A stretch of DNA of 64,000 nt from a virus, in the IMG/VR virus record IMGVR_UViG_3300028008_001363, positions 1 to 64,000 of that record. One strand, written 5' to 3'. The notes below the pieces were generated by a model. That model made no database searches, was not told the origin of the DNA, and saw only the letters and a program-made list of their open reading frames with translations. Positions within the stretch are counted from its first letter, which is position 1. Each line of letters opens with the position of its first letter. The position numbers were made by a program, and so were the translations under genes. This document shows positions 1 to 64,000 of this stretch, one piece after another.

Positions 1-759
1 CTATTGAACGAACTAGATGTAGATGCTGGTGATATTATGATTATCAACGCATCGAATGAGAATAATGTTGATACGATGCGAACAAAGATACAAGGCTTTG
101 CAAGTAGTTTTCCATTCTCTGGCGAGTTCAAATATGTATTACTAGACGAAGCAGACTATTTGTCGCCAAATGCACAAGCAATCTTGCGTAATATGATGGA
201 AACTTATTCACAGACTTGTCGTTTCATTCTAACATGTAACTATCCAAACAAAGTTCTTCCAGCAATTCACTCTCGTTGTCAAGGTTATCACATTGAGAAA
301 CTAGACCAAACTGAATTTACAGTTCGAGTTGCTACAATTCTTCTAACAGAAGAAACTGAATTTGTTCCAGAAGATTTAGATGTATATGTTAAATCAACTT
401 ATCCAGATTTACGTAAATGTATCAATATGGTTCAGCAGAACATTGTTGATAATAAACTTCAACAACCCGGTGCTGGTGAAAGTGGTGAAAGTGATTGGAT
501 ATTAGAATACGTTGCATTATTTCAATTAGGCAAAGTATCAGAAGCAAGAAAACTTATTGTATCGAAAGCAAGGGCAGAAGAATACGAAGGTGTATATCGT
601 AAACTATATGAGAACCTAGATTGGTTTGGTGAAGATGATATTTCACAGGGCAAAGCATTGCTTTGTATCAGAGACGGTCTTGTAAATCATGGTGTTGTTG
701 TAGACCCAGAGATTAACTTGAGTGCGACTTTACTTGAACTTCAATACATTGTAAAATAA
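1..759 (+). CDS. Clamp loader AAA+ subunit (RFC/T4 gp44-like), 5' truncated by the window
   Basis: INASNE, Walker B LLDEAD, AQAILR, FILTCNY and SRC motifs of RFC small subunits. Confidence 0.92.
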   Translation, partial: LLNELDVDAGDIMIINASNENNVDTMRTKIQGFASSFPFSGEFKYVLLDEADYLSPNAQAILRNMMETYSQTCRFILTCNYPNKVLPAIHSRCQGYHIEKLDQTEFTVRVATILLTEETEFVPEDLDVYVKSTYPDLRKCINMVQQNIVDNKLQQPGAGESGESDWILEYVALFQLGKVSEARKLIVSKARAEEYEGVYRKLYENLDWFGEDDISQGKALLCIRDGLVNHGVVVDPEINLSATLLELQYIVK

Positions 760-760
760 T

Positions 761-1180
761 ATGGAACACGGAGAAGAACCATATTCACCTAGAAGAATAA
801 TAAATGATGAACAGGAAGCGATTATTGGTGGTGAATTTCTTGCTTATCTAATTAGTAAAGCAGACAACCAAGACCCAATTACGCCATTTTCATCTATAAA
901 GACTATCGATGATAATCTGAGAATTCACATAAATCGCACAAATGATTTGAAATGGGCAATAGATGATGCTATTGGATGGATTAATGATGATGATTGTGAT
1001 TACGTTATCATCGGTGATGATGCCGATGCATATTCTACTGAATTATGTGAGAGTTTACAATCATTATTTCAAACTTATGCACCAGTAGAAATAACAAAAC
1101 AAGATGAATGGATTATTGTTAAGATAAATATCAAAGATAAGAACATCATCATAAACAACCAAACTATAAAAATCGAGTAA
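761..1180 (+). CDS. hypothetical protein
   Basis: 139-aa ORF tightly packed in operon. Confidence 0.6.
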   Translation: MEHGEEPYSPRRIINDEQEAIIGGEFLAYLISKADNQDPITPFSSIKTIDDNLRIHINRTNDLKWAIDDAIGWINDDDCDYVIIGDDADAYSTELCESLQSLFQTYAPVEITKQDEWIIVKINIKDKNIIINNQTIKIE

Positions 1181-1181
1181 C

Positions 1182-1505
1182 ATGGCAAAAAAAGCATATC
1201 TAGTATTAACACACTCTTTCGCACCGGCACCAGGTGCCGACCCCTCAATGAAGAACTTCGCAACTGAAGGCGAATGGCAGATGCACGAATCTATATTCTT
1301 TGTAACAAGAATTAGAAAACGTTGGTATCAGTCTGCTACTACTATTGTGAATATTTCTGATGGCATTATAGAAAAGAATAATGCCGAAACTTCAGATTAC
1401 AATCAAATTGTTCAACACGTAATGATTAAGTATCCTGCACAATACAATTCATTCATAAAAGAATGTAAAGCAGAAGGTCTAATCACTAAAGGGTCGAGCG
1501 AATAA
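1182..1505 (+). CDS. hypothetical protein
   Basis: 107-aa ORF in operon. Confidence 0.6.
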   Translation: MAKKAYLVLTHSFAPAPGADPSMKNFATEGEWQMHESIFFVTRIRKRWYQSATTIVNISDGIIEKNNAETSDYNQIVQHVMIKYPAQYNSFIKECKAEGLITKGSSE

Positions 1506-1513
1506 AGGATAAA

Positions 1514-1822
1514 ATGGACTTACACGGACTTGATTTAAACACTGGATGGCAAGAATACAGAAGAGCCACAGAAGAGTGTTACAATAAGAAAATAAAAAAT
1601 CTAAAAGTGATTACAGGTCAAGGTGAGATGGCAAAAGAATTTCTAGGATGGGTTCATGCAGACCCATTTGCTATTTCGGCTAGAAATCCTGAGAACAATA
1701 AAGGTTCTTGGACTGTATCGATTAAGAAACACAAGACCGAGAACAAACTGCCGAAAGGTGCAAACAAAAATAAATTAGATTTAGAAATACTTTTTACTAA
1801 ATTTAAAAAGATTGGAGAATAA
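1514..1822 (+). CDS. Stand-alone Smr domain protein (putative endonuclease)
   Basis: N-terminal DLHG and VITGxG motifs; SD AAGGA. Confidence 0.75.
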   Translation: MDLHGLDLNTGWQEYRRATEECYNKKIKNLKVITGQGEMAKEFLGWVHADPFAISARNPENNKGSWTVSIKKHKTENKLPKGANKNKLDLEILFTKFKKIGE

Positions 1823-1823
1823 A

Positions 1824-2459
1824 ATGTTAAATGAACTACTGAAAAAGCGATTTACTACTAGGTTCTGGGATGATTCAAAAGAAGTTCCTTATGAATTAAT
1901 ACAAAGTGTACTACAAGACGTATATGATGCACCAAGAAAGAATGGTGATACCAGAGTTGTTGTTAAAGTATTGACACCTAGTGAAGAAGGTGAAAAAATG
2001 AAAGACGAACTATTAAAATTAAGTTGGTGTAGGGATGGCGATAAAGCCGCAATAGACAACACAGGACCTATTAGAGTACAAGGACAATTTACAGCGCCTT
2101 ATGTTCTGTTATTTGGTACTACAGAAGAAACTGAATATGACCAACACAATGTAGCAAACGCAACACTACAAACAACATTAGCAATGGTATCAGCAGAAGA
2201 AAAAGGATTGAATACAGCATATTGCCAATGTATAGAACCAGAAGAAGCGTTTGCATCTGATGTAAACTTTTTTGTAATGAGTGGGCTAGGTATAGGCTAT
2301 GCTCAAACACCCACAGAAGAACCAGAACGTTACCCAATAGACAGAGTTACTATTTTAGAAAATGAAGTTCATTATGATACGTCAAATGTGATACCTGGTA
2401 ATAAGTACTTTGGTGAAAGAGAAAAACCTCAGTTATCAGATATGAGTATTATTATCTAA
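1824..2459 (+). CDS. Nitroreductase-family protein
   Basis: LLKKRFTTRFW, DAP, AMVSAEEKGLNTAY, GIGY; ATG at 1824 after GGAG. Confidence 0.75.
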   Translation: MLNELLKKRFTTRFWDDSKEVPYELIQSVLQDVYDAPRKNGDTRVVVKVLTPSEEGEKMKDELLKLSWCRDGDKAAIDNTGPIRVQGQFTAPYVLLFGTTEETEYDQHNVANATLQTTLAMVSAEEKGLNTAYCQCIEPEEAFASDVNFFVMSGLGIGYAQTPTEEPERYPIDRVTILENEVHYDTSNVIPGNKYFGEREKPQLSDMSIII

Positions 2460-2783
2460 ATGAATTGCTTAGTATTAGGCATAGCATTATCAATGCACGT
2501 AGGTCTACAAGATGACTACAATCAGACACATCCATATTTAATGTGTGAGACTGGTGAAATAATAACTGGTGCATATTACAATAGTTTGGATAAAGTAAGT
2601 TTAGTAGCGGCAAAAGAGTATAGTTTGTCTGATGATTTGAAAGTAGACCTAGGCCTTGTTACAGGATATACATATGATGTTGTACCTATGTTCAGAGTTA
2701 GATACAAAGATTTTTTTATGATGCCTGCACTTGAAGACGATAGAGGTGGATTAGTTTTTGGAATACAGATTGATTTAAATTAA
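2460..2783 (+). CDS. Small exported beta-strand-rich protein (possible outer-membrane barrel)
   Basis: Hydrophobic N-terminus, YYNS and GLVTGY amphipathic strands. Confidence 0.4.
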   Translation: MNCLVLGIALSMHVGLQDDYNQTHPYLMCETGEIITGAYYNSLDKVSLVAAKEYSLSDDLKVDLGLVTGYTYDVVPMFRVRYKDFFMMPALEDDRGGLVFGIQIDLN

Positions 2784-2799
2784 CAATGGAGTGTAATAC

Positions 2800-3030
2800 G
2801 TGACATTTGAAGACGCATATAGAAAATACGAAGAATTGACAATAGAACTAAGTCTAACAAATGAGCCAATGGAACTTGCAGGTGCTATGATGGGGCAAGC
2901 AATGAAGTTGTACAAAATGGTTCTCACACCTGATGAATTTGATGCACTAATGATAATAATTTCTAAAGCAAGTGAATTAGATGATACTTCATGGCCAGAT
3001 GATGAAACACCGTCAGGAACAATTCACTAA
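2800..3030 (+). CDS. hypothetical protein
   Basis: GTG start after GGAG. Confidence 0.55.
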   Translation: MTFEDAYRKYEELTIELSLTNEPMELAGAMMGQAMKLYKMVLTPDEFDALMIIISKASELDDTSWPDDETPSGTIH

Positions 3031-3254
3031 TGGAAAAGAAATGGAATGATTTTAGAAGTCAGTATATGGGTATTATTCAAAACCTAATAAACAATATTGA
3101 TATTTGTAATCGAAGATACGCAGAAGAAGGTGACGAGGGTTATCTATCTGCAAGAAAAAAGTATATTGAAGAAGTAGAAGAACTTAAGACATTTATTGTA
3201 AAGAAAGAACTTGAACTGGGTTACTACAAAAAGGAGCCGAAAGATGAAAAATAA
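3030..3254 (+). CDS. hypothetical protein
   Basis: TAATG stop/start overlap. Confidence 0.55.
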   Translation: MEKKWNDFRSQYMGIIQNLINNIDICNRRYAEEGDEGYLSARKKYIEEVEELKTFIVKKELELGYYKKEPKDEK

Positions 3255-3405
3255 AAATAGAAAAGCAGTAATAGTTGAAGAGACACACTATGTTGTCAAA
3301 ATGTATGAAGACGAAACATTGGTAGAAGAGCGACCAATTGTTGGTCATAGTAAACGTTACGCAGAAGATTGTGCTGAAAACTGGGAAAATGGAGTTATTA
3401 AGTAA
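3244..3405 (+). CDS. small hypothetical protein
   Basis: ATG at 3244 after AGGAG; YAEDCAENW motif. Confidence 0.55.
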   Translation: MKNKNRKAVIVEETHYVVKMYEDETLVEERPIVGHSKRYAEDCAENWENGVIK

Positions 3406-3683
3406 TGAAACGCAATTGGTTCAACAAGCATCTCTTAGACTACGGAACAGACCAAGATGAAGTTTCTGTTTTAAAGTTTATTAAGATATATTTTCTTCAT
3501 TTCAAGTTAGCATTTAGAGAATTCATATTCTTGGCACATGCCGCCTTTGCGGCACTAGTACACACTTTATTCCCATTTTGGTATGGGTTTGAAATGATTG
3601 ACTGGCAAATTGATATGCTAAAAAGATTGCATAAGAAGTTACCAGATTTAGAAGTTTGGAAACGTATAGAATTTAAAGATTAA
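3405..3683 (+). CDS. hypothetical membrane protein (DUF6356-like)
   Basis: HL...YFLHFKLA...ALVHTLFPF pattern. Confidence 0.5.
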   Translation: MKRNWFNKHLLDYGTDQDEVSVLKFIKIYFLHFKLAFREFIFLAHAAFAALVHTLFPFWYGFEMIDWQIDMLKRLHKKLPDLEVWKRIEFKD

Positions 3684-3691
3684 AGAATAAT

Positions 3692-3766
3692 GTTCGGTTC
3701 GTCTATCGGTTAGGACTCCAGGTTTTCATCCTGGCAAGAGGGGTTCGATTCCCCTACCGAATGCCA
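3692..3766 (+). tRNA. tRNA-Glu(TTC)
   Basis: Cloverleaf; anticodon arm CCAGG-TT-TTC-AT-CCTGG; GTTCGA T-loop; encoded CCA. Confidence 0.95.
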
Positions 3767-3791
3767 CTAATAATAGGAGAGACTTCTCTCG

Positions 3792-3860
3792 GGCGAGGGA
3801 GACATACATATGCCAAGGAGCCCACTCAAATAACCTCCAGTGCTATCATGTCTCCCGCCA
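3792..3860 (+). ncRNA. Candidate structured small RNA downstream of tRNA-Glu
   Basis: GGGAGACAT (3797-3805) pairs perfectly with ATGTCTCCC (3848-3856); GC-rich; ends in CCA. Confidence 0.35.
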
Positions 3861-3892
3861 AACTTAAAAAACCCTAGAAAACCGCTAAAAAC

Positions 3893-3921
3893 TTGACAAG
3901 ATTTGAGTTTAGTGTTATACT
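3893..3921 (+). promoter_or_regulatory. sigma70-like early promoter
   Basis: TTGACA-17-TATACT with TG extension. Confidence 0.85.
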
Positions 3922-3958
3922 TATTTTATAAGTTAATTAATTTAGGAGTTATTCCAGT

Positions 3959-5290
3959 ATGAAATCGTTAGTATACAAGACAGAAACGCAATCAGTTTGT
4001 GACTTTCTTGGTAGAGATAACATAGATGCGGATCCACCGCACCAACGCCCTCAAATACAAGATAATAATAAACGTAAGGGCATCATTGAAGCGATGGTAT
4101 CTGGAATAGATATTGGCGAGGTTAAGTTAAACCAAACTTCAGAGGACCCAGAAGAATTAGAAGTAATTGACGGGTCAAATAGATTACGTTCTATTAGGCA
4201 GTTTAGTGATAATAAGTTTTCTGTCTATGAAAAGACCTTTTCAGAGTTATCAAGTGAAGAACAAGATATATTTCTAAATTATCCTCTTCGATATATAATT
4301 TATGACAATTTATCACCACGAGACAAAGCATATCAGTTCCAAGCAACGAACAAAACAACTCAAGTAAACCACCAAGAAAAATTGAATTCATATGGTGTTG
4401 ATTTGTTAGCATCTTTGGTACGAGAATGTGTGCGTACAATTCCAGGAACAGATACAGTTCCAGAAGCATTGTTTCAATCTAGTATTAACAGAAAAGGTGA
4501 CAAGTTGAATTTCAGATTTTTTCAGTTTGATAATAATCAATTGAAAATTGAAGATGATGTGGCTCGTATTGCCTATCTTTGTAATTCAGATGAAGGTCTA
4601 ATTGGACATGAAGATAAAAAGATGGAAAAATTCTATGATACTCATGGTCTTAATGAAAAAGAAATTAAATCACTTCAAAAGAAAATGAAAAAGGTATTTA
4701 CGTTTGTTATGAAAAACGCAAACGCACGAATAGAAGGACCATGGGGATTAGGATTAAGTCGTTTAGAATTTAGAGCCTTGTATCGTTTATATTTTCATCT
4801 GAAAGATACCTACGGTGATTTTCACATTGAAGACTATGCAGAGTTCTTTACAGCCTTTAAACAAGGACACGATGCTTTCGCTGGTAGTATACCAACACGA
4901 AAAGAAATAGTAATTGATAAAAATGGTGTAGAAAAACTTGAATCTCAAGTATATACCAAAGCCTTAGGAAGCCACGAAAAATCTTGTGAGGTTGCAGTCA
5001 CATACTTACTAGAAGAGTTTGATGTAGAGCAATATTTGACTAATTTGGATAACAAAAGAGTATTCTCACGTGATGAACAAGAAACTCAACTTCAACGTCA
5101 GGACTTCAAATGTTGGGTTGATGGTTTACCATTAGCAATGAATGAAGCAGAAGGTGGACACATCGTTTCGCACATCAAAGGTGGTAAAACTGATGCTGAG
5201 AACTTTCGTATGATGCGAAGAATTCACAATCGAAAGATGGGTAAGCAGAATGCTAGGGAATACAAAGAAAAGTTCCTAGAAGGTGCATAA
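3959..5290 (+). CDS. GmrSD-like DUF262 + HNH nuclease
   Basis: HQR, VIDGSNRL and F..N motifs of DUF262; C-terminal GHIVSHIKGGKT..N...HN HNH. Confidence 0.8.
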   Translation: MKSLVYKTETQSVCDFLGRDNIDADPPHQRPQIQDNNKRKGIIEAMVSGIDIGEVKLNQTSEDPEELEVIDGSNRLRSIRQFSDNKFSVYEKTFSELSSEEQDIFLNYPLRYIIYDNLSPRDKAYQFQATNKTTQVNHQEKLNSYGVDLLASLVRECVRTIPGTDTVPEALFQSSINRKGDKLNFRFFQFDNNQLKIEDDVARIAYLCNSDEGLIGHEDKKMEKFYDTHGLNEKEIKSLQKKMKKVFTFVMKNANARIEGPWGLGLSRLEFRALYRLYFHLKDTYGDFHIEDYAEFFTAFKQGHDAFAGSIPTRKEIVIDKNGVEKLESQVYTKALGSHEKSCEVAVTYLLEEFDVEQYLTNLDNKRVFSRDEQETQLQRQDFKCWVDGLPLAMNEAEGGHIVSHIKGGKTDAENFRMMRRIHNRKMGKQNAREYKEKFLEGA

Positions 5291-5293
5291 AAC

Positions 5294-5321
5294 TTGACAA
5301 TTCTGTCAGGTGTGTTATAAT
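5294..5321 (+). promoter_or_regulatory. sigma70-like early promoter
   Basis: TTGACA-16-TATAAT. Confidence 0.85.
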
Positions 5322-5352
5322 AATTACATAATTAACAAAAAGGAATAGAACC

Positions 5353-5562
5353 ATGGGTATGTCAAGTTACATTTTCGATAACGTAGATAAGTTCTGGGAC
5401 ATTGCAGAGGAAGTTGCCTCTAGGAATGAGACAGGCGAAATCAAAATAGATTTTGATGAATTTAGAAATCAAATGCTAAAACATGCTGACCTATTATCTG
5501 GTTCAGATTTAAGTGATGATGTTGAAGAAGCAATATATCAAGCATGGTCAGACAACCTTTAA
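5353..5562 (+). CDS. small acidic early protein
   Basis: SD AAGGA, downstream of early promoter. Confidence 0.6.
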   Translation: MGMSSYIFDNVDKFWDIAEEVASRNETGEIKIDFDEFRNQMLKHADLLSGSDLSDDVEEAIYQAWSDNL

Positions 5563-5568
5563 GATACT

Positions 5569-5733
5569 ATGAAAAGAAAAAAGAAGGTACATTTCTTGTA
5601 TCATATAAAGGACGTAGGCTTTAAGATGCTAACTGAATCACAAGCAAGAAAGTATAAAGATAAACATGGCGATGTTATATGGAATGTTCATACAACATTA
5701 GATATTTTACCCGAATTACTACCGGAGACTTAA
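5569..5733 (+). CDS. small hypothetical protein (54 aa, not in ORF track)
   Basis: ATG..TAA filling the gap; MKRKKKVHFLYH... Confidence 0.45.
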   Translation: MKRKKKVHFLYHIKDVGFKMLTESQARKYKDKHGDVIWNVHTTLDILPELLPET

Positions 5734-6852
5734 ATGGATAATATTACGACATTAGATGCATTATACAAACGTGACTCAAAAGGTAAACTTAGAGTTTGGG
5801 AAGTACAATGGGGCTATACTGGTGATGTTGCTGGTACAAGAACTATTAGTGGACTTGTAGATGGCAAGAAAGTTGAATCAGGTTGGAATATCAGTGAAGC
5901 AAAGAATGTAGGTCGTGCAAACGCAACTACATCTATCACTCAAGCAGAAGCAGAGGCTAAATCTCAGTGGGATATTAAAGCAGAGAAAGAATACTTTAAA
6001 GACCCTAAAGATGTAGACACTTATGACAAGTTTAAGCCGATGTTAGCACACGACTACACAAAAACTAAAGTTCCTGTAACTGAGGGTTGGGTTCAGCCTA
6101 AACTTGATGGTATTCGTTGTATCGTAAACAAGAATGGTATGTGGACTAGAAGTGGTAAAGCAATTACAAGTTGCCCACATATTTGGGAGTCTTTGCAAGG
6201 TTTCATGGAGCAAAATCCACATTACATCTTAGATGGTGAATTATACAACCACGAACTAAAAGCAGATTTCAACAAAATCATTTCACTTGTGCGTAAAGTT
6301 AAGAGTACACCTAGTGATATTGAAGAAGCCGCAAGTCTTGTGCAGTATCACGTTTATGATATGTGTGATACATCTGCACCAGAAATGACTTTTGTTAATC
6401 GTATCAAACAAGCCTATTGGGCTAAGAACGATTATGTTCACATAGTAACAACTGATTTTTGTGAAACACAGGATGAACTTGATGAACTATACAGTGATTA
6501 TATGACAAACGGTTATGAAGGACAAATGGTTCGTCAGAATAGTCCATATGAAAATAAACGTAGTAAGTCTTTACTAAAGCGTAAAGAGTTTATTACAGAA
6601 GAATATGATGTTGTAAGTGTAGAAGAAGGCCAAGGTAATTGGGCTGGTTATGCCAAACGATTTGTATTGAAACTGCCAAATGGTGCAGAGTTCGGTGCTG
6701 GTGTTAGAGGCAATCAAGCACAGTTAGAAGAACTCTGGAATTCAGACACAAAACCTACTTGGGCAACATTGCGTTATTTTGAAATGACACCAGACGGTGT
6801 TCCAAGATTTCCAGTAGTCATTGATTATGGCACTGGTGTAAGAGAAGATTAA
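5734..6852 (+). CDS. ATP-dependent DNA ligase
   Basis: PMLA, KLDGIR (KxDG), LDGELY, EGQMVR, LLKRK and PRFP motifs. Confidence 0.95.
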   Translation: MDNITTLDALYKRDSKGKLRVWEVQWGYTGDVAGTRTISGLVDGKKVESGWNISEAKNVGRANATTSITQAEAEAKSQWDIKAEKEYFKDPKDVDTYDKFKPMLAHDYTKTKVPVTEGWVQPKLDGIRCIVNKNGMWTRSGKAITSCPHIWESLQGFMEQNPHYILDGELYNHELKADFNKIISLVRKVKSTPSDIEEAASLVQYHVYDMCDTSAPEMTFVNRIKQAYWAKNDYVHIVTTDFCETQDELDELYSDYMTNGYEGQMVRQNSPYENKRSKSLLKRKEFITEEYDVVSVEEGQGNWAGYAKRFVLKLPNGAEFGAGVRGNQAQLEELWNSDTKPTWATLRYFEMTPDGVPRFPVVIDYGTGVRED

Positions 6853-6872
6853 TTTAACAGAAAGAAGTTTTA

Positions 6873-7163
6873 ATGACAAGTTTTATAATTGACTGGTATA
6901 ATGTAATAATGGATAGTGAAAAGAATCCACTATCTAACATCAAAGATTTAAGAGTACGCCATATGGTGATGCAAATATTAGCATGGATGTGGTGTATTGT
7001 ATTCACTGCTATGACAGGTACTTGGATGTATCTAGGTGCTAACATACTATTACATACATTACTATTAGGTGCTGTATGTATAACAGTAGCAACATTCGAA
7101 GCCGCTAAACGCAAACCACAAATATTCTATACATTGCGTGGTGATGGTGGTGAACATGAATAA
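6873..7163 (+). CDS. hypothetical membrane protein
   Basis: Two hydrophobic segments. Confidence 0.6.
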   Translation: MTSFIIDWYNVIMDSEKNPLSNIKDLRVRHMVMQILAWMWCIVFTAMTGTWMYLGANILLHTLLLGAVCITVATFEAAKRKPQIFYTLRGDGGEHE

Positions 7164-7266
7164 AGTATTCTTTGCAATTATTGTTGGACTTTTACTAGCA
7201 ATAGGCTTTAATCAACCGAATGAATACAGTTCAACCACAGATGAAAGTTTTGAAACAACTGAGTAA
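7156..7266 (+). CDS. small membrane peptide (36 aa, not in ORF track)
   Basis: MNKVFFAIIVGLLLAIGF..., overlaps the previous stop. Confidence 0.4.
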   Translation: MNKVFFAIIVGLLLAIGFNQPNEYSSTTDESFETTE

Positions 7267-7278
7267 GGGAGTATTCAG

Positions 7279-7716
7279 GTGAGTATGCATTTATTAGGTC
7301 CTGGCATGACTACAACTAACTACAAAAAGAGAAAAAAGAAACCTCTTTCTGTAGCAAAAGAAAATCAACTTAAGATTGATTGGAAAAAGTACAATAAAGA
7401 TTGTCGTAGGAAAAATATGCATGCCGCCCAGTTCGATACTTTTGATGATTATCGTAAATATGTTCGTGGTGAGTACAAAGCACCAAAGCAACGTCCAAAC
7501 CCACTAAATAACTATCAAGCACCTAAAGTGCGTGAAACACAGGATTATCCAAGTTTGAGTAATACAATTTCTGCTCCTGCTGGTAAAAAAGAACCAATGA
7601 AATATACAGGTGAAAGAAAACTACTTGGTATTGCTACGATGCATAAGAGTAATATGGTTCCTGTGTTTGAAGACCAAAAAGAACAAGCAGTAGAAATAGC
7701 ACAAATGAGGCGCTAG
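7279..7716 (+). CDS. basic hypothetical phage protein
   Basis: GTG after GGGAG; C-terminal GIATMHKSNMVPVF motif. Confidence 0.65.
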   Translation: MSMHLLGPGMTTTNYKKRKKKPLSVAKENQLKIDWKKYNKDCRRKNMHAAQFDTFDDYRKYVRGEYKAPKQRPNPLNNYQAPKVRETQDYPSLSNTISAPAGKKEPMKYTGERKLLGIATMHKSNMVPVFEDQKEQAVEIAQMRR

Positions 7717-8334
7717 ATGAACTTTAAAGATATATTATGGATGCCAATCGACCTTCCTGTCTTTGACATGAAAGATGAATTAGTGAATGACTTTAGCGTA
7801 GACTTTGTTGCAGACGCTAAAGATTATGATGTTCGTGGTCAACTATTTTTAGAACACTCTAATAATTATTCAATATCTAAAGTGAAAGAGGGTTTAACAA
7901 ACTCTCAAAATCACTTGATAGATTATTGCAAAACAAATTTACCATTTACTGACTTAGTTAACATCAAAATTCATCATATCAAAACTACAGGAATGAAGTT
8001 ACATATAGATTTTGGTGACCCAGAAAAGAACTTAGAACTATTCAAACACACAAATGAGCATGAGCCTTGTGGTTTTAGAATGATTGTAAAGGGAACTAAA
8101 TCCGGCGATATGGTAGTTAGCACTAATGATAAAATCATTGTTCCTACAATGCCAGATGAAACAGATTGGTATGCTCTTAATTACACCGAAGGTTTACACG
8201 GTTCAAATCCAGCATCAACTGATATAGATGATAGATATGTTCTATTCTGTATGGGATGGATAGATAAAGATAAACACAAAGAACTTATAAATCGCAGTAT
8301 TGACAAGTATAGCGATTTTATCGTAAAAAATTAA
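7717..8334 (+). CDS. hypothetical protein (possible cupin/2OG-oxygenase-like fold)
   Basis: HxD (HID) and distal H (LHGS) spacing. Confidence 0.45.
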   Translation: MNFKDILWMPIDLPVFDMKDELVNDFSVDFVADAKDYDVRGQLFLEHSNNYSISKVKEGLTNSQNHLIDYCKTNLPFTDLVNIKIHHIKTTGMKLHIDFGDPEKNLELFKHTNEHEPCGFRMIVKGTKSGDMVVSTNDKIIVPTMPDETDWYALNYTEGLHGSNPASTDIDDRYVLFCMGWIDKDKHKELINRSIDKYSDFIVKN

Positions 8335-8414
8335 AGATTTTACCTAATATTAGCATCATATTTTAACATCCTCATAAATATTTTTTGAGAACTTATGAGT
8401 TTAAAAAATTAATG

Positions 8415-8506
8415 TAGCAACCTTCTCATTACGAGGTGCCAATGTACAGGGCAATAGCAAAGAGAGGACTACTAATCAGTTATACGAGGGTCGCTACCTC
8501 GAACTG
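8415..8506 (+). ncRNA. Candidate structured RNA in intergenic region
   Basis: GC-richer island with hairpins TGCC/GGCA and CAGTT..CGAGG/CCTCG-AACTG. Confidence 0.3.
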
Positions 8507-8527
8507 TAAAATTAATTAATAAAAGAC

Positions 8528-8556
8528 TTGTATATGTCTGTTAGATGGTGTATAAT
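8528..8556 (+). promoter_or_regulatory. sigma70-like promoter
   Basis: TTGTAT-17-TATAAT. Confidence 0.55.
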
Positions 8557-8592
8557 AAAAAGATATTAATACAACATTAGAAGGATATATCC

Positions 8593-9006
8593 ATGTCGAA
8601 CAAAGTAAATCTCCAGTCATATCAAAATTTCGTCCAAGCAGTGACTAGTGACGAAGCAAATGAACTCACCCCTTTTATTAATCGTTTAAACGAACTATCT
8701 GAAACTACTGGATGTAATATTCCATTATTCTTAAATAGTGCGATTGGCATGGCAGCCGAAGGTGGGGAATTTGCAGAAATCCCAAAGAAAGTATGTTTTC
8801 AAGGTAAGCCACTAGATGAAGACACTATCTTTCATGCGAAAAGGGAACTCGGTGATATTATTTGGTATTGGATGAATGCATGTCGTTCACTGAACTTAGA
8901 CCCTAATGAAGTAATCGCAGAAAATGTAAATAAATTAGAATCACGTTATCCTGGTGGTTCATTTGATGTTCATTATAGTGAAAATAGACAAGACGGCGAT
9001 TTATAA
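8593..9006 (+). CDS. mazG: MazG-like nucleotide pyrophosphohydrolase
   Basis: GMAAEGGEFAEIPKK, RELGDIIWY, NVNKLESRYP. Confidence 0.9.
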   Translation: MSNKVNLQSYQNFVQAVTSDEANELTPFINRLNELSETTGCNIPLFLNSAIGMAAEGGEFAEIPKKVCFQGKPLDEDTIFHAKRELGDIIWYWMNACRSLNLDPNEVIAENVNKLESRYPGGSFDVHYSENRQDGDL

Positions 9007-9009
9007 ATA
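9002..9009 (+). promoter_or_regulatory. T4-like late promoter (leaderless geometry)
   Basis: TATAAATA 5 nt before ATG at 9015. Confidence 0.55.
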
Positions 9010-9014
9010 CTATT

Positions 9015-9275
9015 ATGTTTGAAATAGACGATTACGATAAATTATCAGAAGAAGAACTGGATGAGAAAATCCAAGATGTTCTAAAGAAAGTGGACATGGC
9101 GTATTCAATGGGTAATAACGAAGTTATGAACCAACTACTTTTTCATTTAGATAATTTAAAAATGGCATTAGGTGACAAACTTGAAAAGCAAAGATATGAT
9201 GCAATTTCAGGTAAGTTGCCAGAGCAATTCAGTATAACTGATGATGAATTAGACGAGGACCCAGAAAAGAAATAA
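9015..9275 (+). CDS. hypothetical acidic protein
   Basis: 86-aa ORF. Confidence 0.6.
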   Translation: MFEIDDYDKLSEEELDEKIQDVLKKVDMAYSMGNNEVMNQLLFHLDNLKMALGDKLEKQRYDAISGKLPEQFSITDDELDEDPEKK

Positions 9276-9940
9276 TGGAAATAGCATATAGTACAGAAAG
9301 TTATTCTACTTACAAAGCAGAATTTAGTGCAACCTTAGTTCAAACAACTGCAATGTTAATGAGTGACATATTTGAAGTAGAGATTACATTTGGATGGTTA
9401 TCACCCGATTATGCAAAAAGTAATGCGGCATTCTTAAAGATAAAATTCTTTATTGAACAGTTGATGCATCAATCTATATTGACCCATCCAACAGCAAAAA
9501 TTGATATGGCAAATATAGAGAACAAAATTGTTATGTTGCCTCATCCACCATCAAATGATGTAATTGCTATGGTACTACATTCAAAACTTACTGCAATAGT
9601 CAGTGAGTATATAGAAATCATAACTGTGAAAGTTGGTAGTAAAGCAATCGACCCAGTTATTTCTTACACTCATGGCGATGATGAATATCCTGCTTTACCA
9701 CCACTAAGTCAATGGGTAGCATCGGATGACTACTATTATGATGAACCATGGTGGCATAGAAACTCAACTGATACACAAGATTACGAAGAATATAAGAAAT
9801 CAGACTTGACATCCGCACCGGATAGTGATACAATATTAGATGACCTAGAAAAAGCAATCCTAGGAGAACTAAAATTAGAAGAAGAAGGTGGAGAAGTAGT
9901 TGAAATCAGTGACTGGAAACCAGAAATCATTGAAGATTAA
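9275..9940 (+). CDS. hypothetical protein (possible T-fold/QueD-like, degenerate)
   Basis: FLKIKFFIEQLMH...PSNDVIA pattern; no metal-binding His cluster. Confidence 0.5.
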   Translation: MEIAYSTESYSTYKAEFSATLVQTTAMLMSDIFEVEITFGWLSPDYAKSNAAFLKIKFFIEQLMHQSILTHPTAKIDMANIENKIVMLPHPPSNDVIAMVLHSKLTAIVSEYIEIITVKVGSKAIDPVISYTHGDDEYPALPPLSQWVASDDYYYDEPWWHRNSTDTQDYEEYKKSDLTSAPDSDTILDDLEKAILGELKLEEEGGEVVEISDWKPEIIED

Positions 9941-10457
9941 TCGTAATATCGACCAATTTGGTAGAGTGATTTATGACGTATATGATTTGTACGACATGAT
10001 TATGTCTGGTGCAGATATGTCTGCAATCAAAGAAGTCAGTTGGAATAGCGATTTTGACAAATACAACGAAGCCATCAAAAAGAACTACGTTGAAACCAAT
10101 AAATTAGAGAAACTTGAGACTATACAACTTGACGTGGAAGAGTTCGATAGAATTAACCAAGAGAATTGGTTCATTCCTGATGAATATAAGACTTTAGATA
10201 TAAAATCTTATGTTTTAGAGAGAACTCCCGCTCATGCAATTGATAGGGTTAACGAAGAACTAAATCTGTATGATAAATACAATATAATAGACGTACTTAA
10301 AGTATGCGTTTATATTATAGATACCCTAAGAAAAAATAATATCGTATGGGGTGTTGGTCGAGGCAGTAGTGTAGCAAGTTATGTGCTATATTTAATTGGT
10401 GTACATAAGGTCGATAGCATTAAATACGAGTTGGACATAAATGAGTTTTTGAGATAA
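9900..10457 (+). CDS. Truncated DNA polymerase III alpha (DnaE)-like protein
   Basis: WGVGRGSSVASYVLYLIGVHKVDSIKYEL..EFL; start may be TTG at 9930. Confidence 0.8.
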   Translation: MKSVTGNQKSLKINRNIDQFGRVIYDVYDLYDMIMSGADMSAIKEVSWNSDFDKYNEAIKKNYVETNKLEKLETIQLDVEEFDRINQENWFIPDEYKTLDIKSYVLERTPAHAIDRVNEELNLYDKYNIIDVLKVCVYIIDTLRKNNIVWGVGRGSSVASYVLYLIGVHKVDSIKYELDINEFLR

Positions 10458-10458
10458 T

Positions 10459-10653
10459 ATGAATAAGAATATAATCAAATTTCCAAATAGTAAAAGAAAA
10501 CTGAGTGATGAAGAAGAAAAAATCATTCGGGTTTCTGCTAATTTGATTCACAATACTTATGTCAATAACAACCCATATATAAAGCCAAAAGAAATGACCG
10601 AAGAAACACTAAAAGAACTTATTCAAAATATTTTTGAATTAAACGAGGAGTAA
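10459..10653 (+). CDS. hypothetical protein
   Basis: NIIKFP motif; in operon. Confidence 0.5.
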   Translation: MNKNIIKFPNSKRKLSDEEEKIIRVSANLIHNTYVNNNPYIKPKEMTEETLKELIQNIFELNEE

Positions 10654-10655
10654 AA

Positions 10656-11117
10656 ATGGCAAACCGTAGAAGTATGCGTGGTGCATCAATTGATTTAGCA
10701 AAATTGATGGCTCGCCAAGAAAAAAATATTACTGTCGGCAATACTAAAACAAATGCCCGTGGTGACCAGTTGGGTAAAGGTGGTAGAATTGTAAAAACTG
10801 CTGATGAACTTGCAAGAGAACACTATAACAGAAACGACCCGAAAGCGGTTGTCCAAGGCGGCATTAAAATAGACGATGATACTCCTGAAATTCAGAACAC
10901 TAGAGTACAGGAAGTAGAAAAGCCAGTAGAAGATGATTGGGTAGAACCAACCCCACCACCGGCAGAACCGAAACCTAAAGCAAAAGCAGTTGAAGAAGAC
11001 GACCCTTGGGTTGAAGACAAAGATGGAAATTTTGTAAGAAAAAGTGAGCAGGAGCAACATGAACGAGTTTCAAAACCTACAAGTAAGAAGCAACAACCAG
11101 CAAAGAAAAACAAATAA
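10656..11117 (+). CDS. hypothetical phage protein
   Basis: SD GAGGAG; VGN..NARGD.LG.GG motif. Confidence 0.7.
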   Translation: MANRRSMRGASIDLAKLMARQEKNITVGNTKTNARGDQLGKGGRIVKTADELAREHYNRNDPKAVVQGGIKIDDDTPEIQNTRVQEVEKPVEDDWVEPTPPPAEPKPKAKAVEEDDPWVEDKDGNFVRKSEQEQHERVSKPTSKKQQPAKKNK

Positions 11118-11118
11118 T

Positions 11119-11466
11119 ATGAGTGAGACAATTAGACCTCTACACGATACTATTATCTTAACGAACCTAGAAGTAGGTGAAAGAAAGAGTGCAGGTGGTA
11201 TCATAATTGCTGACGATGATGGCAAAGAACATGGCATCAGAGCCAGATGGGCACAAGTCTATGCAATTGGACCAGAACAGAACGATGTAAAAGTCGGTGA
11301 ATGGGTACTGATGCAACATGGCAGATGGACACGTGGTCAAGACTTTGCACTCAAAGGTCAAAAGCCTTTTCGTTTTTGGAAAGCAGACCCTAAAGGTATT
11401 CTTGGTATCAGCACAGTTGGTAAACCAAAGAATATTGAAGTCGAAACTATCGTTGATACCGACTAG
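11119..11466 (+). CDS. groES: GroES/Cpn10-like co-chaperonin
   Basis: IRPLHD, KSAGGII, AIGP, VKVGE. Confidence 0.85.
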   Translation: MSETIRPLHDTIILTNLEVGERKSAGGIIIADDDGKEHGIRARWAQVYAIGPEQNDVKVGEWVLMQHGRWTRGQDFALKGQKPFRFWKADPKGILGISTVGKPKNIEVETIVDTD

Positions 11467-11483
11467 AAAAAACACCTAAAAAC

Positions 11484-11522
11484 TTGACAAAACCTCGAAT
11501 CAGTGTATACTATAAGTATAGT
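11484..11522 (+). promoter_or_regulatory. Early promoter with overlapping palindrome
   Basis: TTGACA-16-TATACT; ACTATA-AG-TATAGT at 11509-11522. Confidence 0.8.
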
Positions 11523-11543
11523 TAATCAATGAGAGGTTATAAT

Positions 11544-11783
11544 ATGTTTAGAATCCCTAGTTTTTACCAAGACAATCCAACTTTTGAAGATGCATGGAAA
11601 ACAATCGCTTTTTGCGGTGACAATGATGCATTAGCAGGTATGGAATTTATGAACCGTAAATGGGAAGAGCATTGTTCATCAGAAGATGATGATGATACAT
11701 TTTTTGAGAATTGGTCATACGAAGCAAATGCTTATAACGTAGTGTTTGCAAACATGAATAAACTTTTTGGAAAGGCGGCTTAA
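11544..11783 (+). CDS. small acidic early protein
   Basis: ATG after GAGG. Confidence 0.65.
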   Translation: MFRIPSFYQDNPTFEDAWKTIAFCGDNDALAGMEFMNRKWEEHCSSEDDDDTFFENWSYEANAYNVVFANMNKLFGKAA

Positions 11784-11784
11784 G

Positions 11785-11982
11785 ATGATACGCATTTTTA
11801 ATAGTGCTTACTATGAAGATACTGGCGCAGAACGTCTAATACCTTTAGAAGAGGCTGACATCATAGAACAGAGAATAGATGCAAAGGGTCGTCCTTTTAT
11901 ATTCTTTGAGCATAAAGATTATCCATTAGGTGGTCTTCGTGCCTGGTATGACGGAACTTATTGGCAATGTGATATGGATTAA
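11785..11982 (+). CDS. small hypothetical protein
   Basis: ORF following the previous stop. Confidence 0.6.
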   Translation: MIRIFNSAYYEDTGAERLIPLEEADIIEQRIDAKGRPFIFFEHKDYPLGGLRAWYDGTYWQCDMD

Positions 11983-11986
11983 AAAC

Positions 11987-12014
11987 TTGACAACCACGCC
12001 AAATGTGTTATATT
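11987..12014 (+). promoter_or_regulatory. Early promoter
   Basis: TTGACA-16-TATATT. Confidence 0.8.
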
Positions 12015-12044
12015 AATTAAGTAATCAGAGAGAAAGAGAATCAC

Positions 12045-12353
12045 ATGTCAAAATTAAGCAATGAAACAAGAATGGTCTTCGATTGTGAAACAACAAAAGC
12101 AATGGGTATCGCAGATGGCGAATACGAATTGCGTACTAACATGGCGGATTATCGTTCAGAAAGTGATGAATTTATTACGTTGCAATGGGCAACAGATAAC
12201 AAAGTTAACGTAATCCAAGGAAATTGGGATGTTGATTCTGTTCTTAAAGCCTCAGAACATCTTATGGATGCTTGTGGATATCATGGCGTATATGTTGAAC
12301 AACTAGATTATAACATAGAAAATAACTTTATTGAGTTAACTGTGGGTTCGTAA
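12045..12353 (+). CDS. small acidic early protein
   Basis: Own promoter, 102 aa. Confidence 0.65.
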   Translation: MSKLSNETRMVFDCETTKAMGIADGEYELRTNMADYRSESDEFITLQWATDNKVNVIQGNWDVDSVLKASEHLMDACGYHGVYVEQLDYNIENNFIELTVGS

Positions 12354-12357
12354 AAAC

Positions 12358-12385
12358 TTGACAAAACCTAGAATCATGCTATAAT
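12358..12385 (+). promoter_or_regulatory. Early promoter
   Basis: TTGACA-16-TATAAT. Confidence 0.85.
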
Positions 12386-12419
12386 GTATACATAAATGAG
12401 AAAAAATAGAGAGGTTAAA

Positions 12420-13001
12420 TTGAAAGACGAAAAGATTATATTGACAGATTGTGACGGAGTTCTTCTCGCTTGGGAAGATGCATTCCACGATTGGATGAAG
12501 ACTAAGGGCTTCACTAAAAAAGCAGAAGCGACTTATGATATTTCTACTACATTCGGTATTCCTAAGACTTTAGGTAAGAAGTTAGTTAAAGAATTTAATG
12601 AAAGTGCTTGGATGGGCTTCCTTCCTGCGTACAAAGATGCAAGAAGTGGTGTTGCCAAACTAGTTGAACATGGCTGGAAATTCATTGTGATTACTAGTTT
12701 AAGTTTAGATGTGAAAGCACAGATGCTACGAATTAGCAACTTGAAAAACATATTCGGTAAGAATGTCTTTATCGATGTTATCTGTTTAGACACAGGTGCT
12801 GACAAAGATGAAGAACTTGTAAAGTTTAAAGATTCTGGGTTGTACTGGATTGAAGATAAGCCAGAGAATGCAGAAGCAGGACTAAAATACGGGTTGAAGC
12901 CTATTGTTATTGAACATGAACATAACAAAGACCACAAAGCAGAGGGTATTGATTATGCTTATGACTGGGAAGAAATCTACAACATTATAGAAAGAGGTTA
13001 A
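12420..13001 (+). CDS. HAD-superfamily phosphatase (5'-deoxynucleotidase-like)
   Basis: DCDGVL, ITS, K and WIEDK motifs; TTG start after GAGG. Confidence 0.8.
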   Translation: MKDEKIILTDCDGVLLAWEDAFHDWMKTKGFTKKAEATYDISTTFGIPKTLGKKLVKEFNESAWMGFLPAYKDARSGVAKLVEHGWKFIVITSLSLDVKAQMLRISNLKNIFGKNVFIDVICLDTGADKDEELVKFKDSGLYWIEDKPENAEAGLKYGLKPIVIEHEHNKDHKAEGIDYAYDWEEIYNIIERG

Positions 13002-13003
13002 AA

Positions 13004-13168
13004 ATGAGTGATTTATATTTTGTGCAAGTAATTGCAGAAGACGGTGCTGTCTCACGTTGGGAAGCATTGGACAAAACTCAAGCAGACTTTGTTTACAATC
13101 AACAAGTTATCATTTATGGTGCTGAAAATTGCACTATCGGAAAATCTATGGACGCTTACACGCTATAG
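13004..13168 (+). CDS. small hypothetical protein (54 aa, not in ORF track)
   Basis: GAGG SD; MSDLYFVQVIAED... Confidence 0.55.
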   Translation: MSDLYFVQVIAEDGAVSRWEALDKTQADFVYNQQVIIYGAENCTIGKSMDAYTL

Positions 13169-13178
13169 AAATCATATT

Positions 13179-13264
13179 GCTCTCGTGGTGGAATTGGTAT
13201 ACACAACAGACTTAAAATCTGTCGCCCTTAGGGCTTGGCGGTTCGAGTCCGCCCGAGAGTACCA
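13179..13264 (+). tRNA. tRNA-Leu(TAA)
   Basis: ACAGA-CT-TAA-AA-TCTGT; long variable arm; CCA. Confidence 0.95.
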
Positions 13265-13273
13265 TCATTAGTT

Positions 13274-13348
13274 TCGCCTGTAGTTCAACGGTAGAACCTG
13301 CCGCTCATAACGGTTATGTTGTCAGTTCGAATCTGGCCGGGCGAACCA
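13274..13348 (+). tRNA. tRNA with CAT anticodon (Met or Ile2)
   Basis: GCCG-CT-CAT-AA-CGGT; TTCGAAT; CCA. Confidence 0.9.
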
Positions 13349-13367
13349 AAATTAAAAGGAGTATAGT

Positions 13368-13532
13368 ATGAATGATTTAATCAGAGATATCGAAATCCTA
13401 GAAAGTGCAATTATTGCCTTTACTGAAGGTGCAAGTGATGAAAAACGGATGTCGTTAAATTCACTTGAGGGTTTAATTGCTGAAAAGAAAAGTATTATCA
13501 AAAGTTTTGAAGATACTTATAACGAAGAATAA
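13368..13532 (+). CDS. small hypothetical protein within tRNA array (54 aa, not in ORF track)
   Basis: AGGAG SD; MNDLIRDIEILESAII... Confidence 0.6.
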   Translation: MNDLIRDIEILESAIIAFTEGASDEKRMSLNSLEGLIAEKKSIIKSFEDTYNEE

Positions 13533-13622
13533 GGAAGATTGGCTGAGTGGTCGAAAGCACCGGTTTACTAAACCGACGAAGAGGCAACTCTTCCTAGGGT
13601 TCGAATCCCTAATCTTCCGCCA
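13533..13622 (+). tRNA. tRNA-Ser(ACT), unusual A34 anticodon
   Basis: GGAAGAT/ATCTTCC acceptor, G73, long variable arm GAAGAG-GCAA-CTCTTC, loop TT-ACT-AA. Confidence 0.9.
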
Positions 13623-13623
13623 A

Positions 13624-13845
13624 GGACCCGTTGGGTGGCGCCCAACTAGTATGCCGTTGGTGAGGCATATGAAGATGAAACTGTATCGCTACGGTAAATA
13701 AAATCACCCGATGCAAGTATGCCGGCAAGTGTTTGTCGTTAGTGTGAGTGAGGTGGAGCGTGTTGCTGAAATATTGCAACGTCAGTCACAAGGAAGAATT
13801 CCCTTGATTGACTTGAAAGCCTTGAAACCTACCACACATACACTC
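13624..13845 (+). ncRNA. Candidate multi-hairpin ncRNA(s) in the tRNA array
   Basis: At least six stems in 220 nt; no credible ORF. Confidence 0.5.
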
Positions 13846-13853
13846 TAATTTTA

Positions 13854-13930
13854 CTGCTCGTGGCTCAACTGGATAGAGCAACGGCCTTCTAAGCCGTAGG
13901 TTGCAGGTTCAAGTCCTGCCGAGCAGGCCA
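13854..13930 (+). tRNA. tRNA-Arg(TCT)
   Basis: ACGGC-CT-TCT-AA-GCCGT; CCA. Confidence 0.95.
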
Positions 13931-13933
13931 ATA

Positions 13934-14010
13934 CGGAGTATAGGCTAGTCTGGTAAGTCGCTACGTTTGGGACGTAGAAATCGTAGGTTCAAATCCTACT
14001 ACTCCGACCA
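13934..14010 (+). tRNA. tRNA-Pro(TGG)
   Basis: CTACG-TT-TGG-GA-CGTAG; CCA. Confidence 0.95.
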
Positions 14011-14012
14011 GT

Positions 14013-14045
14013 AAAAAGGGGAGCATGTTATTTGCTCCCCTTTGT
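14013..14045. terminator. Bidirectional intrinsic terminator
   Basis: AAAAA-GGGGAGCA-loop-TGCTCCCC-TTT between the convergent tRNA array and phoH. Confidence 0.85.
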
Positions 14046-14053
14046 CATCCCGT

Positions 14054-14800
14054 TTATTCGTCTTCGCCGTAAATTTCTAATATTTCTATCACTGCTGGAT
14101 GCCTTTCTACATCTTGCATATCAAATTGTGAGATTGAAATGTGTGATAGTCTTTGTTCATCTTTTTCGAAGTGGTCAACTAATTGAATGAAGTCAGAAAG
14201 TCCGTTTTCTGAAAATCCGCGGTCATGTTGTTTTAAATCTCCCGTGACTATCATTTTTGTGTTGTTGCCTATTCTCGTTAATAACATCTTCATTTGCGAT
14301 TTCGTTGCATTTTGCATTTCATCTGCAATAATCCATGAATCTTCAAACGTTCTGCCTCTCATGTAGGCTAAAGGTGCTATTTCTATGATATTCTCTAATA
14401 ACATGTTTTCGATTTGAACTACCGTAAAATGTTTTTCGAATATATCAAATATTGGTCTTGTCCATGGCGCCATCTTTTCATTCAAGTCGCCTGGCAAAAA
14501 ACCGTGTTGCTCATCAACCGACACTGCCGGTCTTGTTATTACTATTTTGGAGACCTCCCGTTCCATATATGCTTTAATACCCATTTGTGTACACAACAGA
14601 GTTTTACCGGTACCAGCAGGACCAATCGCAAATACGATATTTGTACTTGGGTCGGCTAACTGATAAAGGTAATCTTCCTGTGCAACATTTCTAGGTAAAA
14701 TTGTAGGTGTTCTTTTACTATAAAGTGGTACGATATCATTGCTGTTATTGTATGCTTTATGATTGTTATTCTGTCTCTCAACACGTTTTTTTCGTGCCAT
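14054..14800 (-). CDS. phoH: PhoH-family ATPase
   Basis: GPAGTGKT, GFLPGD, YMRGRT, DEMQN, LTRIG, GD..Q. Confidence 0.96.
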   Translation of the reverse strand: MARKKRVERQNNNHKAYNNSNDIVPLYSKRTPTILPRNVAQEDYLYQLADPSTNIVFAIGPAGTGKTLLCTQMGIKAYMEREVSKIVITRPAVSVDEQHGFLPGDLNEKMAPWTRPIFDIFEKHFTVVQIENMLLENIIEIAPLAYMRGRTFEDSWIIADEMQNATKSQMKMLLTRIGNNTKMIVTGDLKQHDRGFSENGLSDFIQLVDHFEKDEQRLSHISISQFDMQDVERHPAVIEILEIYGEDE

Positions 14801-14927
14801 ATTGTTCCTCCTGATGAGGGATTTTCAGAAAGTAAACATCTCTGCTTACAAAGGTATTTAGCCAAGTAGTAATAGAATATACATAATATATAATTAAACG
14901 AGATAAAAATATTTCCGTTCTGGAAAT

Positions 14928-14935
14928 GATAAATA
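14928..14935 (+). promoter_or_regulatory. T4-like late promoter
   Basis: GATAAATA upstream of 14963. Confidence 0.55.
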
Positions 14936-14962
14936 CATTTATAATTGTGGAGAAATACAAAT

Positions 14963-15469
14963 ATGGACGATATTAAGCAAAATGACATCATTGATAATCT
15001 AAGAAATGTTGATGGTAATGGCACTTTATTAGATATTCTATTAGAATTTGAACATATGCTCGAAGAACAGGGTATGTACGGATATGAGAATTGGAAACAA
15101 GGTGAAGTTGCTCAAGGTCCTAAATTGTCCAGATACTGGCTAAATGTTACTTTAATGTATCCATACCTAAAAATGCCTAATCCAAAAGCGAAAGCAAGAT
15201 TAGAAAACATTGGGTGTGATGTTAAATTTAAGAAAGCAACATTAAAAACTCCAAGAACAGTTAAAAAACAAGAAGATTTGGACTCAAACAAAAAACCAAA
15301 GTTAGATTCAGAAGACGTTTGGTTAGTTGATATTTGGATGCCACGTAAATTTGTTGATGAAGCATTAACAGGTAAAGATGTAGTTGATGGCGACATCAAT
15401 CAATCAGAATTATCTAATGCTTATGAAACTGGGTTAGATGATGAAACTAAACTTGGGCAGGATACATAA
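14963..15469 (+). CDS. hypothetical phage protein
   Basis: ATG after GGAG; NW..GE...GP..SRYW, MPNP. Confidence 0.7.
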   Translation: MDDIKQNDIIDNLRNVDGNGTLLDILLEFEHMLEEQGMYGYENWKQGEVAQGPKLSRYWLNVTLMYPYLKMPNPKAKARLENIGCDVKFKKATLKTPRTVKKQEDLDSNKKPKLDSEDVWLVDIWMPRKFVDEALTGKDVVDGDINQSELSNAYETGLDDETKLGQDT

Positions 15470-15879
15470 TGAAATACGAAGAATTTAATGAAGGTGTAGA
15501 ATACGGTGATTTAGTATCTTTAGTAGATAAGACTGTATCAGTTGGCGAGTTTAAACCTAAAACAGGTACAGAAGATGATGTTATTGTTATAGGATTTTAT
15601 ATCAAAGACGAAGCACCAGCACTAGACTTAGCAAAGTTTATTGAAAGAGGTGTAACATCTATATTAGATACTGAAGTTTCTCCAAACCCAAATGACGTTG
15701 GTATGTATATTGTATTTGTTGAAGTTGAGAACGAAGATTTAATGAACGTTACTATGAGTTTGATAAACGACATTCATGGATTAGTAAAAAATGATGAATG
15801 GGAAATTAAGTTCTATAAGCGTCCAGCAATTAAAGTAAAGGCAGAAGAAATTAAAGAATGGCTAAAGAAGAACCGTTAA
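15469..15879 (+). CDS. hypothetical protein with capsid-targeting-like N-terminus
   Basis: MKYEEFNE resembles the T4 internal-protein leader MKTYQEFIAE. Confidence 0.6.
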   Translation: MKYEEFNEGVEYGDLVSLVDKTVSVGEFKPKTGTEDDVIVIGFYIKDEAPALDLAKFIERGVTSILDTEVSPNPNDVGMYIVFVEVENEDLMNVTMSLINDIHGLVKNDEWEIKFYKRPAIKVKAEEIKEWLKKNR

Positions 15880-16082
15880 AGTTCGAAGGTAAAGTAATTA
15901 AGATTCTTCCTGGCGACAAATTCGAGGTAAAACTCGATGGTGAAACCGAACATATGGTAAAATGTACATTGTCGGGTAAAATGCGTAAAAACAGTATCAA
16001 AGTTATCCTATGGGATAAAGTCTCAGTTGAAATGACCCCATATGATTTGAGCATGGGTAGAATCACTTTCCGACACAAATAA
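15858..16082 (+). CDS. infA: Translation initiation factor IF-1
   Basis: MAKEEPLKFEGKV..LP, SGKMRKNSIKV, DKVSVEMTPYDLSMGRITFR. Confidence 0.95.
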   Translation: MAKEEPLKFEGKVIKILPGDKFEVKLDGETEHMVKCTLSGKMRKNSIKVILWDKVSVEMTPYDLSMGRITFRHK

Positions 16083-16097
16083 AAAAGAAAGAAAGTT

Positions 16098-16577
16098 ATG
16101 ATATTAGGTAAAATAAAATTGGTAATCATTATGGCCGCTATTACAGGAGTAGTAGGATTTGGTGCATGGAAATATTATCAATATACACAAGAGCAAATTG
16201 GCATCTATAGAGAAAATGCCGCTAAAGCAGAATTGGCACAGCAAGCCTCAGAAGCGGCTGTTAAGGCTATACAAAAAGACTTAGTAGAAGTACAGGCACA
16301 ATATACTAGAGTGTCAGATGATTTTAAAGTTGCAAGTTCGAGGGTAAACAAATTAGAATCTAAACTAAGTGAACATGAACTTGGAGACTTGGCACAAGCA
16401 AAACCAAAATTAATTGAAAGAATAGTTGACAAAGGTACCAAAGATGTGTTAAGATGTTATGAGATACTAACTGGTTCACCACTAACTGAGAAAGAAATTG
16501 CGGTGACAAAGAAGTCACAAGCGAACACAACTTGTTCAGATGTGGCAAATCCTAATTATACGGGGCCAAGACCATGA
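16098..16577 (+). CDS. i-spanin (Rz-like)
   Basis: N-terminal TM plus coiled coil; overlaps a lipoprotein gene. Confidence 0.65.
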   Translation: MILGKIKLVIIMAAITGVVGFGAWKYYQYTQEQIGIYRENAAKAELAQQASEAAVKAIQKDLVEVQAQYTRVSDDFKVASSRVNKLESKLSEHELGDLAQAKPKLIERIVDKGTKDVLRCYEILTGSPLTEKEIAVTKKSQANTTCSDVANPNYTGPRP

Positions 16578-17026
16578 TTAAAGAAACATTATTAGCAGGA
16601 ACACTAGCAGTAGTACTAAGTGGATGTTCTGCTACACTACCAAAAAAAGTTGATTACTCAGCAGAACCAGTAGAACGTCCATTACTTGTTTTGCCAGAAT
16701 CTGAAATAGCGAATATGAAAGAAGTAGATTATCTCGTGGTTACAGAAGAAAACATTGATGAAGTTTGGAGAGAATTAGAAGCGTCTGGTAAACCTGTTGT
16801 ATTATTTGCACTTACACACGAAGGTTATGAAGCGTTATCATTAAACAATGCTGAAGTGATTAGATACCTTTCTGAACAAAAAGCAATTCTTATTGCATAT
16901 AAAGAATATTACGAAAAAGCCGACAAGGCAATCGAAGATGCGAATGTTATTTCTGAGGCAGAACAGGCACTTGATTCAAAGCCAAGTTCACTCTCAAAGA
17001 TAAAATCATTCCTTAAATCAGATTAA
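16574..17026 (+). CDS. o-spanin (Rz1-like lipoprotein)
   Basis: Lipobox VLSGC; ATGA overlap. Confidence 0.65.
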   Translation: MIKETLLAGTLAVVLSGCSATLPKKVDYSAEPVERPLLVLPESEIANMKEVDYLVVTEENIDEVWRELEASGKPVVLFALTHEGYEALSLNNAEVIRYLSEQKAILIAYKEYYEKADKAIEDANVISEAEQALDSKPSSLSKIKSFLKSD

Positions 17027-17028
17027 TT

Positions 17029-17415
17029 ATGTCACCATTCAAGGTTCTAGGCATAACCAAATACTCCAGTGAAGATGAGATAAGAATTGCATATAAGCGA
17101 TTGTTAATGAAACATCATCCAGACACAGGTGATGGCGACAGACAGAAACTTGATGATATTAGACAAGCATTTACAGATATTAAAAAGATACAATCAGACA
17201 GTGGCAGTATTATCACAGTCACATTGAATGTAAAAGTAAGTGAAGAAGAACTAGACGCAATGAGAGGGACTAAGTCTGGATTTAGAGATGATATATCTCC
17301 AGATATTCATTACATTGTTACAGTACCAAAGACCACTAGAATAGGTGACACAATTTTAGTAAAAAACATTATAAATAATACGAACTTGAAGATTAATTTT
17401 CTAAAGAGGACATAG
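17029..17415 (+). CDS. DnaJ-domain protein
   Basis: PFKVLGI, AYKRLLMKHHPD. Confidence 0.85.
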   Translation: MSPFKVLGITKYSSEDEIRIAYKRLLMKHHPDTGDGDRQKLDDIRQAFTDIKKIQSDSGSIITVTLNVKVSEEELDAMRGTKSGFRDDISPDIHYIVTVPKTTRIGDTILVKNIINNTNLKINFLKRT

Positions 17416-19653
17416 ATGGCAGAACAAGAACGAGATGGAAGTGTAGATAGAATTAGTATCACATTAGAGAGGGCAGTTCAATTTGCCAATTCTCTAACAC
17501 ACGAATACGTCACACTAGAACATTTATTATTTTCTATTTTAGAAGAATCAGATGTTAGTGACTTATTGACCGATATGCAAGTAAAAAGTGGTGCTATCGC
17601 AGAAGACGTTGAGAAATATCTGAAAGATAGAGAAGATATTACTGATATGTCAGCGGCAATGGATAGACGAGGACCTCGTAAGACTGCGGCGTTGAGTAGA
17701 GTATTTAATCGTGCTATCACTCAAGTTATCTTTAGTGGCAGAACTAAACTATTTTGTAGAGACGTATTAATTTCATTATTAAGTGAAACAGATTCTTATG
17801 CATATTTCTTCTTAGCCAAACATGGAGTAACAAGAGAAGGTGCTATCACAATTATTCAAAAAGAATTCTACACGTCTAAACCTGCTCAAACTGGTGACCC
17901 ATCACAGACTGTCAAATTTGAAGACTTTTGTACAAATCTAAACGAAACTGCTAGTGAAGGTTTAATTGACCCGGTTATTGGTAGAGAAGAAGAACTAATT
18001 GAAATTACAGAAGTTCTAGCCAGACGTAAGAAGAACAATGTGATTATTGTAGGTGAACCAGGTGTTGGTAAAACAGCCATCGCCGAAGGTCTTGCATTAA
18101 TGATTTCAGAAGGCACAGTTCCTAATATACTTGAAGACAAAACTGTATATTCTTTAGATGTTACAAGTCTTGTTGCTGGTACAAAGTATCGTGGTGAATT
18201 TGAAGAACGTGCTAAACTAGTATTCGACCAACTTGCTAAGAAAGACAATGTTATTTTGTTCATTGACGAAATTCATATGATTATGGGTGCTGGTTCAGCC
18301 GGTGGTTCAAACATTGATATCGCAAACTTATTGAAACCATTATTAGCAAGTGGTAAACTATTCTGTGTTGGTGCAACAACAAGCGAAGAATACAGAGAAA
18401 ATTTCGAAAAAGACAGAGCATTACAAAGACGTTTTCAAAAAGTAGTAGTAGACCAACCAAGCAAAGAAACCACTAAACTAATTATTAAAGGTCTTAAACA
18501 ATATTACGAAGCATTCCATGAACTTGAGTATACAGATGATTCGCTTGATATGGCAGTTGAATTAGCAGAACGTTACATGCATGGCAAATACAACCCAGAT
18601 AGAGTTATTGATGTAATCGATATTGCTGGTGCAAGAGGCAAACTTCATGGTCACTCAGGTCCTATTACAAACAAAGAAATAGAAGAAGCGATTTCTAAGA
18701 TAACTCGTATTCCTATGGATATGATTGACGCAAAAGAAAATAATAATTTTATTCATTTAGAAGACAACATTAAGAAAAAGTTATTTGGTCAAGATGGCGC
18801 AGTTGGCACATTAGTTGAAAGTATTCTAGTAAGTAAATCAGGCATGAGAGAACGCAATAAACCTGTTGGTTCATTCTTATTCGTTGGTCCAACTGGTACT
18901 GGTAAAACAGAACTATGTAGACAACTTGCAGATAACTTATCAATAAAACTTCGCAAGTATGATATGTCAGAATATATGGAACAACATTCTGTATCAAAAC
19001 TTATCGGTGCTCCTCCAGGTTATGTCGGACACGCAGAAGGTGGTGCAGGTGCTGGACAACTTATCAATGATGTTGACGAAACACCAAACTGTATTGTTCT
19101 ATTAGACGAAGTAGAGAAAGCACATCCAAGTGTAATGAATTTATTACTCCAAGTTATGGACGATGGTCGTTTGACTAGTTCAACTGGTAAAACAGCAGAC
19201 TTTAGTAATGTAATTCTTATAATGACATCTAACTTAGGTGCGGCACAAAAGAATAAGAAAGCAATTGGTTTTAGTAACGACCATGACGATGCAAGTATGG
19301 TAGCAGTAAACAAGTTTTTCTCACCAGAATTTAGAAACAGACTAGATGCTACAGTTGAATTCGTAGCACTTGAAAGACATCATATTGATATGATTGTTGA
19401 TAAGACTATTAACGAGATTAATGAGATGTTGAAAGATAAGAATGTAACTATTACACTATCTGATTCAGCCAGAACATGGTTAAGAAATAGAGGATATGTA
19501 CCAGAGATGGGTGCTAGACCTTTACAGAGAGTGGTAAATGATTACATCAAAAAGCCAATATCAAAAGAGATTCTTTTTGGTAAACTAAAAGATGGCGGTA
19601 ATGCTAAAATTCTGATTAATGAGAAAGATAACGTTGAGTTTTTATATACATAA
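17416..19653 (+). CDS. clpA: ClpA-like Hsp100 ATPase
   Basis: HEYVTLEHLL N-domain; two Walker A motifs (GEPGVGKT, GPTGTGKT); no ClpB middle domain; IGF loop. Confidence 0.92.
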   Translation: MAEQERDGSVDRISITLERAVQFANSLTHEYVTLEHLLFSILEESDVSDLLTDMQVKSGAIAEDVEKYLKDREDITDMSAAMDRRGPRKTAALSRVFNRAITQVIFSGRTKLFCRDVLISLLSETDSYAYFFLAKHGVTREGAITIIQKEFYTSKPAQTGDPSQTVKFEDFCTNLNETASEGLIDPVIGREEELIEITEVLARRKKNNVIIVGEPGVGKTAIAEGLALMISEGTVPNILEDKTVYSLDVTSLVAGTKYRGEFEERAKLVFDQLAKKDNVILFIDEIHMIMGAGSAGGSNIDIANLLKPLLASGKLFCVGATTSEEYRENFEKDRALQRRFQKVVVDQPSKETTKLIIKGLKQYYEAFHELEYTDDSLDMAVELAERYMHGKYNPDRVIDVIDIAGARGKLHGHSGPITNKEIEEAISKITRIPMDMIDAKENNNFIHLEDNIKKKLFGQDGAVGTLVESILVSKSGMRERNKPVGSFLFVGPTGTGKTELCRQLADNLSIKLRKYDMSEYMEQHSVSKLIGAPPGYVGHAEGGAGAGQLINDVDETPNCIVLLDEVEKAHPSVMNLLLQVMDDGRLTSSTGKTADFSNVILIMTSNLGAAQKNKKAIGFSNDHDDASMVAVNKFFSPEFRNRLDATVEFVALERHHIDMIVDKTINEINEMLKDKNVTITLSDSARTWLRNRGYVPEMGARPLQRVVNDYIKKPISKEILFGKLKDGGNAKILINEKDNVEFLYT

Positions 19654-20279
19654 TGTACACTGAGACAGTAACAAAACTATTTTACAACTTATATCCTTAT
19701 AGAATAACTTATCCTAGATTGGGCAATCTTCCACGATTTTACTATCGTGTAGAGAAACCAAGTGAACATTCTTGGATGATTAGGAAACAATGCCACGATT
19801 ATTTAAAGAAAGAGTTCAAAGGTAGAATTAAGTTCAATAATGGATATCATACTCATGCTTATTTTCTGAAAAAAGAAGATTATTTAAAAGCAAAAGAAGA
19901 GTTTAAAGAGTTACACGTCAAATACACCGAACCATTATTTCCAGACTTAAAAGATATACTTGATAAGTTTGATTCCAATGTTGATTTACGAAAATCATTA
20001 TATCTTAAGAAACACAGATACAAAGTAGAACTATTATACACAATAGGCACTTTTGCTGATGTGTGCGATGATATCAACGAAACATTCAAAGACAACACCA
20101 ACTATGCAGTCTCAGGAAACATAAAGTCAGTAACTAAGCGTTTTGGCTACTATGGTTCATGGGCAACATACAGTATGTATTGTAAAGAACAAGTAGATGT
20201 GGAATACTTCACATTTATGTTTGGTGAGAACATAAAATCAATTTCCAAAGCAGTCCTAATAAGTGAATTAGATAAATAA
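19653..20279 (+). CDS. hypothetical protein
   Basis: 208-aa ORF with TAATG overlap. Confidence 0.6.
   Translation: MYTETVTKLFYNLYPYRITYPRLGNLPRFYYRVEKPSEHSWMIRKQCHDYLKKEFKGRIKFNNGYHTHAYFLKKEDYLKAKEEFKELHVKYTEPLFPDLKDILDKFDSNVDLRKSLYLKKHRYKVELLYTIGTFADVCDDINETFKDNTNYAVSGNIKSVTKRFGYYGSWATYSMYCKEQVDVEYFTFMFGENIKSISKAVLISELDK
20271..20278 (+). promoter_or_regulatory. T4-like late promoter
   Basis: GATAAATA upstream of the structural cluster. Confidence 0.6.
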
Positions 20280-20329
20280 GAGAAGAAGAAGATTCTTTAA
20301 CTACTAATACAACTTAAGAGGGAAGGCAT

Positions 20330-20701
20330 ATGGCTCGTAAAACAACTACTCTATTACCACTAACAGGCGCTACTTCATTAGACACTATAGGTGATGCAGT
20401 ACCAGGTGATTCATATTATGGTTACACAGATGGTGTTCATACAGTAGCAGTCTATGGCAACAACCTAAAAGGTCGCATCAAAATTCAAGGAACATTAGCA
20501 ACTACACCAACAGAAGATGATTGGTTTGACATTCTTCTTGCCGGTTTACCATATAAAGATTATGATAACTTTACTGGTGTAGATGGCTTTACTTTTGTTG
20601 CTAACTTAGTATATTTAAGAGCAAAATTAGACAGAACATCATTAGGTATAACAGACTACAGTACAGCAGGATTTGTAGGGAAGATTTACCTGAATTACTA
20701 A
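20330..20701 (+). CDS. putative virion structural protein
   Basis: Late promoter; beta-rich, IQGTL...DWF. Confidence 0.55.
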   Translation: MARKTTTLLPLTGATSLDTIGDAVPGDSYYGYTDGVHTVAVYGNNLKGRIKIQGTLATTPTEDDWFDILLAGLPYKDYDNFTGVDGFTFVANLVYLRAKLDRTSLGITDYSTAGFVGKIYLNY

Positions 20702-20713
20702 TAGGGAATAGAC

Positions 20714-23700
20714 ATGAGTATAAACGCACAACCATTTCAGCCACAGTTCAAACTTATTGGCAATTTAGCAGAAGACCAAGTACTAGTATACGACCAAAGC
20801 GAAGGCGCATTTGTCAACTCGGCAGGTGCTGGTGGTGGCGGAGCGGCTGGATTTACAGCAATCGAAAATGTCGGCTCAACAGGAACTGCAATACATTACG
20901 GTGAAGCAGGAACAACACTCCAACTTAAAAAATTAATTGGTGGCGATAATCTTACTATTACCGATAACGGTACTGGCGGATTAATATTAGCGGCAACAAA
21001 TACAGACACAATCCAAGATGGTACTAACTTAGGTACAGGTACTGCATTATTTCACTCTAAAGATTCCACATCACATGCTCTACAATTTAAGAGTTTGGCA
21101 GTAGGTGCAGGTCTTACATTAACAGATAACGGTAATGGAACAATTACACTTGTTAACACAGTATCAGGTGGTGGTTCAGCAGGTGCTGATGGTACATTAA
21201 GCAACTTATCAGATGTTGCAACAGCAAGAACAAATTTAGATGTATTTTCTAAAGCAGAAGGTGATGCAAGATACCACGATAAATTCTCAAACTTCTTACC
21301 TTCAGCAAATAACGTATATGACGTAGGTTCACCATCATTTAAATTTAATGATATATACGCTGAAACATTCCAAGGTACTGCCGTATTAGCAGAAAACTTA
21401 GCAATAAGTGGTACTGCCGGTCAAGTATTAACATATAACGGTTCAGCATGGGTAGCCGCAGACAACACCGGCGGTGGCGGTGGTGGTGGCGGTGGCAGTG
21501 TCCCACAATCATTATCAATATCTGGTTCTGATTTAACAATTTCAAGTGGCAACACAGTAGACTTATCTACTCTGCCAGGTTTAGGTTTTAATGGAACGTT
21601 TACTGCATTAACTGGAAAGCCAACAACGATTGCAGGTTATGGAATTACTGATGCATTAGCATTAGGCACAACTAGTACAACTGCACTTGCTGGTAACACT
21701 GTAATACCAACAGCAGTAAGTCAATTAACTAATGACTCAAATTATTTAACGAGCGTACCAGCACAAACTTTCGCTTCAATAACAGGCAAGCCAACAACAT
21801 TAGCAGGATATGGAATTACTGATGGCGGTGGTTCATATGCAAATAGTAATGTTGATACACATTTAAATGTAAGTAGTGCAACTGCTAACCAAGTATTAAA
21901 ATGGACTGGCACAGATTACGCATGGGTTACATCAACTGATAGTGACACAACATATACTGCCGGTACTGGACTAACATTATCAGGCACAGAATTCTCATTG
22001 ACATCTGGTCACTTTGATGGAGACTATAATAGTCTATCAAACAAACCAAATCTATTTGATGGAACATACTCATCATTAAGTGGTAAGCCAACATTATTCT
22101 CTGGCTCATATAATGACTTGTCAGCGAAGCCGACATTATTTGATGGTGCATACTCATCATTATCTGGTAGACCAACATTATTTGATGGAGCATATTCATC
22201 ACTAACAGGTAAACCTACAACACTCGCTGGTTATGGAATTACAGATTCATTTGATAATGCCGATATTGACACACATTTAAATGTAAGTGGTGCAACTACA
22301 AATCAGATGCTAAAATGGACAGGTACTGATTATGCATGGGTTACATCTACAGACAGTGACACAACTTATACTGCTGGTTCAGGACTAACATTAACAGGCA
22401 CAGTGTTCTCATTAACTGGTGGTGCAGTAACGCCATCAAGTGCAACAGCATTCACAAATAAGACTGGTAACATTAGTCAATGGACTAACGATGCAGGCTA
22501 CTTGACTTCAGAAACAGACTCACAAACATTATCACTTTCTGGCACAACATTATCAATCTCAACTGGTAATAATGTTGACTTAGGTGCATTGACACTTGAC
22601 GATTTTGCAGATGTGACAATTTCATCAGTTTCAGATGGACAGTTCTTAACATACAATAATAGTTCAGGTGATTGGACAAACTCAACAGTTTCTATTCCAA
22701 CACTTACAAGTCAATTAACAAACGATGCTGGCTTCATAACTTCAGCAAGTACATATGATAACAGTGATGTAGATGCACACTTAAATCAATCTAACCCAAC
22801 AAGTGGTTATGTACTAAGTTGGAATGGTTCAGATTACGCATGGGTTTCAAACGGTGCCTCAGGTGCCCATTATACAGATACAGACGCAAGGGCTGCCTTC
22901 TCAGCAACTACGGGATTATCATACAATAGTGGAACAGGTGTATTCTCACTGAATGCACAACTAGAGAATTTATCAGATGTAAGTTCTACTGCACCTTCAA
23001 CAGGACAAGTTTTAAAATGGAACGGTTCTACATGGACACCAAGTGCTGATGAAAATGATGATACAATTTATACATCATTCAATACAGATTTTGATACAAG
23101 ACTTTCAAGTAAATCAACAACTAATCTAAGTGAAGGCACAAACAAATACTTCACAGACACAAGAGTTAGAAATGCAATTAGTGTTGCAGGTGACTTATCA
23201 TATAATGCTTCAACTGGTGTTATATCTTTCACAGAAACTGATAACTATGATAATGCCGATGTTGATACACACTTAAACTCAGGTTCAGCAACTACAGGAC
23301 AAATATTAAGTTGGAATGGTTCAGACTATGACTGGATTGCAAACTCAGGAACACCGGCGTGGTCAGCAGTAACAAACAAGCCTACAACAATTTCAGGATT
23401 TGGTATCACAGATGCATTTGATGGAGCATATTCATCACTATCTGGCAGACCAACATTACCTACAAACGTAAGTGATTTAACTAACGATAGTGGTTTCTTA
23501 ACATCAGTTCCAGCACAGACTTTCGCTTCATTGACTGGTAAGCCAACGACAATCGCTGGATACGGAATTACAGATTCTGTAACACCAACTAGTTCACATA
23601 CATTTACAAATAAATCTGGTAACATTAGTCAATGGACTAATGATAGTGGTTACTTAACTTCGGTACCAGCACAATCATTTGCTTCAATAACAGGTAAACC

Positions 23701-25024
23701 ATCAACACTCGCTGGTTATGGAATTACAGATAGTTTCTTCTCTGGTGCATACGCAGACTTATCAGGCAAACCAACATTATTTGATGGAGCATATTCATCA
23801 TTGTCTGGTGCTCCTACAATGTATGCAAATAGTGATGTTGACTCTCATCTAAATCAAAGTAATCCAACAAGTGGATATGTTCTTTCTTGGAACGGTTCAG
23901 ATTATGCTTGGGTTGCCCAGTCTGGTGGCGGTGCTGGTGGTGATAAGATTGAAGAAGGCAACTCTAGTGTAGAAGTAATAGATGGCGGTGCAGATGGTCG
24001 TGTTGTATTTGAAACTAACGGCACTGACAGATGGCAAATTTCTAATTCTGGACATATTTTACCAGAATCAAATGCAACATATGATTTAGGCAGTAACGCT
24101 AATCGTGCCAGAAATGTATATTTAAATACTTCATTGTATATTGGTACAGATATAGTTGCAGTAAGTGGTGGCAAATTAACATTCAATGGCAGTGATGTAC
24201 AAGATTATGATAATCTTTCAAACAAACCAGATACAAATTCAGCAGGCACAGGCATCCAAATCAATTCAGGTGTAATTTCATTAAATTCAACATTAAGTGG
24301 ATTGTCAGATGTTTCAACATCATCACCAAGCACAGGACAAGTTCTAAAATGGAATGGTTCAGCATGGGCACCGGGAACTGATGTAGCGTCAGGTACTGCG
24401 GCAATGAATGATTTGACTGATGTTAGTACTTCAGGCATATCAAGTGGTGATGTTTTATCTTGGAATGGTTCAGCATTTGTGGCAACAACTCCATCAAGTG
24501 GCGGTGCTTCAGCGATTAATGACTTATCAGATGTAGATACAACAACAAATACACCATCAAATGGTGATGTTCTAACTTGGGTACAAGCAGATAGTGAATG
24601 GGCTCCAGCCGCACCTTCAGGTGGCGGTGGTGGTGGTTCTGGTGCTACAATTGAATACTTTAAATTGAACTACGCAACAAACGGAAACTTATCATCAATT
24701 TCAAATGCCACATCAGGCGTTAGTGCAACTATTGTATCAGCAACAGGTGGTGATGTAGAAGTATCATTCAGTTCAACAAATTATCCACCAGCAGGTATAA
24801 TGATTTACGGTTATGCATATTCTGCCAATGAGTATAATATTAAAAACGCACATGCTGACATGAATACAAGAAAAATGTCAGGTGGTGGTTCGGCAGGAAG
24901 TCCAATAGCATTTGGCACAATGGGCTCAGTAGATATAACACTAGACCTTAGAGAGGCATCAACGGGTGCAGGAAGAAGTTTCGGAACAACTACACATGCT
25001 TGGGTGATGTTTACAACAGTTTAA
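20714..25024 (+). CDS. Long repeat-rich fibre/virion protein
   Basis: G/S/T-rich; repeats GKPTTxAGYGITD, GQVLKWNGS.W, LSDV. Confidence 0.8.
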   Translation: MSINAQPFQPQFKLIGNLAEDQVLVYDQSEGAFVNSAGAGGGGAAGFTAIENVGSTGTAIHYGEAGTTLQLKKLIGGDNLTITDNGTGGLILAATNTDTIQDGTNLGTGTALFHSKDSTSHALQFKSLAVGAGLTLTDNGNGTITLVNTVSGGGSAGADGTLSNLSDVATARTNLDVFSKAEGDARYHDKFSNFLPSANNVYDVGSPSFKFNDIYAETFQGTAVLAENLAISGTAGQVLTYNGSAWVAADNTGGGGGGGGGSVPQSLSISGSDLTISSGNTVDLSTLPGLGFNGTFTALTGKPTTIAGYGITDALALGTTSTTALAGNTVIPTAVSQLTNDSNYLTSVPAQTFASITGKPTTLAGYGITDGGGSYANSNVDTHLNVSSATANQVLKWTGTDYAWVTSTDSDTTYTAGTGLTLSGTEFSLTSGHFDGDYNSLSNKPNLFDGTYSSLSGKPTLFSGSYNDLSAKPTLFDGAYSSLSGRPTLFDGAYSSLTGKPTTLAGYGITDSFDNADIDTHLNVSGATTNQMLKWTGTDYAWVTSTDSDTTYTAGSGLTLTGTVFSLTGGAVTPSSATAFTNKTGNISQWTNDAGYLTSETDSQTLSLSGTTLSISTGNNVDLGALTLDDFADVTISSVSDGQFLTYNNSSGDWTNSTVSIPTLTSQLTNDAGFITSASTYDNSDVDAHLNQSNPTSGYVLSWNGSDYAWVSNGASGAHYTDTDARAAFSATTGLSYNSGTGVFSLNAQLENLSDVSSTAPSTGQVLKWNGSTWTPSADENDDTIYTSFNTDFDTRLSSKSTTNLSEGTNKYFTDTRVRNAISVAGDLSYNASTGVISFTETDNYDNADVDTHLNSGSATTGQILSWNGSDYDWIANSGTPAWSAVTNKPTTISGFGITDAFDGAYSSLSGRPTLPTNVSDLTNDSGFLTSVPAQTFASLTGKPTTIAGYGITDSVTPTSSHTFTNKSGNISQWTNDSGYLTSVPAQSFASITGKPSTLAGYGITDSFFSGAYADLSGKPTLFDGAYSSLSGAPTMYANSDVDSHLNQSNPTSGYVLSWNGSDYAWVAQSGGGAGGDKIEEGNSSVEVIDGGADGRVVFETNGTDRWQISNSGHILPESNATYDLGSNANRARNVYLNTSLYIGTDIVAVSGGKLTFNGSDVQDYDNLSNKPDTNSAGTGIQINSGVISLNSTLSGLSDVSTSSPSTGQVLKWNGSAWAPGTDVASGTAAMNDLTDVSTSGISSGDVLSWNGSAFVATTPSSGGASAINDLSDVDTTTNTPSNGDVLTWVQADSEWAPAAPSGGGGGGSGATIEYFKLNYATNGNLSSISNATSGVSATIVSATGGDVEVSFSSTNYPPAGIMIYGYAYSANEYNIKNAHADMNTRKMSGGGSAGSPIAFGTMGSVDITLDLREASTGAGRSFGTTTHAWVMFTTV
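22013..22222 (+). repeat. Five tandem 42-nt (14-aa) repeats FDGxYSSLSGKPTL
   Basis: Read directly from the translation; further copies near 23417 and 23771. Confidence 0.85.
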
Positions 25025-25038
25025 AAGGTAAGAATTAA

Positions 25039-27066
25039 ATGGCAATCAATAAGACAAGTGCGATAGATTTAAATGTACCAGCCAAGGTAATACCTGTTTC
25101 TGTCTCTGCAAGGGTAACAGATGCATTATGGAACTACGATGATGGACTAGGCGACTTATGGTGGTCAGGCGGTTCTCAGCCAAAAGCATATAGATGGCAA
25201 CTAACTATGACTGTAACAACAGTTAATCATGGTTCGCACTTAACAAGAACACCTAAGAAATTTGATGGATTTGATATCGTAGTTGGTGATTATATTGCTG
25301 GTGCAACTGATGGTCGTGCTTTGCAGATTGTTAGTATTACATCTAAAACAGCAACCTCTTGTGTATGTTTAGTCGAAGATAGATTAAGATATAACACATT
25401 TAGAAGTTCCGCTGGTAATGGTATCTTTACAGTTCCGGGCAACGCAGTTATATTCCAAATTAACGAAAATGGTCATCCTATGATTGACCCGTTACCAGTT
25501 GGTATCGTATCAAGTGACTTTTATGCAAACGTAAACTCTCGTTTTCAGTATCTAAATCCACAAATGAACTATATGTTAGACCAAGTAGCACATGGTTTCG
25601 AACAAGGCGATGTGGTTGCAATTGACCATAACACTAACGTATTTGAATTAGCCGATGCGGCTAACATTGAAAGATTAGTTGGTACAGTAACACACGCTGG
25701 TCCTGGACCAAATAAATTCCTCGTAAGACCAGCAAATGGTATCGTTGACTTCGTTCCAGGTTTGCCAGGAAATCCAGGTGACTTTGTTTATCCAAAAACA
25801 GACAACTCTGGTGATTTAACACTAACAGATACTGGTGTTGCAATATTCTTAAAATTAACAAATGCTATTCCTAGTGTATCCAGAGGTACGGTTACTGATG
25901 GTACTGCTAGTGCGGCTGATAAATTAGAAATTAATGAAACTGATGTTTTGTTCACAACAAATTCTGGTGGTACTGTTTCGATAAACAATGCGGTAACTGA
26001 TATCAATGCAACAACATCTTCACATGGCGTAGTAGCATCTTCGACTCCAGCACCAAATACAATTACAAGTGATGCGGCAACTCACGGTTCTGCTTACGGT
26101 CTTGTTGGTGGTTTCCCACCATTTAGTGCAAGTATTAACGGAACAACAGTAAACTTCTCAACTACAACTGCTGGTCAAGCCGCTTACTCTATGGCTGTTG
26201 CTATTGCGGAAGATATGGCAGATGATATTAATTCGGTAGGTATTGCAAATGTTACAGCAACACATGTAAGTGGTAATCTAGTAATTACACATTCACTAGG
26301 TAATGCGTTTACTATTGTAAATGGAACATCAGATACTAATGGTAACGACTTTGCAGGTACAGCCTCAATCGCATCATTAGGTACATCATATAATGCGGCA
26401 TCAGGTGCAACTCTTAAGTTAACACGTTCTGACGGTGGTGAAATTATTCTTACTGATAAAGTTGGTACACCTACAGTAGATTTCGGTATCATGTCAGGTC
26501 ACTCTGGTTCATATGCACTAGGTCTAAATGTTGAAAAAGGTATTCGTAGCGGTGGTGGTATTACAGTTGTTGCAAACATGGCTGCCAGAAATGCAATGAA
26601 TCCTCTTACAGGTGACCAAGCACACGTATTAGACACAGGCGAAGGTGAATGGGCATTGTATCTATATTCAGGTTCTGCATGGACATTGATTGCTAACGAA
26701 GATAGTGCGGCAACAGATGCCAACTCATTATCACACACATTTACCACTCCAGTCGGTGGATTTGGTAACACATCAACAATCGTTCTTGGTAGAGTTAGTA
26801 GTAACTCAAGGATATTAAGTGTTCTAGTAGAATGTACTACTGCTATAGCCGGTCACTCTGGCGGAACACCATCATTAATCGTTGGTGTACAATCAGATAC
26901 TGATAGATTTATGGCTGATTATGAAAATGACATCGAAACAATTGGTTCATATGTAACAAATCCAGATTATCATTACGCTGGTGCAACTGAACTAGAAATC
27001 AAATGTGCCTTTGCTCACTACGGTGCTACATCTGGCGATTTGAAAGTCACAGTAACCTACGTTTAA
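25039..27066 (+). CDS. putative virion structural protein
   Basis: G/T/S-rich beta protein following the fibre gene. Confidence 0.65.
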   Translation: MAINKTSAIDLNVPAKVIPVSVSARVTDALWNYDDGLGDLWWSGGSQPKAYRWQLTMTVTTVNHGSHLTRTPKKFDGFDIVVGDYIAGATDGRALQIVSITSKTATSCVCLVEDRLRYNTFRSSAGNGIFTVPGNAVIFQINENGHPMIDPLPVGIVSSDFYANVNSRFQYLNPQMNYMLDQVAHGFEQGDVVAIDHNTNVFELADAANIERLVGTVTHAGPGPNKFLVRPANGIVDFVPGLPGNPGDFVYPKTDNSGDLTLTDTGVAIFLKLTNAIPSVSRGTVTDGTASAADKLEINETDVLFTTNSGGTVSINNAVTDINATTSSHGVVASSTPAPNTITSDAATHGSAYGLVGGFPPFSASINGTTVNFSTTTAGQAAYSMAVAIAEDMADDINSVGIANVTATHVSGNLVITHSLGNAFTIVNGTSDTNGNDFAGTASIASLGTSYNAASGATLKLTRSDGGEIILTDKVGTPTVDFGIMSGHSGSYALGLNVEKGIRSGGGITVVANMAARNAMNPLTGDQAHVLDTGEGEWALYLYSGSAWTLIANEDSAATDANSLSHTFTTPVGGFGNTSTIVLGRVSSNSRILSVLVECTTAIAGHSGGTPSLIVGVQSDTDRFMADYENDIETIGSYVTNPDYHYAGATELEIKCAFAHYGATSGDLKVTVTYV

Positions 27067-27136
27067 CTCTTTTACAAATTCTCACAATTAGAAACAGATT
27101 GTTTCATAGAGAATCAAACTATTCGTATTTTTAAAA

Positions 27137-27144
27137 GATAAATA
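27137..27144 (+). promoter_or_regulatory. T4-like late promoter
   Basis: GATAAATA. Confidence 0.55.
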
Positions 27145-27172
27145 CATATAGAAAAGTAATCGAGTATAAGAC

Positions 27173-27469
27173 ATGAAAACAAAAACAGCACACTGGCTTC
27201 ACATAGCACCAGAATATTTTAGCAGATGGAGACTCTTTCCTAGAGCATTTATCTCTATGTACATCTATCTTTTATATGATGTAGTTCAATGGTTTATGCT
27301 ATTACCAGAGCCAAACTCCCAACAAGCAGGTTTAGTATCAGTCCTAGTAGGTTCTGGTGCGGCATGGTTTGGTTTGTATGTAAATTCTAGTTCAACTAAG
27401 TACGAAGAACTTCAAGTTACAAGCACAACTATGAAAACTTCAGATAAGCGAGAAAACCAAGTACAGTAA
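27173..27469 (+). CDS. two-TM membrane protein (possibly holin-like)
   Basis: WRLFPR followed by two TM helices. Confidence 0.5.
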   Translation: MKTKTAHWLHIAPEYFSRWRLFPRAFISMYIYLLYDVVQWFMLLPEPNSQQAGLVSVLVGSGAAWFGLYVNSSSTKYEELQVTSTTMKTSDKRENQVQ

Positions 27470-27470
27470 G

Positions 27471-27953
27471 ATGAATAAAAGTAATTTTAAATATCATATT
27501 AGACTGAAAATGACAGAAGAGTTACCAAAGACAGATGTCCGAGGTATCATAACTGTTCTTAAAAAAGCAGTAGTAAATATTTTTCAGCCATTAGAGGATG
27601 GTACAGCCGTGATTTATCATTTAGGTAATGAAGCATTGTATGAACACATATATGATTTTAGATTAAATCGAGGTGTATCAGAAGAAGAAGCAGAGGTCAT
27701 TCTTGGTCTTATAACAGACTGGACAGAAAAAGACTTTATAATGGAAATTACAACTACAGACACTTACGATTTGCCAGAAGGTGAAACAGAAGTCGATTTA
27801 ACTGCTATGAAACATAACAGATGGATGACAGAAAAAGTAGAAAATGGTTGGAGATATGGCTTACAATTCAACGAAGAAGACAAAACAGACCCACGATTAC
27901 GCCCTTACGACCAACTAACAGATAAACTGAAAAATATATCAGAAAATGGTTGA
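27471..27953 (+). CDS. RyR-domain protein
   Basis: HNRWMTEKVENGWRYG...KTDPRLRPYDQL. Confidence 0.8.
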   Translation: MNKSNFKYHIRLKMTEELPKTDVRGIITVLKKAVVNIFQPLEDGTAVIYHLGNEALYEHIYDFRLNRGVSEEEAEVILGLITDWTEKDFIMEITTTDTYDLPEGETEVDLTAMKHNRWMTEKVENGWRYGLQFNEEDKTDPRLRPYDQLTDKLKNISENG

Positions 27954-27978
27954 CTTCTTGGTACAGGTACTGTATTAT
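27950..27978 (+). promoter_or_regulatory. sigma70-like promoter
   Basis: TTGACT-17-TATTAT overlapping the previous TGA stop. Confidence 0.5.
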
Positions 27979-28002
27979 ATAAGAACAAATAGGTAGAAAT
28001 TT

Positions 28003-28542
28003 ATGTCAGGAACAAAAAGATTATATAATTTAGATGAAAAGAACTATTTCAAGTTCTTTGGTATTGAAGAAAAGCAAGGAACTAGTATCCGAAGCCTTTC
28101 TACGCACTACAAAAAGATTCTAAACTTATTAAAAGACGATAATTCATTTATCGGGAGAGACCACAAAGAGTTCGCACACCGAGCCTTTAATACATTGGTC
28201 GACCCAATCTTACGTGCAAGATACATTTTAGAAACCAATGGTCACGAATGGGATTTTAGAGACGGTACAACACCAGAAGACTTGAGTTTTATTTCTGATT
28301 TGAGAGTTCAACTTACTAGAGCAAACTTACAATATGAACTTGAGAATTTCATTTTTGAACTGAAAGGACATACTAACTTTATCATAGAACAGATTGAAGA
28401 AAGTATTGATGTTTACAGTAATTATAAAACAGCCATTGGGCTGATTAATCGATTTTACGAGATATCTCATCTACATGAAGAGGCATCAGGTAAAAAATAC
28501 GAAGTAGAACAAGGAATACACCACGGTGTGTTCGACCACTAG
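28003..28542 (+). CDS. HscB-like co-chaperone lacking HPD
   Basis: NYFKFFGI...AFNTLVDPILRARYIL; adjacent to erpA. Confidence 0.65.
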   Translation: MSGTKRLYNLDEKNYFKFFGIEEKQGTSIRSLSTHYKKILNLLKDDNSFIGRDHKEFAHRAFNTLVDPILRARYILETNGHEWDFRDGTTPEDLSFISDLRVQLTRANLQYELENFIFELKGHTNFIIEQIEESIDVYSNYKTAIGLINRFYEISHLHEEASGKKYEVEQGIHHGVFDH

Positions 28543-28554
28543 AGAGGAAGTAAA

Positions 28555-28875
28555 ATGATTTTTACAGAGAATGCGGCTGAACGTGTTAAGGAAATTATTG
28601 CAGAAGACCAAGAAGAAGTACAAGCACTTAGAGTATTTGTACAAGGTGGTGGATGCCACGGTTTTAGTTATGGATTTGGTTTTGAAAATGATATCGCAGA
28701 TGATGATACTGTTATTGAAACCAGTGAAGTGAAATTAGTAGTTGATAGCATGAGCATCATGTATCTTTCAGAAGCAACTATTGATTTTGTTAGAAGCCTA
28801 GAAGGCGAACGTTTTACAATCGACAACCCATCAGCAAGAACATCTTGTGGGTGTGGTTCAAGTTTTTCAGCATAG
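28555..28875 (+). CDS. erpA: A-type Fe-S carrier ErpA/IscA
   Basis: LRVFVQGGGCHGFSY, VDSMS, NP..SCGCGSSF. Confidence 0.93.
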   Translation: MIFTENAAERVKEIIAEDQEEVQALRVFVQGGGCHGFSYGFGFENDIADDDTVIETSEVKLVVDSMSIMYLSEATIDFVRSLEGERFTIDNPSARTSCGCGSSFSA

Positions 28876-28882
28876 GAGTAAC

Positions 28883-29119
28883 ATGTCAATTGAACAAGAA
28901 ATAATGGAAGTCGTAGCGAAGCGATTAAAGTGGAATGAAAACGACTTGTCATTAGAATCAAATCTGAAAGAAGATTTAAAAGCAGATAGCATCGATTCAG
29001 TAGAGGTGCTATTTGAAATCGAAGAAATGTACGACATTGTAATAGAAGACGAACTGGCAGAAGACATTAATACTGTTGGTGACATCGTAAATGTTGTAAA
29101 TTCACTACAAAATACATAA
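28883..29119 (+). CDS. acpP: Acyl carrier protein
   Basis: EDLKADSIDSVE phosphopantetheine motif, IEE.YDI.I.D, TVGD; SD AGGAG. Confidence 0.9.
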   Translation: MSIEQEIMEVVAKRLKWNENDLSLESNLKEDLKADSIDSVEVLFEIEEMYDIVIEDELAEDINTVGDIVNVVNSLQNT

Positions 29120-29156
29120 AATAACCAATTTTTTTATAAAATAAACAAAATATAGG

Positions 29157-29186
29157 TTGACTTTTGTATAAATAACATGTTATAAT
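29157..29186 (+). promoter_or_regulatory. Composite promoter (sigma70-like with embedded late motif)
   Basis: TTGACT-18-TATAAT with TATAAATA at 29167-29174. Confidence 0.6.
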
Positions 29187-29312
29187 TAATAATATTGATT
29201 GAGGTTATCATGCTTAAGGGCGTGGTATACTCGGTTTATTGTTTATGAGAAAGATTCCTCTCATACAAAAAAGGAATCAAACTAATGTATTTCAAATAAC
29301 TATAGGAGAATT

Positions 29313-30140
29313 ATGAATACTTTATTGAGAACCGCAATTGTGGGTACGGCATTGTTAGCAACGCCATTCGCCGCATTTGCCGAAGCAGAAGCAGAAACGC
29401 AATCAGGCGTCTCAGTTTCTGGTACATACGAAGGTACTGCTACCGATTCGGGTACATACACACAAGAACTTGAAGTTGTGGTTGGTATGAACTCTGAGGC
29501 TGGTTCAGTTACAGCGAAAGTTGATGAAACTGGAACTGTAGGTGATTTGTACCTTGACACATCAATTTCTTCAATTGACCTTAGACTTGGTAAAGTAGAT
29601 GGTGAAATGGGAATGAAAGCGTCTACTACAGTCGCTGGTGTCACAGTTTCAGCATACAGCCCATCTGGCGCAGGAAAATCTACAGAGATTGGCGCTAGTA
29701 CAGATATTGGTCCGTTAAGCATTGCAGGTGAAGACATCTTAGATTCAGATAGACTTCTAAGTGCAGGCATGAACGTAGCAGGAGTTGACTTAGGTGGTTC
29801 ATACCAAAAGACAGCAACTGGCACTAACCAAATCATGGACGCTGGTTTAGACATCATGGATGTTACAGTATCAGTAGCAAACGCATCAATCGGTGATGCA
29901 AGTGTTACTAAAACTGGTGATAACAAACATGCAGTGTTAGGTACAATGACAGGTGCTACAAACGGCACAGATGTTAGAGGTATCAAACTTGCCTATGGTG
30001 ACCTTTCTGTAAAAGTAGTTGAACTAAATGCTACTAACACATATACTGCCGCTTTAGAGCGTGGTATTATGACGTATCAATATGAAAAAATTGAAAACGG
30101 TGCAGACGAGGTTTCAGTTGGAGTTAAGTTTACTTTCTAA
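29313..30140 (+). CDS. Porin-like outer-membrane protein
   Basis: Signal peptide (AFA), amphipathic beta strands, C-terminal VGVKFTF. Confidence 0.7.
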   Translation: MNTLLRTAIVGTALLATPFAAFAEAEAETQSGVSVSGTYEGTATDSGTYTQELEVVVGMNSEAGSVTAKVDETGTVGDLYLDTSISSIDLRLGKVDGEMGMKASTTVAGVTVSAYSPSGAGKSTEIGASTDIGPLSIAGEDILDSDRLLSAGMNVAGVDLGGSYQKTATGTNQIMDAGLDIMDVTVSVANASIGDASVTKTGDNKHAVLGTMTGATNGTDVRGIKLAYGDLSVKVVELNATNTYTAALERGIMTYQYEKIENGADEVSVGVKFTF

Positions 30141-30171
30141 TGTTTATTATTTAAACAGTAATGAAACTATA

Positions 30172-30198
30172 AAGCCCGTCTTAATGACGGGCTTTTTT
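30172..30198 (+). terminator. Intrinsic terminator
   Basis: AAAGCCCGTC-TTAAT-GACGGGCTTTTTT. Confidence 0.9.
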
Positions 30199-30213
30199 GT
30201 TTGGCGTTAATTA

Positions 30214-30221
30214 GATAAATA
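30214..30221 (+). promoter_or_regulatory. T4-like late promoter
   Basis: GATAAATA. Confidence 0.55.
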
Positions 30222-30261
30222 CTTGTTAGACAAATACAAAAGCACAATGGGAGAGTAAACC

Positions 30262-30702
30262 ATGACTAAATCATTTTTACAATGGTGGCTATTTTTCGTC
30301 CTTCAATTAATAATTCTAGGCGCAGGATATACCTACGACTTACACACATACATATTAAACAATGACCAAACGTATATCAGTTTCGTTTTACTTGGTATCT
30401 GGTTACTTACGAGTGTTAGAATTGGTTATAAGATGGGTAGAAATATAAAATCATCGAATGAAAAGTTTTGGTTCATTGCCGAAACTTGTATGGCAATTGG
30501 TATGATGGGAACAGTTTTAGGTTTCATCTTAATGCTAGGTGGTTCAAATCTCGAATCTATAGACCCAACTGATGTAGAAGGTATGAAAAACGTAATCGGT
30601 CAATTAGCAAAAGGTATGGCAACTGCATTATTAACAACTCTAACAGGATTAATTGTTTCAGTTTCTTTAAGAACGCAATTAATGATTGGAGAGGGTGAAT
30701 AA
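30262..30702 (+). CDS. MotA/TolQ/ExbB-family proton channel subunit
   Basis: IGMMGTVLGF...GMATALLTTLTGL. Confidence 0.85.
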   Translation: MTKSFLQWWLFFVLQLIILGAGYTYDLHTYILNNDQTYISFVLLGIWLLTSVRIGYKMGRNIKSSNEKFWFIAETCMAIGMMGTVLGFILMLGGSNLESIDPTDVEGMKNVIGQLAKGMATALLTTLTGLIVSVSLRTQLMIGEGE

Positions 30703-31341
30703 ATGTCTAACCGATACGGTTCTAACCTATCGTTCAATGATGTATTGTTTAACGCACTTTTAGGTTTTGTAGTTTTATTCGTATTAGCACTTCTGCTAAT
30801 CAATCCAATTACAAAGAAATCAGATATTCCAGCAAAAGCAGAGATTCTCATTACATTAGAATGGGATGATGAAGTAGGTGATGATATAGATATCTGGGTA
30901 CAAGGTCCAACAGGCGTACCAATATCTTTTCAAAACAAAACAAATGGAGTTATGCACCTAGATAGAGATGATTTAGGCAAAACATCAGACTATATGTGGA
31001 TAGATGGCGAAAGAATAATTATAAAGTTGAATCGTGAGGTTGTAAGTATGCGTGGCATAGCACCAGGTGATTACTATATCAACATACATGTGTATAGTAA
31101 GAACAGTAAAACTGGCCCAACTAAATATACATTGACACTACTAGATGTTAACCCTTATAGAGAGGTTTATGTTATGCAAGGCAAGTTGAATAAACGAGGT
31201 GAAATAGTTAGACTTCCAGGTTTTACACTAGATGAAGAAGGTGTAGTAACTGATGTTTGGACAAGTGACAAGATTGTAGTGGGTGCTAAAAACAGAACGC
31301 TTATAAGTGATGTTTCTGGAACAAACGAGGATGGCAACTAA
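30703..31341 (+). CDS. ExbD/MotB-like partner with periplasmic beta domain
   Basis: SFNDVLF TM with conserved Asp; ITLEWD..DIDIWV..P, LDRDD (YfaP-like). Confidence 0.6.
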   Translation: MSNRYGSNLSFNDVLFNALLGFVVLFVLALLLINPITKKSDIPAKAEILITLEWDDEVGDDIDIWVQGPTGVPISFQNKTNGVMHLDRDDLGKTSDYMWIDGERIIIKLNREVVSMRGIAPGDYYINIHVYSKNSKTGPTKYTLTLLDVNPYREVYVMQGKLNKRGEIVRLPGFTLDEEGVVTDVWTSDKIVVGAKNRTLISDVSGTNEDGN

Positions 31342-31352
31342 GGAGATTATGG

Positions 31353-31967
31353 ATGTTTTGGACTGAATTCACTGTTGATACGTTAATTTTATTATATGTA
31401 CTAGGATTATTTGCACTAATTTTGGTATGTTTATATGCATTAATTCAAAGCAAAGCAAACAAACTATACACTTTCATTATTATTCCATTAGCACTTATAA
31501 TGGCAAGTATGACTTGGCAAGGTATTAAAGTTTTACAAGGTATGCCAGTTTATGGATTACCAGAAAAAGAAGTAGAAGTTATGTGGGTAAACGACAATAA
31601 GCCATGGATATACGTTATATTGAAGAAAGATGGAGTTCCAGTTTTATATAAAATTGATTGGACTGAAGAGAATAAAAAGAAGATGAAAGAATTAGAGAAA
31701 ATGATTGGTTCATCTATGGCTCAAGGAAAGTTTGAAGAGACAAAATCAAACAGCGGTGAATCAAATTCGTATGTGTTCACTCCTATGATGGACTTGACTG
31801 AACCTGAAGAGAAACGCCAAGACGGTGACGGTGTGGAATACACACCTGCACAAAGTATTAATACTAGTCCTAACAGACCTAGTTTAGAAACTGTTGTTGA
31901 TGGCGAAGCAGTGATATTATCACCAACAGTTTATGGTCCATTGACAGCAGAACAATCAGGACCTTAA
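31353..31967 (+). CDS. membrane protein of the ExbB/ExbD-like operon
   Basis: Two N-terminal TM helices; SD AAGGAG. Confidence 0.6.
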   Translation: MFWTEFTVDTLILLYVLGLFALILVCLYALIQSKANKLYTFIIIPLALIMASMTWQGIKVLQGMPVYGLPEKEVEVMWVNDNKPWIYVILKKDGVPVLYKIDWTEENKKKMKELEKMIGSSMAQGKFEETKSNSGESNSYVFTPMMDLTEPEEKRQDGDGVEYTPAQSINTSPNRPSLETVVDGEAVILSPTVYGPLTAEQSGP

Positions 31968-31982
31968 TAGAGGAGAGAGAAA

Positions 31983-32252
31983 ATGGAAGGTATAGGAGCA
32001 GTATTAGTAATAGGACATTTTGTAATATCGATATTTAATGTACCACTAGGCAATCCAGTTATTTACTCGTTGCCCTTTTCAGATATGAAAACATGTGAGC
32101 AATATGCAGAGTATTTGCCACCAGAGCCGATTAAACTAAACATAGAGTGGAATCATTCAACTAAAAGTCAATGTATGACCACTGGTCAATTTAAAAAGAT
32201 GATGGAAGCAAGGGGAGTTCAAAAGCCAGCAACAGGCACACCTGAGAAATAA
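31983..32252 (+). CDS. small exported protein
   Basis: Hydrophobic N-terminus, two Cys. Confidence 0.5.
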   Translation: MEGIGAVLVIGHFVISIFNVPLGNPVIYSLPFSDMKTCEQYAEYLPPEPIKLNIEWNHSTKSQCMTTGQFKKMMEARGVQKPATGTPEK

Positions 32253-32260
32253 GGATTATT

Positions 32261-33109
32261 ATGAGAAAACTATTAGATTACATAAAAGAGTCATTCATTG
32301 GAAGAACAATACGTTGGATATTTAAAAATCCTTACTTTGTTGTAGTCATAGTTTTACTTGGGGTAGTAGGACAAGACAAAGGCGTTCAGTGGTACAATGA
32401 TTACATGGTATTATACGAAGAAGCAAATAACAAAATTGAAGAAGAAGAGAATACAGGCGGCTTAGAATTAACAAAGATTGATGATGCGTTATACACGTTA
32501 ATAGGTACAGTAAAAGAAGGTGACTGTGGCAAGATTGCAAAAGAAATGCCAGACGAAGGCTGGTTTACTGTAATATTAGAAAGTCCAGGTGGCAATCTCG
32601 CAGATGGTTCTTGTCTTGCGGCACATATGAAACTTCGTAATGTTGTTACTGTTGTTAGAAGTACACCAGTTATGAATGAACTTGGCGAAATGATTTATAC
32701 ACCAGGAACAAACGTTGACGAAAATACACCAGACTTTATGAAAGGTAAATCAGTTTGTGCATCAGCATGTGGTTTGATGTTCTTAGCAGGTGATAAACGA
32801 TATCTAATGGGTGATGTTTACTTTGGTATTCATGGTCCAGGAACACCACCAGGTAGTATGAATGGTGCAAATCCTGCGGCTATAGAAAGTTCTGCATTTA
32901 GAACAGCATCATCATTGTTACAGTTGTTGAAATCTTTAGGTGTTGAAGACGAAGGTTTAAGAATGTTATTCATTCAAATTCCAAACGCAACAATGTATTG
33001 GTTGCATCCACGAGACTTTGAAGTTAAGCCAGGACTAGTTAGAATAGCAACAGACTATAGAGATTTCTTTGGCACTACAGGCAGTGACCCAGAAGGTGGC
33101 ATGAGATGA
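32261..33109 (+). CDS. Membrane-anchored ClpP/crotonase-fold protein (putative periplasmic peptidase)
   Basis: N-terminal TM; LESPGG, CASAC..FLAG..R, GIH. Confidence 0.7.
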   Translation: MRKLLDYIKESFIGRTIRWIFKNPYFVVVIVLLGVVGQDKGVQWYNDYMVLYEEANNKIEEEENTGGLELTKIDDALYTLIGTVKEGDCGKIAKEMPDEGWFTVILESPGGNLADGSCLAAHMKLRNVVTVVRSTPVMNELGEMIYTPGTNVDENTPDFMKGKSVCASACGLMFLAGDKRYLMGDVYFGIHGPGTPPGSMNGANPAAIESSAFRTASSLLQLLKSLGVEDEGLRMLFIQIPNATMYWLHPRDFEVKPGLVRIATDYRDFFGTTGSDPEGGMR

Positions 33110-33180
33110 CTATAAAAGATAAGTTGATGATGGTATTTGTTACCATACTCGTTGCAGGATACATAGTCTATCTAAATTGA
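33106..33180 (+). CDS. 24-aa single-TM peptide (not in ORF track)
   Basis: ATGA coupling; MTIKDKLMMVFVTILVAGYIVYLN. Confidence 0.35.
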   Translation: MTIKDKLMMVFVTILVAGYIVYLN

Positions 33181-33186
33181 TAAATA
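33179..33186 (+). promoter_or_regulatory. T4-like late promoter
   Basis: GATAAATA. Confidence 0.5.
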
Positions 33187-33235
33187 CAGTATACGATTAA
33201 ATTCGTATATAAATTTAATCAATTAGAGGTGACAT

Positions 33236-34282
33236 ATGTTAAAATCATTTTTTCTAACAAAGGAATACGGAGCATATGCATGGCTAATGTTAGCGTTTCT
33301 TTTGAGTTTGATTTGGTACAACGTAGAAATATTAGTTTTCTACAATAGTTGGAACAAAGAAATCTATGACGTAATTCAATCACTACAAGAAGAAAGATTC
33401 TGGGAACTGTTTCTGGGATGGGACGCTGGTAGATTTTTGAATTTCATTACTTTGACTGAGGGAGTACAACCATCCTTTGTTGAAATCATAGTCCTATATA
33501 CTCCAATCGCAGTATACGCCACATGGCAAACACAACGATACTGTTTTAGATGGCGAGAAGCAAACACTAAACACTATATGACACGTTGGGAAAACTCAAC
33601 AGCACAAATAGAAGGTGGCTCACAGCGTATACAAGAAGACTTAATGATTTTTGGTAAGACACTTCAAGGACTCTTCACTGGTTTCTTCAGTGCGATACTT
33701 ATTCTTTTTGCGTTTCTTCCAATTCTATGGAATCTATCAGAGAGTTTACCAGTTTGGAATGGACAAATCATTCCTGGTTTCTTAGTATGGGTAGCATTAT
33801 CTGTATCAATTGGTGGTACATTGATATCACTTCTATTAGGTTGGAAACTACCTAAACTTGAATATAACAATCAGGTAGTAGAAGCCAAGATGAGAAAGCA
33901 ACTAGTACATTCAGAAGATGACTTTAGTGCAAGAGCAACATCAACACTATTTCCAATGTTTTATTCAGTTCGTAGAAACTACTATAGACTATTCAACTGG
34001 TACATGGGATTTGGTGTATGGCAAACAGCATTCGGATTATGTGTAGGTAACTTAGCACTAGTTGTTTTAGCACCAGCATACTTTGACCAGTTAATTACAC
34101 TTGGTGTATTATTTCAAGTTCTAAACGCATTTGGTAGAGTTGAAAGTTCAATGGGTTATTTCATCGATAGATGGACAACAATCGTTGACTTCTTATCAGT
34201 CATTAGACGTTTGAGAGAATTTAACGTGGCACTTGACGAAGCAGACAGTGTTACTTTTGATGATGATGGAAATAGAATCTAA
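33236..34282 (+). CDS. sbmA: SbmA/BacA-family peptide transporter
   Basis: MLKSFF, FRWR, IEGGSQRIQED, LEYNNQVVEA..RK.LV..ED, WTTIV..S..RL.EF. Confidence 0.88.
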   Translation: MLKSFFLTKEYGAYAWLMLAFLLSLIWYNVEILVFYNSWNKEIYDVIQSLQEERFWELFLGWDAGRFLNFITLTEGVQPSFVEIIVLYTPIAVYATWQTQRYCFRWREANTKHYMTRWENSTAQIEGGSQRIQEDLMIFGKTLQGLFTGFFSAILILFAFLPILWNLSESLPVWNGQIIPGFLVWVALSVSIGGTLISLLLGWKLPKLEYNNQVVEAKMRKQLVHSEDDFSARATSTLFPMFYSVRRNYYRLFNWYMGFGVWQTAFGLCVGNLALVVLAPAYFDQLITLGVLFQVLNAFGRVESSMGYFIDRWTTIVDFLSVIRRLREFNVALDEADSVTFDDDGNRI

Positions 34283-34306
34283 TGTGTTCACAAGGAAAAG
34301 AAAGCA

Positions 34307-34612
34307 ATGTTGATGGGTAACAAAGCAGTTATAATCTGGAGATGGTCCGCATTGGTTGTGTACTTGACTATCTGTCTGTATGACTTTGTTCTCGTTCCTG
34401 TTTATATGTCAATGCAAGTTCCATACCTAGAAGTGTTTGTTGATATCATTAACAGATTGCCTGACGACCCATTAGTTAGATTAGATATGATGAAAATTAT
34501 GACTGGCACACACTCACCATATACATTGATGGGTGGTGGAATATTCCACTTGGCATTTGGTGCATTGCTAACAGGTACTGCAATGGGCATCAACAAAGAC
34601 GAAAAGAAGTAA
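34307..34612 (+). CDS. putative holin (GTA 3TM holin-like)
   Basis: WR...Y..IC..DF..P and TL.GGG.FH.A.GA.L. Confidence 0.55.
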   Translation: MLMGNKAVIIWRWSALVVYLTICLYDFVLVPVYMSMQVPYLEVFVDIINRLPDDPLVRLDMMKIMTGTHSPYTLMGGGIFHLAFGALLTGTAMGINKDEKK

Positions 34613-34699
34613 AGTACTAATAAAACTTAACTACACACTATATATAGTACGGTTTTCTCTTAAATAATACTAGAGAGTAGTGTTTTAAGGAGAATAGGT

Positions 34700-34933
34700 A
34701 TGAAATTCTTATACGTTGATGTTGACAATCGAAAGGTTGTTGGCTTATTCAGAAATAGCAACGAGGAAATTATAAAACTCAATATAAGAGAGTTACAGAT
34801 ATTAACACAGAAAGAGCGTTATATTCTTAATTCAAATATATTACCAGAGTTATTAGAGGCACTCAAGGCTATGGGTCAATATAAAAAAGCAAGGCGTCCT
34901 CGATGGATGAGATTATTTTGGTTTTTAAAATGA
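34700..34933 (+). CDS. hypothetical protein
   Basis: SD AAGGAG. Confidence 0.55.
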   Translation: MKFLYVDVDNRKVVGLFRNSNEEIIKLNIRELQILTQKERYILNSNILPELLEALKAMGQYKKARRPRWMRLFWFLK

Positions 34934-34939
34934 CTTATT

Positions 34940-34964
34940 AATCCCGCTTTATGCGGGATTTTTA
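34940..34964 (+). terminator. Intrinsic terminator
   Basis: AATCCCGC-TTTAT-GCGGGATT-TTT. Confidence 0.85.
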
Positions 34965-34997
34965 TTACTTGACTTTTATATCTACATACTTTAAAAT

Positions 34998-35005
34998 GAT
35001 AAATA
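34998..35005 (+). promoter_or_regulatory. T4-like late promoter
   Basis: GATAAATA. Confidence 0.6.
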
Positions 35006-35038
35006 CAATTAGAAATAATTTATTTGTGAGACAATTGT

Positions 35039-37468
35039 ATGAACTTAAAAGATATACTAGAGGCAGAGAGCAAACAACTGGTTATTATATATCCTGGTCG
35101 CTTTCACCCGTTCCACATTGGACACGGTAAAGTATACAAATACTTGAAGCAGAAGTATAGCAATGCAAAAGTATTCATTGCTACCTCTGGCAAAGTAGAT
35201 GGCGACAGGTCACCTTTCACTTTCGATGAGAAGAAAAAGATGATGATGTTGGCTGGTGTTGATGCTAGTGCTATCGTTCAAACAAAATCTCCATACCAAT
35301 CTATAGAAATCATGGAAAGATTTGATAAAGACACTACAGTTATGGTGTTTGCAGTATCAGAAAAAGACATGGCAGAAGACCCGAGATTTGATTTCTCTAA
35401 TGGTCTCAAGTTAAAGAAGAATGGTGAACCAGCATACTTACAGAAGTGGACTAATCTCAATGATGCTGAAACATTTGGAACTCGTGGTTATATAGCAACG
35501 ACTCCTACATTTCCATTTGAAGTTCTAGGACAAAAAATTAATAGTGCATCACAAATTAGAAATATGATTTCAAAAAGCGATGATACTAAACTAACTCAAT
35601 TACTACAAGACTTATACAGTGTTACAGATGTGCCGCAAGATGTAATAGAGTTATTCAAAAACAAAATAGGCAATACAGAAACCATGAATGAAAACTGGGA
35701 CGAACACTCGTTTTCTAAATACTTAAAAGAGAACGTTATCGAGGACAATATTATGAAAGATACCATATTACAAGCATTAACAGAAGGCAAGAGCCCACAC
35801 AAAAAGGGAACTAAAAAGTATAAAGCCCATATGGCAGCCATGCATGCCGAGTCAATCGAAGAAGAGTTTGACAGAAAAGTCAAAGAAGTTTTAGAAAGTA
35901 GTGCTGACACAGACGAGAAATTAGAATTCATTCATAATGTACTTCAAAACGCAGATGGTGATGGACACAACGATGAGTTGATGGTAACCAAAGCACAATT
36001 CTATGTAGGGCAAATTAAACCTAGAAACGAAGAAGATAAGAAGAAATTATCTTACATCGCAACAACATTAAGTGCATCGACAGACGAAGATAGTTATTTT
36101 GACCAAACGATGGTAGACCAAGCGATGGAATATGTTGAAGATATTATAGAACGCCCAGTGGATGAAAGTGTAAACGAAGCAGATGTTGATTTAAAACCAA
36201 TAGAAGGAAGTTTTGATTGGGTAAACTCAATGTCAGATGGAACACTTGAAACTCTTAAATCTGCGATGAATAATGATTGGGATATGTTGGATGGTATTAA
36301 AGACCTAGCAGACTTTAAAAGAACTATTGATATTTTCTTTACCAACGAAGAAACACCAGTACCAGAAGATATCGCTAAAATATTTAATAAATTATTAGCA
36401 AGGGATGAGAAGGATATTGCTAAATTTAATGAGTTTATACGCCGTGCTTTTATAGATGCGGGAGAAGAACTTGAAGAACTGGAGACGATGTATGAAACAA
36501 CTGACCACGAAGTAAGTATGGCTAGAAAAGATGTTAGCAGACTAGCAAAGTATTCTTCAGAGTTAGAACAAATGCTTAGTAATGTTTCTGAAGAAGAAGG
36601 CTTACAAGGTTGGGTTCAAGCAAAGATTACTAAAGCGGCTGATTATATCTCAAGTGTAAAACATTACATGGAAGGTGATACTACAGAAGTAAACGAAGCG
36701 GTACGAGATAGTTCAGAAGGCTTTGGTGGACAAGCGATAAACTTTATCCATGACTTGTGTATGTTACACGATGGTGTTAAAAGAGACCCAGCAGGATTAA
36801 AATATCTTGGAAAATCTGAAATGTGGGATGAAGGCAGTATTCTAAAAGATAAAGGTAAATTAACTACTCTAATGCTTTGGGTTAAGAAAAACAAAGACGT
36901 TGTTGAAAAACGTTTTTCACGTATGTTTGGTACCTATAGCAACAGAGATGAAAATGGAAAAGTAACAGCATCAGATGGTAATCAAATTCTTAATAACATC
37001 ATTAAGAAAATCCCCACAGTAAATGAAAACTTCAAAGATGTTACACCTTTTGGTTATGGTCCTGATGATTACGATGAGAAAGATGTTGCACCTGAAGACC
37101 ACGGCGGTGACTTGAAAAAGATGCAAGACACATATAAGCATAATGAAGATAGAAACAATCATTCAGAAAACATTCTTATGTTAGCACAAGCATTCGGTGA
37201 TAGAGGTGAGATTAAAGCAGTTGAAGGTCTTTTAAAGATAATCAAACGTCAAGGTCATACGACACCTGAACAATCAGATATGATGTATAAGGCAATTCAC
37301 AAGAAATATTACAAGCAATTGTTTCCAGAAACAGAAGCAGAAGGTAATGAATTTTCTGGTGCATTAGCAAAAGCAAAAATTGATGGCAAAAAGACATTTG
37401 ACGTTGATGGAAAAACTTATAAAGTTAAAGAAGCACTAAGTAAACTAATAGACCAACAGAAAATTTAA
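35039..37468 (+). CDS. Multi-module putative internal head protein; N-terminal HxGH (cytidylyltransferase-like) nucleotidyltransferase
   Basis: YPGRFHPFHIGH and SASQIR; many xNE/xTE junctions. Confidence 0.75.
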   Translation: MNLKDILEAESKQLVIIYPGRFHPFHIGHGKVYKYLKQKYSNAKVFIATSGKVDGDRSPFTFDEKKKMMMLAGVDASAIVQTKSPYQSIEIMERFDKDTTVMVFAVSEKDMAEDPRFDFSNGLKLKKNGEPAYLQKWTNLNDAETFGTRGYIATTPTFPFEVLGQKINSASQIRNMISKSDDTKLTQLLQDLYSVTDVPQDVIELFKNKIGNTETMNENWDEHSFSKYLKENVIEDNIMKDTILQALTEGKSPHKKGTKKYKAHMAAMHAESIEEEFDRKVKEVLESSADTDEKLEFIHNVLQNADGDGHNDELMVTKAQFYVGQIKPRNEEDKKKLSYIATTLSASTDEDSYFDQTMVDQAMEYVEDIIERPVDESVNEADVDLKPIEGSFDWVNSMSDGTLETLKSAMNNDWDMLDGIKDLADFKRTIDIFFTNEETPVPEDIAKIFNKLLARDEKDIAKFNEFIRRAFIDAGEELEELETMYETTDHEVSMARKDVSRLAKYSSELEQMLSNVSEEEGLQGWVQAKITKAADYISSVKHYMEGDTTEVNEAVRDSSEGFGGQAINFIHDLCMLHDGVKRDPAGLKYLGKSEMWDEGSILKDKGKLTTLMLWVKKNKDVVEKRFSRMFGTYSNRDENGKVTASDGNQILNNIIKKIPTVNENFKDVTPFGYGPDDYDEKDVAPEDHGGDLKKMQDTYKHNEDRNNHSENILMLAQAFGDRGEIKAVEGLLKIIKRQGHTTPEQSDMMYKAIHKKYYKQLFPETEAEGNEFSGALAKAKIDGKKTFDVDGKTYKVKEALSKLIDQQKI

Positions 37469-37472
37469 TATA

Positions 37473-38339
37473 ATGAACTTATTTGAATTGACACAATCTA
37501 AAGCCGCACAATCAGAAGTTATTTCTGAGGGTGGTTCTATGCCAGGTGTCGGTGCTATTCATATTGATGAAATCAATCCAACACTTATTCCATTAGAGAA
37601 AGAGTTAGGTATCGATTTAAGAAACAATGCATTAGGTAGTGTTGGTAAAAGAGAATTCAGTGGCGACATTGATGTTGCATTAAAGATTGATGCAGACAAG
37701 ATACCAGAATTCGTAGAAAGACTTAAAAAAAGTAGCCAAATAATGGACATTGCAAAGTCAAGTGTGATTATGACAAAGGTTAAAATCATGGACTTTGATA
37801 AGACTAAAGAAGATGGTAGACCAAGAACTGGATATGTTCAAGTAGATTTCATGCCAGGTGACCCAGATTGGTTAAAGACTTATTATCATTCACCAAATGA
37901 AAAAGATAGTCAGTACAAAGGTGTTTATCGTAATCTAATGATTGCCTCAATTGCTGGTAATTTAGATATAGAAAACAGTGAAGAAACAATTGATGACGGT
38001 AGACCACTTCAATCAAAAAGATTTATGTTTAGTCCGAGAGATGGACTAGTAAGAGTTTTGCGTAGACCAGTTCCAAAAGCATCAGGCAATGGATACACTA
38101 AGAAGAACAATAATAAAATTATCGATGGTCCGTGGAAGACAGCAGACTCGATTGCAAAGAATTTAAAACTAGATAATGGCGAAGACCTATATAGTTATGA
38201 GACATTAGTTACTGCAATTAAGAAGAACTTACCACCTGAAGACCAAAAGAATATATTCACAGCATTTACTAATAACAATACGATAAAAGACATGGGCATC
38301 CCACCAGATATCCAAGAGTATGCAAAGGGTGAATTATAA
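37473..38339 (+). CDS. Pol-beta-superfamily nucleotidyltransferase, putative head cargo
   Basis: LGSVGK...SGDIDVA and VQVDFM; leader ending VISE|GG. Confidence 0.7.
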   Translation: MNLFELTQSKAAQSEVISEGGSMPGVGAIHIDEINPTLIPLEKELGIDLRNNALGSVGKREFSGDIDVALKIDADKIPEFVERLKKSSQIMDIAKSSVIMTKVKIMDFDKTKEDGRPRTGYVQVDFMPGDPDWLKTYYHSPNEKDSQYKGVYRNLMIASIAGNLDIENSEETIDDGRPLQSKRFMFSPRDGLVRVLRRPVPKASGNGYTKKNNNKIIDGPWKTADSIAKNLKLDNGEDLYSYETLVTAIKKNLPPEDQKNIFTAFTNNNTIKDMGIPPDIQEYAKGEL

Positions 38340-39550
38340 TGAGACTAGATGAATTAGATAAGAAAATCACACAGTCTGACTTGGATGCATTAGAAGTATT
38401 CGCTGATAGAATATTTGGCAAAGTTGGTATTGATGTAGAATTTACACGTCACTTCTTAGACAGAGTAAACGATGACCGTAACGGTGAGCAAATTACTGGT
38501 AGTGAACTAACACGTCTATTCAAACAAGAATACAAACGTTGGGGTAAGCCAATCGCACAGATGGGTCCAGATGCTGAAGCAGTAATGAAAGATTTACAGA
38601 CAGATATCAATATGCCATTTGCATTAAGATGGGATAGAGATAACAATGAATTAGATTTGATTGTTAAAACTGTTATGCGTAAGAAAGACTTTAAAACATC
38701 TAACAAAGAATTCCCAGTAGAATCAATAGAAGAAAGTCCTTCAGTAATGTCATCACAACAAATGTTGACAAAACTATCAAAAGAAATGCAAGGCACACAT
38801 ACGGGCGCAATGAACCCAAACTCTGATTGGTCAAAGTTTGTTCTATCTCATAAAGGATTTACACTTAAAGATGTACAAGTTGACCAGATACCAACAGCCG
38901 TTAACAATGACGGAATGAGTCAGGCTAATATTGAAAAATATAAACAAGCAGATTTATCAAAATTCCCACCTATGGTAATAGGCAACGACGGATATATATT
39001 AGATGGTAATCATAGACTTCAAGCATATAAGGCACAGGGCATTAAAACAGTCAAAGCCTACATAGGCGAAGAATCTGAGATTTGGCAGTGGAACAAAGAA
39101 GACCCTAATAATCCTGAAGTATACATTCAAGGATATGGCAGACTTATGCTTAATCAAATAGAAGACAGTATAGTTGGCAAACTTAAAGAACTTACTAAGA
39201 TGGCAGAACGAGGCGACTTTGAACAAATACAAAGTCTATTAGATAGAGATGTTTTACAATTAATGATGAAATCAGTCGTTGATACAAAAGCAGAACTACA
39301 ATCAACTCGTAAAAGAGGTGGACCAAAATCTCGTGGTATTAATAAAGAATCTATATTTGATGCATTAGAAGATGATATGGCAGAAAAGTTCGATGCCGTA
39401 AAAAAGAGTGTAACAGAGTATGGTGTGGGTAAAGTCGTACCAGGAATTAATACTACTGTTGATGTTGGACCTAACGAAATTAAGAAACAAGCCGCTAAGT
39501 TCGGTAATAAAGTCAGTAAAGACGGGTTACCTAAGAAAAATTTACGATAA
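38339..39550 (+). CDS. Multi-module putative head cargo: RelE/BECR-like and ParB/Srx-like domains
   Basis: EFTRHFLDRV...IVKTVMRK; PPMVI...ILDGNHRL. Confidence 0.6.
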   Translation: MRLDELDKKITQSDLDALEVFADRIFGKVGIDVEFTRHFLDRVNDDRNGEQITGSELTRLFKQEYKRWGKPIAQMGPDAEAVMKDLQTDINMPFALRWDRDNNELDLIVKTVMRKKDFKTSNKEFPVESIEESPSVMSSQQMLTKLSKEMQGTHTGAMNPNSDWSKFVLSHKGFTLKDVQVDQIPTAVNNDGMSQANIEKYKQADLSKFPPMVIGNDGYILDGNHRLQAYKAQGIKTVKAYIGEESEIWQWNKEDPNNPEVYIQGYGRLMLNQIEDSIVGKLKELTKMAERGDFEQIQSLLDRDVLQLMMKSVVDTKAELQSTRKRGGPKSRGINKESIFDALEDDMAEKFDAVKKSVTEYGVGKVVPGINTTVDVGPNEIKKQAAKFGNKVSKDGLPKKNLR

Positions 39551-39561
39551 AAGGCTCACAA

Positions 39562-40791
39562 GTGTATAACAAAGATACCATGTGTTATAAAACTTGGAAT
39601 GATATTATCATATCGTTACCCAAGAAAACAGTTAGTTGGTGTTGTAAGACAAACTTAACTGAACAACAAACAAAAGAAACTACATTTGATTTAGATATCT
39701 TAAACAATAAAGGTATAGATTTTCTTTTCAATCATCCAATTCTTCAAAAGAGAAAAAAAGAACTAGCAACTGGTATAAGATGTGCAGATTGTCACGTATG
39801 TTGGGAATCAGAAGATAGGTCTGGAGAAAGTCATAGAACATTATATACTAATCATTCTGTTGAATTTGATTATGATACGCCTGCTACCTTTATTGAACTT
39901 GAACTGACAAACAAGTGTAATTTAGCCTGTGTATACTGTGGACCACAACTTAGTTCGAGGTGGCAAAAAGAATTAAAACAACGACATCCTGATACTGAAG
40001 ATGAAATATTTCATAAAGTAATGGATTTACTGGCTGAGTATTTCAATACCAAACTAACAAATAAACCATATATCAATATCAGTCTATTAGGTGGTGAGCC
40101 TTTCTTTACTGACCACATGTATGTATTCCTAGAATACCTTTCAAAATTCCATGTAAAATCTGAACAAGAAGTAACAGTTACAATCACAACTGGCATGGCT
40201 TTTCCTGAAAAGAAATTTACGAAATTTATTGAGTTAATTGAACGTACTCCTAACATAATATATATTATGCAGTTATCTGGAGAAGCAATTGATAAGAGAG
40301 CAGAACTAATTCGATGGGGTCTAAACTTTGAAACGTGGGACAATAACTTAGATATGTTCTTAACAGAGTCAGCAAGATTGAAGAATTTAGTTATAGGATT
40401 TGGTTGTGCCCATAATGCCTTATCTCTGCCGTATTTCAAAGACTTTCTTGTATACATTAATAAAAAACTGGCAAAACATGAATACAAATCTGTTGTGTGG
40501 TTTTTAATCAACTATATAGAAGACCCACAGCACTTATCCATATCAATGCTAAATAATTATCATGCAGATGCTGTAACAGAGCAGATAGAATATATGGAGA
40601 ATGAAATGACCAATCTTTATAAGAAAGATGAGTATATTACTATGCTGAGGTCACTCAGAAATCAAATTTTGAATGCGAATGTCACTACAGAGATGAAGCA
40701 AAATGCTTCAGATGAATTTAAAAGATTAGAAAATAGACGAAATATATCATTCAAATCTGAATTCCCGCACTTCGATGAACTAGTTAAATGA
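39562..40791 (+). CDS. Radical SAM protein
   Basis: CNLACVYC (CxxxCxxC), GGEPF; N-terminal Cys-rich C..CC..CxxCW. Confidence 0.9.
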   Translation: MYNKDTMCYKTWNDIIISLPKKTVSWCCKTNLTEQQTKETTFDLDILNNKGIDFLFNHPILQKRKKELATGIRCADCHVCWESEDRSGESHRTLYTNHSVEFDYDTPATFIELELTNKCNLACVYCGPQLSSRWQKELKQRHPDTEDEIFHKVMDLLAEYFNTKLTNKPYINISLLGGEPFFTDHMYVFLEYLSKFHVKSEQEVTVTITTGMAFPEKKFTKFIELIERTPNIIYIMQLSGEAIDKRAELIRWGLNFETWDNNLDMFLTESARLKNLVIGFGCAHNALSLPYFKDFLVYINKKLAKHEYKSVVWFLINYIEDPQHLSISMLNNYHADAVTEQIEYMENEMTNLYKKDEYITMLRSLRNQILNANVTTEMKQNASDEFKRLENRRNISFKSEFPHFDELVK

Positions 40792-40798
40792 CAATTTA

Positions 40799-40806
40799 GA
40801 TAAATA
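40799..40806 (+). promoter_or_regulatory. T4-like late promoter (leaderless geometry)
   Basis: GATAAATA 5 nt before ATG at 40812. Confidence 0.6.
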
Positions 40807-40811
40807 CTATT

Positions 40812-41015
40812 ATGAAAATATATGAAGTTATAGGCGAAACAACAGCAGGTGCAATCGCAACTGTGGCATCTCCATTAGGTGGCGGTGACCCTTCGGCTAG
40901 TGTATATAGTAAAAAGAAAAAGAGCAAGAAAAAGAAGGCTAAGATGGGATATAGTGCTGATGTAGGCAATTTATCATACAAGCATCCAGTCAAAACTCCA
41001 ATGATTAAAAGGTAG
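40812..41015 (+). CDS. Small basic putative internal head protein
   Basis: MKIYEVIGE leader followed by a Glu-free, Lys-rich body. Confidence 0.65.
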   Translation: MKIYEVIGETTAGAIATVASPLGGGDPSASVYSKKKKSKKKKAKMGYSADVGNLSYKHPVKTPMIKR

Positions 41016-41022
41016 AAGACTT

Positions 41023-43344
41023 ATGAAATTGACACAAATGATAGAACAAAAAGAACGTCCTTACGTGGTCTTTCACGCTAAAAAAGGCAAATATGAAACT
41101 CATGCAGTATCATCTTATGATGCGGCAAAGAATGCGGCTAAACATTGGAAATTAAAATCAACTGCTGGTGTTACACCAATGTTAGCGGATGTAGAACACG
41201 TTGCTGAAAAGTCAGATAAGAACTGTGGTTGTGGTCAAGACCCATGTGTAACATACGGTAATAAGTCACATCAAGCAGAATCTTATGACGACTATCATGG
41301 TGATATGTCTAAAGAAGAATATGACAAAACAGTAAAAGGTTCTGAAATGGAATATTCTGTTTGGGTTGGCGGTACTGAAGTCAGTGATAATTATTTACCA
41401 TATGACGAAGCAGTCAGATTATACGACAAATATAAAGCACAAGGCTATGATGATGTTCAGTTAGATGCTCGTATTAAAGAATCTGTAAATGAAGCAGAAA
41501 AGCGTTGGAAACAAACTAGTATGTCGCCAGCAGAAGCAGAAAAAGAATACGGTAAAGAAAACGTAAAAGTTAAAAAAGGTGCATTGCGTAATGGCGATGA
41601 CATGGTAGAAGTATTTGTTGAATCATATTCTCCAGGTGATGAGTACGCTGATTCAGAAGGCATGGTAAGTAATTGCTGTGGTGCTCCTATGATGGACTAT
41701 AACGATGGACATGGTAGATGTGGTGATTGTAAAGAAATGGCAGCCGGTGAATCTGAAGAAGAATTTTACGAAAGTTATAGTAACGATGGAAAAACAGTTA
41801 CTATATCAGATTACCAACCTGAAGGCGAAGCAAACGCACATAAGAAATTTAACTTGAGAAAGCAGATACACAGAGGCGAAGATGGCAAACTAATCAAATC
41901 GCCTTATGGTGGATATAAAGTTTCATTTCATGGTAGTGCAGAAGACGTAAAAGCATATGCTGAAAAGAACTTAGGTGAAGCATCTAAGAAACAAAAACCT
42001 TTCTATGACAAGCCACTTAAAGAAGAAGATGCAGAAGCAATTGCGGCTAGAGATGAATTCTTAAAAGTTATGGATATGAAACCAAAGAGTAGCAATAAAG
42101 CAATTGATACAATTAAAAAGATTGTAGCAGACAAACAAAATATGCAAGTCAAATTTGACGATGGCAAGATGAAAGTAGATTTATATACAGCATCAGCCGT
42201 TGTGGCAGTATACAATGCTGTAAACGATGCTAACAAAGAAAAAATTGATAATATGCTAAGAACTAAAGAAGGCATGCTTAGAATGTCAAACTTTGCATTT
42301 AGCAAACTTAAAGAAGGTATTGCAGAAGGCAAACGTATTGATGAGATTTTACCATTAGTTGGTGCGATAGCAGGCGCTATCGGTAGAAAAGTTGCTGGTG
42401 CGGCAGTTAAAAACGTTGCTAAAAAGGCAGCCGGTGCGGCAGCAATGGGTTCAGCAAATGCGGCTGGTAGTGCTATTGGTAATGCGGCACAAAGTTCAGG
42501 TATGAATGCTTCAGCAAAAGCAAAAGGCAAAAAACTTAATGCAGTTAAAGAAGCAGGCGGATATTATACACAACCAGTATACGACATGATTAAACAACAT
42601 GGTTATCCAAAAGTAATGCATAGATTACTATCTGCCTTAGATGCAGATGTAATACAGGATTTTATAAACCGTGAGCCAGACTTAAATGAAACAGTAAATG
42701 AAGCCGACATATTAGGCGATAATTATGCGAATGTATATTATGATTACAGTGAAAGTTTTTATATGATTGATGTATATAAAGATGGCAAAAAGGTAGAAGA
42801 ATATGATGATTACATTGGCGCAAATGAAGAAGGTGACCCAATCAAAGATAAGTTCTTAGAACTTGTTAAGAAAGCCGGTTTAGAACCAGAAGGACTTAAT
42901 CTTATATCAACAGGTGGCGATGAACCTGATGAATACGGTGTATTTAAGAATGGTAAATTCAACTGGGATAAGAATGAGGCATTACCTGCAGTAGGAACAG
43001 CAGTTGCTGGTGGTCTTAAGAAGGCCGCAGGTGCAGTTGGAAAATTAGCAAACAAGGCAGATACAGCGGCATTTGGTCTCAAAGCCAAATCAGGCGTTAA
43101 GTACAATGCAAATAGTCCACAAGGCAAAATGATTAGAAACATGGCTAAAAATGGCAAAACTCAAGGTGCTAGAAGCGATGCAAAGAAGGACCTAGTTAAA
43201 GGTACAGTTGCTGACTTGAAAAAGAAAGTCGGTGGTATTGGCGGTATTATGAAAACTGCGGCAGGTTCATCTGGTTTCTTACCAGCATCCAAACAGTTCG
43301 CACAAGACATGATTGAAAAAGCAATCAAGGACGCTGACAAATAA
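41023..43344 (+). CDS. Multi-module polyprotein, putative internal head cargo
   Basis: MKLTQMIE leader; abrupt compositional blocks separated by VNE/VKE/IDE/E-SY. Confidence 0.7.
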   Translation: MKLTQMIEQKERPYVVFHAKKGKYETHAVSSYDAAKNAAKHWKLKSTAGVTPMLADVEHVAEKSDKNCGCGQDPCVTYGNKSHQAESYDDYHGDMSKEEYDKTVKGSEMEYSVWVGGTEVSDNYLPYDEAVRLYDKYKAQGYDDVQLDARIKESVNEAEKRWKQTSMSPAEAEKEYGKENVKVKKGALRNGDDMVEVFVESYSPGDEYADSEGMVSNCCGAPMMDYNDGHGRCGDCKEMAAGESEEEFYESYSNDGKTVTISDYQPEGEANAHKKFNLRKQIHRGEDGKLIKSPYGGYKVSFHGSAEDVKAYAEKNLGEASKKQKPFYDKPLKEEDAEAIAARDEFLKVMDMKPKSSNKAIDTIKKIVADKQNMQVKFDDGKMKVDLYTASAVVAVYNAVNDANKEKIDNMLRTKEGMLRMSNFAFSKLKEGIAEGKRIDEILPLVGAIAGAIGRKVAGAAVKNVAKKAAGAAAMGSANAAGSAIGNAAQSSGMNASAKAKGKKLNAVKEAGGYYTQPVYDMIKQHGYPKVMHRLLSALDADVIQDFINREPDLNETVNEADILGDNYANVYYDYSESFYMIDVYKDGKKVEEYDDYIGANEEGDPIKDKFLELVKKAGLEPEGLNLISTGGDEPDEYGVFKNGKFNWDKNEALPAVGTAVAGGLKKAAGAVGKLANKADTAAFGLKAKSGVKYNANSPQGKMIRNMAKNGKTQGARSDAKKDLVKGTVADLKKKVGGIGGIMKTAAGSSGFLPASKQFAQDMIEKAIKDADK

Positions 43345-43357
43345 TCATAAAAACCTA

Positions 43358-43386
43358 TTGACTTTGTAAGTCACTTATGTTAATAT
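43358..43386 (+). promoter_or_regulatory. sigma70-like promoter for the replication operon
   Basis: TTGACT-17-TAATAT with TG extension. Confidence 0.55.
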
Positions 43387-43388
43387 AT

Positions 43389-43415
43389 AAAGAGTGTGTA
43401 AAAGCACTCTTTTTT
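43389..43415 (+). terminator. Intrinsic terminator-like hairpin
   Basis: AGAGTG-loop-CACTCT-TTTTT. Confidence 0.6.
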
Positions 43416-43440
43416 ATTGTCCAACTTATAGGAGATTTAT

Positions 43441-43701
43441 ATGTCAATTGACGCAATTAACGAAGAAGAAAAAGCAAAACTCATTCAATTAGTGAACGAA
43501 GGTTGTTTAGTTCTACAAGAATGTGAAGACCTGAAAGGTGGATTACGTGATACTGTAAGAGCAATTGCTGAAGAAATCGATGTTAAACCATCAGTATTGA
43601 ACAAAGCAATATCTGTGGCACACAAAGCCAAATTAGCAGAGACTCGTGCCGACTTTGAAGATATGGAAACTATCCTAGAAACAGTAGGTCGCACTCTTTG
43701 A
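43441..43701 (+). CDS. DsbA/GapR-like dsDNA-binding protein
   Basis: Helical 86 aa, L.DTV..IAEE.D.KP..LNKAI; immediately upstream of the polymerase. Confidence 0.6.
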   Translation: MSIDAINEEEKAKLIQLVNEGCLVLQECEDLKGGLRDTVRAIAEEIDVKPSVLNKAISVAHKAKLAETRADFEDMETILETVGRTL

Positions 43702-46505
43702 GTTATGTAGATGCTTTCTACAACAAAGACAAAGACATTGTTCAAGTTGTAGAACGAATTAAAGGTAAACGTGTTTACAGTGATTATCCAGCGTGGCGTA
43801 CTTTCTATGTGAAAGACCCACGTGGTGACCACACAAGTATTCACGGTGATAAAGTTCGTCAAATCAAATGTAAACGTCTCAAAGACCTCCATAAAGAACG
43901 AAAGATAAACGTAGGCAAAACATTTTACGAAAGTGATATGAAGCCTGAAGTTAAGTGTTTGAGTGAGAACTACAACGGCGTAGAATCACCAAAACTTAAT
44001 ACTGCTTTCTTCGATATTGAGACTGACTTTGATGCGACTAAAGGCTTCGCTGACCCTAGTGACCCGTTTATGGCAATCACAGCCATTACGGTTCATTTAC
44101 AATGGCTTGACTTACTTGTCACACTCGTAATCCCACCAAAGGGTATGCGTGAGGGCGAAGGCTTAGAAGAGGCACAACGCATTTGTTCACAATTCGAAAA
44201 CACAGAACTATACCTAAGTGAAGCAGATATGCTCAATGACTTCTTAGATGTGATTGAAGATGCTGATGTGTTGACTGGTTGGAACTCTGAAGGTTATGAT
44301 ATTCCATATACTGTTAATCGAATTACTAGAGTACTGAGTAAGTCACATACACGCAAGATGTGTTTGTGGGATTTAGTACCTCAGAAACGTAAGATTGTAA
44401 AATATGGTAAAGAACAAGAAACATTTGACTTGTTTGGTAGAATTCACCTCGACTACTTAGAACTCTATCGTAAGTATACTTACCACGAAATGCATTCATA
44501 TGCACTTGATACGATTGGTGAACATGAAGTAGGTGAACAAAAAGTTGCATATGATGGCACACTCGACCAGTTATATAACAATGACTTCTACAAATTCGTA
44601 GCCTATAACAGACAAGACGTTGCACTACTTGATAAGATTGATAAGAAACTAAGATTTATCGAATTAGCAAATGAGATTGCACACGATAATACAGTGAATA
44701 TCAAAACAACAATGGGTGCTGTTGCTGTTACTGAACAAGCAATCATTAACGAAGCACACAGACGAGGCATGGTTGTTCCTGACAGAAAAAGACGTGAATG
44801 GTCAGATGATGATGTTGATTTGAGTGATGAAGAATTACATGACTTAGAAATGCAAAAGGCCGCAGGTGCTTTCGTGGCAGTTCCTAAGAAAGGTTTACAG
44901 AAGTGGGTTGCAGGTATTGATATCAACTCTCTTTATCCATCAGTTATTCGTGCAATGAATATGTCGCCAGAAACTATCGCTGGACAACTAAGACCAGATT
45001 TGACTGAAAAGATGATTGGTGACCGAATTAAAGAAGGCAGAAAAACTGGTGCTAAAACATATGGGTCTTCTCAAGCATGGGATGAAACGTTTAGTTCAGA
45101 AGAGTTTCGTGTTCTAAATGAGAAAGACAAAGCAAGTAGAGTTACGTTAGTACTAGAAGATAGTCCATACGAAGACATGAAAACAACTCAAACAGTATCT
45201 GGTGCAGAAGCATATGACTTGATATTCAATAGCGGATTGAACTGGACTGTGACTGCAAATGGCACTATATTCAAACAAGATGTACAAGGTATTGTCCCTA
45301 GTTTGTTAGAACGTTGGTATGCAGAACGACAAGTGATGCAACAAAGCAAAAAGAAGGCTATTGCAGATGGTGATAAAGAACAAATCGCTTACTGGGATAA
45401 ACGACAGTTAGTTAAAAAGATTAACTTGAACTCTCTGTATGGTGCGTTGTTGAACCAAGGTTGTCGTTTCTATGATAAGCGTATTGGTCAGAGTACAACA
45501 CTTACGGGTCGTTGTATTACTCGACATATGGGTGCGAAAACAAATGAAGTTATCGCAGGTCATTACGACTATAAAGGTCCAGCAGTTATATATGGTGATA
45601 CAGACTCCATTTACTATTCAATGTATCCCGTGTACCAGCAAGAGATTGATGATGGTTCTATAGAGTGGACTAAAGACAAGGTCTTAGAGTTATATGACGA
45701 AGTAGCAAATCAAGTGAATGCTAGTTTTCCAGACTTTATGAAAACGTTCTTTAATGTTCCTAGAAAAGAAGGCGAGATTATCGTTGCTGGTCGTGAGAAC
45801 TGTGCCACACAAGGTATCTTTATTAAGAAGAAACGATATGCAATGCTTATCTATGATGATGATGGCGAACGCCGTGATATAGATGGCAAACCAGGAAAGA
45901 TTAAAGCGATGGGTCTTGACCTTAAACGTTCTGATACTCCTGGTTATATGCAAGATTTTCTCAGTGAAGTTCTACTGAAAGTATTGACTGAAGGAACACG
46001 TGAAGAAGTCATTAAAATGGTCAAAGAGTTTAAGAAAGAGTTTAGAGCAAAGCCAGGTTGGGAAAAAGGTTCTCAATCTCGTGTGAACAATTTGACTTCA
46101 TATAAGAACCGTGTGAATGCCGCTAAGAAGGCAATGGCTAAAGATATGAATGCGGGCGGTGATGCATCTAAGAAAGACAAAGTACATCTTCCTGGTCACG
46201 TGTCAGCCGCATTGAACTGGAATATGTTACGTGAACTTAACCAAGACAAGTATGCAGTAGAGATTGTAGATGGTATGAAGTGTATCATTTGTAAACTAAA
46301 ACCAAATACGTTCAAGTTAAAGAGTGTGGCATATCCAATTGATGCTACAAAGATACCACAATGGTTTCAGGATTTGCCATTCGACCACGAGTTAATGGAA
46401 CAAACGATTGTTGATAAGAAGTTAGACAACTTGATTGGTGTTTTGAATTGGGATATGAGTGATGCAAATGCATCCGAAACTTTTGACAACTTGTTTGATT
46501 TATAA
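43698..46505 (+). CDS. Family B DNA polymerase (gp43-like)
   Basis: DIETD exonuclease, DINSLYPS, KINLNSLYG, YGDTDS, KKRYA. Confidence 0.97.
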   Translation: MSYVDAFYNKDKDIVQVVERIKGKRVYSDYPAWRTFYVKDPRGDHTSIHGDKVRQIKCKRLKDLHKERKINVGKTFYESDMKPEVKCLSENYNGVESPKLNTAFFDIETDFDATKGFADPSDPFMAITAITVHLQWLDLLVTLVIPPKGMREGEGLEEAQRICSQFENTELYLSEADMLNDFLDVIEDADVLTGWNSEGYDIPYTVNRITRVLSKSHTRKMCLWDLVPQKRKIVKYGKEQETFDLFGRIHLDYLELYRKYTYHEMHSYALDTIGEHEVGEQKVAYDGTLDQLYNNDFYKFVAYNRQDVALLDKIDKKLRFIELANEIAHDNTVNIKTTMGAVAVTEQAIINEAHRRGMVVPDRKRREWSDDDVDLSDEELHDLEMQKAAGAFVAVPKKGLQKWVAGIDINSLYPSVIRAMNMSPETIAGQLRPDLTEKMIGDRIKEGRKTGAKTYGSSQAWDETFSSEEFRVLNEKDKASRVTLVLEDSPYEDMKTTQTVSGAEAYDLIFNSGLNWTVTANGTIFKQDVQGIVPSLLERWYAERQVMQQSKKKAIADGDKEQIAYWDKRQLVKKINLNSLYGALLNQGCRFYDKRIGQSTTLTGRCITRHMGAKTNEVIAGHYDYKGPAVIYGDTDSIYYSMYPVYQQEIDDGSIEWTKDKVLELYDEVANQVNASFPDFMKTFFNVPRKEGEIIVAGRENCATQGIFIKKKRYAMLIYDDDGERRDIDGKPGKIKAMGLDLKRSDTPGYMQDFLSEVLLKVLTEGTREEVIKMVKEFKKEFRAKPGWEKGSQSRVNNLTSYKNRVNAAKKAMAKDMNAGGDASKKDKVHLPGHVSAALNWNMLRELNQDKYAVEIVDGMKCIICKLKPNTFKLKSVAYPIDATKIPQWFQDLPFDHELMEQTIVDKKLDNLIGVLNWDMSDANASETFDNLFDL

Positions 46506-47047
46506 TGAGCAATACTTACACAGACTTGATTCAGAGACGGGCGAGAAACAAAGAGTCAGATGAATGTTATACACCATCTGACCAAGTTCAACCACTTCTG
46601 AAATACATCGATAAAGATAAAACTTATTATGAAGCGACTAGTGGAACATCTAATCTAATCGTAGATGGCTTTAACAACAATGGATATAAGATAGTACCAA
46701 GTGAGGGTAAAGACTTTTTCGATTGTGAGCCAGATGATGTGTATGATGGAATTATAACTAATCCACCATATAGTATCAAAGATAAGTTTATAGAACACTG
46801 CTATGCCCTAGGTAAACCATTCGCATTGTTATTGCCTGTAACGAGTTTTCAAGGTGGGAAACGAGGTAGAATGTTTATAGAGCATGGTATGTCTACACTT
46901 GTATATAATAATCGTGTAGACTTTACAGGAAAGGGTAATCCAACATTTGGTAATGCTTGGTTTATGCATGGGTTTTTACCCCCTAATACGATTTATTGGG
47001 TAGATAACCCTAAACAAAGTAAGAAAACCAAGTCAATTATAGGTTGA
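46505..47047 (+). CDS. Putative N6-adenine DNA methyltransferase
   Basis: DECYTP, DFF, IITNPPY motif IV. Confidence 0.7.
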   Translation: MSNTYTDLIQRRARNKESDECYTPSDQVQPLLKYIDKDKTYYEATSGTSNLIVDGFNNNGYKIVPSEGKDFFDCEPDDVYDGIITNPPYSIKDKFIEHCYALGKPFALLLPVTSFQGGKRGRMFIEHGMSTLVYNNRVDFTGKGNPTFGNAWFMHGFLPPNTIYWVDNPKQSKKTKSIIG

Positions 47048-47073
47048 CAAACGGTAATGGAATATGTTATAAT
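47044..47073 (+). promoter_or_regulatory. sigma70-like promoter
   Basis: TTGACA-18-TATAAT. Confidence 0.75.
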
Positions 47074-47100
47074 TAATGAAATCAATCAGGAGAACTAAAC

Positions 47101-47856
47101 ATGCGTGATATTTTAAAAGATATTGTAAAACATACACACTCACTTGGAATTATCCAAGCGGCTAAAGTGACAACAGATGCTGAAGGAACTACAATCGATG
47201 CAATGGACGATGACCGTACTGTTGTTTTGCGTGGTAAACTACATTCACCTGTTGCTGAATTCGAAGGTAAGTTTGGTCTAGGTAGACTAGGCGTACTTAA
47301 CGGACTACTTAGTTATAGCAGTGAAGACAAAGAAGGCAACATGGTACAATCTGAAGTCAAGGTTGGTACAGAAACACGTAATGGTGAAGATGTAACTACT
47401 GAACTAAACTTCTCAATGCCAGGTGGCTTCGATAGTTCGTATCGTGTAATCGTATCAGAACTAGTAGACGCACAAATCAAAACTGCAAGTTTTCGTGGTG
47501 CGGCATGGAATGTAGAGATTATGCCTACACAAAAAGCAATCAAAGACCTACAATACTTTGCAGGTATTCTTGGTGCTTTTGACCCGTTACTTACTGCAAG
47601 AACAGTTAACGGCAACTTAGTATTCTTTATTGGTGATAGTTCAACAGATAAAGTAGAACTTCCATTTGCAAGTAACGTAGAGGGTGAACTAAAGACAGGT
47701 TGGTCATTCCCATTGTCAACAGTTCTAACTATTCTTAAACTAAGTGACACAAGCACAATGAACATGAAGATTTCAGACCAAGGTGCTATGATGATTGCAG
47801 TTGATAGTGGGTTGGGTATGTATGAATATATTTTACCAGCAAAAGCAGGTAACTAA
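47101..47856 (+). CDS. Sliding clamp (gp45/PCNA-like)
   Basis: Size, position near the polymerase, alpha/beta pattern ending YEYILPA. Confidence 0.65.
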   Translation: MRDILKDIVKHTHSLGIIQAAKVTTDAEGTTIDAMDDDRTVVLRGKLHSPVAEFEGKFGLGRLGVLNGLLSYSSEDKEGNMVQSEVKVGTETRNGEDVTTELNFSMPGGFDSSYRVIVSELVDAQIKTASFRGAAWNVEIMPTQKAIKDLQYFAGILGAFDPLLTARTVNGNLVFFIGDSSTDKVELPFASNVEGELKTGWSFPLSTVLTILKLSDTSTMNMKISDQGAMMIAVDSGLGMYEYILPAKAGN

Positions 47857-47858
47857 AT

Positions 47859-47866
47859 TATAAATA
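47859..47866 (+). promoter_or_regulatory. T4-like late promoter
   Basis: TATAAATA. Confidence 0.5.
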
Positions 47867-47896
47867 CATCAGAGAGGTCTAATATAGGAGAAGCAA

Positions 47897-48106
47897 ATGA
47901 CTACACCCGTAAGACCAGACGTTGACGAAAAGAAACGTACACGCCTCATATATTTAAAGAAACAACACAGAGACCTAGACAACGGTATAACTACTGCATA
48001 CAATATGCGTACTGAAGACCTAGTAGTTTCTAAACTTAAGTTGAAGAAGTTGCATCTAAAAGAAGAAATTCTACGGCTAGAAGAAGAGTTAGCAGGAAAC
48101 TTGTGA
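47897..48106 (+). CDS. DUF465/YdcH-like coiled-coil protein
   Basis: LKKQHRDLD...LKLKKLHLKEEI. Confidence 0.75.
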   Translation: MTTPVRPDVDEKKRTRLIYLKKQHRDLDNGITTAYNMRTEDLVVSKLKLKKLHLKEEILRLEEELAGNL

Positions 48107-48654
48107 CTATTATAAAACCTACACCAAAAACTATTCAAAATTTGATTAGAGTAATACCAGACCATCCTAGGCCTGGTGTTCTCTATCAGGATATGGCTAG
48201 TATATTTAATGCACCTCAAGGTCTTCAACATGTAATGACTTTGTTTTCAGACTATATTGAAGAAAACAATATTCAATTTAACAAAATCATTGGGCTAGAT
48301 GCTCGTGGTTTTCCTATGGCAGGTGCATTAAGTTCACAAACTGGTATACCATTTTCTATGGCTAGAAAGAAAGGTAAACTACCAGGTGAAACTATCTTTA
48401 CACAATATGAACTAGAATATGGAACTGATGAATTACATCTACAGAAAGGTGCAATACAAAGAGGTGACAAAGTTCTGGTCATAGATGATGTTATTGCAAC
48501 TGGTGGGACACTAGGTGCTGTGATTACATTAACTGATAGATTTGGTGCTGATATTAGTAGTATACTAAGTATAATGGAACTAGAGTTTTTAGGTGGTGGT
48601 GCTAAGTTACGAGACGAAGGCTACGATGTATACTCTATACTCCAAGAACAATAA
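48103..48654 (+). CDS. apt: Adenine phosphoribosyltransferase
   Basis: PDHPRPGV, DARGF, RKKGKLPG, YELEYG, VIDDVIATGGT. Confidence 0.95.
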   Translation: MTIIKPTPKTIQNLIRVIPDHPRPGVLYQDMASIFNAPQGLQHVMTLFSDYIEENNIQFNKIIGLDARGFPMAGALSSQTGIPFSMARKKGKLPGETIFTQYELEYGTDELHLQKGAIQRGDKVLVIDDVIATGGTLGAVITLTDRFGADISSILSIMELEFLGGGAKLRDEGYDVYSILQEQ

Positions 48655-48669
48655 CATAAAAGGGTTTAA

Positions 48670-49752
48670 ATGAACAACTATATTTTTACAAGCGAAAGTG
48701 TAAGCGATGGACATCCAGATAAAGTTTCTGACCAGATTAGTGATGCATTAGTTGATGCAGGACTAAAGAATGGCGATGAAACTACTCGTGTTGCTATCGA
48801 AACACTTGTAACCACTAACCACGTAACGGTAGCGGGTGAAGTAAAGAACTTTAACGTAGATAATGTAAAAGATATTATACGAGATAAAGTTAAAGAAATT
48901 GGCTATGAACAAGAAGGATTTCATTGGGATAATTTAAATATCTATAATGAAATACATTCACAATCAGGTGATATTGGATTAGGTACTGATGACTTTGGTG
49001 CAGGTGACCAAGGCATTATGTTTGGCTATGCAACTAATGAAAACGATGCAATGCTACCAGCACCAATTTACTATTCACATGAAATTCTAAAGAAACTAAA
49101 AGAACTTAGATTAGATGGATATGATTTCTTACTTCCAGATGCTAAGTCTCAAGTAAGTATTCAGTATGTTGGTGGTCGTGTTCAACGAGCAGACCAAATT
49201 GTAGTAAGTACACAACATAAACAGGGCTTTATGCATAGTCTTAAAGCACCAGTGAAAGAAGCAGTCAATAGTGTAATGGGAGATTTAATAGATGACAATA
49301 CTAAATGGCATATCAATCCTACAGGCAATTTTGTCATTGGTGGTCCTGATGGTGATACAGGACTCACCGGGCGTAAGATTATCGTTGATACTTATGGTGG
49401 CTATGCTCCCCATGGTGGTGGTGCTTTTAGTGGAAAAGACCCCACAAAAGTCGACCGAAGTGCCGCCTATATGGCACGGTGGTTAGCAAAGAATGTTGTA
49501 GCAGACAATATGGCAGATTGGTGTCAAATTCAATTGTCATATGCTATTGGTGTAAAAGAACCAACAAGTATCTATATAGATAGTAATGGACACAACAGAA
49601 CTATTCAAAAGTTTATCGAAGAAAACATTGACCTAACACCAAAGGGTATCATTGATAGATTTGATTTATTCAAGTTTTATGGTTATAGTGAAAACTGTAT
49701 CTACGGACACTTTGGCAACAAAGATGTACCATGGGAAAAGATTGGATGGTAA
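48670..49752 (+). CDS. metK: S-adenosylmethionine synthetase
   Basis: FTSESVSDGHPDK, GAGDQG, GGGAFSGKDPTKVDRS. Confidence 0.97.
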   Translation: MNNYIFTSESVSDGHPDKVSDQISDALVDAGLKNGDETTRVAIETLVTTNHVTVAGEVKNFNVDNVKDIIRDKVKEIGYEQEGFHWDNLNIYNEIHSQSGDIGLGTDDFGAGDQGIMFGYATNENDAMLPAPIYYSHEILKKLKELRLDGYDFLLPDAKSQVSIQYVGGRVQRADQIVVSTQHKQGFMHSLKAPVKEAVNSVMGDLIDDNTKWHINPTGNFVIGGPDGDTGLTGRKIIVDTYGGYAPHGGGAFSGKDPTKVDRSAAYMARWLAKNVVADNMADWCQIQLSYAIGVKEPTSIYIDSNGHNRTIQKFIEENIDLTPKGIIDRFDLFKFYGYSENCIYGHFGNKDVPWEKIGW

Positions 49753-49773
49753 CAATTGAAAAGGAGAAATATT

Positions 49774-50241
49774 ATGGCAAAGACACTTAATCCAAATTCA
49801 TGGTTTGGCACGCCAGAAGAAAAAGAACGAGCGATTGCTAGGCGCATCACCGATGAAAAAGAACAAGCAATTGCACTAGAAGAAATCAATTTCAAGTATG
49901 GTCATACAGACCAACATACTTACGACAAGAACATGGCTACACATAAAGGTGAACAGTATGTTCGAGTTATTGGTATGGAATTAGACAAAGATAAACCAGG
50001 ACAAGGTTTCTTTGAGTTAGATTTCAACGACCAATTCGTAGAATATCTTGCACAGAATGGCTATGAAGGTTTAGAACAAGAACAAATCGTTGATAATTGG
50101 TTCAATGATTTATGTAAGAACATTGTACTAAATGATTTAGAAGACGAAGAAGGCATTAGAAGAAGCGTAATGTCTGATAGCAAAGATGGACTAATCATTA
50201 GTAAAGTCAAAACTGACAAGGATACTTCAGAATATTATTAA
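49774..50241 (+). CDS. hypothetical phage protein
   Basis: SD AAGGAG; GFFELDFN...IVDNWF. Confidence 0.7.
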   Translation: MAKTLNPNSWFGTPEEKERAIARRITDEKEQAIALEEINFKYGHTDQHTYDKNMATHKGEQYVRVIGMELDKDKPGQGFFELDFNDQFVEYLAQNGYEGLEQEQIVDNWFNDLCKNIVLNDLEDEEGIRRSVMSDSKDGLIISKVKTDKDTSEYY

Positions 50242-50243
50242 AC

Positions 50244-50272
50244 TTGACCATTTTAACAAGTTGTGTTATAAT
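50244..50272 (+). promoter_or_regulatory. sigma70-like promoter
   Basis: TTGACC-17-TATAAT. Confidence 0.75.
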
Positions 50273-50304
50273 AGTAGTAACTTTAATACAGTAGTGAGGA
50301 ATAC

Positions 50305-51303
50305 ATGAGTACCTATATCTTAGTTGATTCGTTTAATATGTATCACAGAGCCAAACACGTAGCAATGCGTGGTGCTAATATTGATATGAAAATCGGTATG
50401 GCATACCACATTATGCTTAGTAGTGTAAAACTATGTTATAACAAATTCAATGCAGACCATGCCGTGTTCTGCCTAGAAGGTCGCAGTTGGCGTAAAGACT
50501 TCTATGAGCCATATAAGAAGAATAGAAAAGTTGCTCAAATGGCTAAGAGTGTTAGAGAGCAAGAAGAAGACCAAATCATGTTCGATGCCTATGCAGACAT
50601 GGTAGAGTTTTTAGATACAAAAACTAATGTAACTATGTTACGAAATCCAGAAGCAGAAGCAGACGATATGATTGCTTTGTTTATTGAGGCGCATCCAAAT
50701 GATAATCATATTATCGTATCAAGCGATAGTGATTACTTTCAACTTATCACTGACAATGTAACTATGTATGATGGTGTACAAAATCGTATCATTACTAAAG
50801 ATGGTTTCTTTAAAGATGATAAGAATATGACCCCTATCAAAGAGAAGAAGACTGGTGAGATTAAAGAGAAAGTAGACCCGAAGTGGGCATTGTTTGAGAA
50901 ATGTGTCCGTGGCGATACATCAGATAATATCTTTTCAGCATATCCTGGCTGTCGTAAGAAAGGTACCAAGAACAAGATTGGTATGTTAGAAGCATTCGCA
51001 GATAAAGATGCTGGTGGTTTCAACTGGAATAACTTTATGTTACAACGCTGGACTGACCATAATGGTGAAGAACATACTGTCCGTGAAGACTATGAACGCA
51101 ATGTTAAACTAGTAGACTTAACGGCTCAACCACATGAACTTAAAGTAAAGTTTATTGAAACTATTGCAGAGAATAGTATTCCTAAGACTAATGCTGGTGT
51201 TGGTATGAACTTCTTAAAGTTCTGTGGCATACATGATTTACAAAATCTTGCTAAGTCACCTGACGAACTTGCTAAAATACTTAACAATCCGTATCCGTCT
51301 TAA
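50305..51303 (+). CDS. rnh: T4 RNase H-like 5'-3' exonuclease/flap endonuclease
   Basis: ILVD, SWRK..Y..YK.NR, EADD, SSDSD, GDTSDNI. Confidence 0.92.
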   Translation: MSTYILVDSFNMYHRAKHVAMRGANIDMKIGMAYHIMLSSVKLCYNKFNADHAVFCLEGRSWRKDFYEPYKKNRKVAQMAKSVREQEEDQIMFDAYADMVEFLDTKTNVTMLRNPEAEADDMIALFIEAHPNDNHIIVSSDSDYFQLITDNVTMYDGVQNRIITKDGFFKDDKNMTPIKEKKTGEIKEKVDPKWALFEKCVRGDTSDNIFSAYPGCRKKGTKNKIGMLEAFADKDAGGFNWNNFMLQRWTDHNGEEHTVREDYERNVKLVDLTAQPHELKVKFIETIAENSIPKTNAGVGMNFLKFCGIHDLQNLAKSPDELAKILNNPYPS

Positions 51304-52022
51304 TGCATTTTATATTTGACGTAGATGGTACTCTAACACCAAGTAGAGATAGAATAGATGAAGACTTTAGACTATGGTTCTTAGAGTTCATCAAGTGGAA
51401 TAATGTTTACTTAGTTACAGGAAGTGATAGAAGTAAAACAGAAGAACAAGTTGGTGAAGAAGTATTTGAAAAGGTAGAATGTGTATACAATTCTTCTGGC
51501 AATACCAAATATAAAAATGGTATATGCGTAATGAATTCAAAAAACTTAGAACTGCCACGTGATGCGTATGCTTTCTTATTAAAGAAATCTATTAGTAGTG
51601 ATTTTGATATCGCCACAGGCAATCATTTTGAAGCAAGACCAGGACTATTAAACTTTAGTGTTGTTGGTAGAAATGCTAACAGAGTACAACGAAAGAAGTA
51701 TGTTAAGTTTGATACTACAACTAATGAAAGACAAAAGATTTCTGATGAATTTAACAAAAAGTTTACTGGTAAGTTTGGTCTAATATCACAGGTTGCAGGT
51801 GAAACAGGATTAGATATTATTGAGATGGGTAAAGACAAAGCACAAATATTAAAGGATTTTACATTCCAAGATAAGTTGATATTCTTTGGTGACAACATAC
51901 AATGGGGCGGCAACGATTATGGCATTGCACAAGCAATTGAATATGGTCCATATGCGTACAGTGAATGTCACAATGTAAAGAATTGGAAAGAAACTTGGAA
52001 GATACTAAAAAGATTTAAATGA
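51303..52022 (+). CDS. Phosphomannomutase-like HAD-IIB enzyme
   Basis: FDVDGTLTPSR, VTGSD, NFSVVGRNA, FFGD...GGNDY. Confidence 0.85.
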   Translation: MHFIFDVDGTLTPSRDRIDEDFRLWFLEFIKWNNVYLVTGSDRSKTEEQVGEEVFEKVECVYNSSGNTKYKNGICVMNSKNLELPRDAYAFLLKKSISSDFDIATGNHFEARPGLLNFSVVGRNANRVQRKKYVKFDTTTNERQKISDEFNKKFTGKFGLISQVAGETGLDIIEMGKDKAQILKDFTFQDKLIFFGDNIQWGGNDYGIAQAIEYGPYAYSECHNVKNWKETWKILKRFK

Positions 52023-52552
52023 TATATACGAAAGAAATAGTTAAAGATAAGTTTTGGATTGTAGAGAATTCAGGAGTTAAAATAGGAACAATACGTTTCT
52101 GTTCGTCTGATGATTTTGAATTGAATTTGAGAGACGATGAACTATCAACTAACGAGCATATATCATTGTCTGAACTTACCTCACGTTTTGGTGAAAAGAT
52201 ACTAGAAGCAAAAGAAACTACTGTAAAGATTGTTGATGAAAACAAAGTAGGACCTCGTGGTGGATGGAATACTTCACCAGCAGATATCGATGGCTATCCT
52301 TCTAAACATGTAGTATATAATACTGAAACAATTGAACTAAAAGACAAACAAATACCAACTTATACCAAAAGTGCGACAAGCAAAGTAAGATATGCCGCTG
52401 GATACTATGGAGTAAGATTTCCAAGTGACTGGCGATGGTTTTATGGCGGTAAACTAGAAACACTAAATACATGTGATTTCATAGGACCTTTTAAAACGAA
52501 ATCAGAAATGCAAACTGAAACATTATTGGCGAACAAACGAGATGGATTATAA
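52019..52552 (+). CDS. hypothetical phage protein
   Basis: KFWIV, YAAGYY, GPFKT. Confidence 0.65.
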   Translation: MIYTKEIVKDKFWIVENSGVKIGTIRFCSSDDFELNLRDDELSTNEHISLSELTSRFGEKILEAKETTVKIVDENKVGPRGGWNTSPADIDGYPSKHVVYNTETIELKDKQIPTYTKSATSKVRYAAGYYGVRFPSDWRWFYGGKLETLNTCDFIGPFKTKSEMQTETLLANKRDGL

Positions 52553-52733
52553 AAGTTTAAAAGATTTTCTAGCAACAATCAAACGTATAAATCTAAGAGG
52601 CGATAACAAGATAGTATTGCCAATGAAAGATGCAATAGATATTCAAAATGATATTGCTTTACTATTACTAGAACTAAAAGATAAAGACTCAGGAACAACT
52701 AAAGTTTTTGATGGTGGAACCTTTGATAAATGA
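52542..52733 (+). CDS. small hypothetical protein
   Basis: Overlapping operon ORF ending DGGTF. Confidence 0.55.
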   Translation: MDYKSLKDFLATIKRINLRGDNKIVLPMKDAIDIQNDIALLLLELKDKDSGTTKVFDGGTFDK

Positions 52734-53458
52734 TTGGTATATTTGGTGATAGTTTTAGTGATGAAATTGATACTAGTATAGGTGGATATCTAGGAGGCTG
52801 GCCATCTGCTTTAGGTAAGTTGTATGATGAAGAAATAGAGAATTTTAGTGAATCATCTACATCTATTTCATATAGTTATCAAAAATTCTGTGAGCAAGAT
52901 TTAAGTAAATATTCAAAGGTTGTCTTTGTTGTTACCTATCCAACTAGACAACTTCTTATTAATAACGCAGAACACAAATCAATACAGTTTCAAGGTGATG
53001 TAACTCGGTCGATTCAACATAACAAAGACTTTAATATAGACTTAACCTTATCAGACAAACGTGTATTAGAATACCAAGAAAACATAACTGCATTTTATCC
53101 TGACACATGGAACTTCGTTAAAAGAGCAGTAAAAGGTGATGTTTTACACTCGCATAAGAATGCTCTAGTATTGGACGTAGAATTACTAGGTACTATAACT
53201 ACTTTAGGATTAAATACTCCTATGGCTCCTTGGTTTACAACACCAAAAGGTGAAGAATGGCATACTAAATATATAGAGACTGCCGAACTAGGAAGAGTGT
53301 GTCATTTTAGTACGCAACAAAATATAGAGTTAGCAGTTCTTATTAAAGATTACTTTGATAATGGGATTGATATACATAATGAGATTAAATGGCACACAGA
53401 TAAATATTTTACTATACCAGAATCAATGGAAGATGCTGGTCTTAAATTGAGAAGGTAG
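52730..53458 (+). CDS. SGNH/GDSL-like protein (paralog 1)
   Basis: IFGDSF, GWP, distal CH. Confidence 0.6.
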   Translation: MIGIFGDSFSDEIDTSIGGYLGGWPSALGKLYDEEIENFSESSTSISYSYQKFCEQDLSKYSKVVFVVTYPTRQLLINNAEHKSIQFQGDVTRSIQHNKDFNIDLTLSDKRVLEYQENITAFYPDTWNFVKRAVKGDVLHSHKNALVLDVELLGTITTLGLNTPMAPWFTTPKGEEWHTKYIETAELGRVCHFSTQQNIELAVLIKDYFDNGIDIHNEIKWHTDKYFTIPESMEDAGLKLRR

Positions 53459-53462
53459 TCAA

Positions 53463-54155
53463 ATGATTGGAATATTTGGTGATAGTTTTGCATATGAAGG
53501 TCATGGCTCACATGTAAATGTAGGATGGCCCACATATCTTTCTGATTTATATAACGAAGAAAATCAGAACTTTTCAATCTCAGGTTCATCAATTCCTTAC
53601 AGTTATCAATTACTTTGTGAGAAAGACTTAAGTATATACTCAAAAGTTATATTCATTGCTACAGAACCACGTAGACTCCACTTTGTAGATAAAAAAACTA
53701 ATAAAGAAATGTTATGGAATGGTCGTGATGTACCTGGTTCAATAATATGTAATTCAGTCGATACTTATTCTTCATATGACACATCTTACGATGGAGTAGC
53801 CCTAAGATACCAAGAATACATAACGGCAATGTATCCTGATAGTTGGAAGTGGATGGCTAAAGCAATGAGAAATGATGTTGTTCGTAAACACGAAAATTTA
53901 TTATTATTAGATATATTCGAACTATCATTTATAAGTAACTTGGGCGCACCAGATAGGCCATGGCATATTGATTGGACAGAAGACAATAATATTAGAAGTT
54001 GTCATATGACAAAATTACAGAATAGAGAACTTGCAGGATATATTAAAGATTACTTTGATAATGGATTTGATATACATAATACATTAAAGTCTGATACTGT
54101 AAAAGAATACTATACTGAACCTTTGCACCATGAATCGGGATTTGTAAAAAAATGA
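53463..54155 (+). CDS. SGNH/GDSL-like protein (paralog 2)
   Basis: IFGDSF, GWP, NFSISGSS, distal CH. Confidence 0.6.
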   Translation: MIGIFGDSFAYEGHGSHVNVGWPTYLSDLYNEENQNFSISGSSIPYSYQLLCEKDLSIYSKVIFIATEPRRLHFVDKKTNKEMLWNGRDVPGSIICNSVDTYSSYDTSYDGVALRYQEYITAMYPDSWKWMAKAMRNDVVRKHENLLLLDIFELSFISNLGAPDRPWHIDWTEDNNIRSCHMTKLQNRELAGYIKDYFDNGFDIHNTLKSDTVKEYYTEPLHHESGFVKK

Positions 54156-54835
54156 TTGATACAAAAACATGGGTATTTGGTACTACATCAGAATTAAGTA
54201 AAAAGATTATAAGCAATGTAGAAGAGCCTATTCTATTTGGTAGACATAATGTAGATTACAGTGACCCAGATAAATTCATAAAAGAACATGTAGTTGATGA
54301 TAACCCAATTGAAATGATTGTTAATATTCGTCTTCCACATATGTCAGGTTTTGTACCTTTAACTAACATCAACGAATTTAATAATCTTTTTGTAGAACAG
54401 AATAGTAATATATTCTTCTTTTACAAACTACTTACTGCTACTGCTGATATGAAGAAACCAGTGAAGGTTTGCTTTATAACAAGTACTTTTCCTAATACAT
54501 CTTGTGTGAAAATGAAGAAAGACGTATCATCACAAGACCACATAGAAAGTGTTATTGGGTTTCAAAATTATTTTACTTATGCTAGTACTAGAGCCATTCA
54601 ACAGTTTGCATTCTTTTCTAGGACCAATGAATATACAAAGTCTATAGGTGTTAGTCCGTCAGGTATAAATGAGAGTAACATAGACGAATACGCAAGAAGA
54701 ATAACAAATATAGTTAAAGAAGACCGAGTAGATAAACAATGGGGTTGTGTATACGATTTAAGTAGACCAGAAGGTTGGTCAGAAACATGGCCAGATGCTG
54801 ATATATGTAACGGTTTTTGGTTTTTCTATAACTAA
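54152..54835 (+). CDS. Degenerate SDR/Rossmann-like protein
   Basis: VFGTTSELS, FITS, YASTR (YxxxK-like), VSPSG. Confidence 0.45.
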   Translation: MIDTKTWVFGTTSELSKKIISNVEEPILFGRHNVDYSDPDKFIKEHVVDDNPIEMIVNIRLPHMSGFVPLTNINEFNNLFVEQNSNIFFFYKLLTATADMKKPVKVCFITSTFPNTSCVKMKKDVSSQDHIESVIGFQNYFTYASTRAIQQFAFFSRTNEYTKSIGVSPSGINESNIDEYARRITNIVKEDRVDKQWGCVYDLSRPEGWSETWPDADICNGFWFFYN

Positions 54836-54871
54836 AATAACCATTATATACGTATGTTATAGGGGAAATTA

Positions 54872-54879
54872 GATAAATA
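54872..54879 (+). promoter_or_regulatory. T4-like late promoter
   Basis: GATAAATA. Confidence 0.5.
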
Positions 54880-54907
54880 AGAGTATAATCAATACGAGGA
54901 TACTCAT

Positions 54908-55195
54908 ATGGCTAGACCTAAACCAACGATAATCTTAGAGCATACAGATAATCAAACATATCGCAGTGAGCAAGTACTCAAAGCAACCGCTGTTTACTCC
55001 GTCTTTTATAAGGGGGTAGCCATTAACTTACGTAGCCTAAATTCATTGGTTAATTTTCCTGGTCCAAAATACAAGAAAGTATCATTCAGTAATCCTGGAC
55101 ACGCAATCAACTTAGCACAACGATTAAATAAATTGTTTAGATGTGATGATTTCGAGGTATACATACTTACCAAGGGTGACAAACTAGAGTTGTAA
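54908..55195 (+). CDS. hypothetical phage protein
   Basis: MARPKP...GPKYKKVSFSNPGHA; SD GAGG. Confidence 0.7.
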   Translation: MARPKPTIILEHTDNQTYRSEQVLKATAVYSVFYKGVAINLRSLNSLVNFPGPKYKKVSFSNPGHAINLAQRLNKLFRCDDFEVYILTKGDKLEL

Positions 55196-55197
55196 AA

Positions 55198-55587
55198 GTG
55201 AATAAGAGAGAGTTAATAAACTATATTAACAAACACACAACTGGAAAAACAGCAGGCAGAAAAGAAATTACTATTAGTGATATCTTTATCAGCGCCCGTT
55301 CTGATGCCGGCTTTAGAGTGTCACCACTAGGCAGAGATATTCTTTCTAAACATTTCACCAAATATAACATAGAACTAAAGTTGAATTCAACTACCTTACA
55401 TAAGCATAGACAAAATGCAATAGGAACAGGCAACCAAATACTTACACTTGATAAGTATCTTAAAACACCATATTATCTAAACAGGTCTAAACTAGTTCTA
55501 TTTGAAGAAGTTGCCGCGGCTGAACTCTCAATGATTGATGGTGACATAGAACTATGGCTACGAAATAAAACTTTTTATTCTGATTAA
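55198..55587 (+). CDS. hypothetical protein
   Basis: GTG start, 129 aa. Confidence 0.6.
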   Translation: MNKRELINYINKHTTGKTAGRKEITISDIFISARSDAGFRVSPLGRDILSKHFTKYNIELKLNSTTLHKHRQNAIGTGNQILTLDKYLKTPYYLNRSKLVLFEEVAAAELSMIDGDIELWLRNKTFYSD

Positions 55588-55591
55588 GAAC

Positions 55592-55630
55592 TTGACAAAT
55601 CCTCGAATCGATGTATACTATAAGTATAGT
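55592..55630 (+). promoter_or_regulatory. Early promoter with overlapping palindrome
   Basis: TTGACA-16-TATACT; ACTATA-AG-TATAGT at 55617-55630. Confidence 0.8.
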
Positions 55631-55652
55631 TAATCATTAAGAGGACAATAAC

Positions 55653-55907
55653 ATGACTAATCCGTACAAATTCAAAGTCTTTGTTAAACAATTCAACGAA
55701 TCAGCAAATCTACAAGAAAATCAAATGCCAGATGGAAACTCTATCAACTGGAATTTTGTTGATGCAGACATGTGTTTGCGTGGATGGGATGTTGCCTTCG
55801 GTCGTGATGAATGGGATTCTATTTTCTGTAAAATGGCAGATGATTTCATCCTTAATGATGCGGCCTCGAAATTAGAGGTTCTTAAAAAAGAATATTTGGG
55901 TCAATAA
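55653..55907 (+). CDS. small early protein
   Basis: SD GAGG; INWNFVDAD motif. Confidence 0.65.
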   Translation: MTNPYKFKVFVKQFNESANLQENQMPDGNSINWNFVDADMCLRGWDVAFGRDEWDSIFCKMADDFILNDAASKLEVLKKEYLGQ

Positions 55908-55916
55908 GTGAAAAAC

Positions 55917-55944
55917 TTGACAAATCCCCGAATCGTGTTACAAT
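55917..55944 (+). promoter_or_regulatory. Early promoter
   Basis: TTGACA-16-TACAAT. Confidence 0.8.
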
Positions 55945-55973
55945 AATAGTATATTAAATAGAGAGGTTAAGTT

Positions 55974-57098
55974 ATGAAAGTATCAACAAACGATTTAGAT
56001 GTGAGAGTAGTTCGTCCTAGTGATGTACGTGCCGAGATTAATTACGCTATGAACCGAAAGCGTCCGGTATTCATATGGGGACCTCCTGGTGTTGGTAAAT
56101 CAGAAATTGTAGATAGCATTACCCAAGAACGTTCTGGGTTTATGATTGACCTTCGTCTCGCTCTTATGGAGCCCACAGATTTACGAGGTATTCCATACTT
56201 CAATGAGAAGAATGGTACTATGGAATGGGCCACACCTTCAGATTTGCCTAGCCAAGAACTTGCTGACCAATATGAAAGTGTTGTTCTTTTCTTAGATGAA
56301 ATGAACCAAGCACCACAATCAGTTCAAGCCGCGGCTTATCAGTTAATTCTAAACCGTCGTTTAGGTTCTTATGTGCTACCAGATAACGTGTTAATCGTTG
56401 CGGCTGGTAACCGTGAAAGTGACCGAGGTGTTGCATATCGTATGCCTTCACCACTTGCTAACCGTTTTGTTCACCTTGAAATGGGTGTTGACTTCGAAGA
56501 TTGGCAGACTTGGGCATTAGAGAACAAAATCAGTGCCGATGTGGTTGGTTTCTTAACGTCTAACAAGATGGACTTATTCAACTTTGACCCACGTCAGGCG
56601 AGCCGTGCCTTTGCTACTCCTCGTTCTTGGACTTTTGTTTCTGAAATGTTACCACAAGAAGGTGAAGAAATTTCACAAAGTCGTTTACATGACTTGATTG
56701 CTGGTACAGTTGGTGATGGTGTTGCTACTAAGTTTATGGCTCACAGAGCCTTGTCAAGTAAGTTGCCTGTTCCTTCTGATATCTTAGATGGTACAGTTAC
56801 AACTCTTTCATCAGAAGCACGTGAGATTTCAGCGATGTTCTCGTTGACAACTTCACTATGTTACGAGTTGAAAGACTTTGTAGACCGTAACGGTAAAGAC
56901 AAAATGGATGAGTTATATAGCATGGCTAATAACTTCTTTAAGTTTATGATGGAAAACTTTGATACTGAAATGACAGTATTAGGTGGTCGTACTGCTCTTA
57001 AAGTTTACAAACTTCCATTAGAGCCTCGTAAAGTGCCTTGTATTGAAGATTTCTTCAAAAAGCATGGTAAACTTATCATCGAGGCCCATAACGCCTAA
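55974..57098 (+). CDS. MoxR-like AAA+ ATPase
   Basis: WGPPGVGKS, DLRGIP, LFLDE, AAGN, LANRF, TPRSW. Confidence 0.9.
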   Translation: MKVSTNDLDVRVVRPSDVRAEINYAMNRKRPVFIWGPPGVGKSEIVDSITQERSGFMIDLRLALMEPTDLRGIPYFNEKNGTMEWATPSDLPSQELADQYESVVLFLDEMNQAPQSVQAAAYQLILNRRLGSYVLPDNVLIVAAGNRESDRGVAYRMPSPLANRFVHLEMGVDFEDWQTWALENKISADVVGFLTSNKMDLFNFDPRQASRAFATPRSWTFVSEMLPQEGEEISQSRLHDLIAGTVGDGVATKFMAHRALSSKLPVPSDILDGTVTTLSSEAREISAMFSLTTSLCYELKDFVDRNGKDKMDELYSMANNFFKFMMENFDTEMTVLGGRTALKVYKLPLEPRKVPCIEDFFKKHGKLIIEAHNA

Positions 57099-57165
57099 AA
57101 GAATAGCCCACTAGGGGGCTGCCGGGATACGTAGGGTATCAGGTAATCCTAGACTACAGGAGACG

Positions 57166-57194
57166 GGAGGCTAACAGAAATGTTAGTCTCCTTT
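57166..57194 (+). terminator. Strong hairpin/terminator
   Basis: GGAGGCTAACA-GAAA-TGTTAGTCTCC-TTT. Confidence 0.7.
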
Positions 57195-57208
57195 ACTGTA
57201 TGTCCCTA

Positions 57209-57237
57209 TTGACTTTCCTTGATTTTTATGGTATACT
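57209..57237 (+). promoter_or_regulatory. sigma70-like promoter, leaderless geometry
   Basis: TTGACT-17-TATACT, ATG 6 nt downstream. Confidence 0.65.
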
Positions 57238-57243
57238 GGTGTA

Positions 57244-58629
57244 ATGATATTTGAAACTATAAAAAACCAATCACAATTACATCGGCATAAAACCGCAGTA
57301 ATTTGTGGTGACAAAAAATATACCTACACTGAACTTATTGAGAGTGTAGAAAAACTGGCTGCCGTTATGTCTACTGCATTTCTTCCAGGTGACAGATTAT
57401 TATTTGCTAGTGGTAAAGAATATCATTATATTAGAATGGTATTAGCATGTGACATTCTCGGTGTAACATTCATGCCTACATTTCCAAATCTGCCAAAAGA
57501 TGTAGTAGATGGAATAGTAGAAGCAAGTTCACCAGACCATATTATACTAACTGAGGCTGATGCTTTAGCCTTAGAACCACATAACAAAGCACTGATATAT
57601 TCTAAGAAAACCGACCATACATACACAGTATTATTCACAAGTGGTACAACCGGTAAACCTAAAGCAGTTGCACATACGAGTGCAGGATGTTTGATGGCAT
57701 GTTTCAATAGTATTAGTGTGTATCAAATGAGTTCAAATGATGTAATACTATCTCAATTACCACCATCAACCGTAGGAGGTTTGTATCTATACGCACTTCC
57801 AGGACTAATTAAAGGTTGTACAGTTGTAATCGAACAGTTCAATCCTAGACGATTTGTAAAGTTATGTGAAGAATATAAACCAACAATAGGCATAATTGTT
57901 CCAGCAATGATACTTGCTATGCAGAATTTAAAGACATGGAATGAATTAGATATGTCTCATTGGAGAGAACTAAGTGTTGGTAGTACAATTATACCAGAAG
58001 AAATGTTAGACATTCTATTCAGTAAAGGTGTCCCTGCCATCAGAGATTTATATGGGTGTACGGAAACTCAAGTTCCAGCATTCACATTCTTAATTGAACC
58101 AGATACTGAACACAAATTACAACTTGAATGCAATGACCAATATGAATACAAATTAGATAGACATGACCAGTTATGGTTAAAAAGTCCTCTACTAATGAGC
58201 AACTATCTGAATGCAGATGCAGAACTAGACAGTGATGGTTTTTGGTGTACAGGTGATGTATTTGAACGCAAGTATAATAAACTATTTTACAAGTCTCGCA
58301 GAAAAGATTTAATGAAAATCAACAGTCATAATGTATCACCAATTGGTATAGAAAATGCTATATTAGTATTAGACGGTGTTGATGAAGTATGTGTAATATC
58401 TAAAGAACGAGGTTTAGGTGAAAAATATATCGTAGCAATTATAAGTAGTCAGGACCCACAGATAAATAAATCGTTAGTGATGAATTCTATAGAAAGCAAA
58501 CTCATGCCATATGAACTTCCTAAAGATATAATCGTTACTAAAGAAACTCTGCCTAGAAATCAGATGGGCAAAATACAGAGACATGTTATACAAGGCATCT
58601 ACGGAGAAGTCAATGAAGACCAAAGTTAA
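57244..58629 (+). CDS. AMP-dependent (ANL family) acyl-CoA/acyl-ACP ligase
   Basis: FTSGTTGKPK, YGCTE, TGD, LPRNQMGKI. Confidence 0.92.
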   Translation: MIFETIKNQSQLHRHKTAVICGDKKYTYTELIESVEKLAAVMSTAFLPGDRLLFASGKEYHYIRMVLACDILGVTFMPTFPNLPKDVVDGIVEASSPDHIILTEADALALEPHNKALIYSKKTDHTYTVLFTSGTTGKPKAVAHTSAGCLMACFNSISVYQMSSNDVILSQLPPSTVGGLYLYALPGLIKGCTVVIEQFNPRRFVKLCEEYKPTIGIIVPAMILAMQNLKTWNELDMSHWRELSVGSTIIPEEMLDILFSKGVPAIRDLYGCTETQVPAFTFLIEPDTEHKLQLECNDQYEYKLDRHDQLWLKSPLLMSNYLNADAELDSDGFWCTGDVFERKYNKLFYKSRRKDLMKINSHNVSPIGIENAILVLDGVDEVCVISKERGLGEKYIVAIISSQDPQINKSLVMNSIESKLMPYELPKDIIVTKETLPRNQMGKIQRHVIQGIYGEVNEDQS

Positions 58630-60301
58630 AAAGATAGTTGTTGTCGGCGGTGGTGTAGGCGGTTGGCTATCTGCATCTTGGCTAAAAACAAAACATCCAG
58701 AACTAGACATAACCCTTATTGAAAGTGATAAAGTAGGAACTATTGGTATTGGTGAAAGTGTCTTACCTCGCCTAGGAACTATGTTAAGTGATATAGGGCT
58801 AGAAGAACGAGAGTGGATGTCTTATACACATTCAATATACAAACTTGGTAATAAATTTATTGGCTGGAATATTCCAGGTAAAAGAGACCATGTTACTAAT
58901 CACTGGTGGCCTTCTAAGTTTGATGAATCATATTATGGATTTTCTTATGCCTTACCAGAAGAACACTTAGCATCAAGTTATTATAATCAATTAAAGACTA
59001 CCGATTTGTTTTACAACTCTAAAGGTAAAGAAGGTGTTAATGATAAATGGAATGATTATTGGCTTCAATTAGCACGTGATGGTAGAAAAAACTTATGGGA
59101 GATTGCACAAGATACACAAGAGGCAACTTACTTGATGGACTACTGTAAGTCTCCTTATGACATGAATGACAATCTGATGTTAGGTTCATGGGAAAGTCTA
59201 ACATATCATATCGATGCAAATAGATTTCCGAAACTAATTAAAGATAGAGTTGCGATACCAAAGGGTGTTAAGCACATACATGGACACATATCTGAGATTA
59301 AAAAAGATGCCGACGGATACATATCATCTGTCGTAACAGACGCAGGCGAAGAATATAGTGGTGATTTATTTTTAGATTGCACAGGCTTTCATAGAGTTCT
59401 TACAAAAGAAATGGATGTCGAATGGAAACCTTATAATGAAATTACTACGGACAATTTAATCTTTGCACCAATAAAATACAATGACCCAGTAAAAGAAATG
59501 CGTCCATATACTATGAGCAATGCAATGGATGAAGGTTGGTTGTTTATCATTTCATTATATAATAGAATGGGTTCAGGTTATATATTTGATGCTAGTGAGA
59601 TATCTCCAGAAGATGCAATGAAGAAGTATAAAAAGTATTGGGAAGGTCACGAGTTTATAAGAGAACCTAGACATATAAAATGGGATGCTGGTAAATACGA
59701 TACGCAATGGAATAACAATGTAGTATCAATCGGAATGACTGGTGGAATGATTGAACCTATGGAAGCAAACGTGTTAGCACTAGCACAGGCTGGTATGAAA
59801 ATGGTTGAACGAATTATTTCACGTGCAGATGAAAATGATGAAGTGATTGGCAAAGCATCAATCAAGGCATATAATAGTAACCTGAATTGGCTGTTCGATA
59901 ACATAACAAAATTTGTAGACTATCACTATACTTTAAGTGACAGAACTGACACACCTTTCTGGGCTAAAAAACACCAAAGAGGCATTGATGAAAATCATAA
60001 AGAAGAAATATGGAAGCAGTATAGAAATCCTAGATGCACACCAGAATCAGGTGTACCAGATTATATGTGGGCACAAGTAGCCGTTTCTATGGACAAGTTT
60101 GATGATGATGTTGAACTTCATGTTCGTCCAGACTTATTAGAGAAAGCAAACGAATCATTTGAATGGTTAAGAAAATCTAGTAAACGAAATGGAATATATG
60201 CACCAAACGCCTATGAATGGAATAAGAAAATGTTATTCGGTGATAGAACTCATAGTGAAGTACTAGAAGAAAGTTTAAAACCACAAGATGAAGATAGTTA
60301 A
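58613..60301 (+). CDS. Flavin-dependent tryptophan-halogenase-family protein
   Basis: VVGGGVGG, IGIGES, YKLGNKF, YHIDA, DLFLDCTGF, EPMEA. Confidence 0.88.
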   Translation: MKTKVKKIVVVGGGVGGWLSASWLKTKHPELDITLIESDKVGTIGIGESVLPRLGTMLSDIGLEEREWMSYTHSIYKLGNKFIGWNIPGKRDHVTNHWWPSKFDESYYGFSYALPEEHLASSYYNQLKTTDLFYNSKGKEGVNDKWNDYWLQLARDGRKNLWEIAQDTQEATYLMDYCKSPYDMNDNLMLGSWESLTYHIDANRFPKLIKDRVAIPKGVKHIHGHISEIKKDADGYISSVVTDAGEEYSGDLFLDCTGFHRVLTKEMDVEWKPYNEITTDNLIFAPIKYNDPVKEMRPYTMSNAMDEGWLFIISLYNRMGSGYIFDASEISPEDAMKKYKKYWEGHEFIREPRHIKWDAGKYDTQWNNNVVSIGMTGGMIEPMEANVLALAQAGMKMVERIISRADENDEVIGKASIKAYNSNLNWLFDNITKFVDYHYTLSDRTDTPFWAKKHQRGIDENHKEEIWKQYRNPRCTPESGVPDYMWAQVAVSMDKFDDDVELHVRPDLLEKANESFEWLRKSSKRNGIYAPNAYEWNKKMLFGDRTHSEVLEESLKPQDEDS

Positions 60302-60899
60302 AACATTTATAGGTAAGAATAGTTTTGAATTTAATCTTGTAGAATATGACCCAAGTCTACAGAGTGATTTAGAAGATTTCTGTAAGCGATGTGACCGAGA
60401 AGGTTACACCAATAACGCAAGTTTTAAAGCATTGAAACTTGGCAAATGGGGTAACTTAGAAAAGTGGTGGCTTGTTTATCATAAAGATAAGATTATCAGC
60501 ATGAGTGGTGCCCATTATTTTCCACACTTACATTCTAACTGTTTTATTATATTAAGTAGAATGGCTACAATGAAGGCATATAATGGAATGGCATCGCCTT
60601 CTGTGTCGGCTAGAAAGATGCAACACAACTTTGCATTTGGAGTTTTTATGCCAGTTCAAATAGATTGGTGTTTAGAAATGGGTGCTACAGATATTATAGG
60701 AACTACCAACTCACCAAAAAACGACACAGATAGAAGTGGCACAATGTTTAAAGTCCACGAATATGCTGACAAGTTTTTTAAGATAGGTGACAAAGCAACT
60801 AGAATACATAAAGACTTTCCAAGTTACAATACACTACAAGATATTTGGAGATTTAATGTAAGAGACTTTGCGACAATGGAAAAGATAAAATACAAATGA
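60288..60899 (+). CDS. Putative GNAT-fold acyltransferase
   Basis: WWLVYHKDKIISMSG...ILSRMAT...YNG pattern. Confidence 0.4.
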   Translation: MKIVKTFIGKNSFEFNLVEYDPSLQSDLEDFCKRCDREGYTNNASFKALKLGKWGNLEKWWLVYHKDKIISMSGAHYFPHLHSNCFIILSRMATMKAYNGMASPSVSARKMQHNFAFGVFMPVQIDWCLEMGATDIIGTTNSPKNDTDRSGTMFKVHEYADKFFKIGDKATRIHKDFPSYNTLQDIWRFNVRDFATMEKIKYK

Positions 60900-62047
60900 C
60901 AGTATATATTAACGCAATTAGTGGTCTAACTCCTTTTGGTGACCTAGAAGACACATGGAAGGCAATAACAAATGATGAAGTTTGTTACGGTCCTCTTACT
61001 AAATTTTCACATGATAAGAGCATCAGGTCTAAGGTTTCAGGTGAGGTTAAGTTTAATGCTGAAAACCATCCTATCATAACTGAAAGAGAACAAGATAAAA
61101 TGCCATCGTATATGCAATGGGCATTATCATCAGCAGATAAATTATTACACAAACAAGATTTAGAAAAAGACAGAACTGGTGTTCTTGTATCAACTGCCCT
61201 TAGTATGTATAACGAACCTCTACGAGCAAGTGAAAATAAGAATGTCAACACTTATACATTCACCCCAAATCTTATATCAAACAATATCAATATTAAATAT
61301 GGTTTTACAGGACCAAGTACAATGTTGTCTAGTGCGTGTTCTACAGGACTGTACAGTATCATTATGGGTTGTATGATGATTGAAACAGGACAAGCCGATA
61401 ACATAATTGCTGGTGCATTTGATGATTCGATTTATAAGGATGCATATAAACAGTTCGGTAAACTAAGAGCATTGTCAACAAAGTACAATGAAACTCCTGA
61501 AATAGCAAGTCGTCCATGGGATAAAGATAGAGACGGACTAGTTCTCAGTGAGGGTGGTGCATTATTTTTATTATCAAAAACTAAGACAAAAGATACAATA
61601 GCAGAGATATCTGGATATGCAATGAATAACGATGCATTCCAGGCTGTTGCTCCGCATCCAGATGGGACTATGATAGAAAAATGTATGAAAGATGCACTGT
61701 TTTATCGCACACCAGACTTAATCAATGCACATGCAACATCTACCCCTAAGGGCGATTATATTGAGGTGGATGCAATCAATAGATTAGGACTAGAAGATGT
61801 ATGGGTAACAGCAAATAAGTCGCAAATTGGTCACTTAATGGGGGCTGCCGGTGCCATAGAGACTGCTTTAAGCGTACTTTCACTAGAAAATGACATTATT
61901 ACTCCATCTTTAAACATAAATGAACTAGAAGATGGTTATAATATAAAATATACACCAACTACCATATCACATAAAGTTAATTCAGTACTGTGTAATAGTT
62001 TTGGATTTGGTGGGACAAATGCATGTATTTTGTTATCAAAAACTTGA
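60896..62047 (+). CDS. fabF: Beta-ketoacyl-ACP synthase II (FabF-like)
   Basis: ACSTG, NAHATST, KSQIGHLMGAAG, NSFGFGGTN. Confidence 0.93.
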   Translation: MTVYINAISGLTPFGDLEDTWKAITNDEVCYGPLTKFSHDKSIRSKVSGEVKFNAENHPIITEREQDKMPSYMQWALSSADKLLHKQDLEKDRTGVLVSTALSMYNEPLRASENKNVNTYTFTPNLISNNINIKYGFTGPSTMLSSACSTGLYSIIMGCMMIETGQADNIIAGAFDDSIYKDAYKQFGKLRALSTKYNETPEIASRPWDKDRDGLVLSEGGALFLLSKTKTKDTIAEISGYAMNNDAFQAVAPHPDGTMIEKCMKDALFYRTPDLINAHATSTPKGDYIEVDAINRLGLEDVWVTANKSQIGHLMGAAGAIETALSVLSLENDIITPSLNINELEDGYNIKYTPTTISHKVNSVLCNSFGFGGTNACILLSKT

Positions 62048-62071
62048 CAAGATTGCAAAATGTGTTATACT
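62044..62071 (+). promoter_or_regulatory. Early promoter overlapping the fabF stop codon
   Basis: TTGACA-16-TATACT. Confidence 0.8.
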
Positions 62072-62102
62072 CTTTATATAAGTTAATAAAGAAGTAGATA
62101 TT

Positions 62103-62918
62103 ATGATAGACACATCGAACAAACATAGTTACACCCTTGAAAGAGAATCAAAAGTCGTTGTTTACTTTGGTAAATATGACTTCACCAATGGTGCTGAGAT
62201 TATACATAATATAAAATCATCGGACAGTCCGTATTCATTTTCTAAAGATGAACTTCTTACGGCAGCCGTAGTGGCAAATAAATTCAATTCGAAGTATGTT
62301 AAAGCCGGTGGGACTTTTGATATAGTTGAAGGTGAATTTGTGAAGACTGCTTTCAGTAATAAAGACATTCTTGCTTCAATTTTGGTGAGTTATCCACATT
62401 TAATACTTGACGAAGACCGACAAAAAGCATCAGACATAATGAGATACTTAGAAGGTGAGTTTTCTTTTAAGATACTTGCTGATACTTTAACTGAATTTGA
62501 AAGTAGTATTGCTACATTCTTAGGTGCAGACAGTGATTCATTAGCACAGATAATAGGTGTTGCGGCTTATCTTCCTACTTACTATGATAATGCAGTAAAA
62601 AATGATGAACTCCGTGAAAGAAGTTTTCATACTGGACATCTCGGTGAAGTTGGTGAGAAGATAATAACAGAGATTGAAATACTTAGGTCAAAATACTTGG
62701 CAGAGACCGCATTTGGTGGCTCAGGTTACATGGTGAGTGCTATTACTACTGACGACCATAGAGTTAGTTTCTTTACTACTAATGATGATTTAGCAAACAG
62801 TAAAAAGAATGTTAAGGTTTCATGTAAAGTGAAATCACTAGGTACTGCTTGGAAAGAAGACACGATTAACGAAACTAGAGTTAATTACGTTAGAATTTTA
62901 AATGTAGCAGATTTATAG
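62103..62918 (+). CDS. hypothetical protein (C-terminal OB-fold-like)
   Basis: GHLGEVGEK...ETRVNYVRI. Confidence 0.6.
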   Translation: MIDTSNKHSYTLERESKVVVYFGKYDFTNGAEIIHNIKSSDSPYSFSKDELLTAAVVANKFNSKYVKAGGTFDIVEGEFVKTAFSNKDILASILVSYPHLILDEDRQKASDIMRYLEGEFSFKILADTLTEFESSIATFLGADSDSLAQIIGVAAYLPTYYDNAVKNDELRERSFHTGHLGEVGEKIITEIEILRSKYLAETAFGGSGYMVSAITTDDHRVSFFTTNDDLANSKKNVKVSCKVKSLGTAWKEDTINETRVNYVRILNVADL

Positions 62919-62927
62919 AGCCAAAAC

Positions 62928-62955
62928 TTGACAAACCACAGAACCATGTTATATT
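62928..62955 (+). promoter_or_regulatory. Early promoter
   Basis: TTGACA-16-TATATT. Confidence 0.8.
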
Positions 62956-62989
62956 ATATACATAATCAGAAATAAGAGAGGTCACTTCA

Positions 62990-63151
62990 ATGTTAGAACA
63001 GTATGAAAATGAAATTAAAAAGTTAGAAATATTTCTTAAGACTTTTTCTGGTAACACTTCATCAGTAAAAATGAAGAAGTATGCTATTGAGAAAAAGATT
63101 GCAGTATATAAAGACATTGTTAATGAAATGAAATTAATACTTGCTATATAA
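62990..63151 (+). CDS. small hypothetical protein (53 aa, not in ORF track)
   Basis: GAGG SD; MLEQYENEIKKLE... Confidence 0.55.
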   Translation: MLEQYENEIKKLEIFLKTFSGNTSSVKMKKYAIEKKIAVYKDIVNEMKLILAI

Positions 63152-63163
63152 AGGATATAAATT

Positions 63164-63694
63164 ATGAGTGAAATAGATATAAAATCAGTATTCCATTTTG
63201 CCAATCTAGCACACAAGGGCCAGAAGCGAAAATACACTGGCGAGGACTATATAGTCCATCCAATGGCTGTCGCTAGATTAGTAGAGAAGCATGGTGGGTC
63301 GTTGGACCAGCAGGCAGCCGCTTTATTACACGATGTAGTAGAAGATACACCACATACTTTGGCTGATATCAATGCTTTATTTGGGCATGATATTGCTGAA
63401 CTAGTTCGGTGGTTAACTGATACATCTAAGCCAGAAGATGGCAATAGGGCTGTTCGAAAAGGCATAGATAGAGACCGATTAGCACAAGCACCAGCAGAAG
63501 CACAGTTCATCAAGTTGGCTGATATGATAGATAACTCTGTTACTATTCAGATATTTGATAAACCATTTGCTAAGTTGTTTATGGCTGAAATGAAACAGTT
63601 AGTAGACTCCATGCATAAAGTTGCTGGTAGTTCATTATGGATAGATGCTAATGATGTGGTAACTAGATATTACGAGCGTCCACAGTGGGACTAA
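63164..63694 (+). CDS. SpoT/Mesh1-like HD small alarmone hydrolase
   Basis: AHKGQKRK...YIVHP, ALLHDVVEDT, LTD, IKLAD..DN. Confidence 0.88.
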   Translation: MSEIDIKSVFHFANLAHKGQKRKYTGEDYIVHPMAVARLVEKHGGSLDQQAAALLHDVVEDTPHTLADINALFGHDIAELVRWLTDTSKPEDGNRAVRKGIDRDRLAQAPAEAQFIKLADMIDNSVTIQIFDKPFAKLFMAEMKQLVDSMHKVAGSSLWIDANDVVTRYYERPQWD

Positions 63695-63708
63695 GTATGC
63701 ATCAAAAC

Positions 63709-63747
63709 TTGACAAATACTCGTTTTGGTGTATACTATAAGTATAGT
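63709..63747 (+). promoter_or_regulatory. Early promoter with overlapping palindrome
   Basis: TTGACA-16-TATACT; ACTATA-AG-TATAGT at 63734-63747. Confidence 0.8.
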
Positions 63748-63768
63748 TAAAGATAAGAGGAATAAGAT

Positions 63769-64000
63769 ATGGGTCAACCACAAAAACAAGTAGCCACAGA
63801 AAGCGAATTAGATAGTGCATTAGATGATGTTCTAGCCGCTAATGGTATTGAAGTAGATGATACTCTACCAGAACCTGTAGTATTTGATTATACTGACGAA
63901 AAAGTCAAAGAAATGATTGTGAGTAGTCGTGTTCGCCTTCTTATTCGTCACCCATTTTTCGGTACACTTGCTACTCGATTGAAATTAGTCGAGGCAGAAT
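63769..64000 (+). CDS. Putative DUF2201-type metallopeptidase/VWA protein, 3' truncated
   Basis: SD GAGG; RVRLLIRHPFFGTLATRL. Confidence 0.65.
   Translation, partial: MGQPQKQVATESELDSALDDVLAANGIEVDDTLPEPVVFDYTDEKVKEMIVSSRVRLLIRHPFFGTLATRLKLVEAE

Follow-up and report, generated by a model that had tools for sequence, protein, structure and literature searches.

Genes, relatives and promoter-like boxes at the locus

The window analysed here is a 64,000-nt stretch within a 99.9-kb fragment. The phage it comes from is giant, T4-like and uncultured, and its closest cultured DNA polymerase is that of Agrobacterium phage Atu_ph07 (48% identity). A sequence-only reading had claimed five genes with similar N-termini in a cluster, which lies beside the polymerase gene. 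All five (A, B, C, E and F) lie where that reading put them and begin as it gave them, with MNLKDILE, MNLFE..VISE, MRLDE, MKIYEVIGE and MKLTQMIE, respectively.

34998–35005, + strand: GATAAATA, late-promoter-like box, 33 nt before gene A
35039–37468, + strand: gene A, 809 aa; leader, NMNAT/cytidylyltransferase-like domain, variable module string
37473–38339, + strand: gene B, open reading frame of 288 aa
37530–38336, + strand: B domain, Pol X-like (Pol beta superfamily) nucleotidyltransferase by predicted structure
38339–39550, + strand: gene C, 403 aa; leader MRLDE, several modules
39562–40791, + strand: gene D, twitch-domain radical SAM protein (NF033640, 191 bits, cut-off 170)
40799–40806, + strand: GATAAATA box, 5 nt before gene E
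40812–41015, + strand: gene E, 67 aa; leader MKIYEVIGE (40812–40838), then a small, very basic peptide
41023–43344, + strand: gene F, 773 aa; leader and about 11 modules

Synteny of the locus extends to 52 IMG/VR contigs, in nearly all of which the adjoining DNA polymerase is colinear and 75–96% identical. Protein lengths in relatives span 373–1436 aa for A, 379–1247 aa for C and 547–1287 aa for F, and sizes are constant for B (288 aa) and E (about 68 aa). In one relative (L010) the polymerase is 96% identical vs. only 40% for F. Gene D lacks a leader and is missing from four relatives in which E and F persist (L010, L006, L018 and L007), others having it; it is probably lodged in the cluster and not part of the cargo system proposed below. 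The locus adjoins replication genes and lies outside the head module, a position that counts against a head-cargo reading, and membrane-protein genes stand upstream of it.

Late promoters had been claimed ahead of all five genes, but only two copies of GATAAATA occur in the cluster, upstream of A and E, which indicates two putative operons, A-B-C-D and E-F. The window holds 12 copies, all on the coding strand, where 5.8 would be expected over both strands. Among related loci with upstream sequence, [GT]ATAAATA stands 30–34 nt before 11 of 11 A-type genes, and the box recurs at the same distance ahead of 19 of 33 E-type genes. The E box comes as close as 5 nt to its start codon, which counts against a head-cargo reading. 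GATAAATA also heads virion-protein genes of the window's contig and, in a sister contig (G002), stands 25 nt ahead of the portal gene, the first in the head operon.

Leaders, modules and x-x-Glu joints

35039–35062, + strand: A leader MNLKDILE; relatives keep MNL[KNS][DE][IL][LT]E
36164–36178, + strand: A connector ESVNE, residues 376–380; matches the connector consensus, upstream of module A381–486 in relatives
36683–36697, + strand: A connector TEVNE, residues 549–553; module contexts in P0054 and L010
37016–37027, + strand: A connector TVNE, residues 660–663; module contexts in P0035 and P0054
37473–37529, + strand: B leader, residues 1–19, ending ISE, then GG; low pLDDT, start of homology
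41023–41046, + strand: F leader MKLTQMIE; relatives M[KR][LFI][TSK]QL[IT]E, then at least five unrelated modules
41272–41280, + strand: F joint QAE before SY, residues 84–86; homology starts, Glu conservation
41473–41493, + strand: F double joint IKE-SVNE, residues 151–157; homology ends, conservation, pLDDT gap
41614–41622, + strand: F joint FVE before SY, residues 198–200; at least 12 different sequences follow the VFVE-ending module in relatives
41764–41772, + strand: F joint FYE before SY, residues 248–250; homology ends, downstream contexts
42307–42345, + strand: F triple joint LKE-GIAE-GKRIDE, residues 429–441; Glu conservation
42346–42552, + strand: F Gly/Ala/Lys-rich module starting ILPLVG; sequence
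42544–42552, + strand: F joint VKE before AGGYY, residues 508–510; module contexts
42682–42702, + strand: F double joint LNE-TVNE, residues 554–560; homology ends and starts at residues 556–560, module contexts
42970–42978, + strand: F joint KNE before ALPAVG, residues 650–652; 11 homology ends at residue 651
42979–43341, + strand: second F Gly/Ala/Lys-rich module; sequence

More than 50 syntenic contigs conserve the five leaders, which behave as separable units in that unrelated modules come after them in relatives; the L-[TI]-E of the F leader is retained in 25 of 26 aligned sequences, and E-type genes, 67–68 aa in most relatives, begin MKI[YH]E[IV][IL]GE. Leader and internal connector appear equivalent, since one module takes either upstream: inside F, ESVNE precedes the module starting [A/G]EKRWKQTS, and at the start of proteins of 187–278 aa the leader MKTFTEYLKE does so. 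Only 7 of the contig's 134 ORFs carry such a leader, and one outside the cluster (15469–15879, MKYEEFNE) falls in phrog_13138, a family labelled 'virion structural protein'. These observations bear on the idea that the proteins stay outside virions, as late cytoplasmic or envelope-directed products whose N-terminal likeness reflects the translation-start preference of an AT-rich phage, with another protease or none involved. The replication genes alongside and membrane-protein genes upstream would suit it, as would GATAAATA ahead of non-structural-looking genes (e.g., at 30262 and 33236) and the lack of any Pfam or PHROG annotation tying F, C and E to virions. We nevertheless judge it very unlikely, given how few ORFs bear the leader, the virion-protein family of the one outside the cluster, the conservation of leaders while downstream sequence changes, and the virion reports or annotations for three groups of relatives (those of B, the A domain class and the cyanophage polyprotein family).

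Comparison with relatives resolves A, C and F into mosaics, that is, the strings of separable modules that had been proposed, with swaps, losses, duplications and reordering exactly at x-x-Glu joints. When 124 relatives were compared all against all and internal homology ends were scored by their offset to the Glu of [LIVMFY]xE, 330 ends fell at offset 0 vs. about 50–100 at neighbouring offsets; scored in the same way, the control motifs [LIVMFY]xD and [LIVMFY]xK gave 72 and 95. Homology ends thus sit on that Glu. Across 247 distinct contexts (pairs of module and upstream 7-mer), P1 was Glu in 167 (68%; background 7.7%), P3 Val in 79 and P2 Asn in 72, and the consensus of the connectors reads E-[E/S]-V-N-E. 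Chimeras are sharp at identities of at least 90%, with the AGGYY module found after five different x-x-E contexts and three different modules found after the WDKN-ending module. Modules of F are inserted in A-type genes of relatives: in P0054, TTEVNE is followed by the F module starting AGGYY; in L010, the module downstream of A's TEVNE is instead preceded by WDKNVNE; and in both P0035 and P0054 the C-terminal A module is preceded by the WDKN-ending F module and then VNE. Stand-alone homologues exist as well, e.g., genes 30 and 31 of the Methylophilales phage Melnitz, which end at predicted joints (the end of gene 30 is the position of F's LKE). At the level of compared sequences, the module-connector grammar, the leaders and the shuffling are established.

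Within F, the joint Glu is invariant or nearly so across 30 aligned relatives. Eleven homology starts fall at residue 86 of the QAE joint, where Glu is present in 28 of 28; residues 153–157 of the IKE-SVNE joint collect 16 homology ends, with [ILM]KE retained in 29 of 30; and 11 ends lie at residues 250–251 of the FYE joint, which has at least 12 different downstream contexts. In the triple joint, E431 and E441 never vary, and 27 of 28 sequences retain E435. Ahead of the AGGYY module stand NAVKE, SEGVNE, TTEVNE, ESEVTE, ESVNE and others, with P1 Glu in 36 of 36 distinct contexts, and relatives of the module before the KNE joint end WDKN-VNE and continue into other modules. Relatives number 240 of similar length and 193 shorter, mostly part-matches at high identity. 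The F model is poor (mean pLDDT 41.8), yet joints bound all four of its folded islands (108–149, 162–199, 358–435 and 566–623), IKE-SVNE falling in a low-pLDDT gap (150–161) between two of them.

Several details of the original reading require revision. [LIVM]xE is not enriched (2.07 per 100 aa in the cluster vs. 1.97 in the contig's other ORFs), so motif counting alone performs no better than chance and predicts nothing. This counts against a head-cargo reading, as many internal copies would need protection by folding. Breakpoints do fall on hydrophobic-x-Glu, but several listed [LIVM]xE lie inside folded modules, and some genuine joints read Q-A-E, F-Y-E or K-N-E. In Q-A-E and K-N-E, P3 is non-hydrophobic, which counts against the protease rule. 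VNE was claimed four times, whereas A and F hold five; VNEA has four copies in the contig's proteome, every one in A or F. Leaders, mosaics and Glu breakpoints thus stand as observations and motif density and promoter number do not; in the interpretation, separable leaders and module swapping at x-x-Glu joints are supported, the promoter count and junction list being inexact.

The connectors might instead be uncleaved linkers or recombination joints within intact multidomain 'polyvalent' proteins acting in the virion or the late cytoplasm. Phage polyvalent proteins join 2–15 conflict-related domains, Pol beta-type nucleotidyltransferases and ParB-like nucleases among them, and phage N4 packages its virion RNA polymerase without processing it (PMC5512222); the mild codon bias at P3 Val (GTA 70% vs. 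43%) could reflect short DNA microhomology (GTA AAY GAA). However, VNE is spelled by eight codon triplets over 46 contexts, with Asn and Glu codon use at the gene average, so the connector is kept at the protein and not the DNA level, and a plain linker needs no invariant Glu at a fixed position with preferred P3 and P2. Leaders also share their end motif and are interchangeable with internal connectors, stand-alone modules are common and hence work alone, and Pfam, PHROG and NCBIfam searches found none of the embedded peptidases that typify polyvalent proteins. We regard intact polyvalent proteins as quite unlikely.

Encoded domains and head genes of the lineage

The N-terminus of A matches PF01467 (residues 17–104) and phrog_395 (residues 10–231), with weak NCBIfam NMNAT matches below cut-off; by sequence it is an NMNAT/cytidylyltransferase-like enzyme that keeps an HxGH-type nucleotidyltransferase region. 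The AlphaFold2 model of B (mean pLDDT 93.5) shows a predicted Pol X-like nucleotidyltransferase fold, with VIA-align Z of 9.7 (DNA polymerase beta), 9.3 (Thermus Pol X), 9.2 (TdT) and 8.4 (ASFV Pol X), a Foldseek E of 2e-5, and invariant G55, D65, D67 and D125. Its fold begins after ISE, the leader being disordered (pLDDT 46–52 vs. >90 for the remaining model), and matches of 545 cluster representatives start at about residue 13–21. In relatives, [LIVMF]xE followed by [GS]G nearly always precedes the domain. Two points count against a head-cargo reading: the conserved x-x-E-G-G could be a fold element rather than a cut site, and the B relatives of PA5oct and Atu_ph07 begin right at the domain, without a leader. 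Protein C comprises module 1 (residues 6–128; phrog_23027 at 10–123; a stand-alone 149-aa gene in Melnitz, 65% identity), the connector PVESIEE, a possible ParB-like nuclease (133–244; phrog_18056 at 177–250, weak, E 8e-4), more modules and a C-terminal one (361–403). F matched no family in Pfam, PHROG or NCBIfam searches. Both of its Gly/Ala/Lys-rich modules begin right after a joint Glu, and pLDDT is low there; JGI names a relative (P0013) a YeaQ/YmgE-like membrane protein, and the peptides are possibly membrane-active.

Relatives of at least two module classes occur in other phages' virions by mass spectrometry. Cyanophage virion proteomes have repeatedly yielded NMNAT-like and cytidylyltransferase proteins (PMC9602691), and the S-RIM4 cytidylyltransferase begins MKKFSAFLSE. 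EST35_0231 of PA5oct, which is distantly related to B, carries the annotation 'structural protein, ESI-MS/MS', and gene 29 of S-SCSM1, from a cyanophage polyprotein family that has a module in common with A, is annotated as 'virion protein'.

The window's contig, about 26% complete, has no protease, scaffold or capsid gene. The sister contig G002 (polymerase 92% identical) bears the same kind of polyprotein and encodes a portal, a PF03420 protease (E 1e-26), a scaffold and a PF07068 capsid protein (E 2e-83) with ESVLE and YLSE in its N-terminus, ahead of the conserved core. Family matches thus place a gp21-type (S77) prohead protease and a gp23-type capsid protein in the lineage, and from G002 we infer a protease for the window's own phage.

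The proteins could also be loaded and cut mainly as assembly or DNA-packing material (scaffold or core, charge neutralisers, filler of a very large head), most fragments being expelled or inactive in the host, as with T4 gp22, gp67 and gp68 or the phiKZ inner body. F and E (the latter 19% Lys) are largely basic, low-complexity or predicted disordered. T4 core proteins are cleaved at many sites into small peptides, and phiKZ and SPN3US propeptides have redundant sites and cleared fragments (PMC5694885, PMC9026906), which the tandem joints IKE-SVNE and LKE-GIAE-GKRIDE resemble. We nonetheless consider this explanation unlikely. A gp22-like scaffold and an acidic core-like protein are already encoded separately in the head operon of the lineage, several modules are enzymes keeping catalytic residues (those invariant in B, the HxGH-type region of A), and such variation is unexpected for essential assembly parts among phages with 96% identical polymerases.

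A proposed model of packaged, cleaved cargo and its likeness to T4

We consider it fairly probable that the locus, which adjoins the DNA polymerase gene of a giant T4-like marine phage, is a hypervariable late-gene region that encodes head cargo. With T4-style leaders and modules swapped at Glu joints that fit the head protease rule, the proteins are probably packed, cut and delivered with the DNA. In this model, a leader of 5–19 residues would dock each protein to the scaffolding core during prohead building. A, C and F would be chains of autonomous modules of 24–150 residues, linked by short E-[E/S]-V-N-E connectors ending in Glu. The gp21-type (S77) protease would cleave after the Glu of hydrophobic-x-Glu, removing the leader and splitting the chain at exposed connectors, and the freed pieces would stay beside the DNA inside the head and exit together with it on infection. 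As any connector-bearing module could be loaded and released, recombination between phages would shuffle modules freely into a plug-in cargo repertoire, for which the NMNAT/cytidylyltransferase-like (A), Pol X-like (B) and ParB-like (C) proteins and the basic (E) and Gly/Ala/Lys-rich (F) peptides are candidates. Targeting, cleavage, retention, injection and any anti-host role are all inferred.

Our literature search found no paper describing such jointed head-cargo polyproteins. The likeness is to T4, whose capsid targeting sequence, MKTYQEFIAE (PMC8442874), sends proteins into the prohead, where gp21 cuts after Glu with few other determinants (PMC9026906, PMC5694885). The leaders of the locus are of this type, with Met, a basic or Asn residue, hydrophobic positions and a hydrophobic-x-Glu end. 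Counting against the model, the joints differ in their P3/P2 preference, which is Val-Asn here, whereas that of T4 is usually quoted as Leu/Ile-x.

Source DNA, gene order and promoter-like boxes

The virus record IMGVR_UViG_3300028008_001363 measures 99,856 bp, with a CheckV completeness of 26%, and the window (its bases 1-64000) has a GC content of about 35% and carries nearly all of its genes on the plus strand. The 935-aa DNA polymerase encoded directly downstream of the cluster is closest to those of Agrobacterium phage Atu_ph07 and Sinorhizobium phage Phosso (48%) and next closest to those of CBB/GAP32-type jumbo phages of 350-380 kb (42%), and because of these affinities we consider the record a fragment of an uncultured giant T4-like phage. 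Neither megablast with the whole locus nor tblastn with protein F gave a match against 50,697 phage records; relatives were compared as IMG/VR loci. The five leader-bearing genes of the cluster are present with the N-termini that the sequence-only reading had given them, and one gene without a leader lies among them:

35039-37468, gene A, leader-bearing
37473-38339, gene B, leader-bearing
38339-39550, gene C, leader-bearing
39562-40791, gene D, twitch-domain radical SAM gene (NF033640) without a leader, amid the cluster
40812-41015, gene E, leader-bearing
41023-43344, gene F, leader-bearing

A late promoter ahead of each of the five genes, as had been proposed, was not borne out. The late-promoter-like box GATAAATA occurs 12 times in the window, always on the coding strand (5.8 copies expected over both strands), and only two copies fall within the cluster, upstream of A and of E, which suggests two operons and not five promoters. 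Both boxes are conserved, and the same box precedes virion-protein genes on the contig as well as the head operon of G002, a sister contig with head genes, where GATAAATAC lies 25 nt upstream of the portal gene. Late transcription of A and E, as read from the conserved box, is putative. The copy before E (40799-40812) ends just 5 nt from the ATG and keeps this position in 19 relatives. It would imply either translation of E from a transcript with a very short leader or none, or use of the box for F, with E carried on an upstream transcript.

The genes upstream of the cluster (29313-34282) encode membrane proteins, with GATAAATA boxes upstream of 30262 and 33236; two of them (282 and 348 aa) are conserved beside the cargo locus in relatives. 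A role for E as the peptide substrate of D was rejected because several relatives carry E without D. About 10 more ORFs with N-terminal CxxxCxxC-like radical SAM signatures form a minus-strand block at approximately 74-89 kb of the contig, outside the window, and together with D they make an unusually large set for one phage.

Modules, joints and leaders

A leader followed by modules that each close in x-x-Glu is the grammar of these proteins, and as a reading of the sequence it is solid. Tripeptide counting proves nothing here, as [LIVM]xE is equally dense in the cluster (2.07 per 100 aa) and in the rest of the contig (1.97 per 100 aa); simple enrichment in the cluster was accordingly rejected. 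The claim that the modules are split at hydrophobic-x-Glu junctions thus finds no support in motif density, but it does stand with respect to the position at which homology breaks. In an all-against-all comparison of 124 proteins, internal homology ends coincided 330 times with the Glu of [LIVMFY]xE, compared with approximately 50-100 times at neighboring offsets and with 72 and 95 times for the Asp-ending and Lys-ending control motifs, respectively. VNEA occurs four times in the contig's proteome, each time within A or F.

When 17 modules from A, C and F were projected onto the full set of relatives, 247 distinct upstream contexts resulted, and the last residue before the module (P1) is Glu in 167 of them (68%; background 7.7%), reaching 100% for several modules (36/36, 23/23). 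The contexts of the two modules with the lowest share, F335-431 and C361-403, suggest that their starts were misplaced by one or two residues. At P3, Val occurs in 79 contexts, Leu in 21, Thr in 16 and Met in 15; P2 is Asn in 72 and P5 is Glu in 74. The module starting AGGYY, for instance, is preceded by NAVKE in F, by SEGVNE and TTEVNE in two related proteins (P0035 and P0054) and by ESEVTE and ESVNE in the related locus L010, and the module ending WDKN continues with E-ALPAVG in F and elsewhere with VNE and three other modules. Chimeras showing exact joints have high identity. Among 30 aligned F relatives the joint Glu is invariant or nearly so, the triple joint LKE-GIAE-GKRIDE included. The codons for VNE take eight combinations over 46 contexts, with a mild GTA excess for Val; conservation of the connector is at the protein and not at the DNA level, and the diversity of its codons weakens the view that connectors are solely DNA-level recombination signals. 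An AlphaFold2 model of F (mean pLDDT 41.8) served for the positions of folded islands only. That the cluster proteins are multidomain proteins which stay uncleaved sits poorly with the constancy of the joint Glu, and we consider it quite unlikely.

All five genes encode an N-terminal leader of about 10 residues ending in hydrophobic-x-Glu, conserved in relatives with unrelated modules after it, and such starts are found in only 7 of the contig's 134 ORFs. The F-type leader M[KR][LFI][TSK]QL[IT]E precedes at least five unrelated modules across phages. One module stands both after ESVNE inside F and after the leader MKTFTEYLKE at the start of proteins of 187-278 aa, so that leader end and internal connector are interchangeable. 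The capsid-targeting sequence of T4 is MKTYQEFIAE (PMC8442874).

Similar starts were observed elsewhere. Outside the window, a 334-aa ORF on the minus strand (contig 97479-98483; L062:180-1184:-) begins MRAFEIFNE, has GATAAATA 34 nt upstream and returned nothing in family searches; it is a possible additional cargo gene with a leader. Two small genes at 14945-15879 match 'virion structural protein' PHROGs (phrog_12928 and phrog_13138), with GATAAATA at 14928, and the ORF matching phrog_13138 (15469-15879) has the leader-like start MKYEEFNE. In Atu_ph07 (L059, 45616-58182), six genes follow the B-type nucleotidyltransferase gene, the first encoding 362 aa with the start MRLFQLLE. The remaining five encode paralogues, each about 255 aa long, with M[RK]W[HDQ]QL[ITN]E at the N-terminus and a YRG motif; these paralogues may be Alt-like ADP-ribosyltransferases with targeting leaders.

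Module shuffling in related phages, which had been proposed for checking, was found. Synteny of the locus (A-B-C-(D)-E-F, a small gene, the polymerase) extends over 52 IMG/VR contigs, in nearly all of which the adjoining polymerase is colinear and 75-96% identical. Lengths range from 373 to 1436 aa for A, 379 to 1247 aa for C and 547 to 1287 aa for F, and are constant for B (288 aa) and E (about 68 aa). Among the relatives of F, 240 are close to it in length and 193 are shorter; the majority match it in part, often at 80-95% identity, and some of its parts sit within A-type proteins bearing the cytidylyltransferase domain. In L010 the polymerase is 96% identical, F is 40% identical with A-like material, and A (1094 aa) carries two copies of an F module.

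Stand-alone homologues of the modules, likewise sought, exist as well. In Melnitz, a T4-like Methylophilales phage, the product of gene 31 (149 aa) corresponds to the first module of C and ends at C's PVE-SIEE joint, and that of gene 30 (172 aa) ends exactly at the SKLKE position of F. In short proteins of 180-280 aa, a leader is followed by between one and three modules of F. It is doubtful that the 65-aa protein P0238 represents a natural stand-alone first module: where it ends and P0084 of the same contig starts, the sequence looks like a frameshift within HVAE-EVITE.

Protein B, head genes and virion data

Among 545 cluster representatives of B relatives, many carry the B domain N-terminally, internally or C-terminally in proteins of 350-1800 aa. 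The matches start at B residue 13-21, the domain itself starts with [GS]G, and [LIVMF]xE almost always stands just before it; judging from these matches, B is itself a module. Its AlphaFold2 model, based on 47 relatives, has a mean pLDDT of 93.5 (about 50 for residues 1-19), and the best structural matches are family X polymerases.

Table. Structural matches of the B model
DNA polymerase beta (residues 91-335): Z 9.7; rmsd 3.6 A over 181 residues
Thermus Pol X: Z 9.3
TdT: Z 9.2
ASFV Pol X: Z 8.4; 157/176 residues of ASFV Pol X
Terminal uridylyl and poly(A) transferases: Z 7-8; core only

Foldseek TM values are just 0.35-0.39, the sequence-profile E value to Pol lambda is 0.075, and no 8-kDa lyase domain aligned in the structural comparison. 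The palm contains the G[SG] motif and three catalytic carboxylates, with G55, S56, D65, D67 and D125 invariant or nearly so in the 47 relatives. B is predicted to be a Pol X-like nucleotidyltransferase. Searches of Pfam, PHROG and NCBIfam returned nothing for F, E or B. In three proteins of other phages (P0390, P0372 and P0374), B-type and A-type cytidylyltransferase domains are fused in one polypeptide, which suggests joint action of the two enzymes. In PA5oct (L058), Atu_ph07 (L059), S-RIM4 (L065) and Mel-JY01 (L066), genes or domains bearing a KxDG ligase-type motif lie beside or are fused to B- or A-type nucleotidyltransferases; this neighborhood, recurring in four unrelated phages, hints at a virion-borne set for nucleic-acid repair or tailing.

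Head genes, including a gp21-type protease, were not found on the contig, which is 26% complete. Such genes do occur on the sister contig G002. Its polymerase shows 92% identity and its F-type protein has the same joints, for example MFE-SMNE, ETE-SYSPGD and AVNE-EDEEA, and the contig encodes in a row a portal, a small protein, an acidic protein, a PF03420 protease of 209 aa (E 1e-26), a coiled-coil scaffold and a PF07068 capsid protein (E 2e-83); the protease is of gp21 type (Peptidase S77) and the capsid protein of gp23 type. The N-terminus of the latter shows ESVLE and YLSE immediately ahead of the conserved core, an arrangement comparable with the loss of the 65-residue N-terminal propeptide by T4 gp23 (PMC5694885). 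Within the window, a 745-aa protein (17416-19653) with two AAA+ regions matches phrog_4871 'ATP-dependent protease' (E 2.5e-250) and is a second candidate protease or unfoldase of the phage.

Virion data come from other phages. Pseudomonas phage PA5oct has a B relative (E 2e-10, 31% over half of B) that carries the annotation 'structural protein, ESI-MS/MS' and lies within a run of genes so annotated, some of which start MRLDEIQ or KIKDILVE. The first domain of A belongs to the NMNAT-like/cytidylyltransferase class; an NMNAT was detected by mass spectrometry in S-SCSM1 virions, and such proteins are, according to the authors, recurrent in cyanophage virion proteomes (PMC9602691). The S-SCSM1 peptides of that study number 974. 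The cytidylyltransferase of cyanophage S-RIM4 starts MKKFSAFLSE. Residues 419-593 of A match a 708-aa S-SM2 protein located between g16 and g17. S-SCSM1 gene 29 is annotated 'virion protein'; no entry in the supplement of the S-SCSM1 paper confirmed it for the mass-spectrometry list. That the cluster encodes non-virion proteins is an explanation that we regard as very unlikely.

Interpretation and comparison with known systems

The T4 mechanism appears the most economical for the leader-and-module grammar. The leader would dock to the prohead core and a gp21-type protease would cut after Glu, as in T4 (PMC3012670, PMC9026906, PMC5694885), and the products would be kept in the head. When Asp replaces this Glu in T4, processing is blocked and targeting is not (PMC9026906). 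The T4 core proteins gp22, gp67 and gp68 are likewise cut by gp21 at many x-x-Glu sites into small peptides in the prohead (PMC5694885), and the cluster proteins could correspondingly be assembly material; yet gp22, gp67 and gp68 are conserved assembly proteins of the head operon, whereas the locus described here is hypervariable, occupies another part of the genome and includes enzymes, making that explanation unlikely.

Cargo loaded and released in the T4 manner may extend well beyond this phage. The cyanophage g16-g17 family (S-SM2 SSM2_109 and S-SCSM1 gene 29, with DUF192 and DUF6321 modules) has one module in common with A (30% identity, E 2e-6), the same x-x-Glu punctuation and a module order that differs among phages; small genes near it start MKTLKQFLKE, MKTFKQFMSE or MKSFQDFLQE. 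It comprises about 493 Kyanoviridae and pelagiphage records and differs from the present locus in genomic place and module set. The literature searched gives no function for the family, and full-text searches found no description of such polyproteins. Tentatively, and with less than even confidence, we propose that marine T4-like phages (140-kb cyanophages, pelagiphage relatives and giants of at least 300 kb) share a combinatorial cargo, in which a universal head-loading leader and a universal protease-cut connector of the E-S-V-N-E type allow any small module to be loaded and released, the connector doubles as an in-frame exchange joint, and a pool of hundreds of modules is continually re-dealt as injected first-strike tools. 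Candidate tools would be the Pol X-like nucleotidyltransferase and the NMNAT-like enzyme (nucleic-acid repair or tailing), nucleases and membrane-active peptides. If true, such a system would represent a counterpart, in the phage capsid, to polymorphic toxin cassettes, would account for a hypervariable island beside highly conserved replication genes, and would mean that abundant ocean phages bring in with their DNA a much larger and more changeable protein set than the T4 model suggests. The loading and release rule would be simple enough for reading from sequence. This reading would also assign many orphan phage genes to a functional class, would point to enzymes acting in the first seconds of infection, ahead of phage gene expression, and would offer a natural design for packing several proteins from one gene into a T4-type capsid.

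IPI, IPII, IPIII and Alt of T4 carry a short leader ending in hydrophobic-x-Glu, as do the proteins here (MKIYEVIGE, MKLTQMIE, MNLKDILE) and the short relatives of the locus with their T4-like MKTFTEYLKE. Presumably common to both are a gp21-type protease (here predicted from G002), late expression (putative here) and, by analogy, small basic proteins and enzymes as cargo; in the T4 group, too, the cargo set varies among related phages (PMC3012670, PMC9026906). Searches of the cluster proteins in Pfam, PHROG and NCBIfam gave no family match to IPI, IPII, IPIII or Alt, and the likeness is one of mechanism, not of descent. T4 cargo consists of single units cut once (Alt at both ends), whereas a single leader here precedes roughly a dozen modules at most, with internal connectors, shuffled within and between genes, and the preferred site, at which cutting is predicted, is V-N-E in place of L/I-x-E. 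The proposed novelty relative to T4 is thus the polyprotein form with connector-based shuffling.

As proposed here, the giant phages phiKZ, 201phi2-1 and SPN3US, of another lineage, load many proteins, inner-body and ejection proteins among them, into the head and possess a gp21-related protease that cuts after Glu, and their propeptides hold several redundant cut sites in a short motif, S/A/G-x-E (PMC5694885, PMC9026906). Their extra sites lie in long propeptides that are discarded to leave one mature protein, whereas the regions between sites are here autonomous, exchangeable modules. Polyvalent proteins (Iyer et al. 2017, PMC5512222) resemble the present ones in being multidomain, predicted to be delivered with the DNA and extensively mosaic, in the analogy with viral polyproteins, and in domain classes, Pol beta-type nucleotidyltransferases and ParB-like nucleases among them. 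Compared with theirs, the present modules are far smaller and mostly without a known family: A has one recognizable enzyme domain, F none, and C a weak ParB-like match (E 8e-4). Polyvalent proteins are released by embedded peptidase domains, whereas no peptidase family was found in A, B, C, E or F in Pfam, PHROG or NCBIfam; loading by a T4-type leader and release by a head protease acting in trans are proposed instead, and such release without an embedded peptidase would be what is new relative to polyvalent proteins.

What the first reader, a model, noticed from the sequence alone, without database searches (positions are those of the whole stretch)
41023..43344. 773-aa polyprotein with about 11 modules, three starting at E|SY
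The blocks include a basic Y/H-rich module, a CGCG..PC peptide, an acidic YSVWVGG..GYDDV module, a Zn-ribbon-like CCGAP...RCGDCK, a VDLYTAS helical module and a YANVYYD acidic module. Three modules start after AE|SY, VE|SY and YE|SY, and two after VNE|A. Composition flips abruptly at each junction, as expected for concatenated small proteins rather than one fold.
Basis: partly seen in the sequence, partly recalled or inferred. Interest (0 to 1): 0.72.

Follow-up and report, generated by a model that had tools for sequence, protein, structure and literature searches.

The report
Protease-jointed phage capsid-cargo polyprotein
A giant marine T4-like phage encodes a 773-residue chain of about eleven small unrelated modules; related phages swap, drop and reorder them at Glu-ending joints that fit the T4 head-protease cutting rule, so the chain is probably packed into the capsid and cut apart, though no cut has been measured.

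Summary
About 430 homologues show that its roughly 11 modules are independent cassettes. They occur in different orders, with different partners, or alone.

In 98 of 108 distinct upstream contexts a module is preceded by Glu (background 8.6%). The consensus is [V/L/M]-x-E|[A/S], which is the T4 gp21 rule (L/I-x-E). The motif is conserved at the amino-acid level, not the DNA level. Close relatives differ by cassette insertions and deletions at these joints.

The protein begins with an 8-residue leader, MKLTQMIE. Relatives carry MKTFTEYLKE, and P-SSM7 carries MKTYSQFIEE. These resemble the T4 capsid-targeting sequence MKTYQEFIAE.

A close relative carries a T4-type head module, including a gp21-like protease. 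The locus is a hypervariable island in a conserved backbone. It lies in a terminator-bounded operon with late-promoter-like motifs.

AF2 gives separate folded islands with disordered joints (pTM 0.30). No Pfam, PHROG, NCBIfam or PDB family matches.

Cutting, packaging and delivery are inferred, not shown. Other agents in this scan reached the same reading on other phage genomes and on this stretch. It is a new variant of the T4 internal-protein theme.

The parts
41023..41046 (+). Leader MKLTQMIE (residues 1-8), candidate capsid-targeting propeptide ending M-I-E|
   Evidence: Conserved as MKLTQL[IT]E in about 40 homologues. Other family members start MRFTQLIE, MRLHQLDE, MNLSDLLE, MKTFTEYLKE or MGILSDIVNE. 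51% of distinct family N-termini carry [LIVMFY]xE within 13 residues, against 13% of other ORFs of the contig. The T4 CTS is MKTYQEFIAE (PMC8442874).
41047..41208 (+). Module A (residues 9-62), basic and Tyr/His-rich, ends HVAE|
   Evidence: Found in 63 homologues, both N-terminal and internal. In P0008/P0009 it is joined directly to module C after HVAE.
41209..41280 (+). Module B (residues 63-86), 24-residue Cys peptide KNCGCGQDPC, ends QAE|
   Evidence: Present or absent independently of A. Also matches P-SSM7 gene PSSM7_193.
41281..41493 (+). Module C (residues 87-157), acidic alpha/beta domain, ends KE|SVNE|
   Evidence: Found in 90 homologues. AF2 pLDDT is 84-90 for 108-152. Preceded by Glu in 14 of 19 distinct contexts.
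41494..41622 (+). Module D (residues 158-200), AEKRWK...VEVFVE|
   Evidence: Found in 109 homologues at 81-100% identity, in many orders (H-D-E, D-H-E, E-D, N-terminal after the MKTFTEYLKE leader). P1 is Glu in 34 of 39 contexts.
41623..41772 (+). Module E (residues 201-250), four-Cys Zn-ribbon-like, ends EEFYE|
   Evidence: Found in 91 homologues. P1 is Glu in 21 of 21 contexts. The Cys residues are conserved in the G002 homologue. AF2 confidence is low, so Zn binding is an inference.
41773..42021 (+). Module F (residues 251-333), basic
   Evidence: Found in only 14 homologues. It is replaced by other inserts in relatives.
42022..42342 (+). Module G (residues 334-440), helical domain with beta-hairpin (VDLYTAS core), ends RIDE|
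   Evidence: Found in 107 homologues. It also matches a 172-aa protein of Methylophilales phage Melnitz. AF2 gives pLDDT 85-90 in the whole protein, and 74.8 with pTM 0.61 when folded alone. No significant fold match was found; best Z was 5.6.
42343..42552 (+). Segment g1 (residues 441-510), ILPLVGAIAGA then Ala/Gly/Lys-rich, pI 10.5, ends VKE|
   Evidence: Composition is. The conserved 'DE|ILP' start is seen. AF2 predicts disorder.
42553..42702 (+). Module H (residues 511-560), AGGYYT..., ends LNE|TVNE|
   Evidence: Found in 86 homologues. P1 is Glu in 29 of 29 contexts and P1' is Ala in 32 of 32.
42703..42978 (+). Module I (residues 561-652), acidic beta-rich YANVYYD domain, ends DKNE|
   Evidence: Found in 36 homologues, including cytidylyltransferase fusions. 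AF2 pLDDT is 68-83 for 578-622. H+I is deleted exactly between VKE| and KNE| in P0008/P0010.
42979..43344 (+). Module J (residues 653-773) plus stop codon, basic Ala/Gly/Lys-rich tail, pI 10.2
   Evidence: Found in 70 homologues at 25-100% identity.
40812..41015 (+). Co-operonic 67-aa gene, MKIYEVIGE| leader, Gly/Ala stretch, poly-Lys
   Evidence: Lies directly upstream of the polyprotein in nearly all syntenic loci. The leader is seen.
35039..37468 (+). Sister polyprotein P0122 (809 aa): MNLKDILE| leader, NMNAT-like nucleotidyltransferase, then modules joined by SVNE|A, EVNE|A, TVNE|N
   Evidence: Supported. It shares modules with homologues of P0001.
40799..40807 (+). GATAAATAC late-promoter-like motif before the 67-aa gene and the polyprotein
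   Evidence: Seven copies in the window against 1.1 expected, all on the + strand. The same motif precedes the portal gene in relative G002.
34998..35006 (+). GATAAATAC motif at the head of the operon, next to a sigma-70-like TTGACT-17-TAAAAT
43389..43412 (+). Intrinsic-terminator-like hairpin closing the operon
   Evidence: A matching terminator at 34940-34960 precedes the operon.

Best explanation
P0001 is a capsid-cargo polyprotein of a roughly 360-kb marine T4-like phage.

Inferred steps:
- A short N-terminal leader (MKLTQMIE) targets the chain to the prohead core, as the T4 capsid-targeting sequence does.
- The T4-type (gp21, Peptidase_S77) prohead protease then cuts after Glu at each [V/L/M]-x-E|[A/S/G] joint. 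This releases about 11 small products: folded acidic domains, Cys-rich mini-domains and basic Ala/Lys-rich segments.
- These products stay with the DNA and are probably ejected into the host, like T4 IPI-III and Alt.

Each module together with its Glu-ending joint behaves as a cassette. Recombination moves cassettes between phages, and between this gene and its operon neighbour. The result is a hypervariable cargo set inside a conserved genome backbone.

Shown here:
- cassette modularity and shuffling
- the joint motif and its conservation at the amino-acid level
- the conserved leader
- a gp21-type protease in a close relative
For: 1. Modules occur in different orders and with different partners in about 240 listed homologues. 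880 clusters at 50% identity match, with lengths of 59-1261 aa among the best 150 listed.
2. Glu at P1 occurs in 98 of 108 distinct contexts, with P3 V/L/M and P1' A/S/G. Tandem sites such as E-S-V-N-E are common.
3. Unbiased homology breakpoints fall within 4 residues of [VLIMFY]xE[ASG] 0.30-0.35 of the time, against 0.12 for random positions.
4. Near-identical relatives differ by four different cassettes inserted at one joint, and by exact deletion of H+I.
5. Joint codons differ synonymously (TCT/AGT, AAT/AAC, GCA/GCC/GCG), so selection acts on the peptide.
6. The T4 rule is L/I-X-E, first seen at a Glu-Ala bond, with 10-19-residue CTS propeptides (PMC9026906). The T4 CTS is MKTYQEFIAE. Family leaders include MKTFTEYLKE| and MKLTQLIE|. 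P-SSM7 gene 194 starts MKTYSQFIEE|.
7. Relative G002 (DNA polymerase 92% identical) carries portal, gp21-like protease (PF03420, 88.7 bits; 38% identical to T4 gp21), scaffold and MCP genes. Its MCP has V-M-E|S aligned to T4 gp23 E65|A66.
8. Flanking genes are 88-98% identical across about 50 loci, while the polyprotein is a 44-95% mosaic.
9. Cytidyltransferases that carry the same type of leader are reported as frequently detected in cyanophage virion proteomes (PMC10665884).
10. AF2 shows separate folded islands, joints under pLDDT 50 and pTM 0.30.
Against: - No cleavage product, virion proteome or ejection assay exists for this protein or any close homologue.
- The window's own contig is 26% complete and holds no protease or head gene, so the protease is known only from a relative.
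- The gene sits next to DNA polymerase, not in a head module.
- Some joints depart from the rule (Q-A-E|S at 86; K-T-N-E| in relatives; 10 of 108 contexts lack Glu).
- The leader resemblance rests on 8-10 residues and cannot be given a significance value.
- The late-promoter reading of GATAAATAC rests on analogy with T4's TATAAATA and on two sites in one relative. The motif also precedes membrane-protein genes.
- The low AF2 confidence at the joints may partly reflect a shallow alignment.
Confidence: 0.6

Rival explanations
1. The protein is an uncleaved or only end-trimmed beads-on-a-string protein. The modules work together on one chain, as proposed for many polyvalent proteins. The Glu-ending motifs are then flexible linkers or helix caps.
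For: - Polyvalent proteins of phages carry 2-15 domains and show extensive mosaicism without known inter-domain cutting (PMC5512222).
- The N4 virion RNAP and ArdC are transferred as full-length proteins.
- No cleavage has been measured here.
Against: - A pure linker does not need an invariant Glu at one position, with a hydrophobic P3 and a small P1', in 98 of 108 contexts.
- A linker also would not be expected to mimic the leader's own ending.
- Tandem sites (E-S-V-N-E) resemble the redundant cleavage sites described for giant-phage propeptides.
Confidence: 0.2
2. The protein is a core or scaffold-like filler. It is loaded into the prohead and cut by the protease, but the pieces are expelled before DNA packaging, like T4 gp22, gp67 and gp68. 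In this case it delivers nothing to the host.
For: T4 core proteins are cut into many fragments at L/I-X-E and mostly leave the head. Several modules are very acidic.
Against: - The relative has its own scaffold gene between the protease and MCP genes.
- The locus is hypervariable inside a conserved backbone, which fits host-facing cargo better than an assembly part.
- Folded domains, Cys-rich mini-domains and basic Ala/Lys tails are unlike coiled-coil scaffolds.
- The gene lies outside the head module.
Confidence: 0.1
3. The protein is cut at the Glu joints by a different Glu-specific protease, from the phage or the host, outside the capsid. That would make it a cytoplasmic or secreted polyprotein.
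For: The own contig shows no head protease. The gene neighbours are replication and metabolic genes.
Against: - The leader resembles the T4 CTS.
- The motif equals the gp21 rule.
- A gp21 homologue is present in a close relative.
- No other candidate protease was identified in the operon.
Confidence: 0.05
4. The protein is a multi-core RiPP-type precursor matured by the neighbouring radical SAM enzyme.
For: A twitch-domain radical SAM gene (NF033640, 191 bits) lies two genes upstream. It has weak similarity to peptide maturases. Several modules are Cys-rich.
Against: - The radical SAM gene is missing from syntenic loci L005, L006, L008, L012 and L016, which keep the 67-aa gene and the polyprotein.
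- The modules are 24-120 residues, all different, and several fold as domains.
- There are no repeated core peptides.
Confidence: 0.03

Closest known systems
Phage T4 internal proteins IPI, IPII, IPIII and Alt (capsid-targeting sequence plus gp21 processing)
   Same: - A short N-terminal leader ends in hydrophobic-x-Glu.
- The cut rule is L/I-X-E followed by a small residue.
- The phage lineage has a T4-type head module.
- The cargo locus is highly variable between related phages.
- Basic DNA-associated segments are present.
   Different: - T4 proteins are single products cut once (Alt at both ends). Here one leader precedes about 11 unrelated cassettes, each with its own joint.
- There is no sequence similarity to the mature IPs.
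- Cutting and packaging are unmeasured here.
Processed head and ejection proteins of giant phages phiKZ, 201phi2-1 and SPN3US
   Same: - Many head proteins are cut after Glu at a three-residue motif by a gp21 homologue.
- Propeptides carry redundant sites.
- Cargo is ejected into the host.
   Different: - Their motif is S/A/G-X-E or A-X-E, with long propeptides of about 100 residues or more that are removed.
- They have not been described as chains of shuffled independent modules.
- They belong to a different phage lineage.
Polyvalent proteins of phages and conjugative elements (Iyer et al. 2017, PMC5512222)
   Same: - Many unrelated domains sit in one polypeptide.
- Mosaicism is extreme.
- They are predicted to be packaged and delivered with the DNA.
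- A ParB-like protein and a nucleotidyltransferase lie in the same operon.
   Different: - None of the catalogued polyvalent domains (MuF, zincin-like MPTase, ART, PBECR and others) was found in P0001.
- In that class, processing, where proposed, is by an in-chain metallopeptidase, not by the prohead protease at every joint.
T4 prohead core proteins gp22, gp67 and gp68
   Same: They are cut into multiple fragments at L/I-X-E by gp21.
   Different: - They are encoded in the head module.
- They are assembly parts with conserved sequence, and their fragments mostly leave the head.
- P0001 is hypervariable, lies next to DNA polymerase and contains folded domains.

Membership tests
T4-type capsid-targeted, gp21-processed head cargo (IPI-III/Alt type) | N-terminal propeptide of about 10-19 residues ending in L/I-x-Glu | tested here: met
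   P0001 starts MKLTQMIE-8, and this leader is conserved across homologues. It is enriched against other ORFs, 51% versus 13%. This is a sequence feature only. The targeting function was not tested.
T4-type capsid-targeted, gp21-processed head cargo (IPI-III/Alt type) | The phage encodes a gp21-type (Peptidase_S77) prohead protease | tested here: inconclusive
   None is found on the window's own 99.9-kb contig, which is 26% complete. One is present in the close relative G002 (PF03420, 88.7 bits; 38% identical to T4 gp21).
T4-type capsid-targeted, gp21-processed head cargo (IPI-III/Alt type) | Cleavage C-terminal to Glu demonstrated (N-terminal sequencing or semi-tryptic peptides) | not testable with these tools
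   Only motif and comparative evidence is available.
T4-type capsid-targeted, gp21-processed head cargo (IPI-III/Alt type) | Protein or its fragments present in purified virions | not testable with these tools
   The evidence is indirect. Cytidyltransferases with the same leader type are reported as frequently detected in cyanophage virion proteomes (PMC10665884).
T4-type capsid-targeted, gp21-processed head cargo (IPI-III/Alt type) | Sequence homology of the mature part to IPI, IPII, IPIII or Alt | tested here: not met
   No PHROG, Pfam or NCBIfam family matches. The T4 IPs are themselves mutually unrelated, so this feature bears on kinship, not on mechanism.
Polyvalent proteins (Iyer et al. 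2017) | Two to fifteen distinct domains in one polypeptide, with mosaic architectures among relatives | tested here: met
Polyvalent proteins (Iyer et al. 2017) | Contains domains of the catalogued repertoire (MuF, zincin-like MPTase, ART, DdrB-like ParB, PBECR and others) | tested here: not met
   No Pfam hit was found for any module at E <= 1. Only an operon neighbour has a ParB-like DGNHR domain.
Prohead scaffold/core proteins (gp22, gp67, gp68 type) | Encoded in the head module between the portal and major capsid genes, with a conserved sequence | tested here: not met
   The gene lies between a radical SAM gene and DNA polymerase in about 50 syntenic loci, and it is the most variable gene there. 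The relative has a separate scaffold gene.
RiPP precursor with radical SAM maturase | Conserved pairing of precursor and maturase genes | tested here: not met
   The radical SAM gene is absent from L005, L006, L008, L012 and L016, which keep the polyprotein.

The most novel reading that the evidence does not exclude
This would be a plug-in cargo system. Any small protein that acquires a [V/L/M]-x-E joint can be spliced into a leader-bearing chain. It is then co-loaded into the capsid through that single leader, released by the head protease, and delivered with the DNA. Hundreds of cassette combinations would then represent a combinatorial arsenal of host-takeover or anti-defence factors in abundant marine giant phages, each cassette being an independent effector.
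Probability: 0.35. Interest if true: 0.8.

Novelty: new variant of a known kind. Interest (0 to 1): 0.62.

Why it matters
T4's capsid-targeting leader and gp21 processing are textbook, but they are known only for single proteins. A chain of many unrelated, freely shuffled cassettes behind one leader would be a compact way for a phage to load changeable cargo. It would also explain a hypervariable island in a widespread lineage of uncultured, roughly 360-kb marine phages.

It gives concrete predictions. Neo-N-termini can be searched for in existing marine viral metaproteomes. It also yields a large catalogue of small orphan domains that are candidates for early host-takeover or anti-defence functions. 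My library searches found no paper describing such polyproteins in tailed phages.

Tried and rejected
Family and sequence searches that gave nothing:
- Pfam, PHROGs and NCBIfam on the whole protein and on each module gave nothing above noise.
- PDB by sequence gave nothing; best E was 0.96.
- blastn against cultured phages gave no match.
- tblastn gave only two short module hits, to Melnitz and P-SSM7.
- The 'longer' homologue search gave one 1436-aa cytidylyltransferase fusion only.

Fold searches that gave nothing:
- Foldseek of the whole model against PDB found no hit at E <= 0.001. Against BFVD it found only uncharacterised phage proteins.
- VIA-align on the whole model gave a best Z of 5.8, and module G alone gave a best Z of 5.6. 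Both are below the noise level stated for such models.
- Foldseek of module G found nothing.
- The ESM Atlas search with module C scored 0.78 at best, to unnamed viral clusters.

Other negative results:
- The T4 late promoter TATAAATA is not enriched, 4 copies against 9 expected. The enriched variant is GATAAATAC.
- The idea that the joints are DNA-level recombination signals was rejected, because synonymous codons differ.
- The RiPP reading was rejected because the radical SAM gene is not conserved in the locus.
- A metagenome-chimera artefact was rejected. Architectures recur in many independent assemblies and sources, for example clusters seen on 20-38 contigs.

I did not run a protease-substrate complex prediction. 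The tool description advises against enzyme-substrate jobs.
Full report
**Observation.** The frame 41023-43344 (+) runs from ATG to a stop and encodes 773 residues (84 kDa, pI 6.2). It starts 7 bases after the stop of a 67-codon gene and follows a Shine-Dalgarno-like AAGG.
- AE|SY at 86|87
- VE|SY at 200|201
- YE|SY at 250|251
- VNE|A at 157|158 and 560|561

Module pI alternates between about 4 and about 10. The motif [VLIMFY]xE[ASG] occurs 11 times against 4.2 expected.

**Setting.** The window is the first 64 kb of a 99,856-bp IMG/VR viral record that CheckV rates 26% complete. This implies a genome of roughly 360-380 kb. Related records give the same figure (127 kb = 35%, 76.5 kb = 21%). 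The gene directly downstream, after a terminator and a sigma-70-like promoter, encodes a T4-family DNA polymerase (phrog_262, E 5e-189). The only cultured-phage matches are short module hits to Kyanoviridae (Methylophilales phage Melnitz and Prochlorococcus phage P-SSM7).

**The operon.** The polyprotein is the last gene of a unit bounded by terminator-like hairpins at 34940-34960 and 43389-43412. The genes, in order, are:
- P0122, 809 aa: an NMNAT-like nucleotidyltransferase followed by modules
- a 288-aa protein
- a ParB-like (DGNHR) protein
- a twitch-domain radical SAM protein
- the 67-aa gene
- P0001

The motif GATAAATAC stands before the first gene and before the 67-aa gene. It occurs 7 times in the window against 1.1 expected, always on the + strand. 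In a relative it precedes the portal gene. I read it as a late-type promoter by analogy with T4's TATAAATA. This is an inference.

**Modularity.** Searches of 5.8 billion proteins returned 240 relatives of similar length and 193 shorter ones. A HMMER scan of 1.84 billion cluster representatives found 880 matches at E <= 0.001. The best 150 listed are 59-1261 aa long.

I cut the query into modules A-J and mapped them on every homologue. The modules appear in many orders and combinations, for example H-D-E-I, D-H-E, E-D, C...A-B-G and A-D. They also occur alone in small proteins, or behind a cytidylyltransferase domain. These architectures recur in independent assemblies from JGI, ENA, Logan, NCBI and Tara, so they are not chimeras.

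Among the closest relatives (80-96% identical elsewhere), four different cassettes of 35, 56, 77 and 121 residues are inserted at the single joint after Glu157. Each insert ends in x-N-E or x-E-E. Modules H+I are deleted exactly between VKE| and KNE|.

**The joint.** I anchored on the conserved first residues of modules C, D, E and H and collapsed identical upstream hexamers. The residue before the module is Glu in 14/19, 34/39, 21/21 and 29/29 distinct contexts, against a background of 8.6%. P3 is mostly V, L or M. P2 is often N. P1' is A, S or G. P5 is often a second Glu, giving tandem sites such as E-S-V-N-E.

An unbiased all-against-all breakpoint analysis places 30-35% of homology breakpoints within four residues of [VLIMFY]xE[ASG], against 12% for random positions. 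The five VNE joints in P0001 and P0122 use different synonymous codons. The constraint is therefore on the peptide, not on DNA homology.

**The leader.** P0001 begins MKLTQMIE. Across the family the N-termini fall into a few types of 8-10 residues that end in hydrophobic-x-Glu:
- MKLTQL[IT]E
- MKFKQLIE
- MRFTQLIE
- MRLHQLDE
- MNLSDLLE
- MKTFTEYLKE
- MGILSDIVNE

51% of distinct family N-termini carry such a motif, against 13% of other ORFs of the contig. When module D is the first module it follows MKTFTEYLKE| directly.

The T4 capsid-targeting sequence is MKTYQEFIAE (PMC8442874). T4 propeptides are 10-19 residues long, and gp21 cuts after L/I-X-E. That specificity was first found at a Glu-Ala bond (PMC9026906).

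In cultured cyanophages the homologous region holds genes starting MKKFSAFLTE|A (cytidyltransferase), MKTYSQFIEE|G (PSSM7_194) and MLSFKDLHE|K (PSSM7_193, which carries the CGCG module). A paper on cyanophage S-CREM2 found a cytidylyltransferase in the virion proteome. It remarks that cytidyltransferases are frequently detected in cyanophage virion proteomes (PMC10665884). Most genes of the window's operon also begin M-[NKR]-[LI]-x-[DEQ]-[LIV].

**The protease.** The window's contig has no Peptidase_S77 match, but it is a fragment. Record G002 carries a 939-aa homologue in the same position upstream of the s86-DNA polymerase pair, and its DNA polymerase is 92% identical. G002 encodes:
- a portal protein
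- an acidic 286-aa protein
- a gp21-type protease (PF03420, 88.7 bits; phrog_207; 38% identical to T4 gp21)
- a scaffold-like protein rich in L-x-E
- a gp23-type major capsid protein

In the alignment with T4 gp23, the T4 maturation site E65|A66 aligns with V-M-E29|S of the G002 protein. A second L-S-E42|S follows. The lineage's own capsid protein therefore carries the same kind of site as the polyprotein joints.

**Evolution of the locus.** In about 50 IMG/VR loci the gene order is conserved: p282, SbmA, nucleotidyltransferase chain, p288, ParB-like, (radical SAM), s67, polyprotein, s86, DNA polymerase, methyltransferase, p251. The flanking genes are 88-98% identical. The polyprotein's best segment ranges from 44 to 95% identity, and its architecture differs between loci. 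Polyprotein modules also sit inside the nucleotidyltransferase chain of other phages. This is the pattern of a hypervariable cargo island, and it resembles the variable internal-protein genes of T4 relatives.

**Structure.** AF2 on the whole chain (60-row alignment) gives mean pLDDT 47.9 and pTM 0.30. Confident islands lie at 108-152, 165-184, 358-445 and 578-622. Every joint is below 50. Module G folded alone reaches pLDDT 74.8 and pTM 0.61.

No fold search gave a significant match, and no profile library matched any module. The biochemical roles of the modules are therefore unknown. By composition:
- E and B are likely metal-binding mini-domains.
- g1 and J are basic Ala/Gly/Lys-rich segments. 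Similar segments occur in a 632-aa S-RIM2 protein of the homologous region. They may bind DNA inside the head, as the basic T4 internal proteins do. This is an inference.

**Conclusion.** The cassette architecture and the Glu-ending joint are demonstrated by comparison. The most likely mechanism has three steps: leader-directed loading into the prohead core, cutting at each joint by the gp21-type protease, and retention and ejection of the pieces. My confidence is about 0.6. The rivals are:
- an uncut multi-domain protein (0.2)
- an expelled core-like filler (0.1)
- another protease (0.05)
- a RiPP precursor (0.03)

It works like the T4 CTS/IP system, but it is not a sequence relative of the IPs. 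It differs in carrying about eleven cassettes behind one leader.

Other first-stage notes on this same stretch, and follow-up reports on other phage genomes in this scan, reached the same reading. I reached it from the data before reading them, and they are not independent evidence. My searches of the paper library found no description of such polyproteins.

Noticed in passing
window 40812-41015 (+): A 67-aa gene lies 7 bases upstream of the polyprotein. It has the leader MKIYEVIGE|, then a Gly/Ala hydrophobic stretch, a run of Lys, and a basic tail. It is conserved at this position in nearly all syntenic loci (45-100% identity). It looks like a small internal-protein candidate.
   Followed up: partly
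window 35039-37468 (+): P0122 (809 aa) has the leader MNLKDILE|, then an NMNAT-like nucleotidyltransferase domain (weak hits, below the curated cut-offs), then about 570 residues of modules joined by SVNE|A, EVNE|A and TVNE|N. It exchanges modules with the P0001 family.
   Followed up: partly
window 38339-39550 (+): A 403-aa protein carries a ParB/Srx-like DGNHR motif (phrog_18056, weak). Its N-terminal domain matches phrog_23027, and it starts MRLDELDK. ParB-like nucleases are a recurrent packaged component in polyvalent-protein systems (PMC5512222).
   Followed up: no
window 10272, 14928, 27137, 30214, 33179, 34998, 40799 (+): GATAAATAC occurs 7 times against 1.1 expected, all on the + strand and mostly just upstream of gene starts. 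The canonical T4 late promoter TATAAATA is not enriched. The same motif precedes the portal gene of relative G002.
   Followed up: partly
window 39562-40791 (+): A twitch-domain radical SAM protein (NF033640, 191 bits, above the cut-off) sits inside the cargo operon. It is present in only some syntenic loci.
   Followed up: partly
L017 4723-5403 and 8807-11626: A recurring element E-(I/L)-R-R-L-K-E-L-S-G-I-K-E occurs at joints. As ...LRKLAGI it also forms the C-terminal end of several family members. It may be a second kind of joint or a C-terminal propeptide.
   Followed up: no
L002 4639-5157 (Prochlorococcus phage P-SSM7, PSSM7_194): This gene starts MKTYSQFIEE, which matches the T4 capsid-targeting sequence MKTYQEFIAE at 7 of 10 positions. 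Neighbouring genes start MKKFSAFLTE and MLSFKDLHE. Cultured T4-like cyanophages thus appear to have a cluster of leader-bearing genes in this region.
   Followed up: partly
window 32261-33109 (+); contig 97479-98483 (-), beyond the window: Two further ORFs begin with CTS-like leaders, MRKLLDYIKE|S and MRAFEIFNE|A.
   Followed up: no
L059 4163-6061 (Synechococcus phage S-RIM2): A 632-aa protein lies next to the cytidyltransferase. It has long Ala/Lys/Gly-rich and Ser-rich low-complexity stretches that resemble segments g1 and J of P0001.
   Followed up: no

Follow-up and report, generated by a model that had tools for sequence, protein, structure and literature searches.

An uncultured marine jumbo phage carries a four-gene operon which, in our estimation, is somewhat better than evenly likely to be a functional unit that tailors a carrier-protein-bound acyl chain, served by an acyl carrier protein (ACP) of the phage itself and by a PPTase that is encoded in cassette-bearing relatives. 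The operon lies on the plus strand at positions 57244-62047 of the window (the whole 64,000-nt stretch of DNA analyzed here) and encodes an ANL-superfamily adenylating enzyme (ANL), a halogenase-family flavoenzyme (HAL), a GNAT-fold protein, and a ketosynthase (KS), all overlapping. Since the operon is conserved and a phage ACP co-occurs with it, the probable product of the virus is an acyl compound that has been modified, perhaps by halogenation. The original prediction, that the phage makes a halogenated or oxidized acyl product, is partly supported: the phage source, the coupled unit, the GNAT-like protein, and the ACP have all held up, but the assignment of MetK to the pathway has not. Our search of the literature found no published description of an ANL-HAL-GNAT-KS cassette.

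Operon architecture and the swap site

The window belongs to a 99.9-kb fragment, about 26% complete, whose PolB has its closest relatives in Atu_ph07 and Rak2-like phages, and its genome also contains a large radical-SAM block. On the left, the operon is flanked by a MoxR-like AAA+ ATPase gene (55974..57098, plus strand; Pfam AAA_5 and bpMoxR), a conserved backbone gene showing 79-99% identity in 63 of 66 loci and 56-58% in the other three. On the right stands the start of its vWA/metallopeptidase (DUF2201) partner (63769..64000, plus strand), an open reading frame that ends at position 65088 of the contig and whose homologue in locus L010 has DUF2201_N and DUF2201 domains. This MoxR and vWA pairing is known from jumbo phages, and the pair has been proposed to function in virion assembly (PMC7824862).

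The overlap between ANL and HAL is 17 nt when HAL starts at 58613 (47 nt with a start at 58583), followed by 14 nt between HAL and GNAT and 4 nt (ATGA) between GNAT and KS, in line with the earlier observation that the four genes are translationally coupled and have a promoter to themselves. A synteny search of IMG/VR, proposed as a check on that observation, recovered the same gene order with overlapping or abutting junctions in 27 further loci from several lineages at 45-98% identity, and order and overlaps persist even at 45-75% identity. None of the four genes contains a stop or frameshift, the catalytic residues of the cassette enzymes are retained, and dN/dS values of 0.06-0.2 in all four genes (unsaturated pairs) indicate purifying selection. 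Contigs from four metatranscriptome studies cover most of the operon at 99-100% identity and span the HAL/GNAT and GNAT/KS junctions, with carried-over phage DNA as a possible source.

A sigma-70-like promoter (57209..57237, plus strand; TTGACT-17-TATACT with TG before the -10 box) precedes the operon, and the ATG of ANL lies 6 nt past the -10 box. Between MoxR and this promoter, a 12-bp hairpin predicted by folding (57159..57191, plus strand; dG -26.5 kcal/mol, z -5.9 vs. shuffles) is the putative terminator half of a composite element resembling the promoter-early stem-loop (PeSL). The promoter layout upstream of ANL is kept in 11 divergent loci, all related lineages examined have a G+C-rich hairpin that either directly precedes the -35 box or encloses it, and the arrangement of hairpin, -35 box, T-run, and -10 box is kept in every one of them despite diverged sequence, which is stronger evidence for a promoter than a single consensus match. 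The operon is thus headed by a predicted PeSL-like element, a stable hairpin that adjoins or overlaps an early promoter of the sigma-70 type at a module border, and is probably transcribed early in infection. As in the PeSL modules of T4-like phages (PMC2839356, PMC4122927), a hairpin terminator is combined with an early sigma-70-type promoter, the elements flank swappable genes between conserved core genes, and near-identical backbones are found with different modules. However, PeSLs were described from T4-like phages, where the modules consist mostly of ORFans, whereas here a jumbo phage has an operon of several enzymes, 4.8 kb long, as the module.

Indeed, the interval between MoxR and vWA is a swap site which in relatives is empty (vWA directly after MoxR, in 22 related loci), or holds the core, the core together with fatty-acid desaturases (one or two membrane desaturases inside the operon in these sister cassettes), or a cassette of truncated ANL and GNAT. 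The different states of the site are intermixed across the MoxR tree, so recombination at promoter/terminator elements accounts for the position of the operon better than function does, and the hairpin/promoter element is where we infer such exchange to have occurred. A 271-aa phage ORFan (62103..62918, plus strand) with its own promoter (62044-62071) travels along, being syntenic in the four-gene and alternative cassettes and missing from most desaturase variants; it matches no family, its atlas neighbors are phage hypotheticals, and its membership in the pathway is doubtful.

The four encoded proteins

The motifs of the ligase and the catalytic triad of the ketosynthase had both been called intact, and both hold in the alignments. 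The 461-aa ANL (57244..58629, plus strand) comprises AMP-binding (PF00501, E 3e-42) and AMP-binding_C (PF13193, E 3e-6) domains, and aligned to FadD13, also its best PDB match (E 7e-28), it shows SGTTGKPK at A3, YGCTE at A5, TGD at A7, and the A10 lysine in GKIQR. No NCBIfam model reaches its cut-off (the best, PRK06187, at 176 bits against 476), and all 25 models listed, including the specific subfamilies FadD, MenE, MatB, and AcsA, fall far below theirs. The JGI annotation is fatty-acyl-CoA synthase; matching no substrate-specific model, the enzyme could yield acyl-CoA instead of acyl-ACP. Its clade consists of phage and metagenome sequences only, about 90 clusters at 53-100% identity, after which identity falls to 28% for cellular proteins.

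The KS (60896..62047, plus strand; 383 aa) is a FabF-like elongating beta-ketoacyl synthase with N- and C-terminal ketoacyl-synt domains (Pfam E 1e-32 and 1e-23), FabF as best PDB match (E 7e-58), and the Cys-His-His triad in ACSTG, HATST, and GHLMGAAG, together with NSFGFGGTN. It shares with FabF/FabB of type II fatty-acid synthesis the two-domain thiolase fold, the triad, and the Lys and Phe gate motifs, but lacks about 30 aa relative to cellular FabF, has no FabD, FabG, or FabZ alongside it, and stays under the NCBIfam cut-offs for FabF (TIGR03150, 270 bits vs. 493.75; PRK07314, 271 vs. 387). This clade is likewise phage-only, with 52-99% identity within it and 34-38% to cellular FabF.

HAL is assigned to 58613..60301 (plus strand; longest open reading frame from 58583), starting at an ATG with a GGAG Shine-Dalgarno sequence in agreement with the N-termini of its homologues. 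It matches the Pfam family Trp_halogenase (PF04820) at E 4e-83 and PyrH, RebH, and VirX1 in the PDB at E 1e-54 to 1e-58. Characterized enzymes of the Trp-halogenase type mostly use free aromatic substrates. The flavin-binding motif GxGxxG is present (GGGVGGW), and Lys87, which aligns with K79 of PrnA/VirX1, is invariant together with Glu391 and Glu394 (EPxE) in an alignment with cyanophage enzymes including the VirX1 locus. Two motifs regarded as general for halogenases, WxWxIP and Fx.Px.Sx.G (PMC8407142), deviate. At the former, the window has W-L-F-I-I-S, sister lineages W-L-F-V-I-P, and the L010 group W-N-F-V-I-S, so that the second Trp is Phe throughout the clade and Pro is Ser in the window and the L010 group; at the latter, the tunnel motif, the window has M-I-E-P-M-E-A-N-V. 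Because of these two deviations, halogenation by HAL is likely but unproven. VirX1 and the genes annotated as tryptophan halogenase in T4-like cyanophages and pelagiphage HTVC008M are also marine and virus-encoded, belong to the same Pfam family at about 27-30% identity to HAL, and have GxGxxG and the catalytic Lys and Glu in common with it. In contrast, the cyanophage genes stand single or paired in the midst of structural genes, away from any ligase, KS, or GNAT, and their products keep the canonical WxWxIP and F..P..S.G or close variants, whereas the jumbo-phage clade has an insert of about 40 aa and a different C-terminal region.

The third gene (60288..60899, plus strand) had been called GNAT-like, an assignment that structure modeling upholds. 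Its 203-aa product has no match in Pfam or NCBIfam and is the founding member of an uncurated and undescribed family; a profile search collected 140 representatives, and 4 of 69 members match Acetyltransf_1. An AF2 model from the 69-sequence alignment reached a pLDDT of 91 and is predicted to adopt the GNAT fold: in Foldseek its best match is 3d8p (E 3e-7) among 267 at E<=1e-3, with all those listed being GNAT-fold acetyltransferases, VIA-align gives Z 11.8 and an rmsd of 3.3 over 144 residues, with 176 chains at Z>=8, and the sequence profile finds 3t9y in the PDB at E 9e-5. Inspection by eye of the beta4-alpha3 segment of the alignments gave no clear match to the Q/RxxGxG/A CoA pyrophosphate loop. 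Acyl-ACP-dependent N-acyltransferases of GNAT fold include the FeeM-type N-acyl amino acid synthases, the LuxI-type AHL synthases, and OlsB, small proteins of similar size that move an acyl group from ACP into an amide, which is the role proposed here. The likeness lies in the common fold; FeeM appeared at rank 6 (E 0.018) for a first low-confidence model and is absent among the listed matches of the confident one, and GNAT-like relatives also occur in ACP-free cassettes. Since a pair of ANL fragment and GNAT-like protein exists without ACP, KS, or halogenase, the GNAT need not depend on ACP.

Carrier protein and partner genes

The remote partner of the cassette is the ACP gene at 28883..29119 (plus strand; PP-binding PF00550, E 4e-10), with its serine in ADSID and scores at or near the cut-offs of the NCBIfam ACP models. 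It adjoins an IscA-like (Fe-S) gene 28 kb from the operon and, given that neighbor and distance, could serve another role. A PF00550 ACP occurs in 11 of the 16 records with the cassette and in 0 of 18 others (Fisher p 1.5e-5, uncorrected, the counts being drawn from fragments and related genomes). The four-gene relative L102 has a 100% identical ACP at the syntenic IscA locus, but the gene is missing there from L103 and L104, which carry the alternative cassette and whose gap measures 209-226 bp against 437 bp in the window amid backbone genes of 80-98% identity to it, and also from the empty-site phages L100 and L105. The ACP gene therefore tracks the halogenase/KS cassette, near-identical backbones that lack HAL and KS lacking the ACP too, a relation newly observed here; the suggestion that the ACP is functionally tied to the operon stands on both the co-occurrence and the precise absence. 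Moreover, G001 (342.6 kb, complete) and G005, both with the cassette, encode an AcpS-type PPTase, which was not found in cassette-free G002 (92% complete) or G003.

MetK (48670-49752), which had been named alongside the ACP, is a real gene, but we reject it as a cassette partner as it is also present in relatives with an empty site; the radical-SAM block fits better as its context. No KR, DH, FabD, or flavin reductase was found even in the complete cassette-bearing genome, and no thioesterase among the phage genes. Thus, either host enzymes are needed or the chain remains at the beta-keto level.

Proposed pathway and alternative readings

All of the chemistry that follows, from the single steps and their order to the substrate, acceptor, and halogen, is inferred from this set of proteins. 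ANL would activate a carboxylic acid with ATP and pass it to the thiol of phage holo-ACP or CoA. KS would then take the acyl group on its cysteine and condense it with malonyl-ACP charged by host FabD; as no KR or DH is phage-encoded, the product would be a beta-ketoacyl thioester unless reduced by host enzymes. With host-made FADH2, O2, and halide, HAL may halogenate an activated carbon. Candidate sites are C2 of the beta-keto thioester, which can enolize, or else an aromatic or unsaturated group that the starter acid brings in. The GNAT-fold protein would then release the finished acyl group from its thioester and join it to an acceptor amine or hydroxyl. In the chloramphenicol pathway of Streptomyces venezuelae, a set of an AMP-ligase/acyl-ACP synthetase (cmlK), a stand-alone ACP (cmlM), a flavin halogenase (cmlS), and the PPTase of the cluster (Sven0914) makes a halogenated acyl group that is finally bound to an amine in amide linkage, and the proposed substrate of CmlS is an enolate thioester (PMC4249514; PMC8407142). 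However, CmlS belongs to another halogenase branch, being absent from the 30 PDB matches of HAL at E<=1e-5 (NCBIfam CmlS model, 30 bits), and that set is bacterial and chromosomal with neither ketosynthase nor GNAT, whereas the phage genes are split between the operon and distant loci.

The same pathway might instead yield an oxidized product, with the flavoenzyme acting as a monooxygenase (hydroxylase or epoxidase), a possibility we hold tentatively. WxWxIP is thought to hold the substrate off the flavin and so prevent monooxygenation (PMC8407142), and the clade-wide Trp to Phe change, the Pro to Ser change in the window and the L010 group, and the alteration of the tunnel motif to M..P..A.V point in this direction. 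On the other hand, some active halogenases such as Bmp5 lack WxWxIP (PMC8407142), neither the K79-equivalent lysine nor the EPxE glutamates vary within the clade or in the cyanophage enzymes, and the halogenase family model is matched at E 4e-83. Alternatively, and rather less probably, the operon remodels host lipids and alters the membrane of the infected cell: ANL would put free fatty acids back on ACP like an acyl-ACP synthetase, KS would boost elongation through host reductive enzymes, the flavoenzyme would oxidize or halogenate the chain, and GNAT would make N-acyl amino-acid (aminolipid-type) membrane lipids. The desaturases inside sister cassettes are consistent with this, as are the closeness of KS to FabF, the JGI label of ANL, and the use of host fatty-acid synthesis implied by the missing KR, DH, and FabD; cassette-free relatives have desaturases elsewhere as well, which makes lipid genes a common feature of the phage group. 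Yet KS and ANL are 28-38% identical to cellular enzymes and under every equivalog cut-off, feeding host fatty-acid synthesis needs no dedicated phage ACP and PPTase, and we know of no place for a halogenase-family enzyme in membrane lipid synthesis.

It is improbable that the acyl group goes onto a macromolecule, with GNAT acylating a phage or host protein such as a virion component handled by the MoxR/vWA pair. The operon does lie exactly between these proposed virion-assembly genes (PMC7824862), and protein N-acetyltransferases are numerous among the best structural matches to the GNAT model. However, substrates are not distinguishable by such fold matches, the promoter is of sigma-70 rather than late type, and the site is a general one, empty in many relatives and with interleaved states that recombination explains better. 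Disfavored most of all, at a very slight probability, is the reading of the genes as chance neighbors or decaying passengers without joint function; the cassette is optional and ANL is truncated in alternative cassettes, but intact frames and catalytic residues, the low dN/dS, the order and overlaps kept at 45-75% identity, and the co-occurring ACP all argue against it.

For the acyl-tailoring operon that we favor, a further parallel is the JamA-JamB-JamC starter cassette of jamaicamide with its halogenase JamD, in which a ligase of the acyl-ACP synthetase type and an ACP work with a membrane desaturase and a flavin halogenase on a short fatty acyl chain. The cassette in the window differs in having no desaturase and a separate KS and GNAT; by gene content, it is the sister phage cassettes with one or two desaturases that resemble the Jam set.

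Layout and predicted transcription of the operon

Four genes lie on the plus strand between a MoxR AAA+ gene (55974-57098) and that of its vWA/metallopeptidase partner (from 63769), encoding in order an adenylating (ANL) enzyme of 461 aa (57244-58629), a Trp_halogenase-family flavoprotein (HAL; E 4e-83) at 58583/58613-60301 with 572 aa counted from 58583, a 203-aa GNAT-fold protein that has no Pfam or NCBIfam match (60288-60899), and a 383-aa ketosynthase (KS) with both KS domains (60896-62047). The HAL start at 58613 has a GGAG ribosome-binding site and agrees with the N-termini of its homologues, and assuming this start, successive genes overlap by 17, 14, and 4 nt. A 12-bp hairpin is located 3' of the MoxR stop (dG -26.5 kcal/mol, z -5.9), and downstream of it follows a predicted sigma-70-like promoter, TTGACT-17-TATACT with an upstream TG, at 57209-57237. 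Since the ANL start codon stands only 6 nt past the -10 box (57237-57246; 6-12 nt in most relatives), transcription may yield an operon mRNA with almost no leader or none. The layout recurs in 11 related loci as a G+C-rich hairpin, a TTGACT or TTGACA within or just past it, a T-run, and a TATAAT-like box 6-40 nt upstream of the ATG, the rest of the intergenic sequence having diverged. It resembles the composite PeSL of T4-like phages, terminator/early-promoter elements thought to drive module shuffling (PMC2839356, PMC4122927).

Near-consensus boxes (TTGACA-16-TATACT/TACAAT/TATATT, 11/12 matches each) are present in successive intergenic regions at 55592-55619, 55917-55944, 62044-62071, 62928-62955, and 63709-63736, which looks like a regular early-promoter grammar of the phage. 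Because such boxes stand upstream of neighboring genes too, including that at 62044-62071 for the next ORF, the four genes are predicted to form one unit under their own host-type promoter. At 99-100% identity, metatranscriptome contigs from four studies cover most of the operon, and they span two of its gene junctions, consistent with its transcription; carry-over of phage DNA is another possible source. In three of the four runs no contig reached the KS part at about 61.7-62.0 kb, although contigs can show neither absence nor level.

A variable site in marine jumbo phages

The source contig is a single 99,856-bp IMG/VR virus record, 26% complete (CheckV), and the window has a GC content of about 35% with almost all genes on the plus strand. 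It also codes for an ATP-dependent DNA ligase, a ClpB-like ATPase, a tail-fibre-like protein, and a family-B DNA polymerase sharing 48% identity with the enzymes of the jumbo phages Atu_ph07 and Phosso and 42% with those of Rak2-like phages such as CBB and GAP32. Judging from the polymerase and gene content, the window derives from an uncultured marine jumbo phage with complete relatives of about 342 kb in length. The pairing of MoxR with vWA in this phage group has been described before (PMC7824862).

A synteny search, proposed with the original prediction as a check of co-conservation, found the order ANL-HAL-GNAT-KS kept in all 16 IMG/VR loci retrieved through the halogenase, with genes overlapping or abutting. 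Using the flanking MoxR gene as query, we collected 66 loci and sorted them by the state of the site. It was empty in 22, MoxR being followed directly by the vWA/metallopeptidase partner; 10 carried the four-gene core, 17 the core together with fatty-acid desaturases (one or two, arranged in three different ways), and 7 an alternative cassette with neither halogenase nor KS, composed of the ANL N-domain only (342-369 aa), a GNAT-like protein at 24-28% identity, and small ORFs; in the remaining 10 the site was cut by contig ends. These states are interleaved on the MoxR tree, requiring at least seven changes for halogenase/KS presence by parsimony, and the well-supported clade of the window itself contains seven four-gene against seven alternative loci. 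Between the window and one related locus (L002), MoxR is 96% identical and the cassette proteins only 55-74%, with saturated dS; cassette alleles have therefore been exchanged on a conserved backbone. In unsaturated comparisons dN/dS was 0.06-0.2 for all four genes, which are thus maintained by selection.

Several smaller features of the site were recorded. The alternative cassette (L069:11267-13778; also L021, L023, L029-L031, L035) has an ANL N-terminal domain 54-64% identical to the window ANL, a DUF6356 ORF, and a second ANL fragment; about 25 clusters of a large protein collection consist of such shortened ANL forms, which therefore look maintained, not freshly broken. In a further pair of loci (L004 and L013), ANL, HAL, and GNAT are 85-89% identical and KS only 68%, a mosaic that suggests recombination within the operon. 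An extra 241-aa gene of the sister cassettes has no Pfam family and was traced by tblastn to a diverged desaturase paralogue. Desaturases also occur outside any cassette in the cassette-free relatives G002 (C1:69387-69986, 130300-130875) and G003 (C1:244318-244917), which makes them accessory genes of the phage group in general. At window 62103-62918 a 271-aa ORFan, preceded by a predicted promoter of its own, accompanies four-gene and alternative cassettes and is missing in most desaturase-containing ones; it has no Pfam family, and its protein-atlas neighbors are phage hypotheticals only.

The enzymes and a linked carrier protein

The ANL enzyme retains the P-loop SGTTGKPK, YGCTE, TGD, and the C-terminal lysine in GKIQR, and the KS its active-site cysteine (ACSTG), both histidines (HATST, GHLMGAAG), and the NSFGFGGTN gate, residues that mark an elongating, decarboxylating enzyme; the ANL motifs and FabF Cys-His-His triad originally reported as intact are so indeed. 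The best solved relative of ANL is FadD13, at no better than E 7e-28, and no NCBIfam model came near its own cut-off, so that its acid substrate is not readable from homology. In a collection of 5.8 billion proteins ANL falls into about 90 clusters at 53-100% identity, all metagenomic, followed by a sharp fall to 28% for cellular enzymes. The KS is about 30 residues shorter than FabF, scores 270 bits against a FabF cut-off of 494, and forms a clade with phage and metagenome proteins that comprises about 95 clusters of 381-389 aa at 52-99% identity, with cellular FabF at 34-38%.

Viral halogenases are already known, VirX1 being in use as a biocatalyst, and their native substrates and purpose are said not to be known. 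HAL matches PyrH, RebH, PrnA, and the cyanophage VirX1 at E 1e-52 to 1e-58 and retains GxGxxG, the K79-equivalent lysine, and the EPxE glutamates. Of the motifs that PMC8407142 gives as general for this enzyme class, WxWxIP reads W-L-F-I-I-S in the window and W-L-F-V-I-P in sister lineages, and Fx.Px.Sx.G reads M..P..A.V. Halogenation by HAL is likely, not established, because these two motifs deviate, yet WxWxIP is absent in some active halogenases (PMC8407142). A pattern-based scan of limited reach, which took a single genome per species from 185,579 species of bacteria and archaea, turned up no close relative of the halogenase in bacteria; its sole match was an actinomycete at 29% identity. 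The single halogenase genes of cyanophages and pelagiphages lie among structural genes, without the ligase, KS, and GNAT partners of the window cassette. PMC7824862 predicts another cluster in cyanophages, one that includes an amino-acid halogenase.

The family of the 203-aa protein is uncurated. An initial structure model, built on seven sequences, reached just pLDDT 57; among 1.84 billion representatives, searching with a profile then gave 140 relatives at E<=1e-3, and with 69 of them as alignment the model reached pLDDT 91. Among the matches listed, this model met only GNAT acetyltransferases (Foldseek best 3d8p, E 3e-7; VIA-align Z 11.8, 176 chains at Z>=8), the family profile matched a GNAT structure at E 9e-5, and 4 of the 69 members reached Pfam Acetyltransf_1, so that the initial "GNAT-like" designation is correct. 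The canonical CoA-binding loop was not seen in alignments inspected by eye, and none of the structure matches listed for this model pointed specifically to GNATs that use acyl-ACP, FeeM for example. The longer fused family members P0047 and P0051 contain no recognizable extra domain, single-protein scans of viral and metagenome contigs for distant members found nothing, and a cluster look-up returned unnamed metagenome proteins only.

An acyl carrier protein (ACP) with the serine motif ADSID is encoded at 28883-29119 on the plus strand, and its proposed tie to the operon is upheld by co-occurrence and by syntenic absence. PF00550 was found in 11 of 16 records with the halogenase/KS cassette and in none of 18 others (15 empty sites, two alternative cassettes, one unknown state), a Fisher p of 1.5e-5 that is corrected neither for relatedness nor for fragmentary records. 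The syntenic order g28003, IscA-like, ACP, g29313/g30262 holds an ACP in cassette-bearing relatives (100% identical in L102; also in G001 and G005). In the alternative-cassette phages L103 and L104 the neighboring genes are 80-98% identical to those of the window and the ACP is gone, the interval being 209-226 bp versus 437 bp; in the empty-site phages L100 (G002, 92% complete) and L105, g30262 comes right after IscA. The contrasts, at least three and from separate parts of the tree, all point the same way, and the ACP tracks the cassette. The ACP lies directly 3' of the IscA-like Fe-S assembly gene, where presence and absence are polymorphic (window 28555-29119; L098-L105), and G001, a relative with a complete genome, encodes three ACPs, located near 34, 115, and 245 kb. 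An AcpS-type phosphopantetheinyl transferase (PPTase) is present in the cassette-bearing G001 (complete, with terminal repeats) and G005, is absent in G002 and G003, and was not found in the window's own contig, a 26% fragment. MetK (48670-49752), also linked to the pathway in the original prediction, was rejected as a member, as it occurs in empty-site relatives without the cassette.

Candidate chemistry and its alternatives

The observed set thus comprises an intact ligase, a halogenase-family flavoenzyme, a GNAT-fold protein, and an elongating KS, which are co-transcribable, co-conserved, and selected, and gene distribution couples the operon to an ACP of the phage and also, among relatives, to a PPTase. 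In the likeliest route, the ligase would activate an acid and pass it to a thiol, either holo-ACP or CoA, and the KS would add one extension with malonyl-ACP charged by host FabD. FabD, a FabG-type reductase, a FabA/Z dehydratase, and a flavin reductase were not found, even in the complete G001; because the phage has neither reductase nor dehydratase, the product would be a beta-ketoacyl thioester unless host fatty acid synthesis (FAS) takes over. The flavoenzyme, with FADH2 from a host reductase, would halogenate an activated carbon, and the GNAT would hand the acyl group over to an acceptor, an amine or a hydroxyl. Chemically, an enolisable beta-keto thioester would be the electron-rich kind of substrate that these enzymes need, as proposed for CmlS (PMC8407142); the Trp-halogenase-like family type would be just as compatible with halogenation of the starter acid at an aromatic or unsaturated site. 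Since the ACP distribution follows the KS/halogenase genes and not the ANL/GNAT pair, the carrier is most securely tied to the KS step, and the GNAT may use CoA thioesters. The nearest documented logic is that of chloramphenicol, with cmlK (AMP-ligase), cmlM (ACP), cmlS (halogenase), and a cluster PPTase. A bolder possibility, with the odds against it, is that a lineage of marine jumbo phages makes a halogenated N-acyl small molecule of its own early in infection through phage holo-ACP, PPTase, ligase, KS, halogenase, and a new GNAT off-loader.

Chance neighborhood or decay of the four genes is excluded by their selection and conservation. The operon could instead remodel lipids, as the desaturases within sister cassettes and elsewhere in cassette-free relatives, the FabF likeness of the KS, and the dependence on host FAS would all suit such a role. 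Likewise, the deviations in WxWxIP and Fx.Px.Sx.G would be compatible with a flavoenzyme that oxygenates instead of halogenating, the oxidised product that the original prediction had named beside the halogenated one. That the acyl group is placed on a protein is suggested only by the position between chaperone genes, which the behavior of a swap site explains better.

No DNA-level match of the operon was found in cultured-phage records and no paper describing a phage ligase-halogenase-GNAT-ketosynthase operon in the literature searched, and neither "acyl carrier" nor "ketoacyl" appears anywhere in the text of a jumbo-phage survey (PMC7824862). All parts of the cassette fall in known enzyme superfamilies; the novelty is a putative acyl tailoring pathway that would depend on a carrier protein and that a lytic-type jumbo phage carries as a swappable module, together with a GNAT family that is itself new. 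Should the halogenated N-acyl reading be true, it would be the first carrier-protein-dependent natural-product pathway in a lytic virus and the first native chemical context for viral flavin halogenases, and a halogenated acyl product made in infected cells would be a new marine organohalogen source. With a viral halogenase-family enzyme beside a ligase, carrier protein, KS, and acyltransferase, native chemistry becomes testable by co-expression, and the ANL, KS, halogenase, and GNAT clades, having no close cellular relatives, would be new enzymes. For uncultured marine jumbo phages, the findings suggest that modules of several enzymes are optional cargo that can be swapped, and that matching helper genes at other loci (ACP, PPTase) are retained or lost, a pathway organization usually ascribed to cells.

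Two further window genes were noted: an SbmA/BacA-like inner-membrane transporter (33236-34282; Pfam E 2e-76), unusual in phage, and a phosphomannomutase of the eukaryotic PMM family (51303-52022; Pfam E 1e-24), which adjoins MetK and is kept in all relatives examined.
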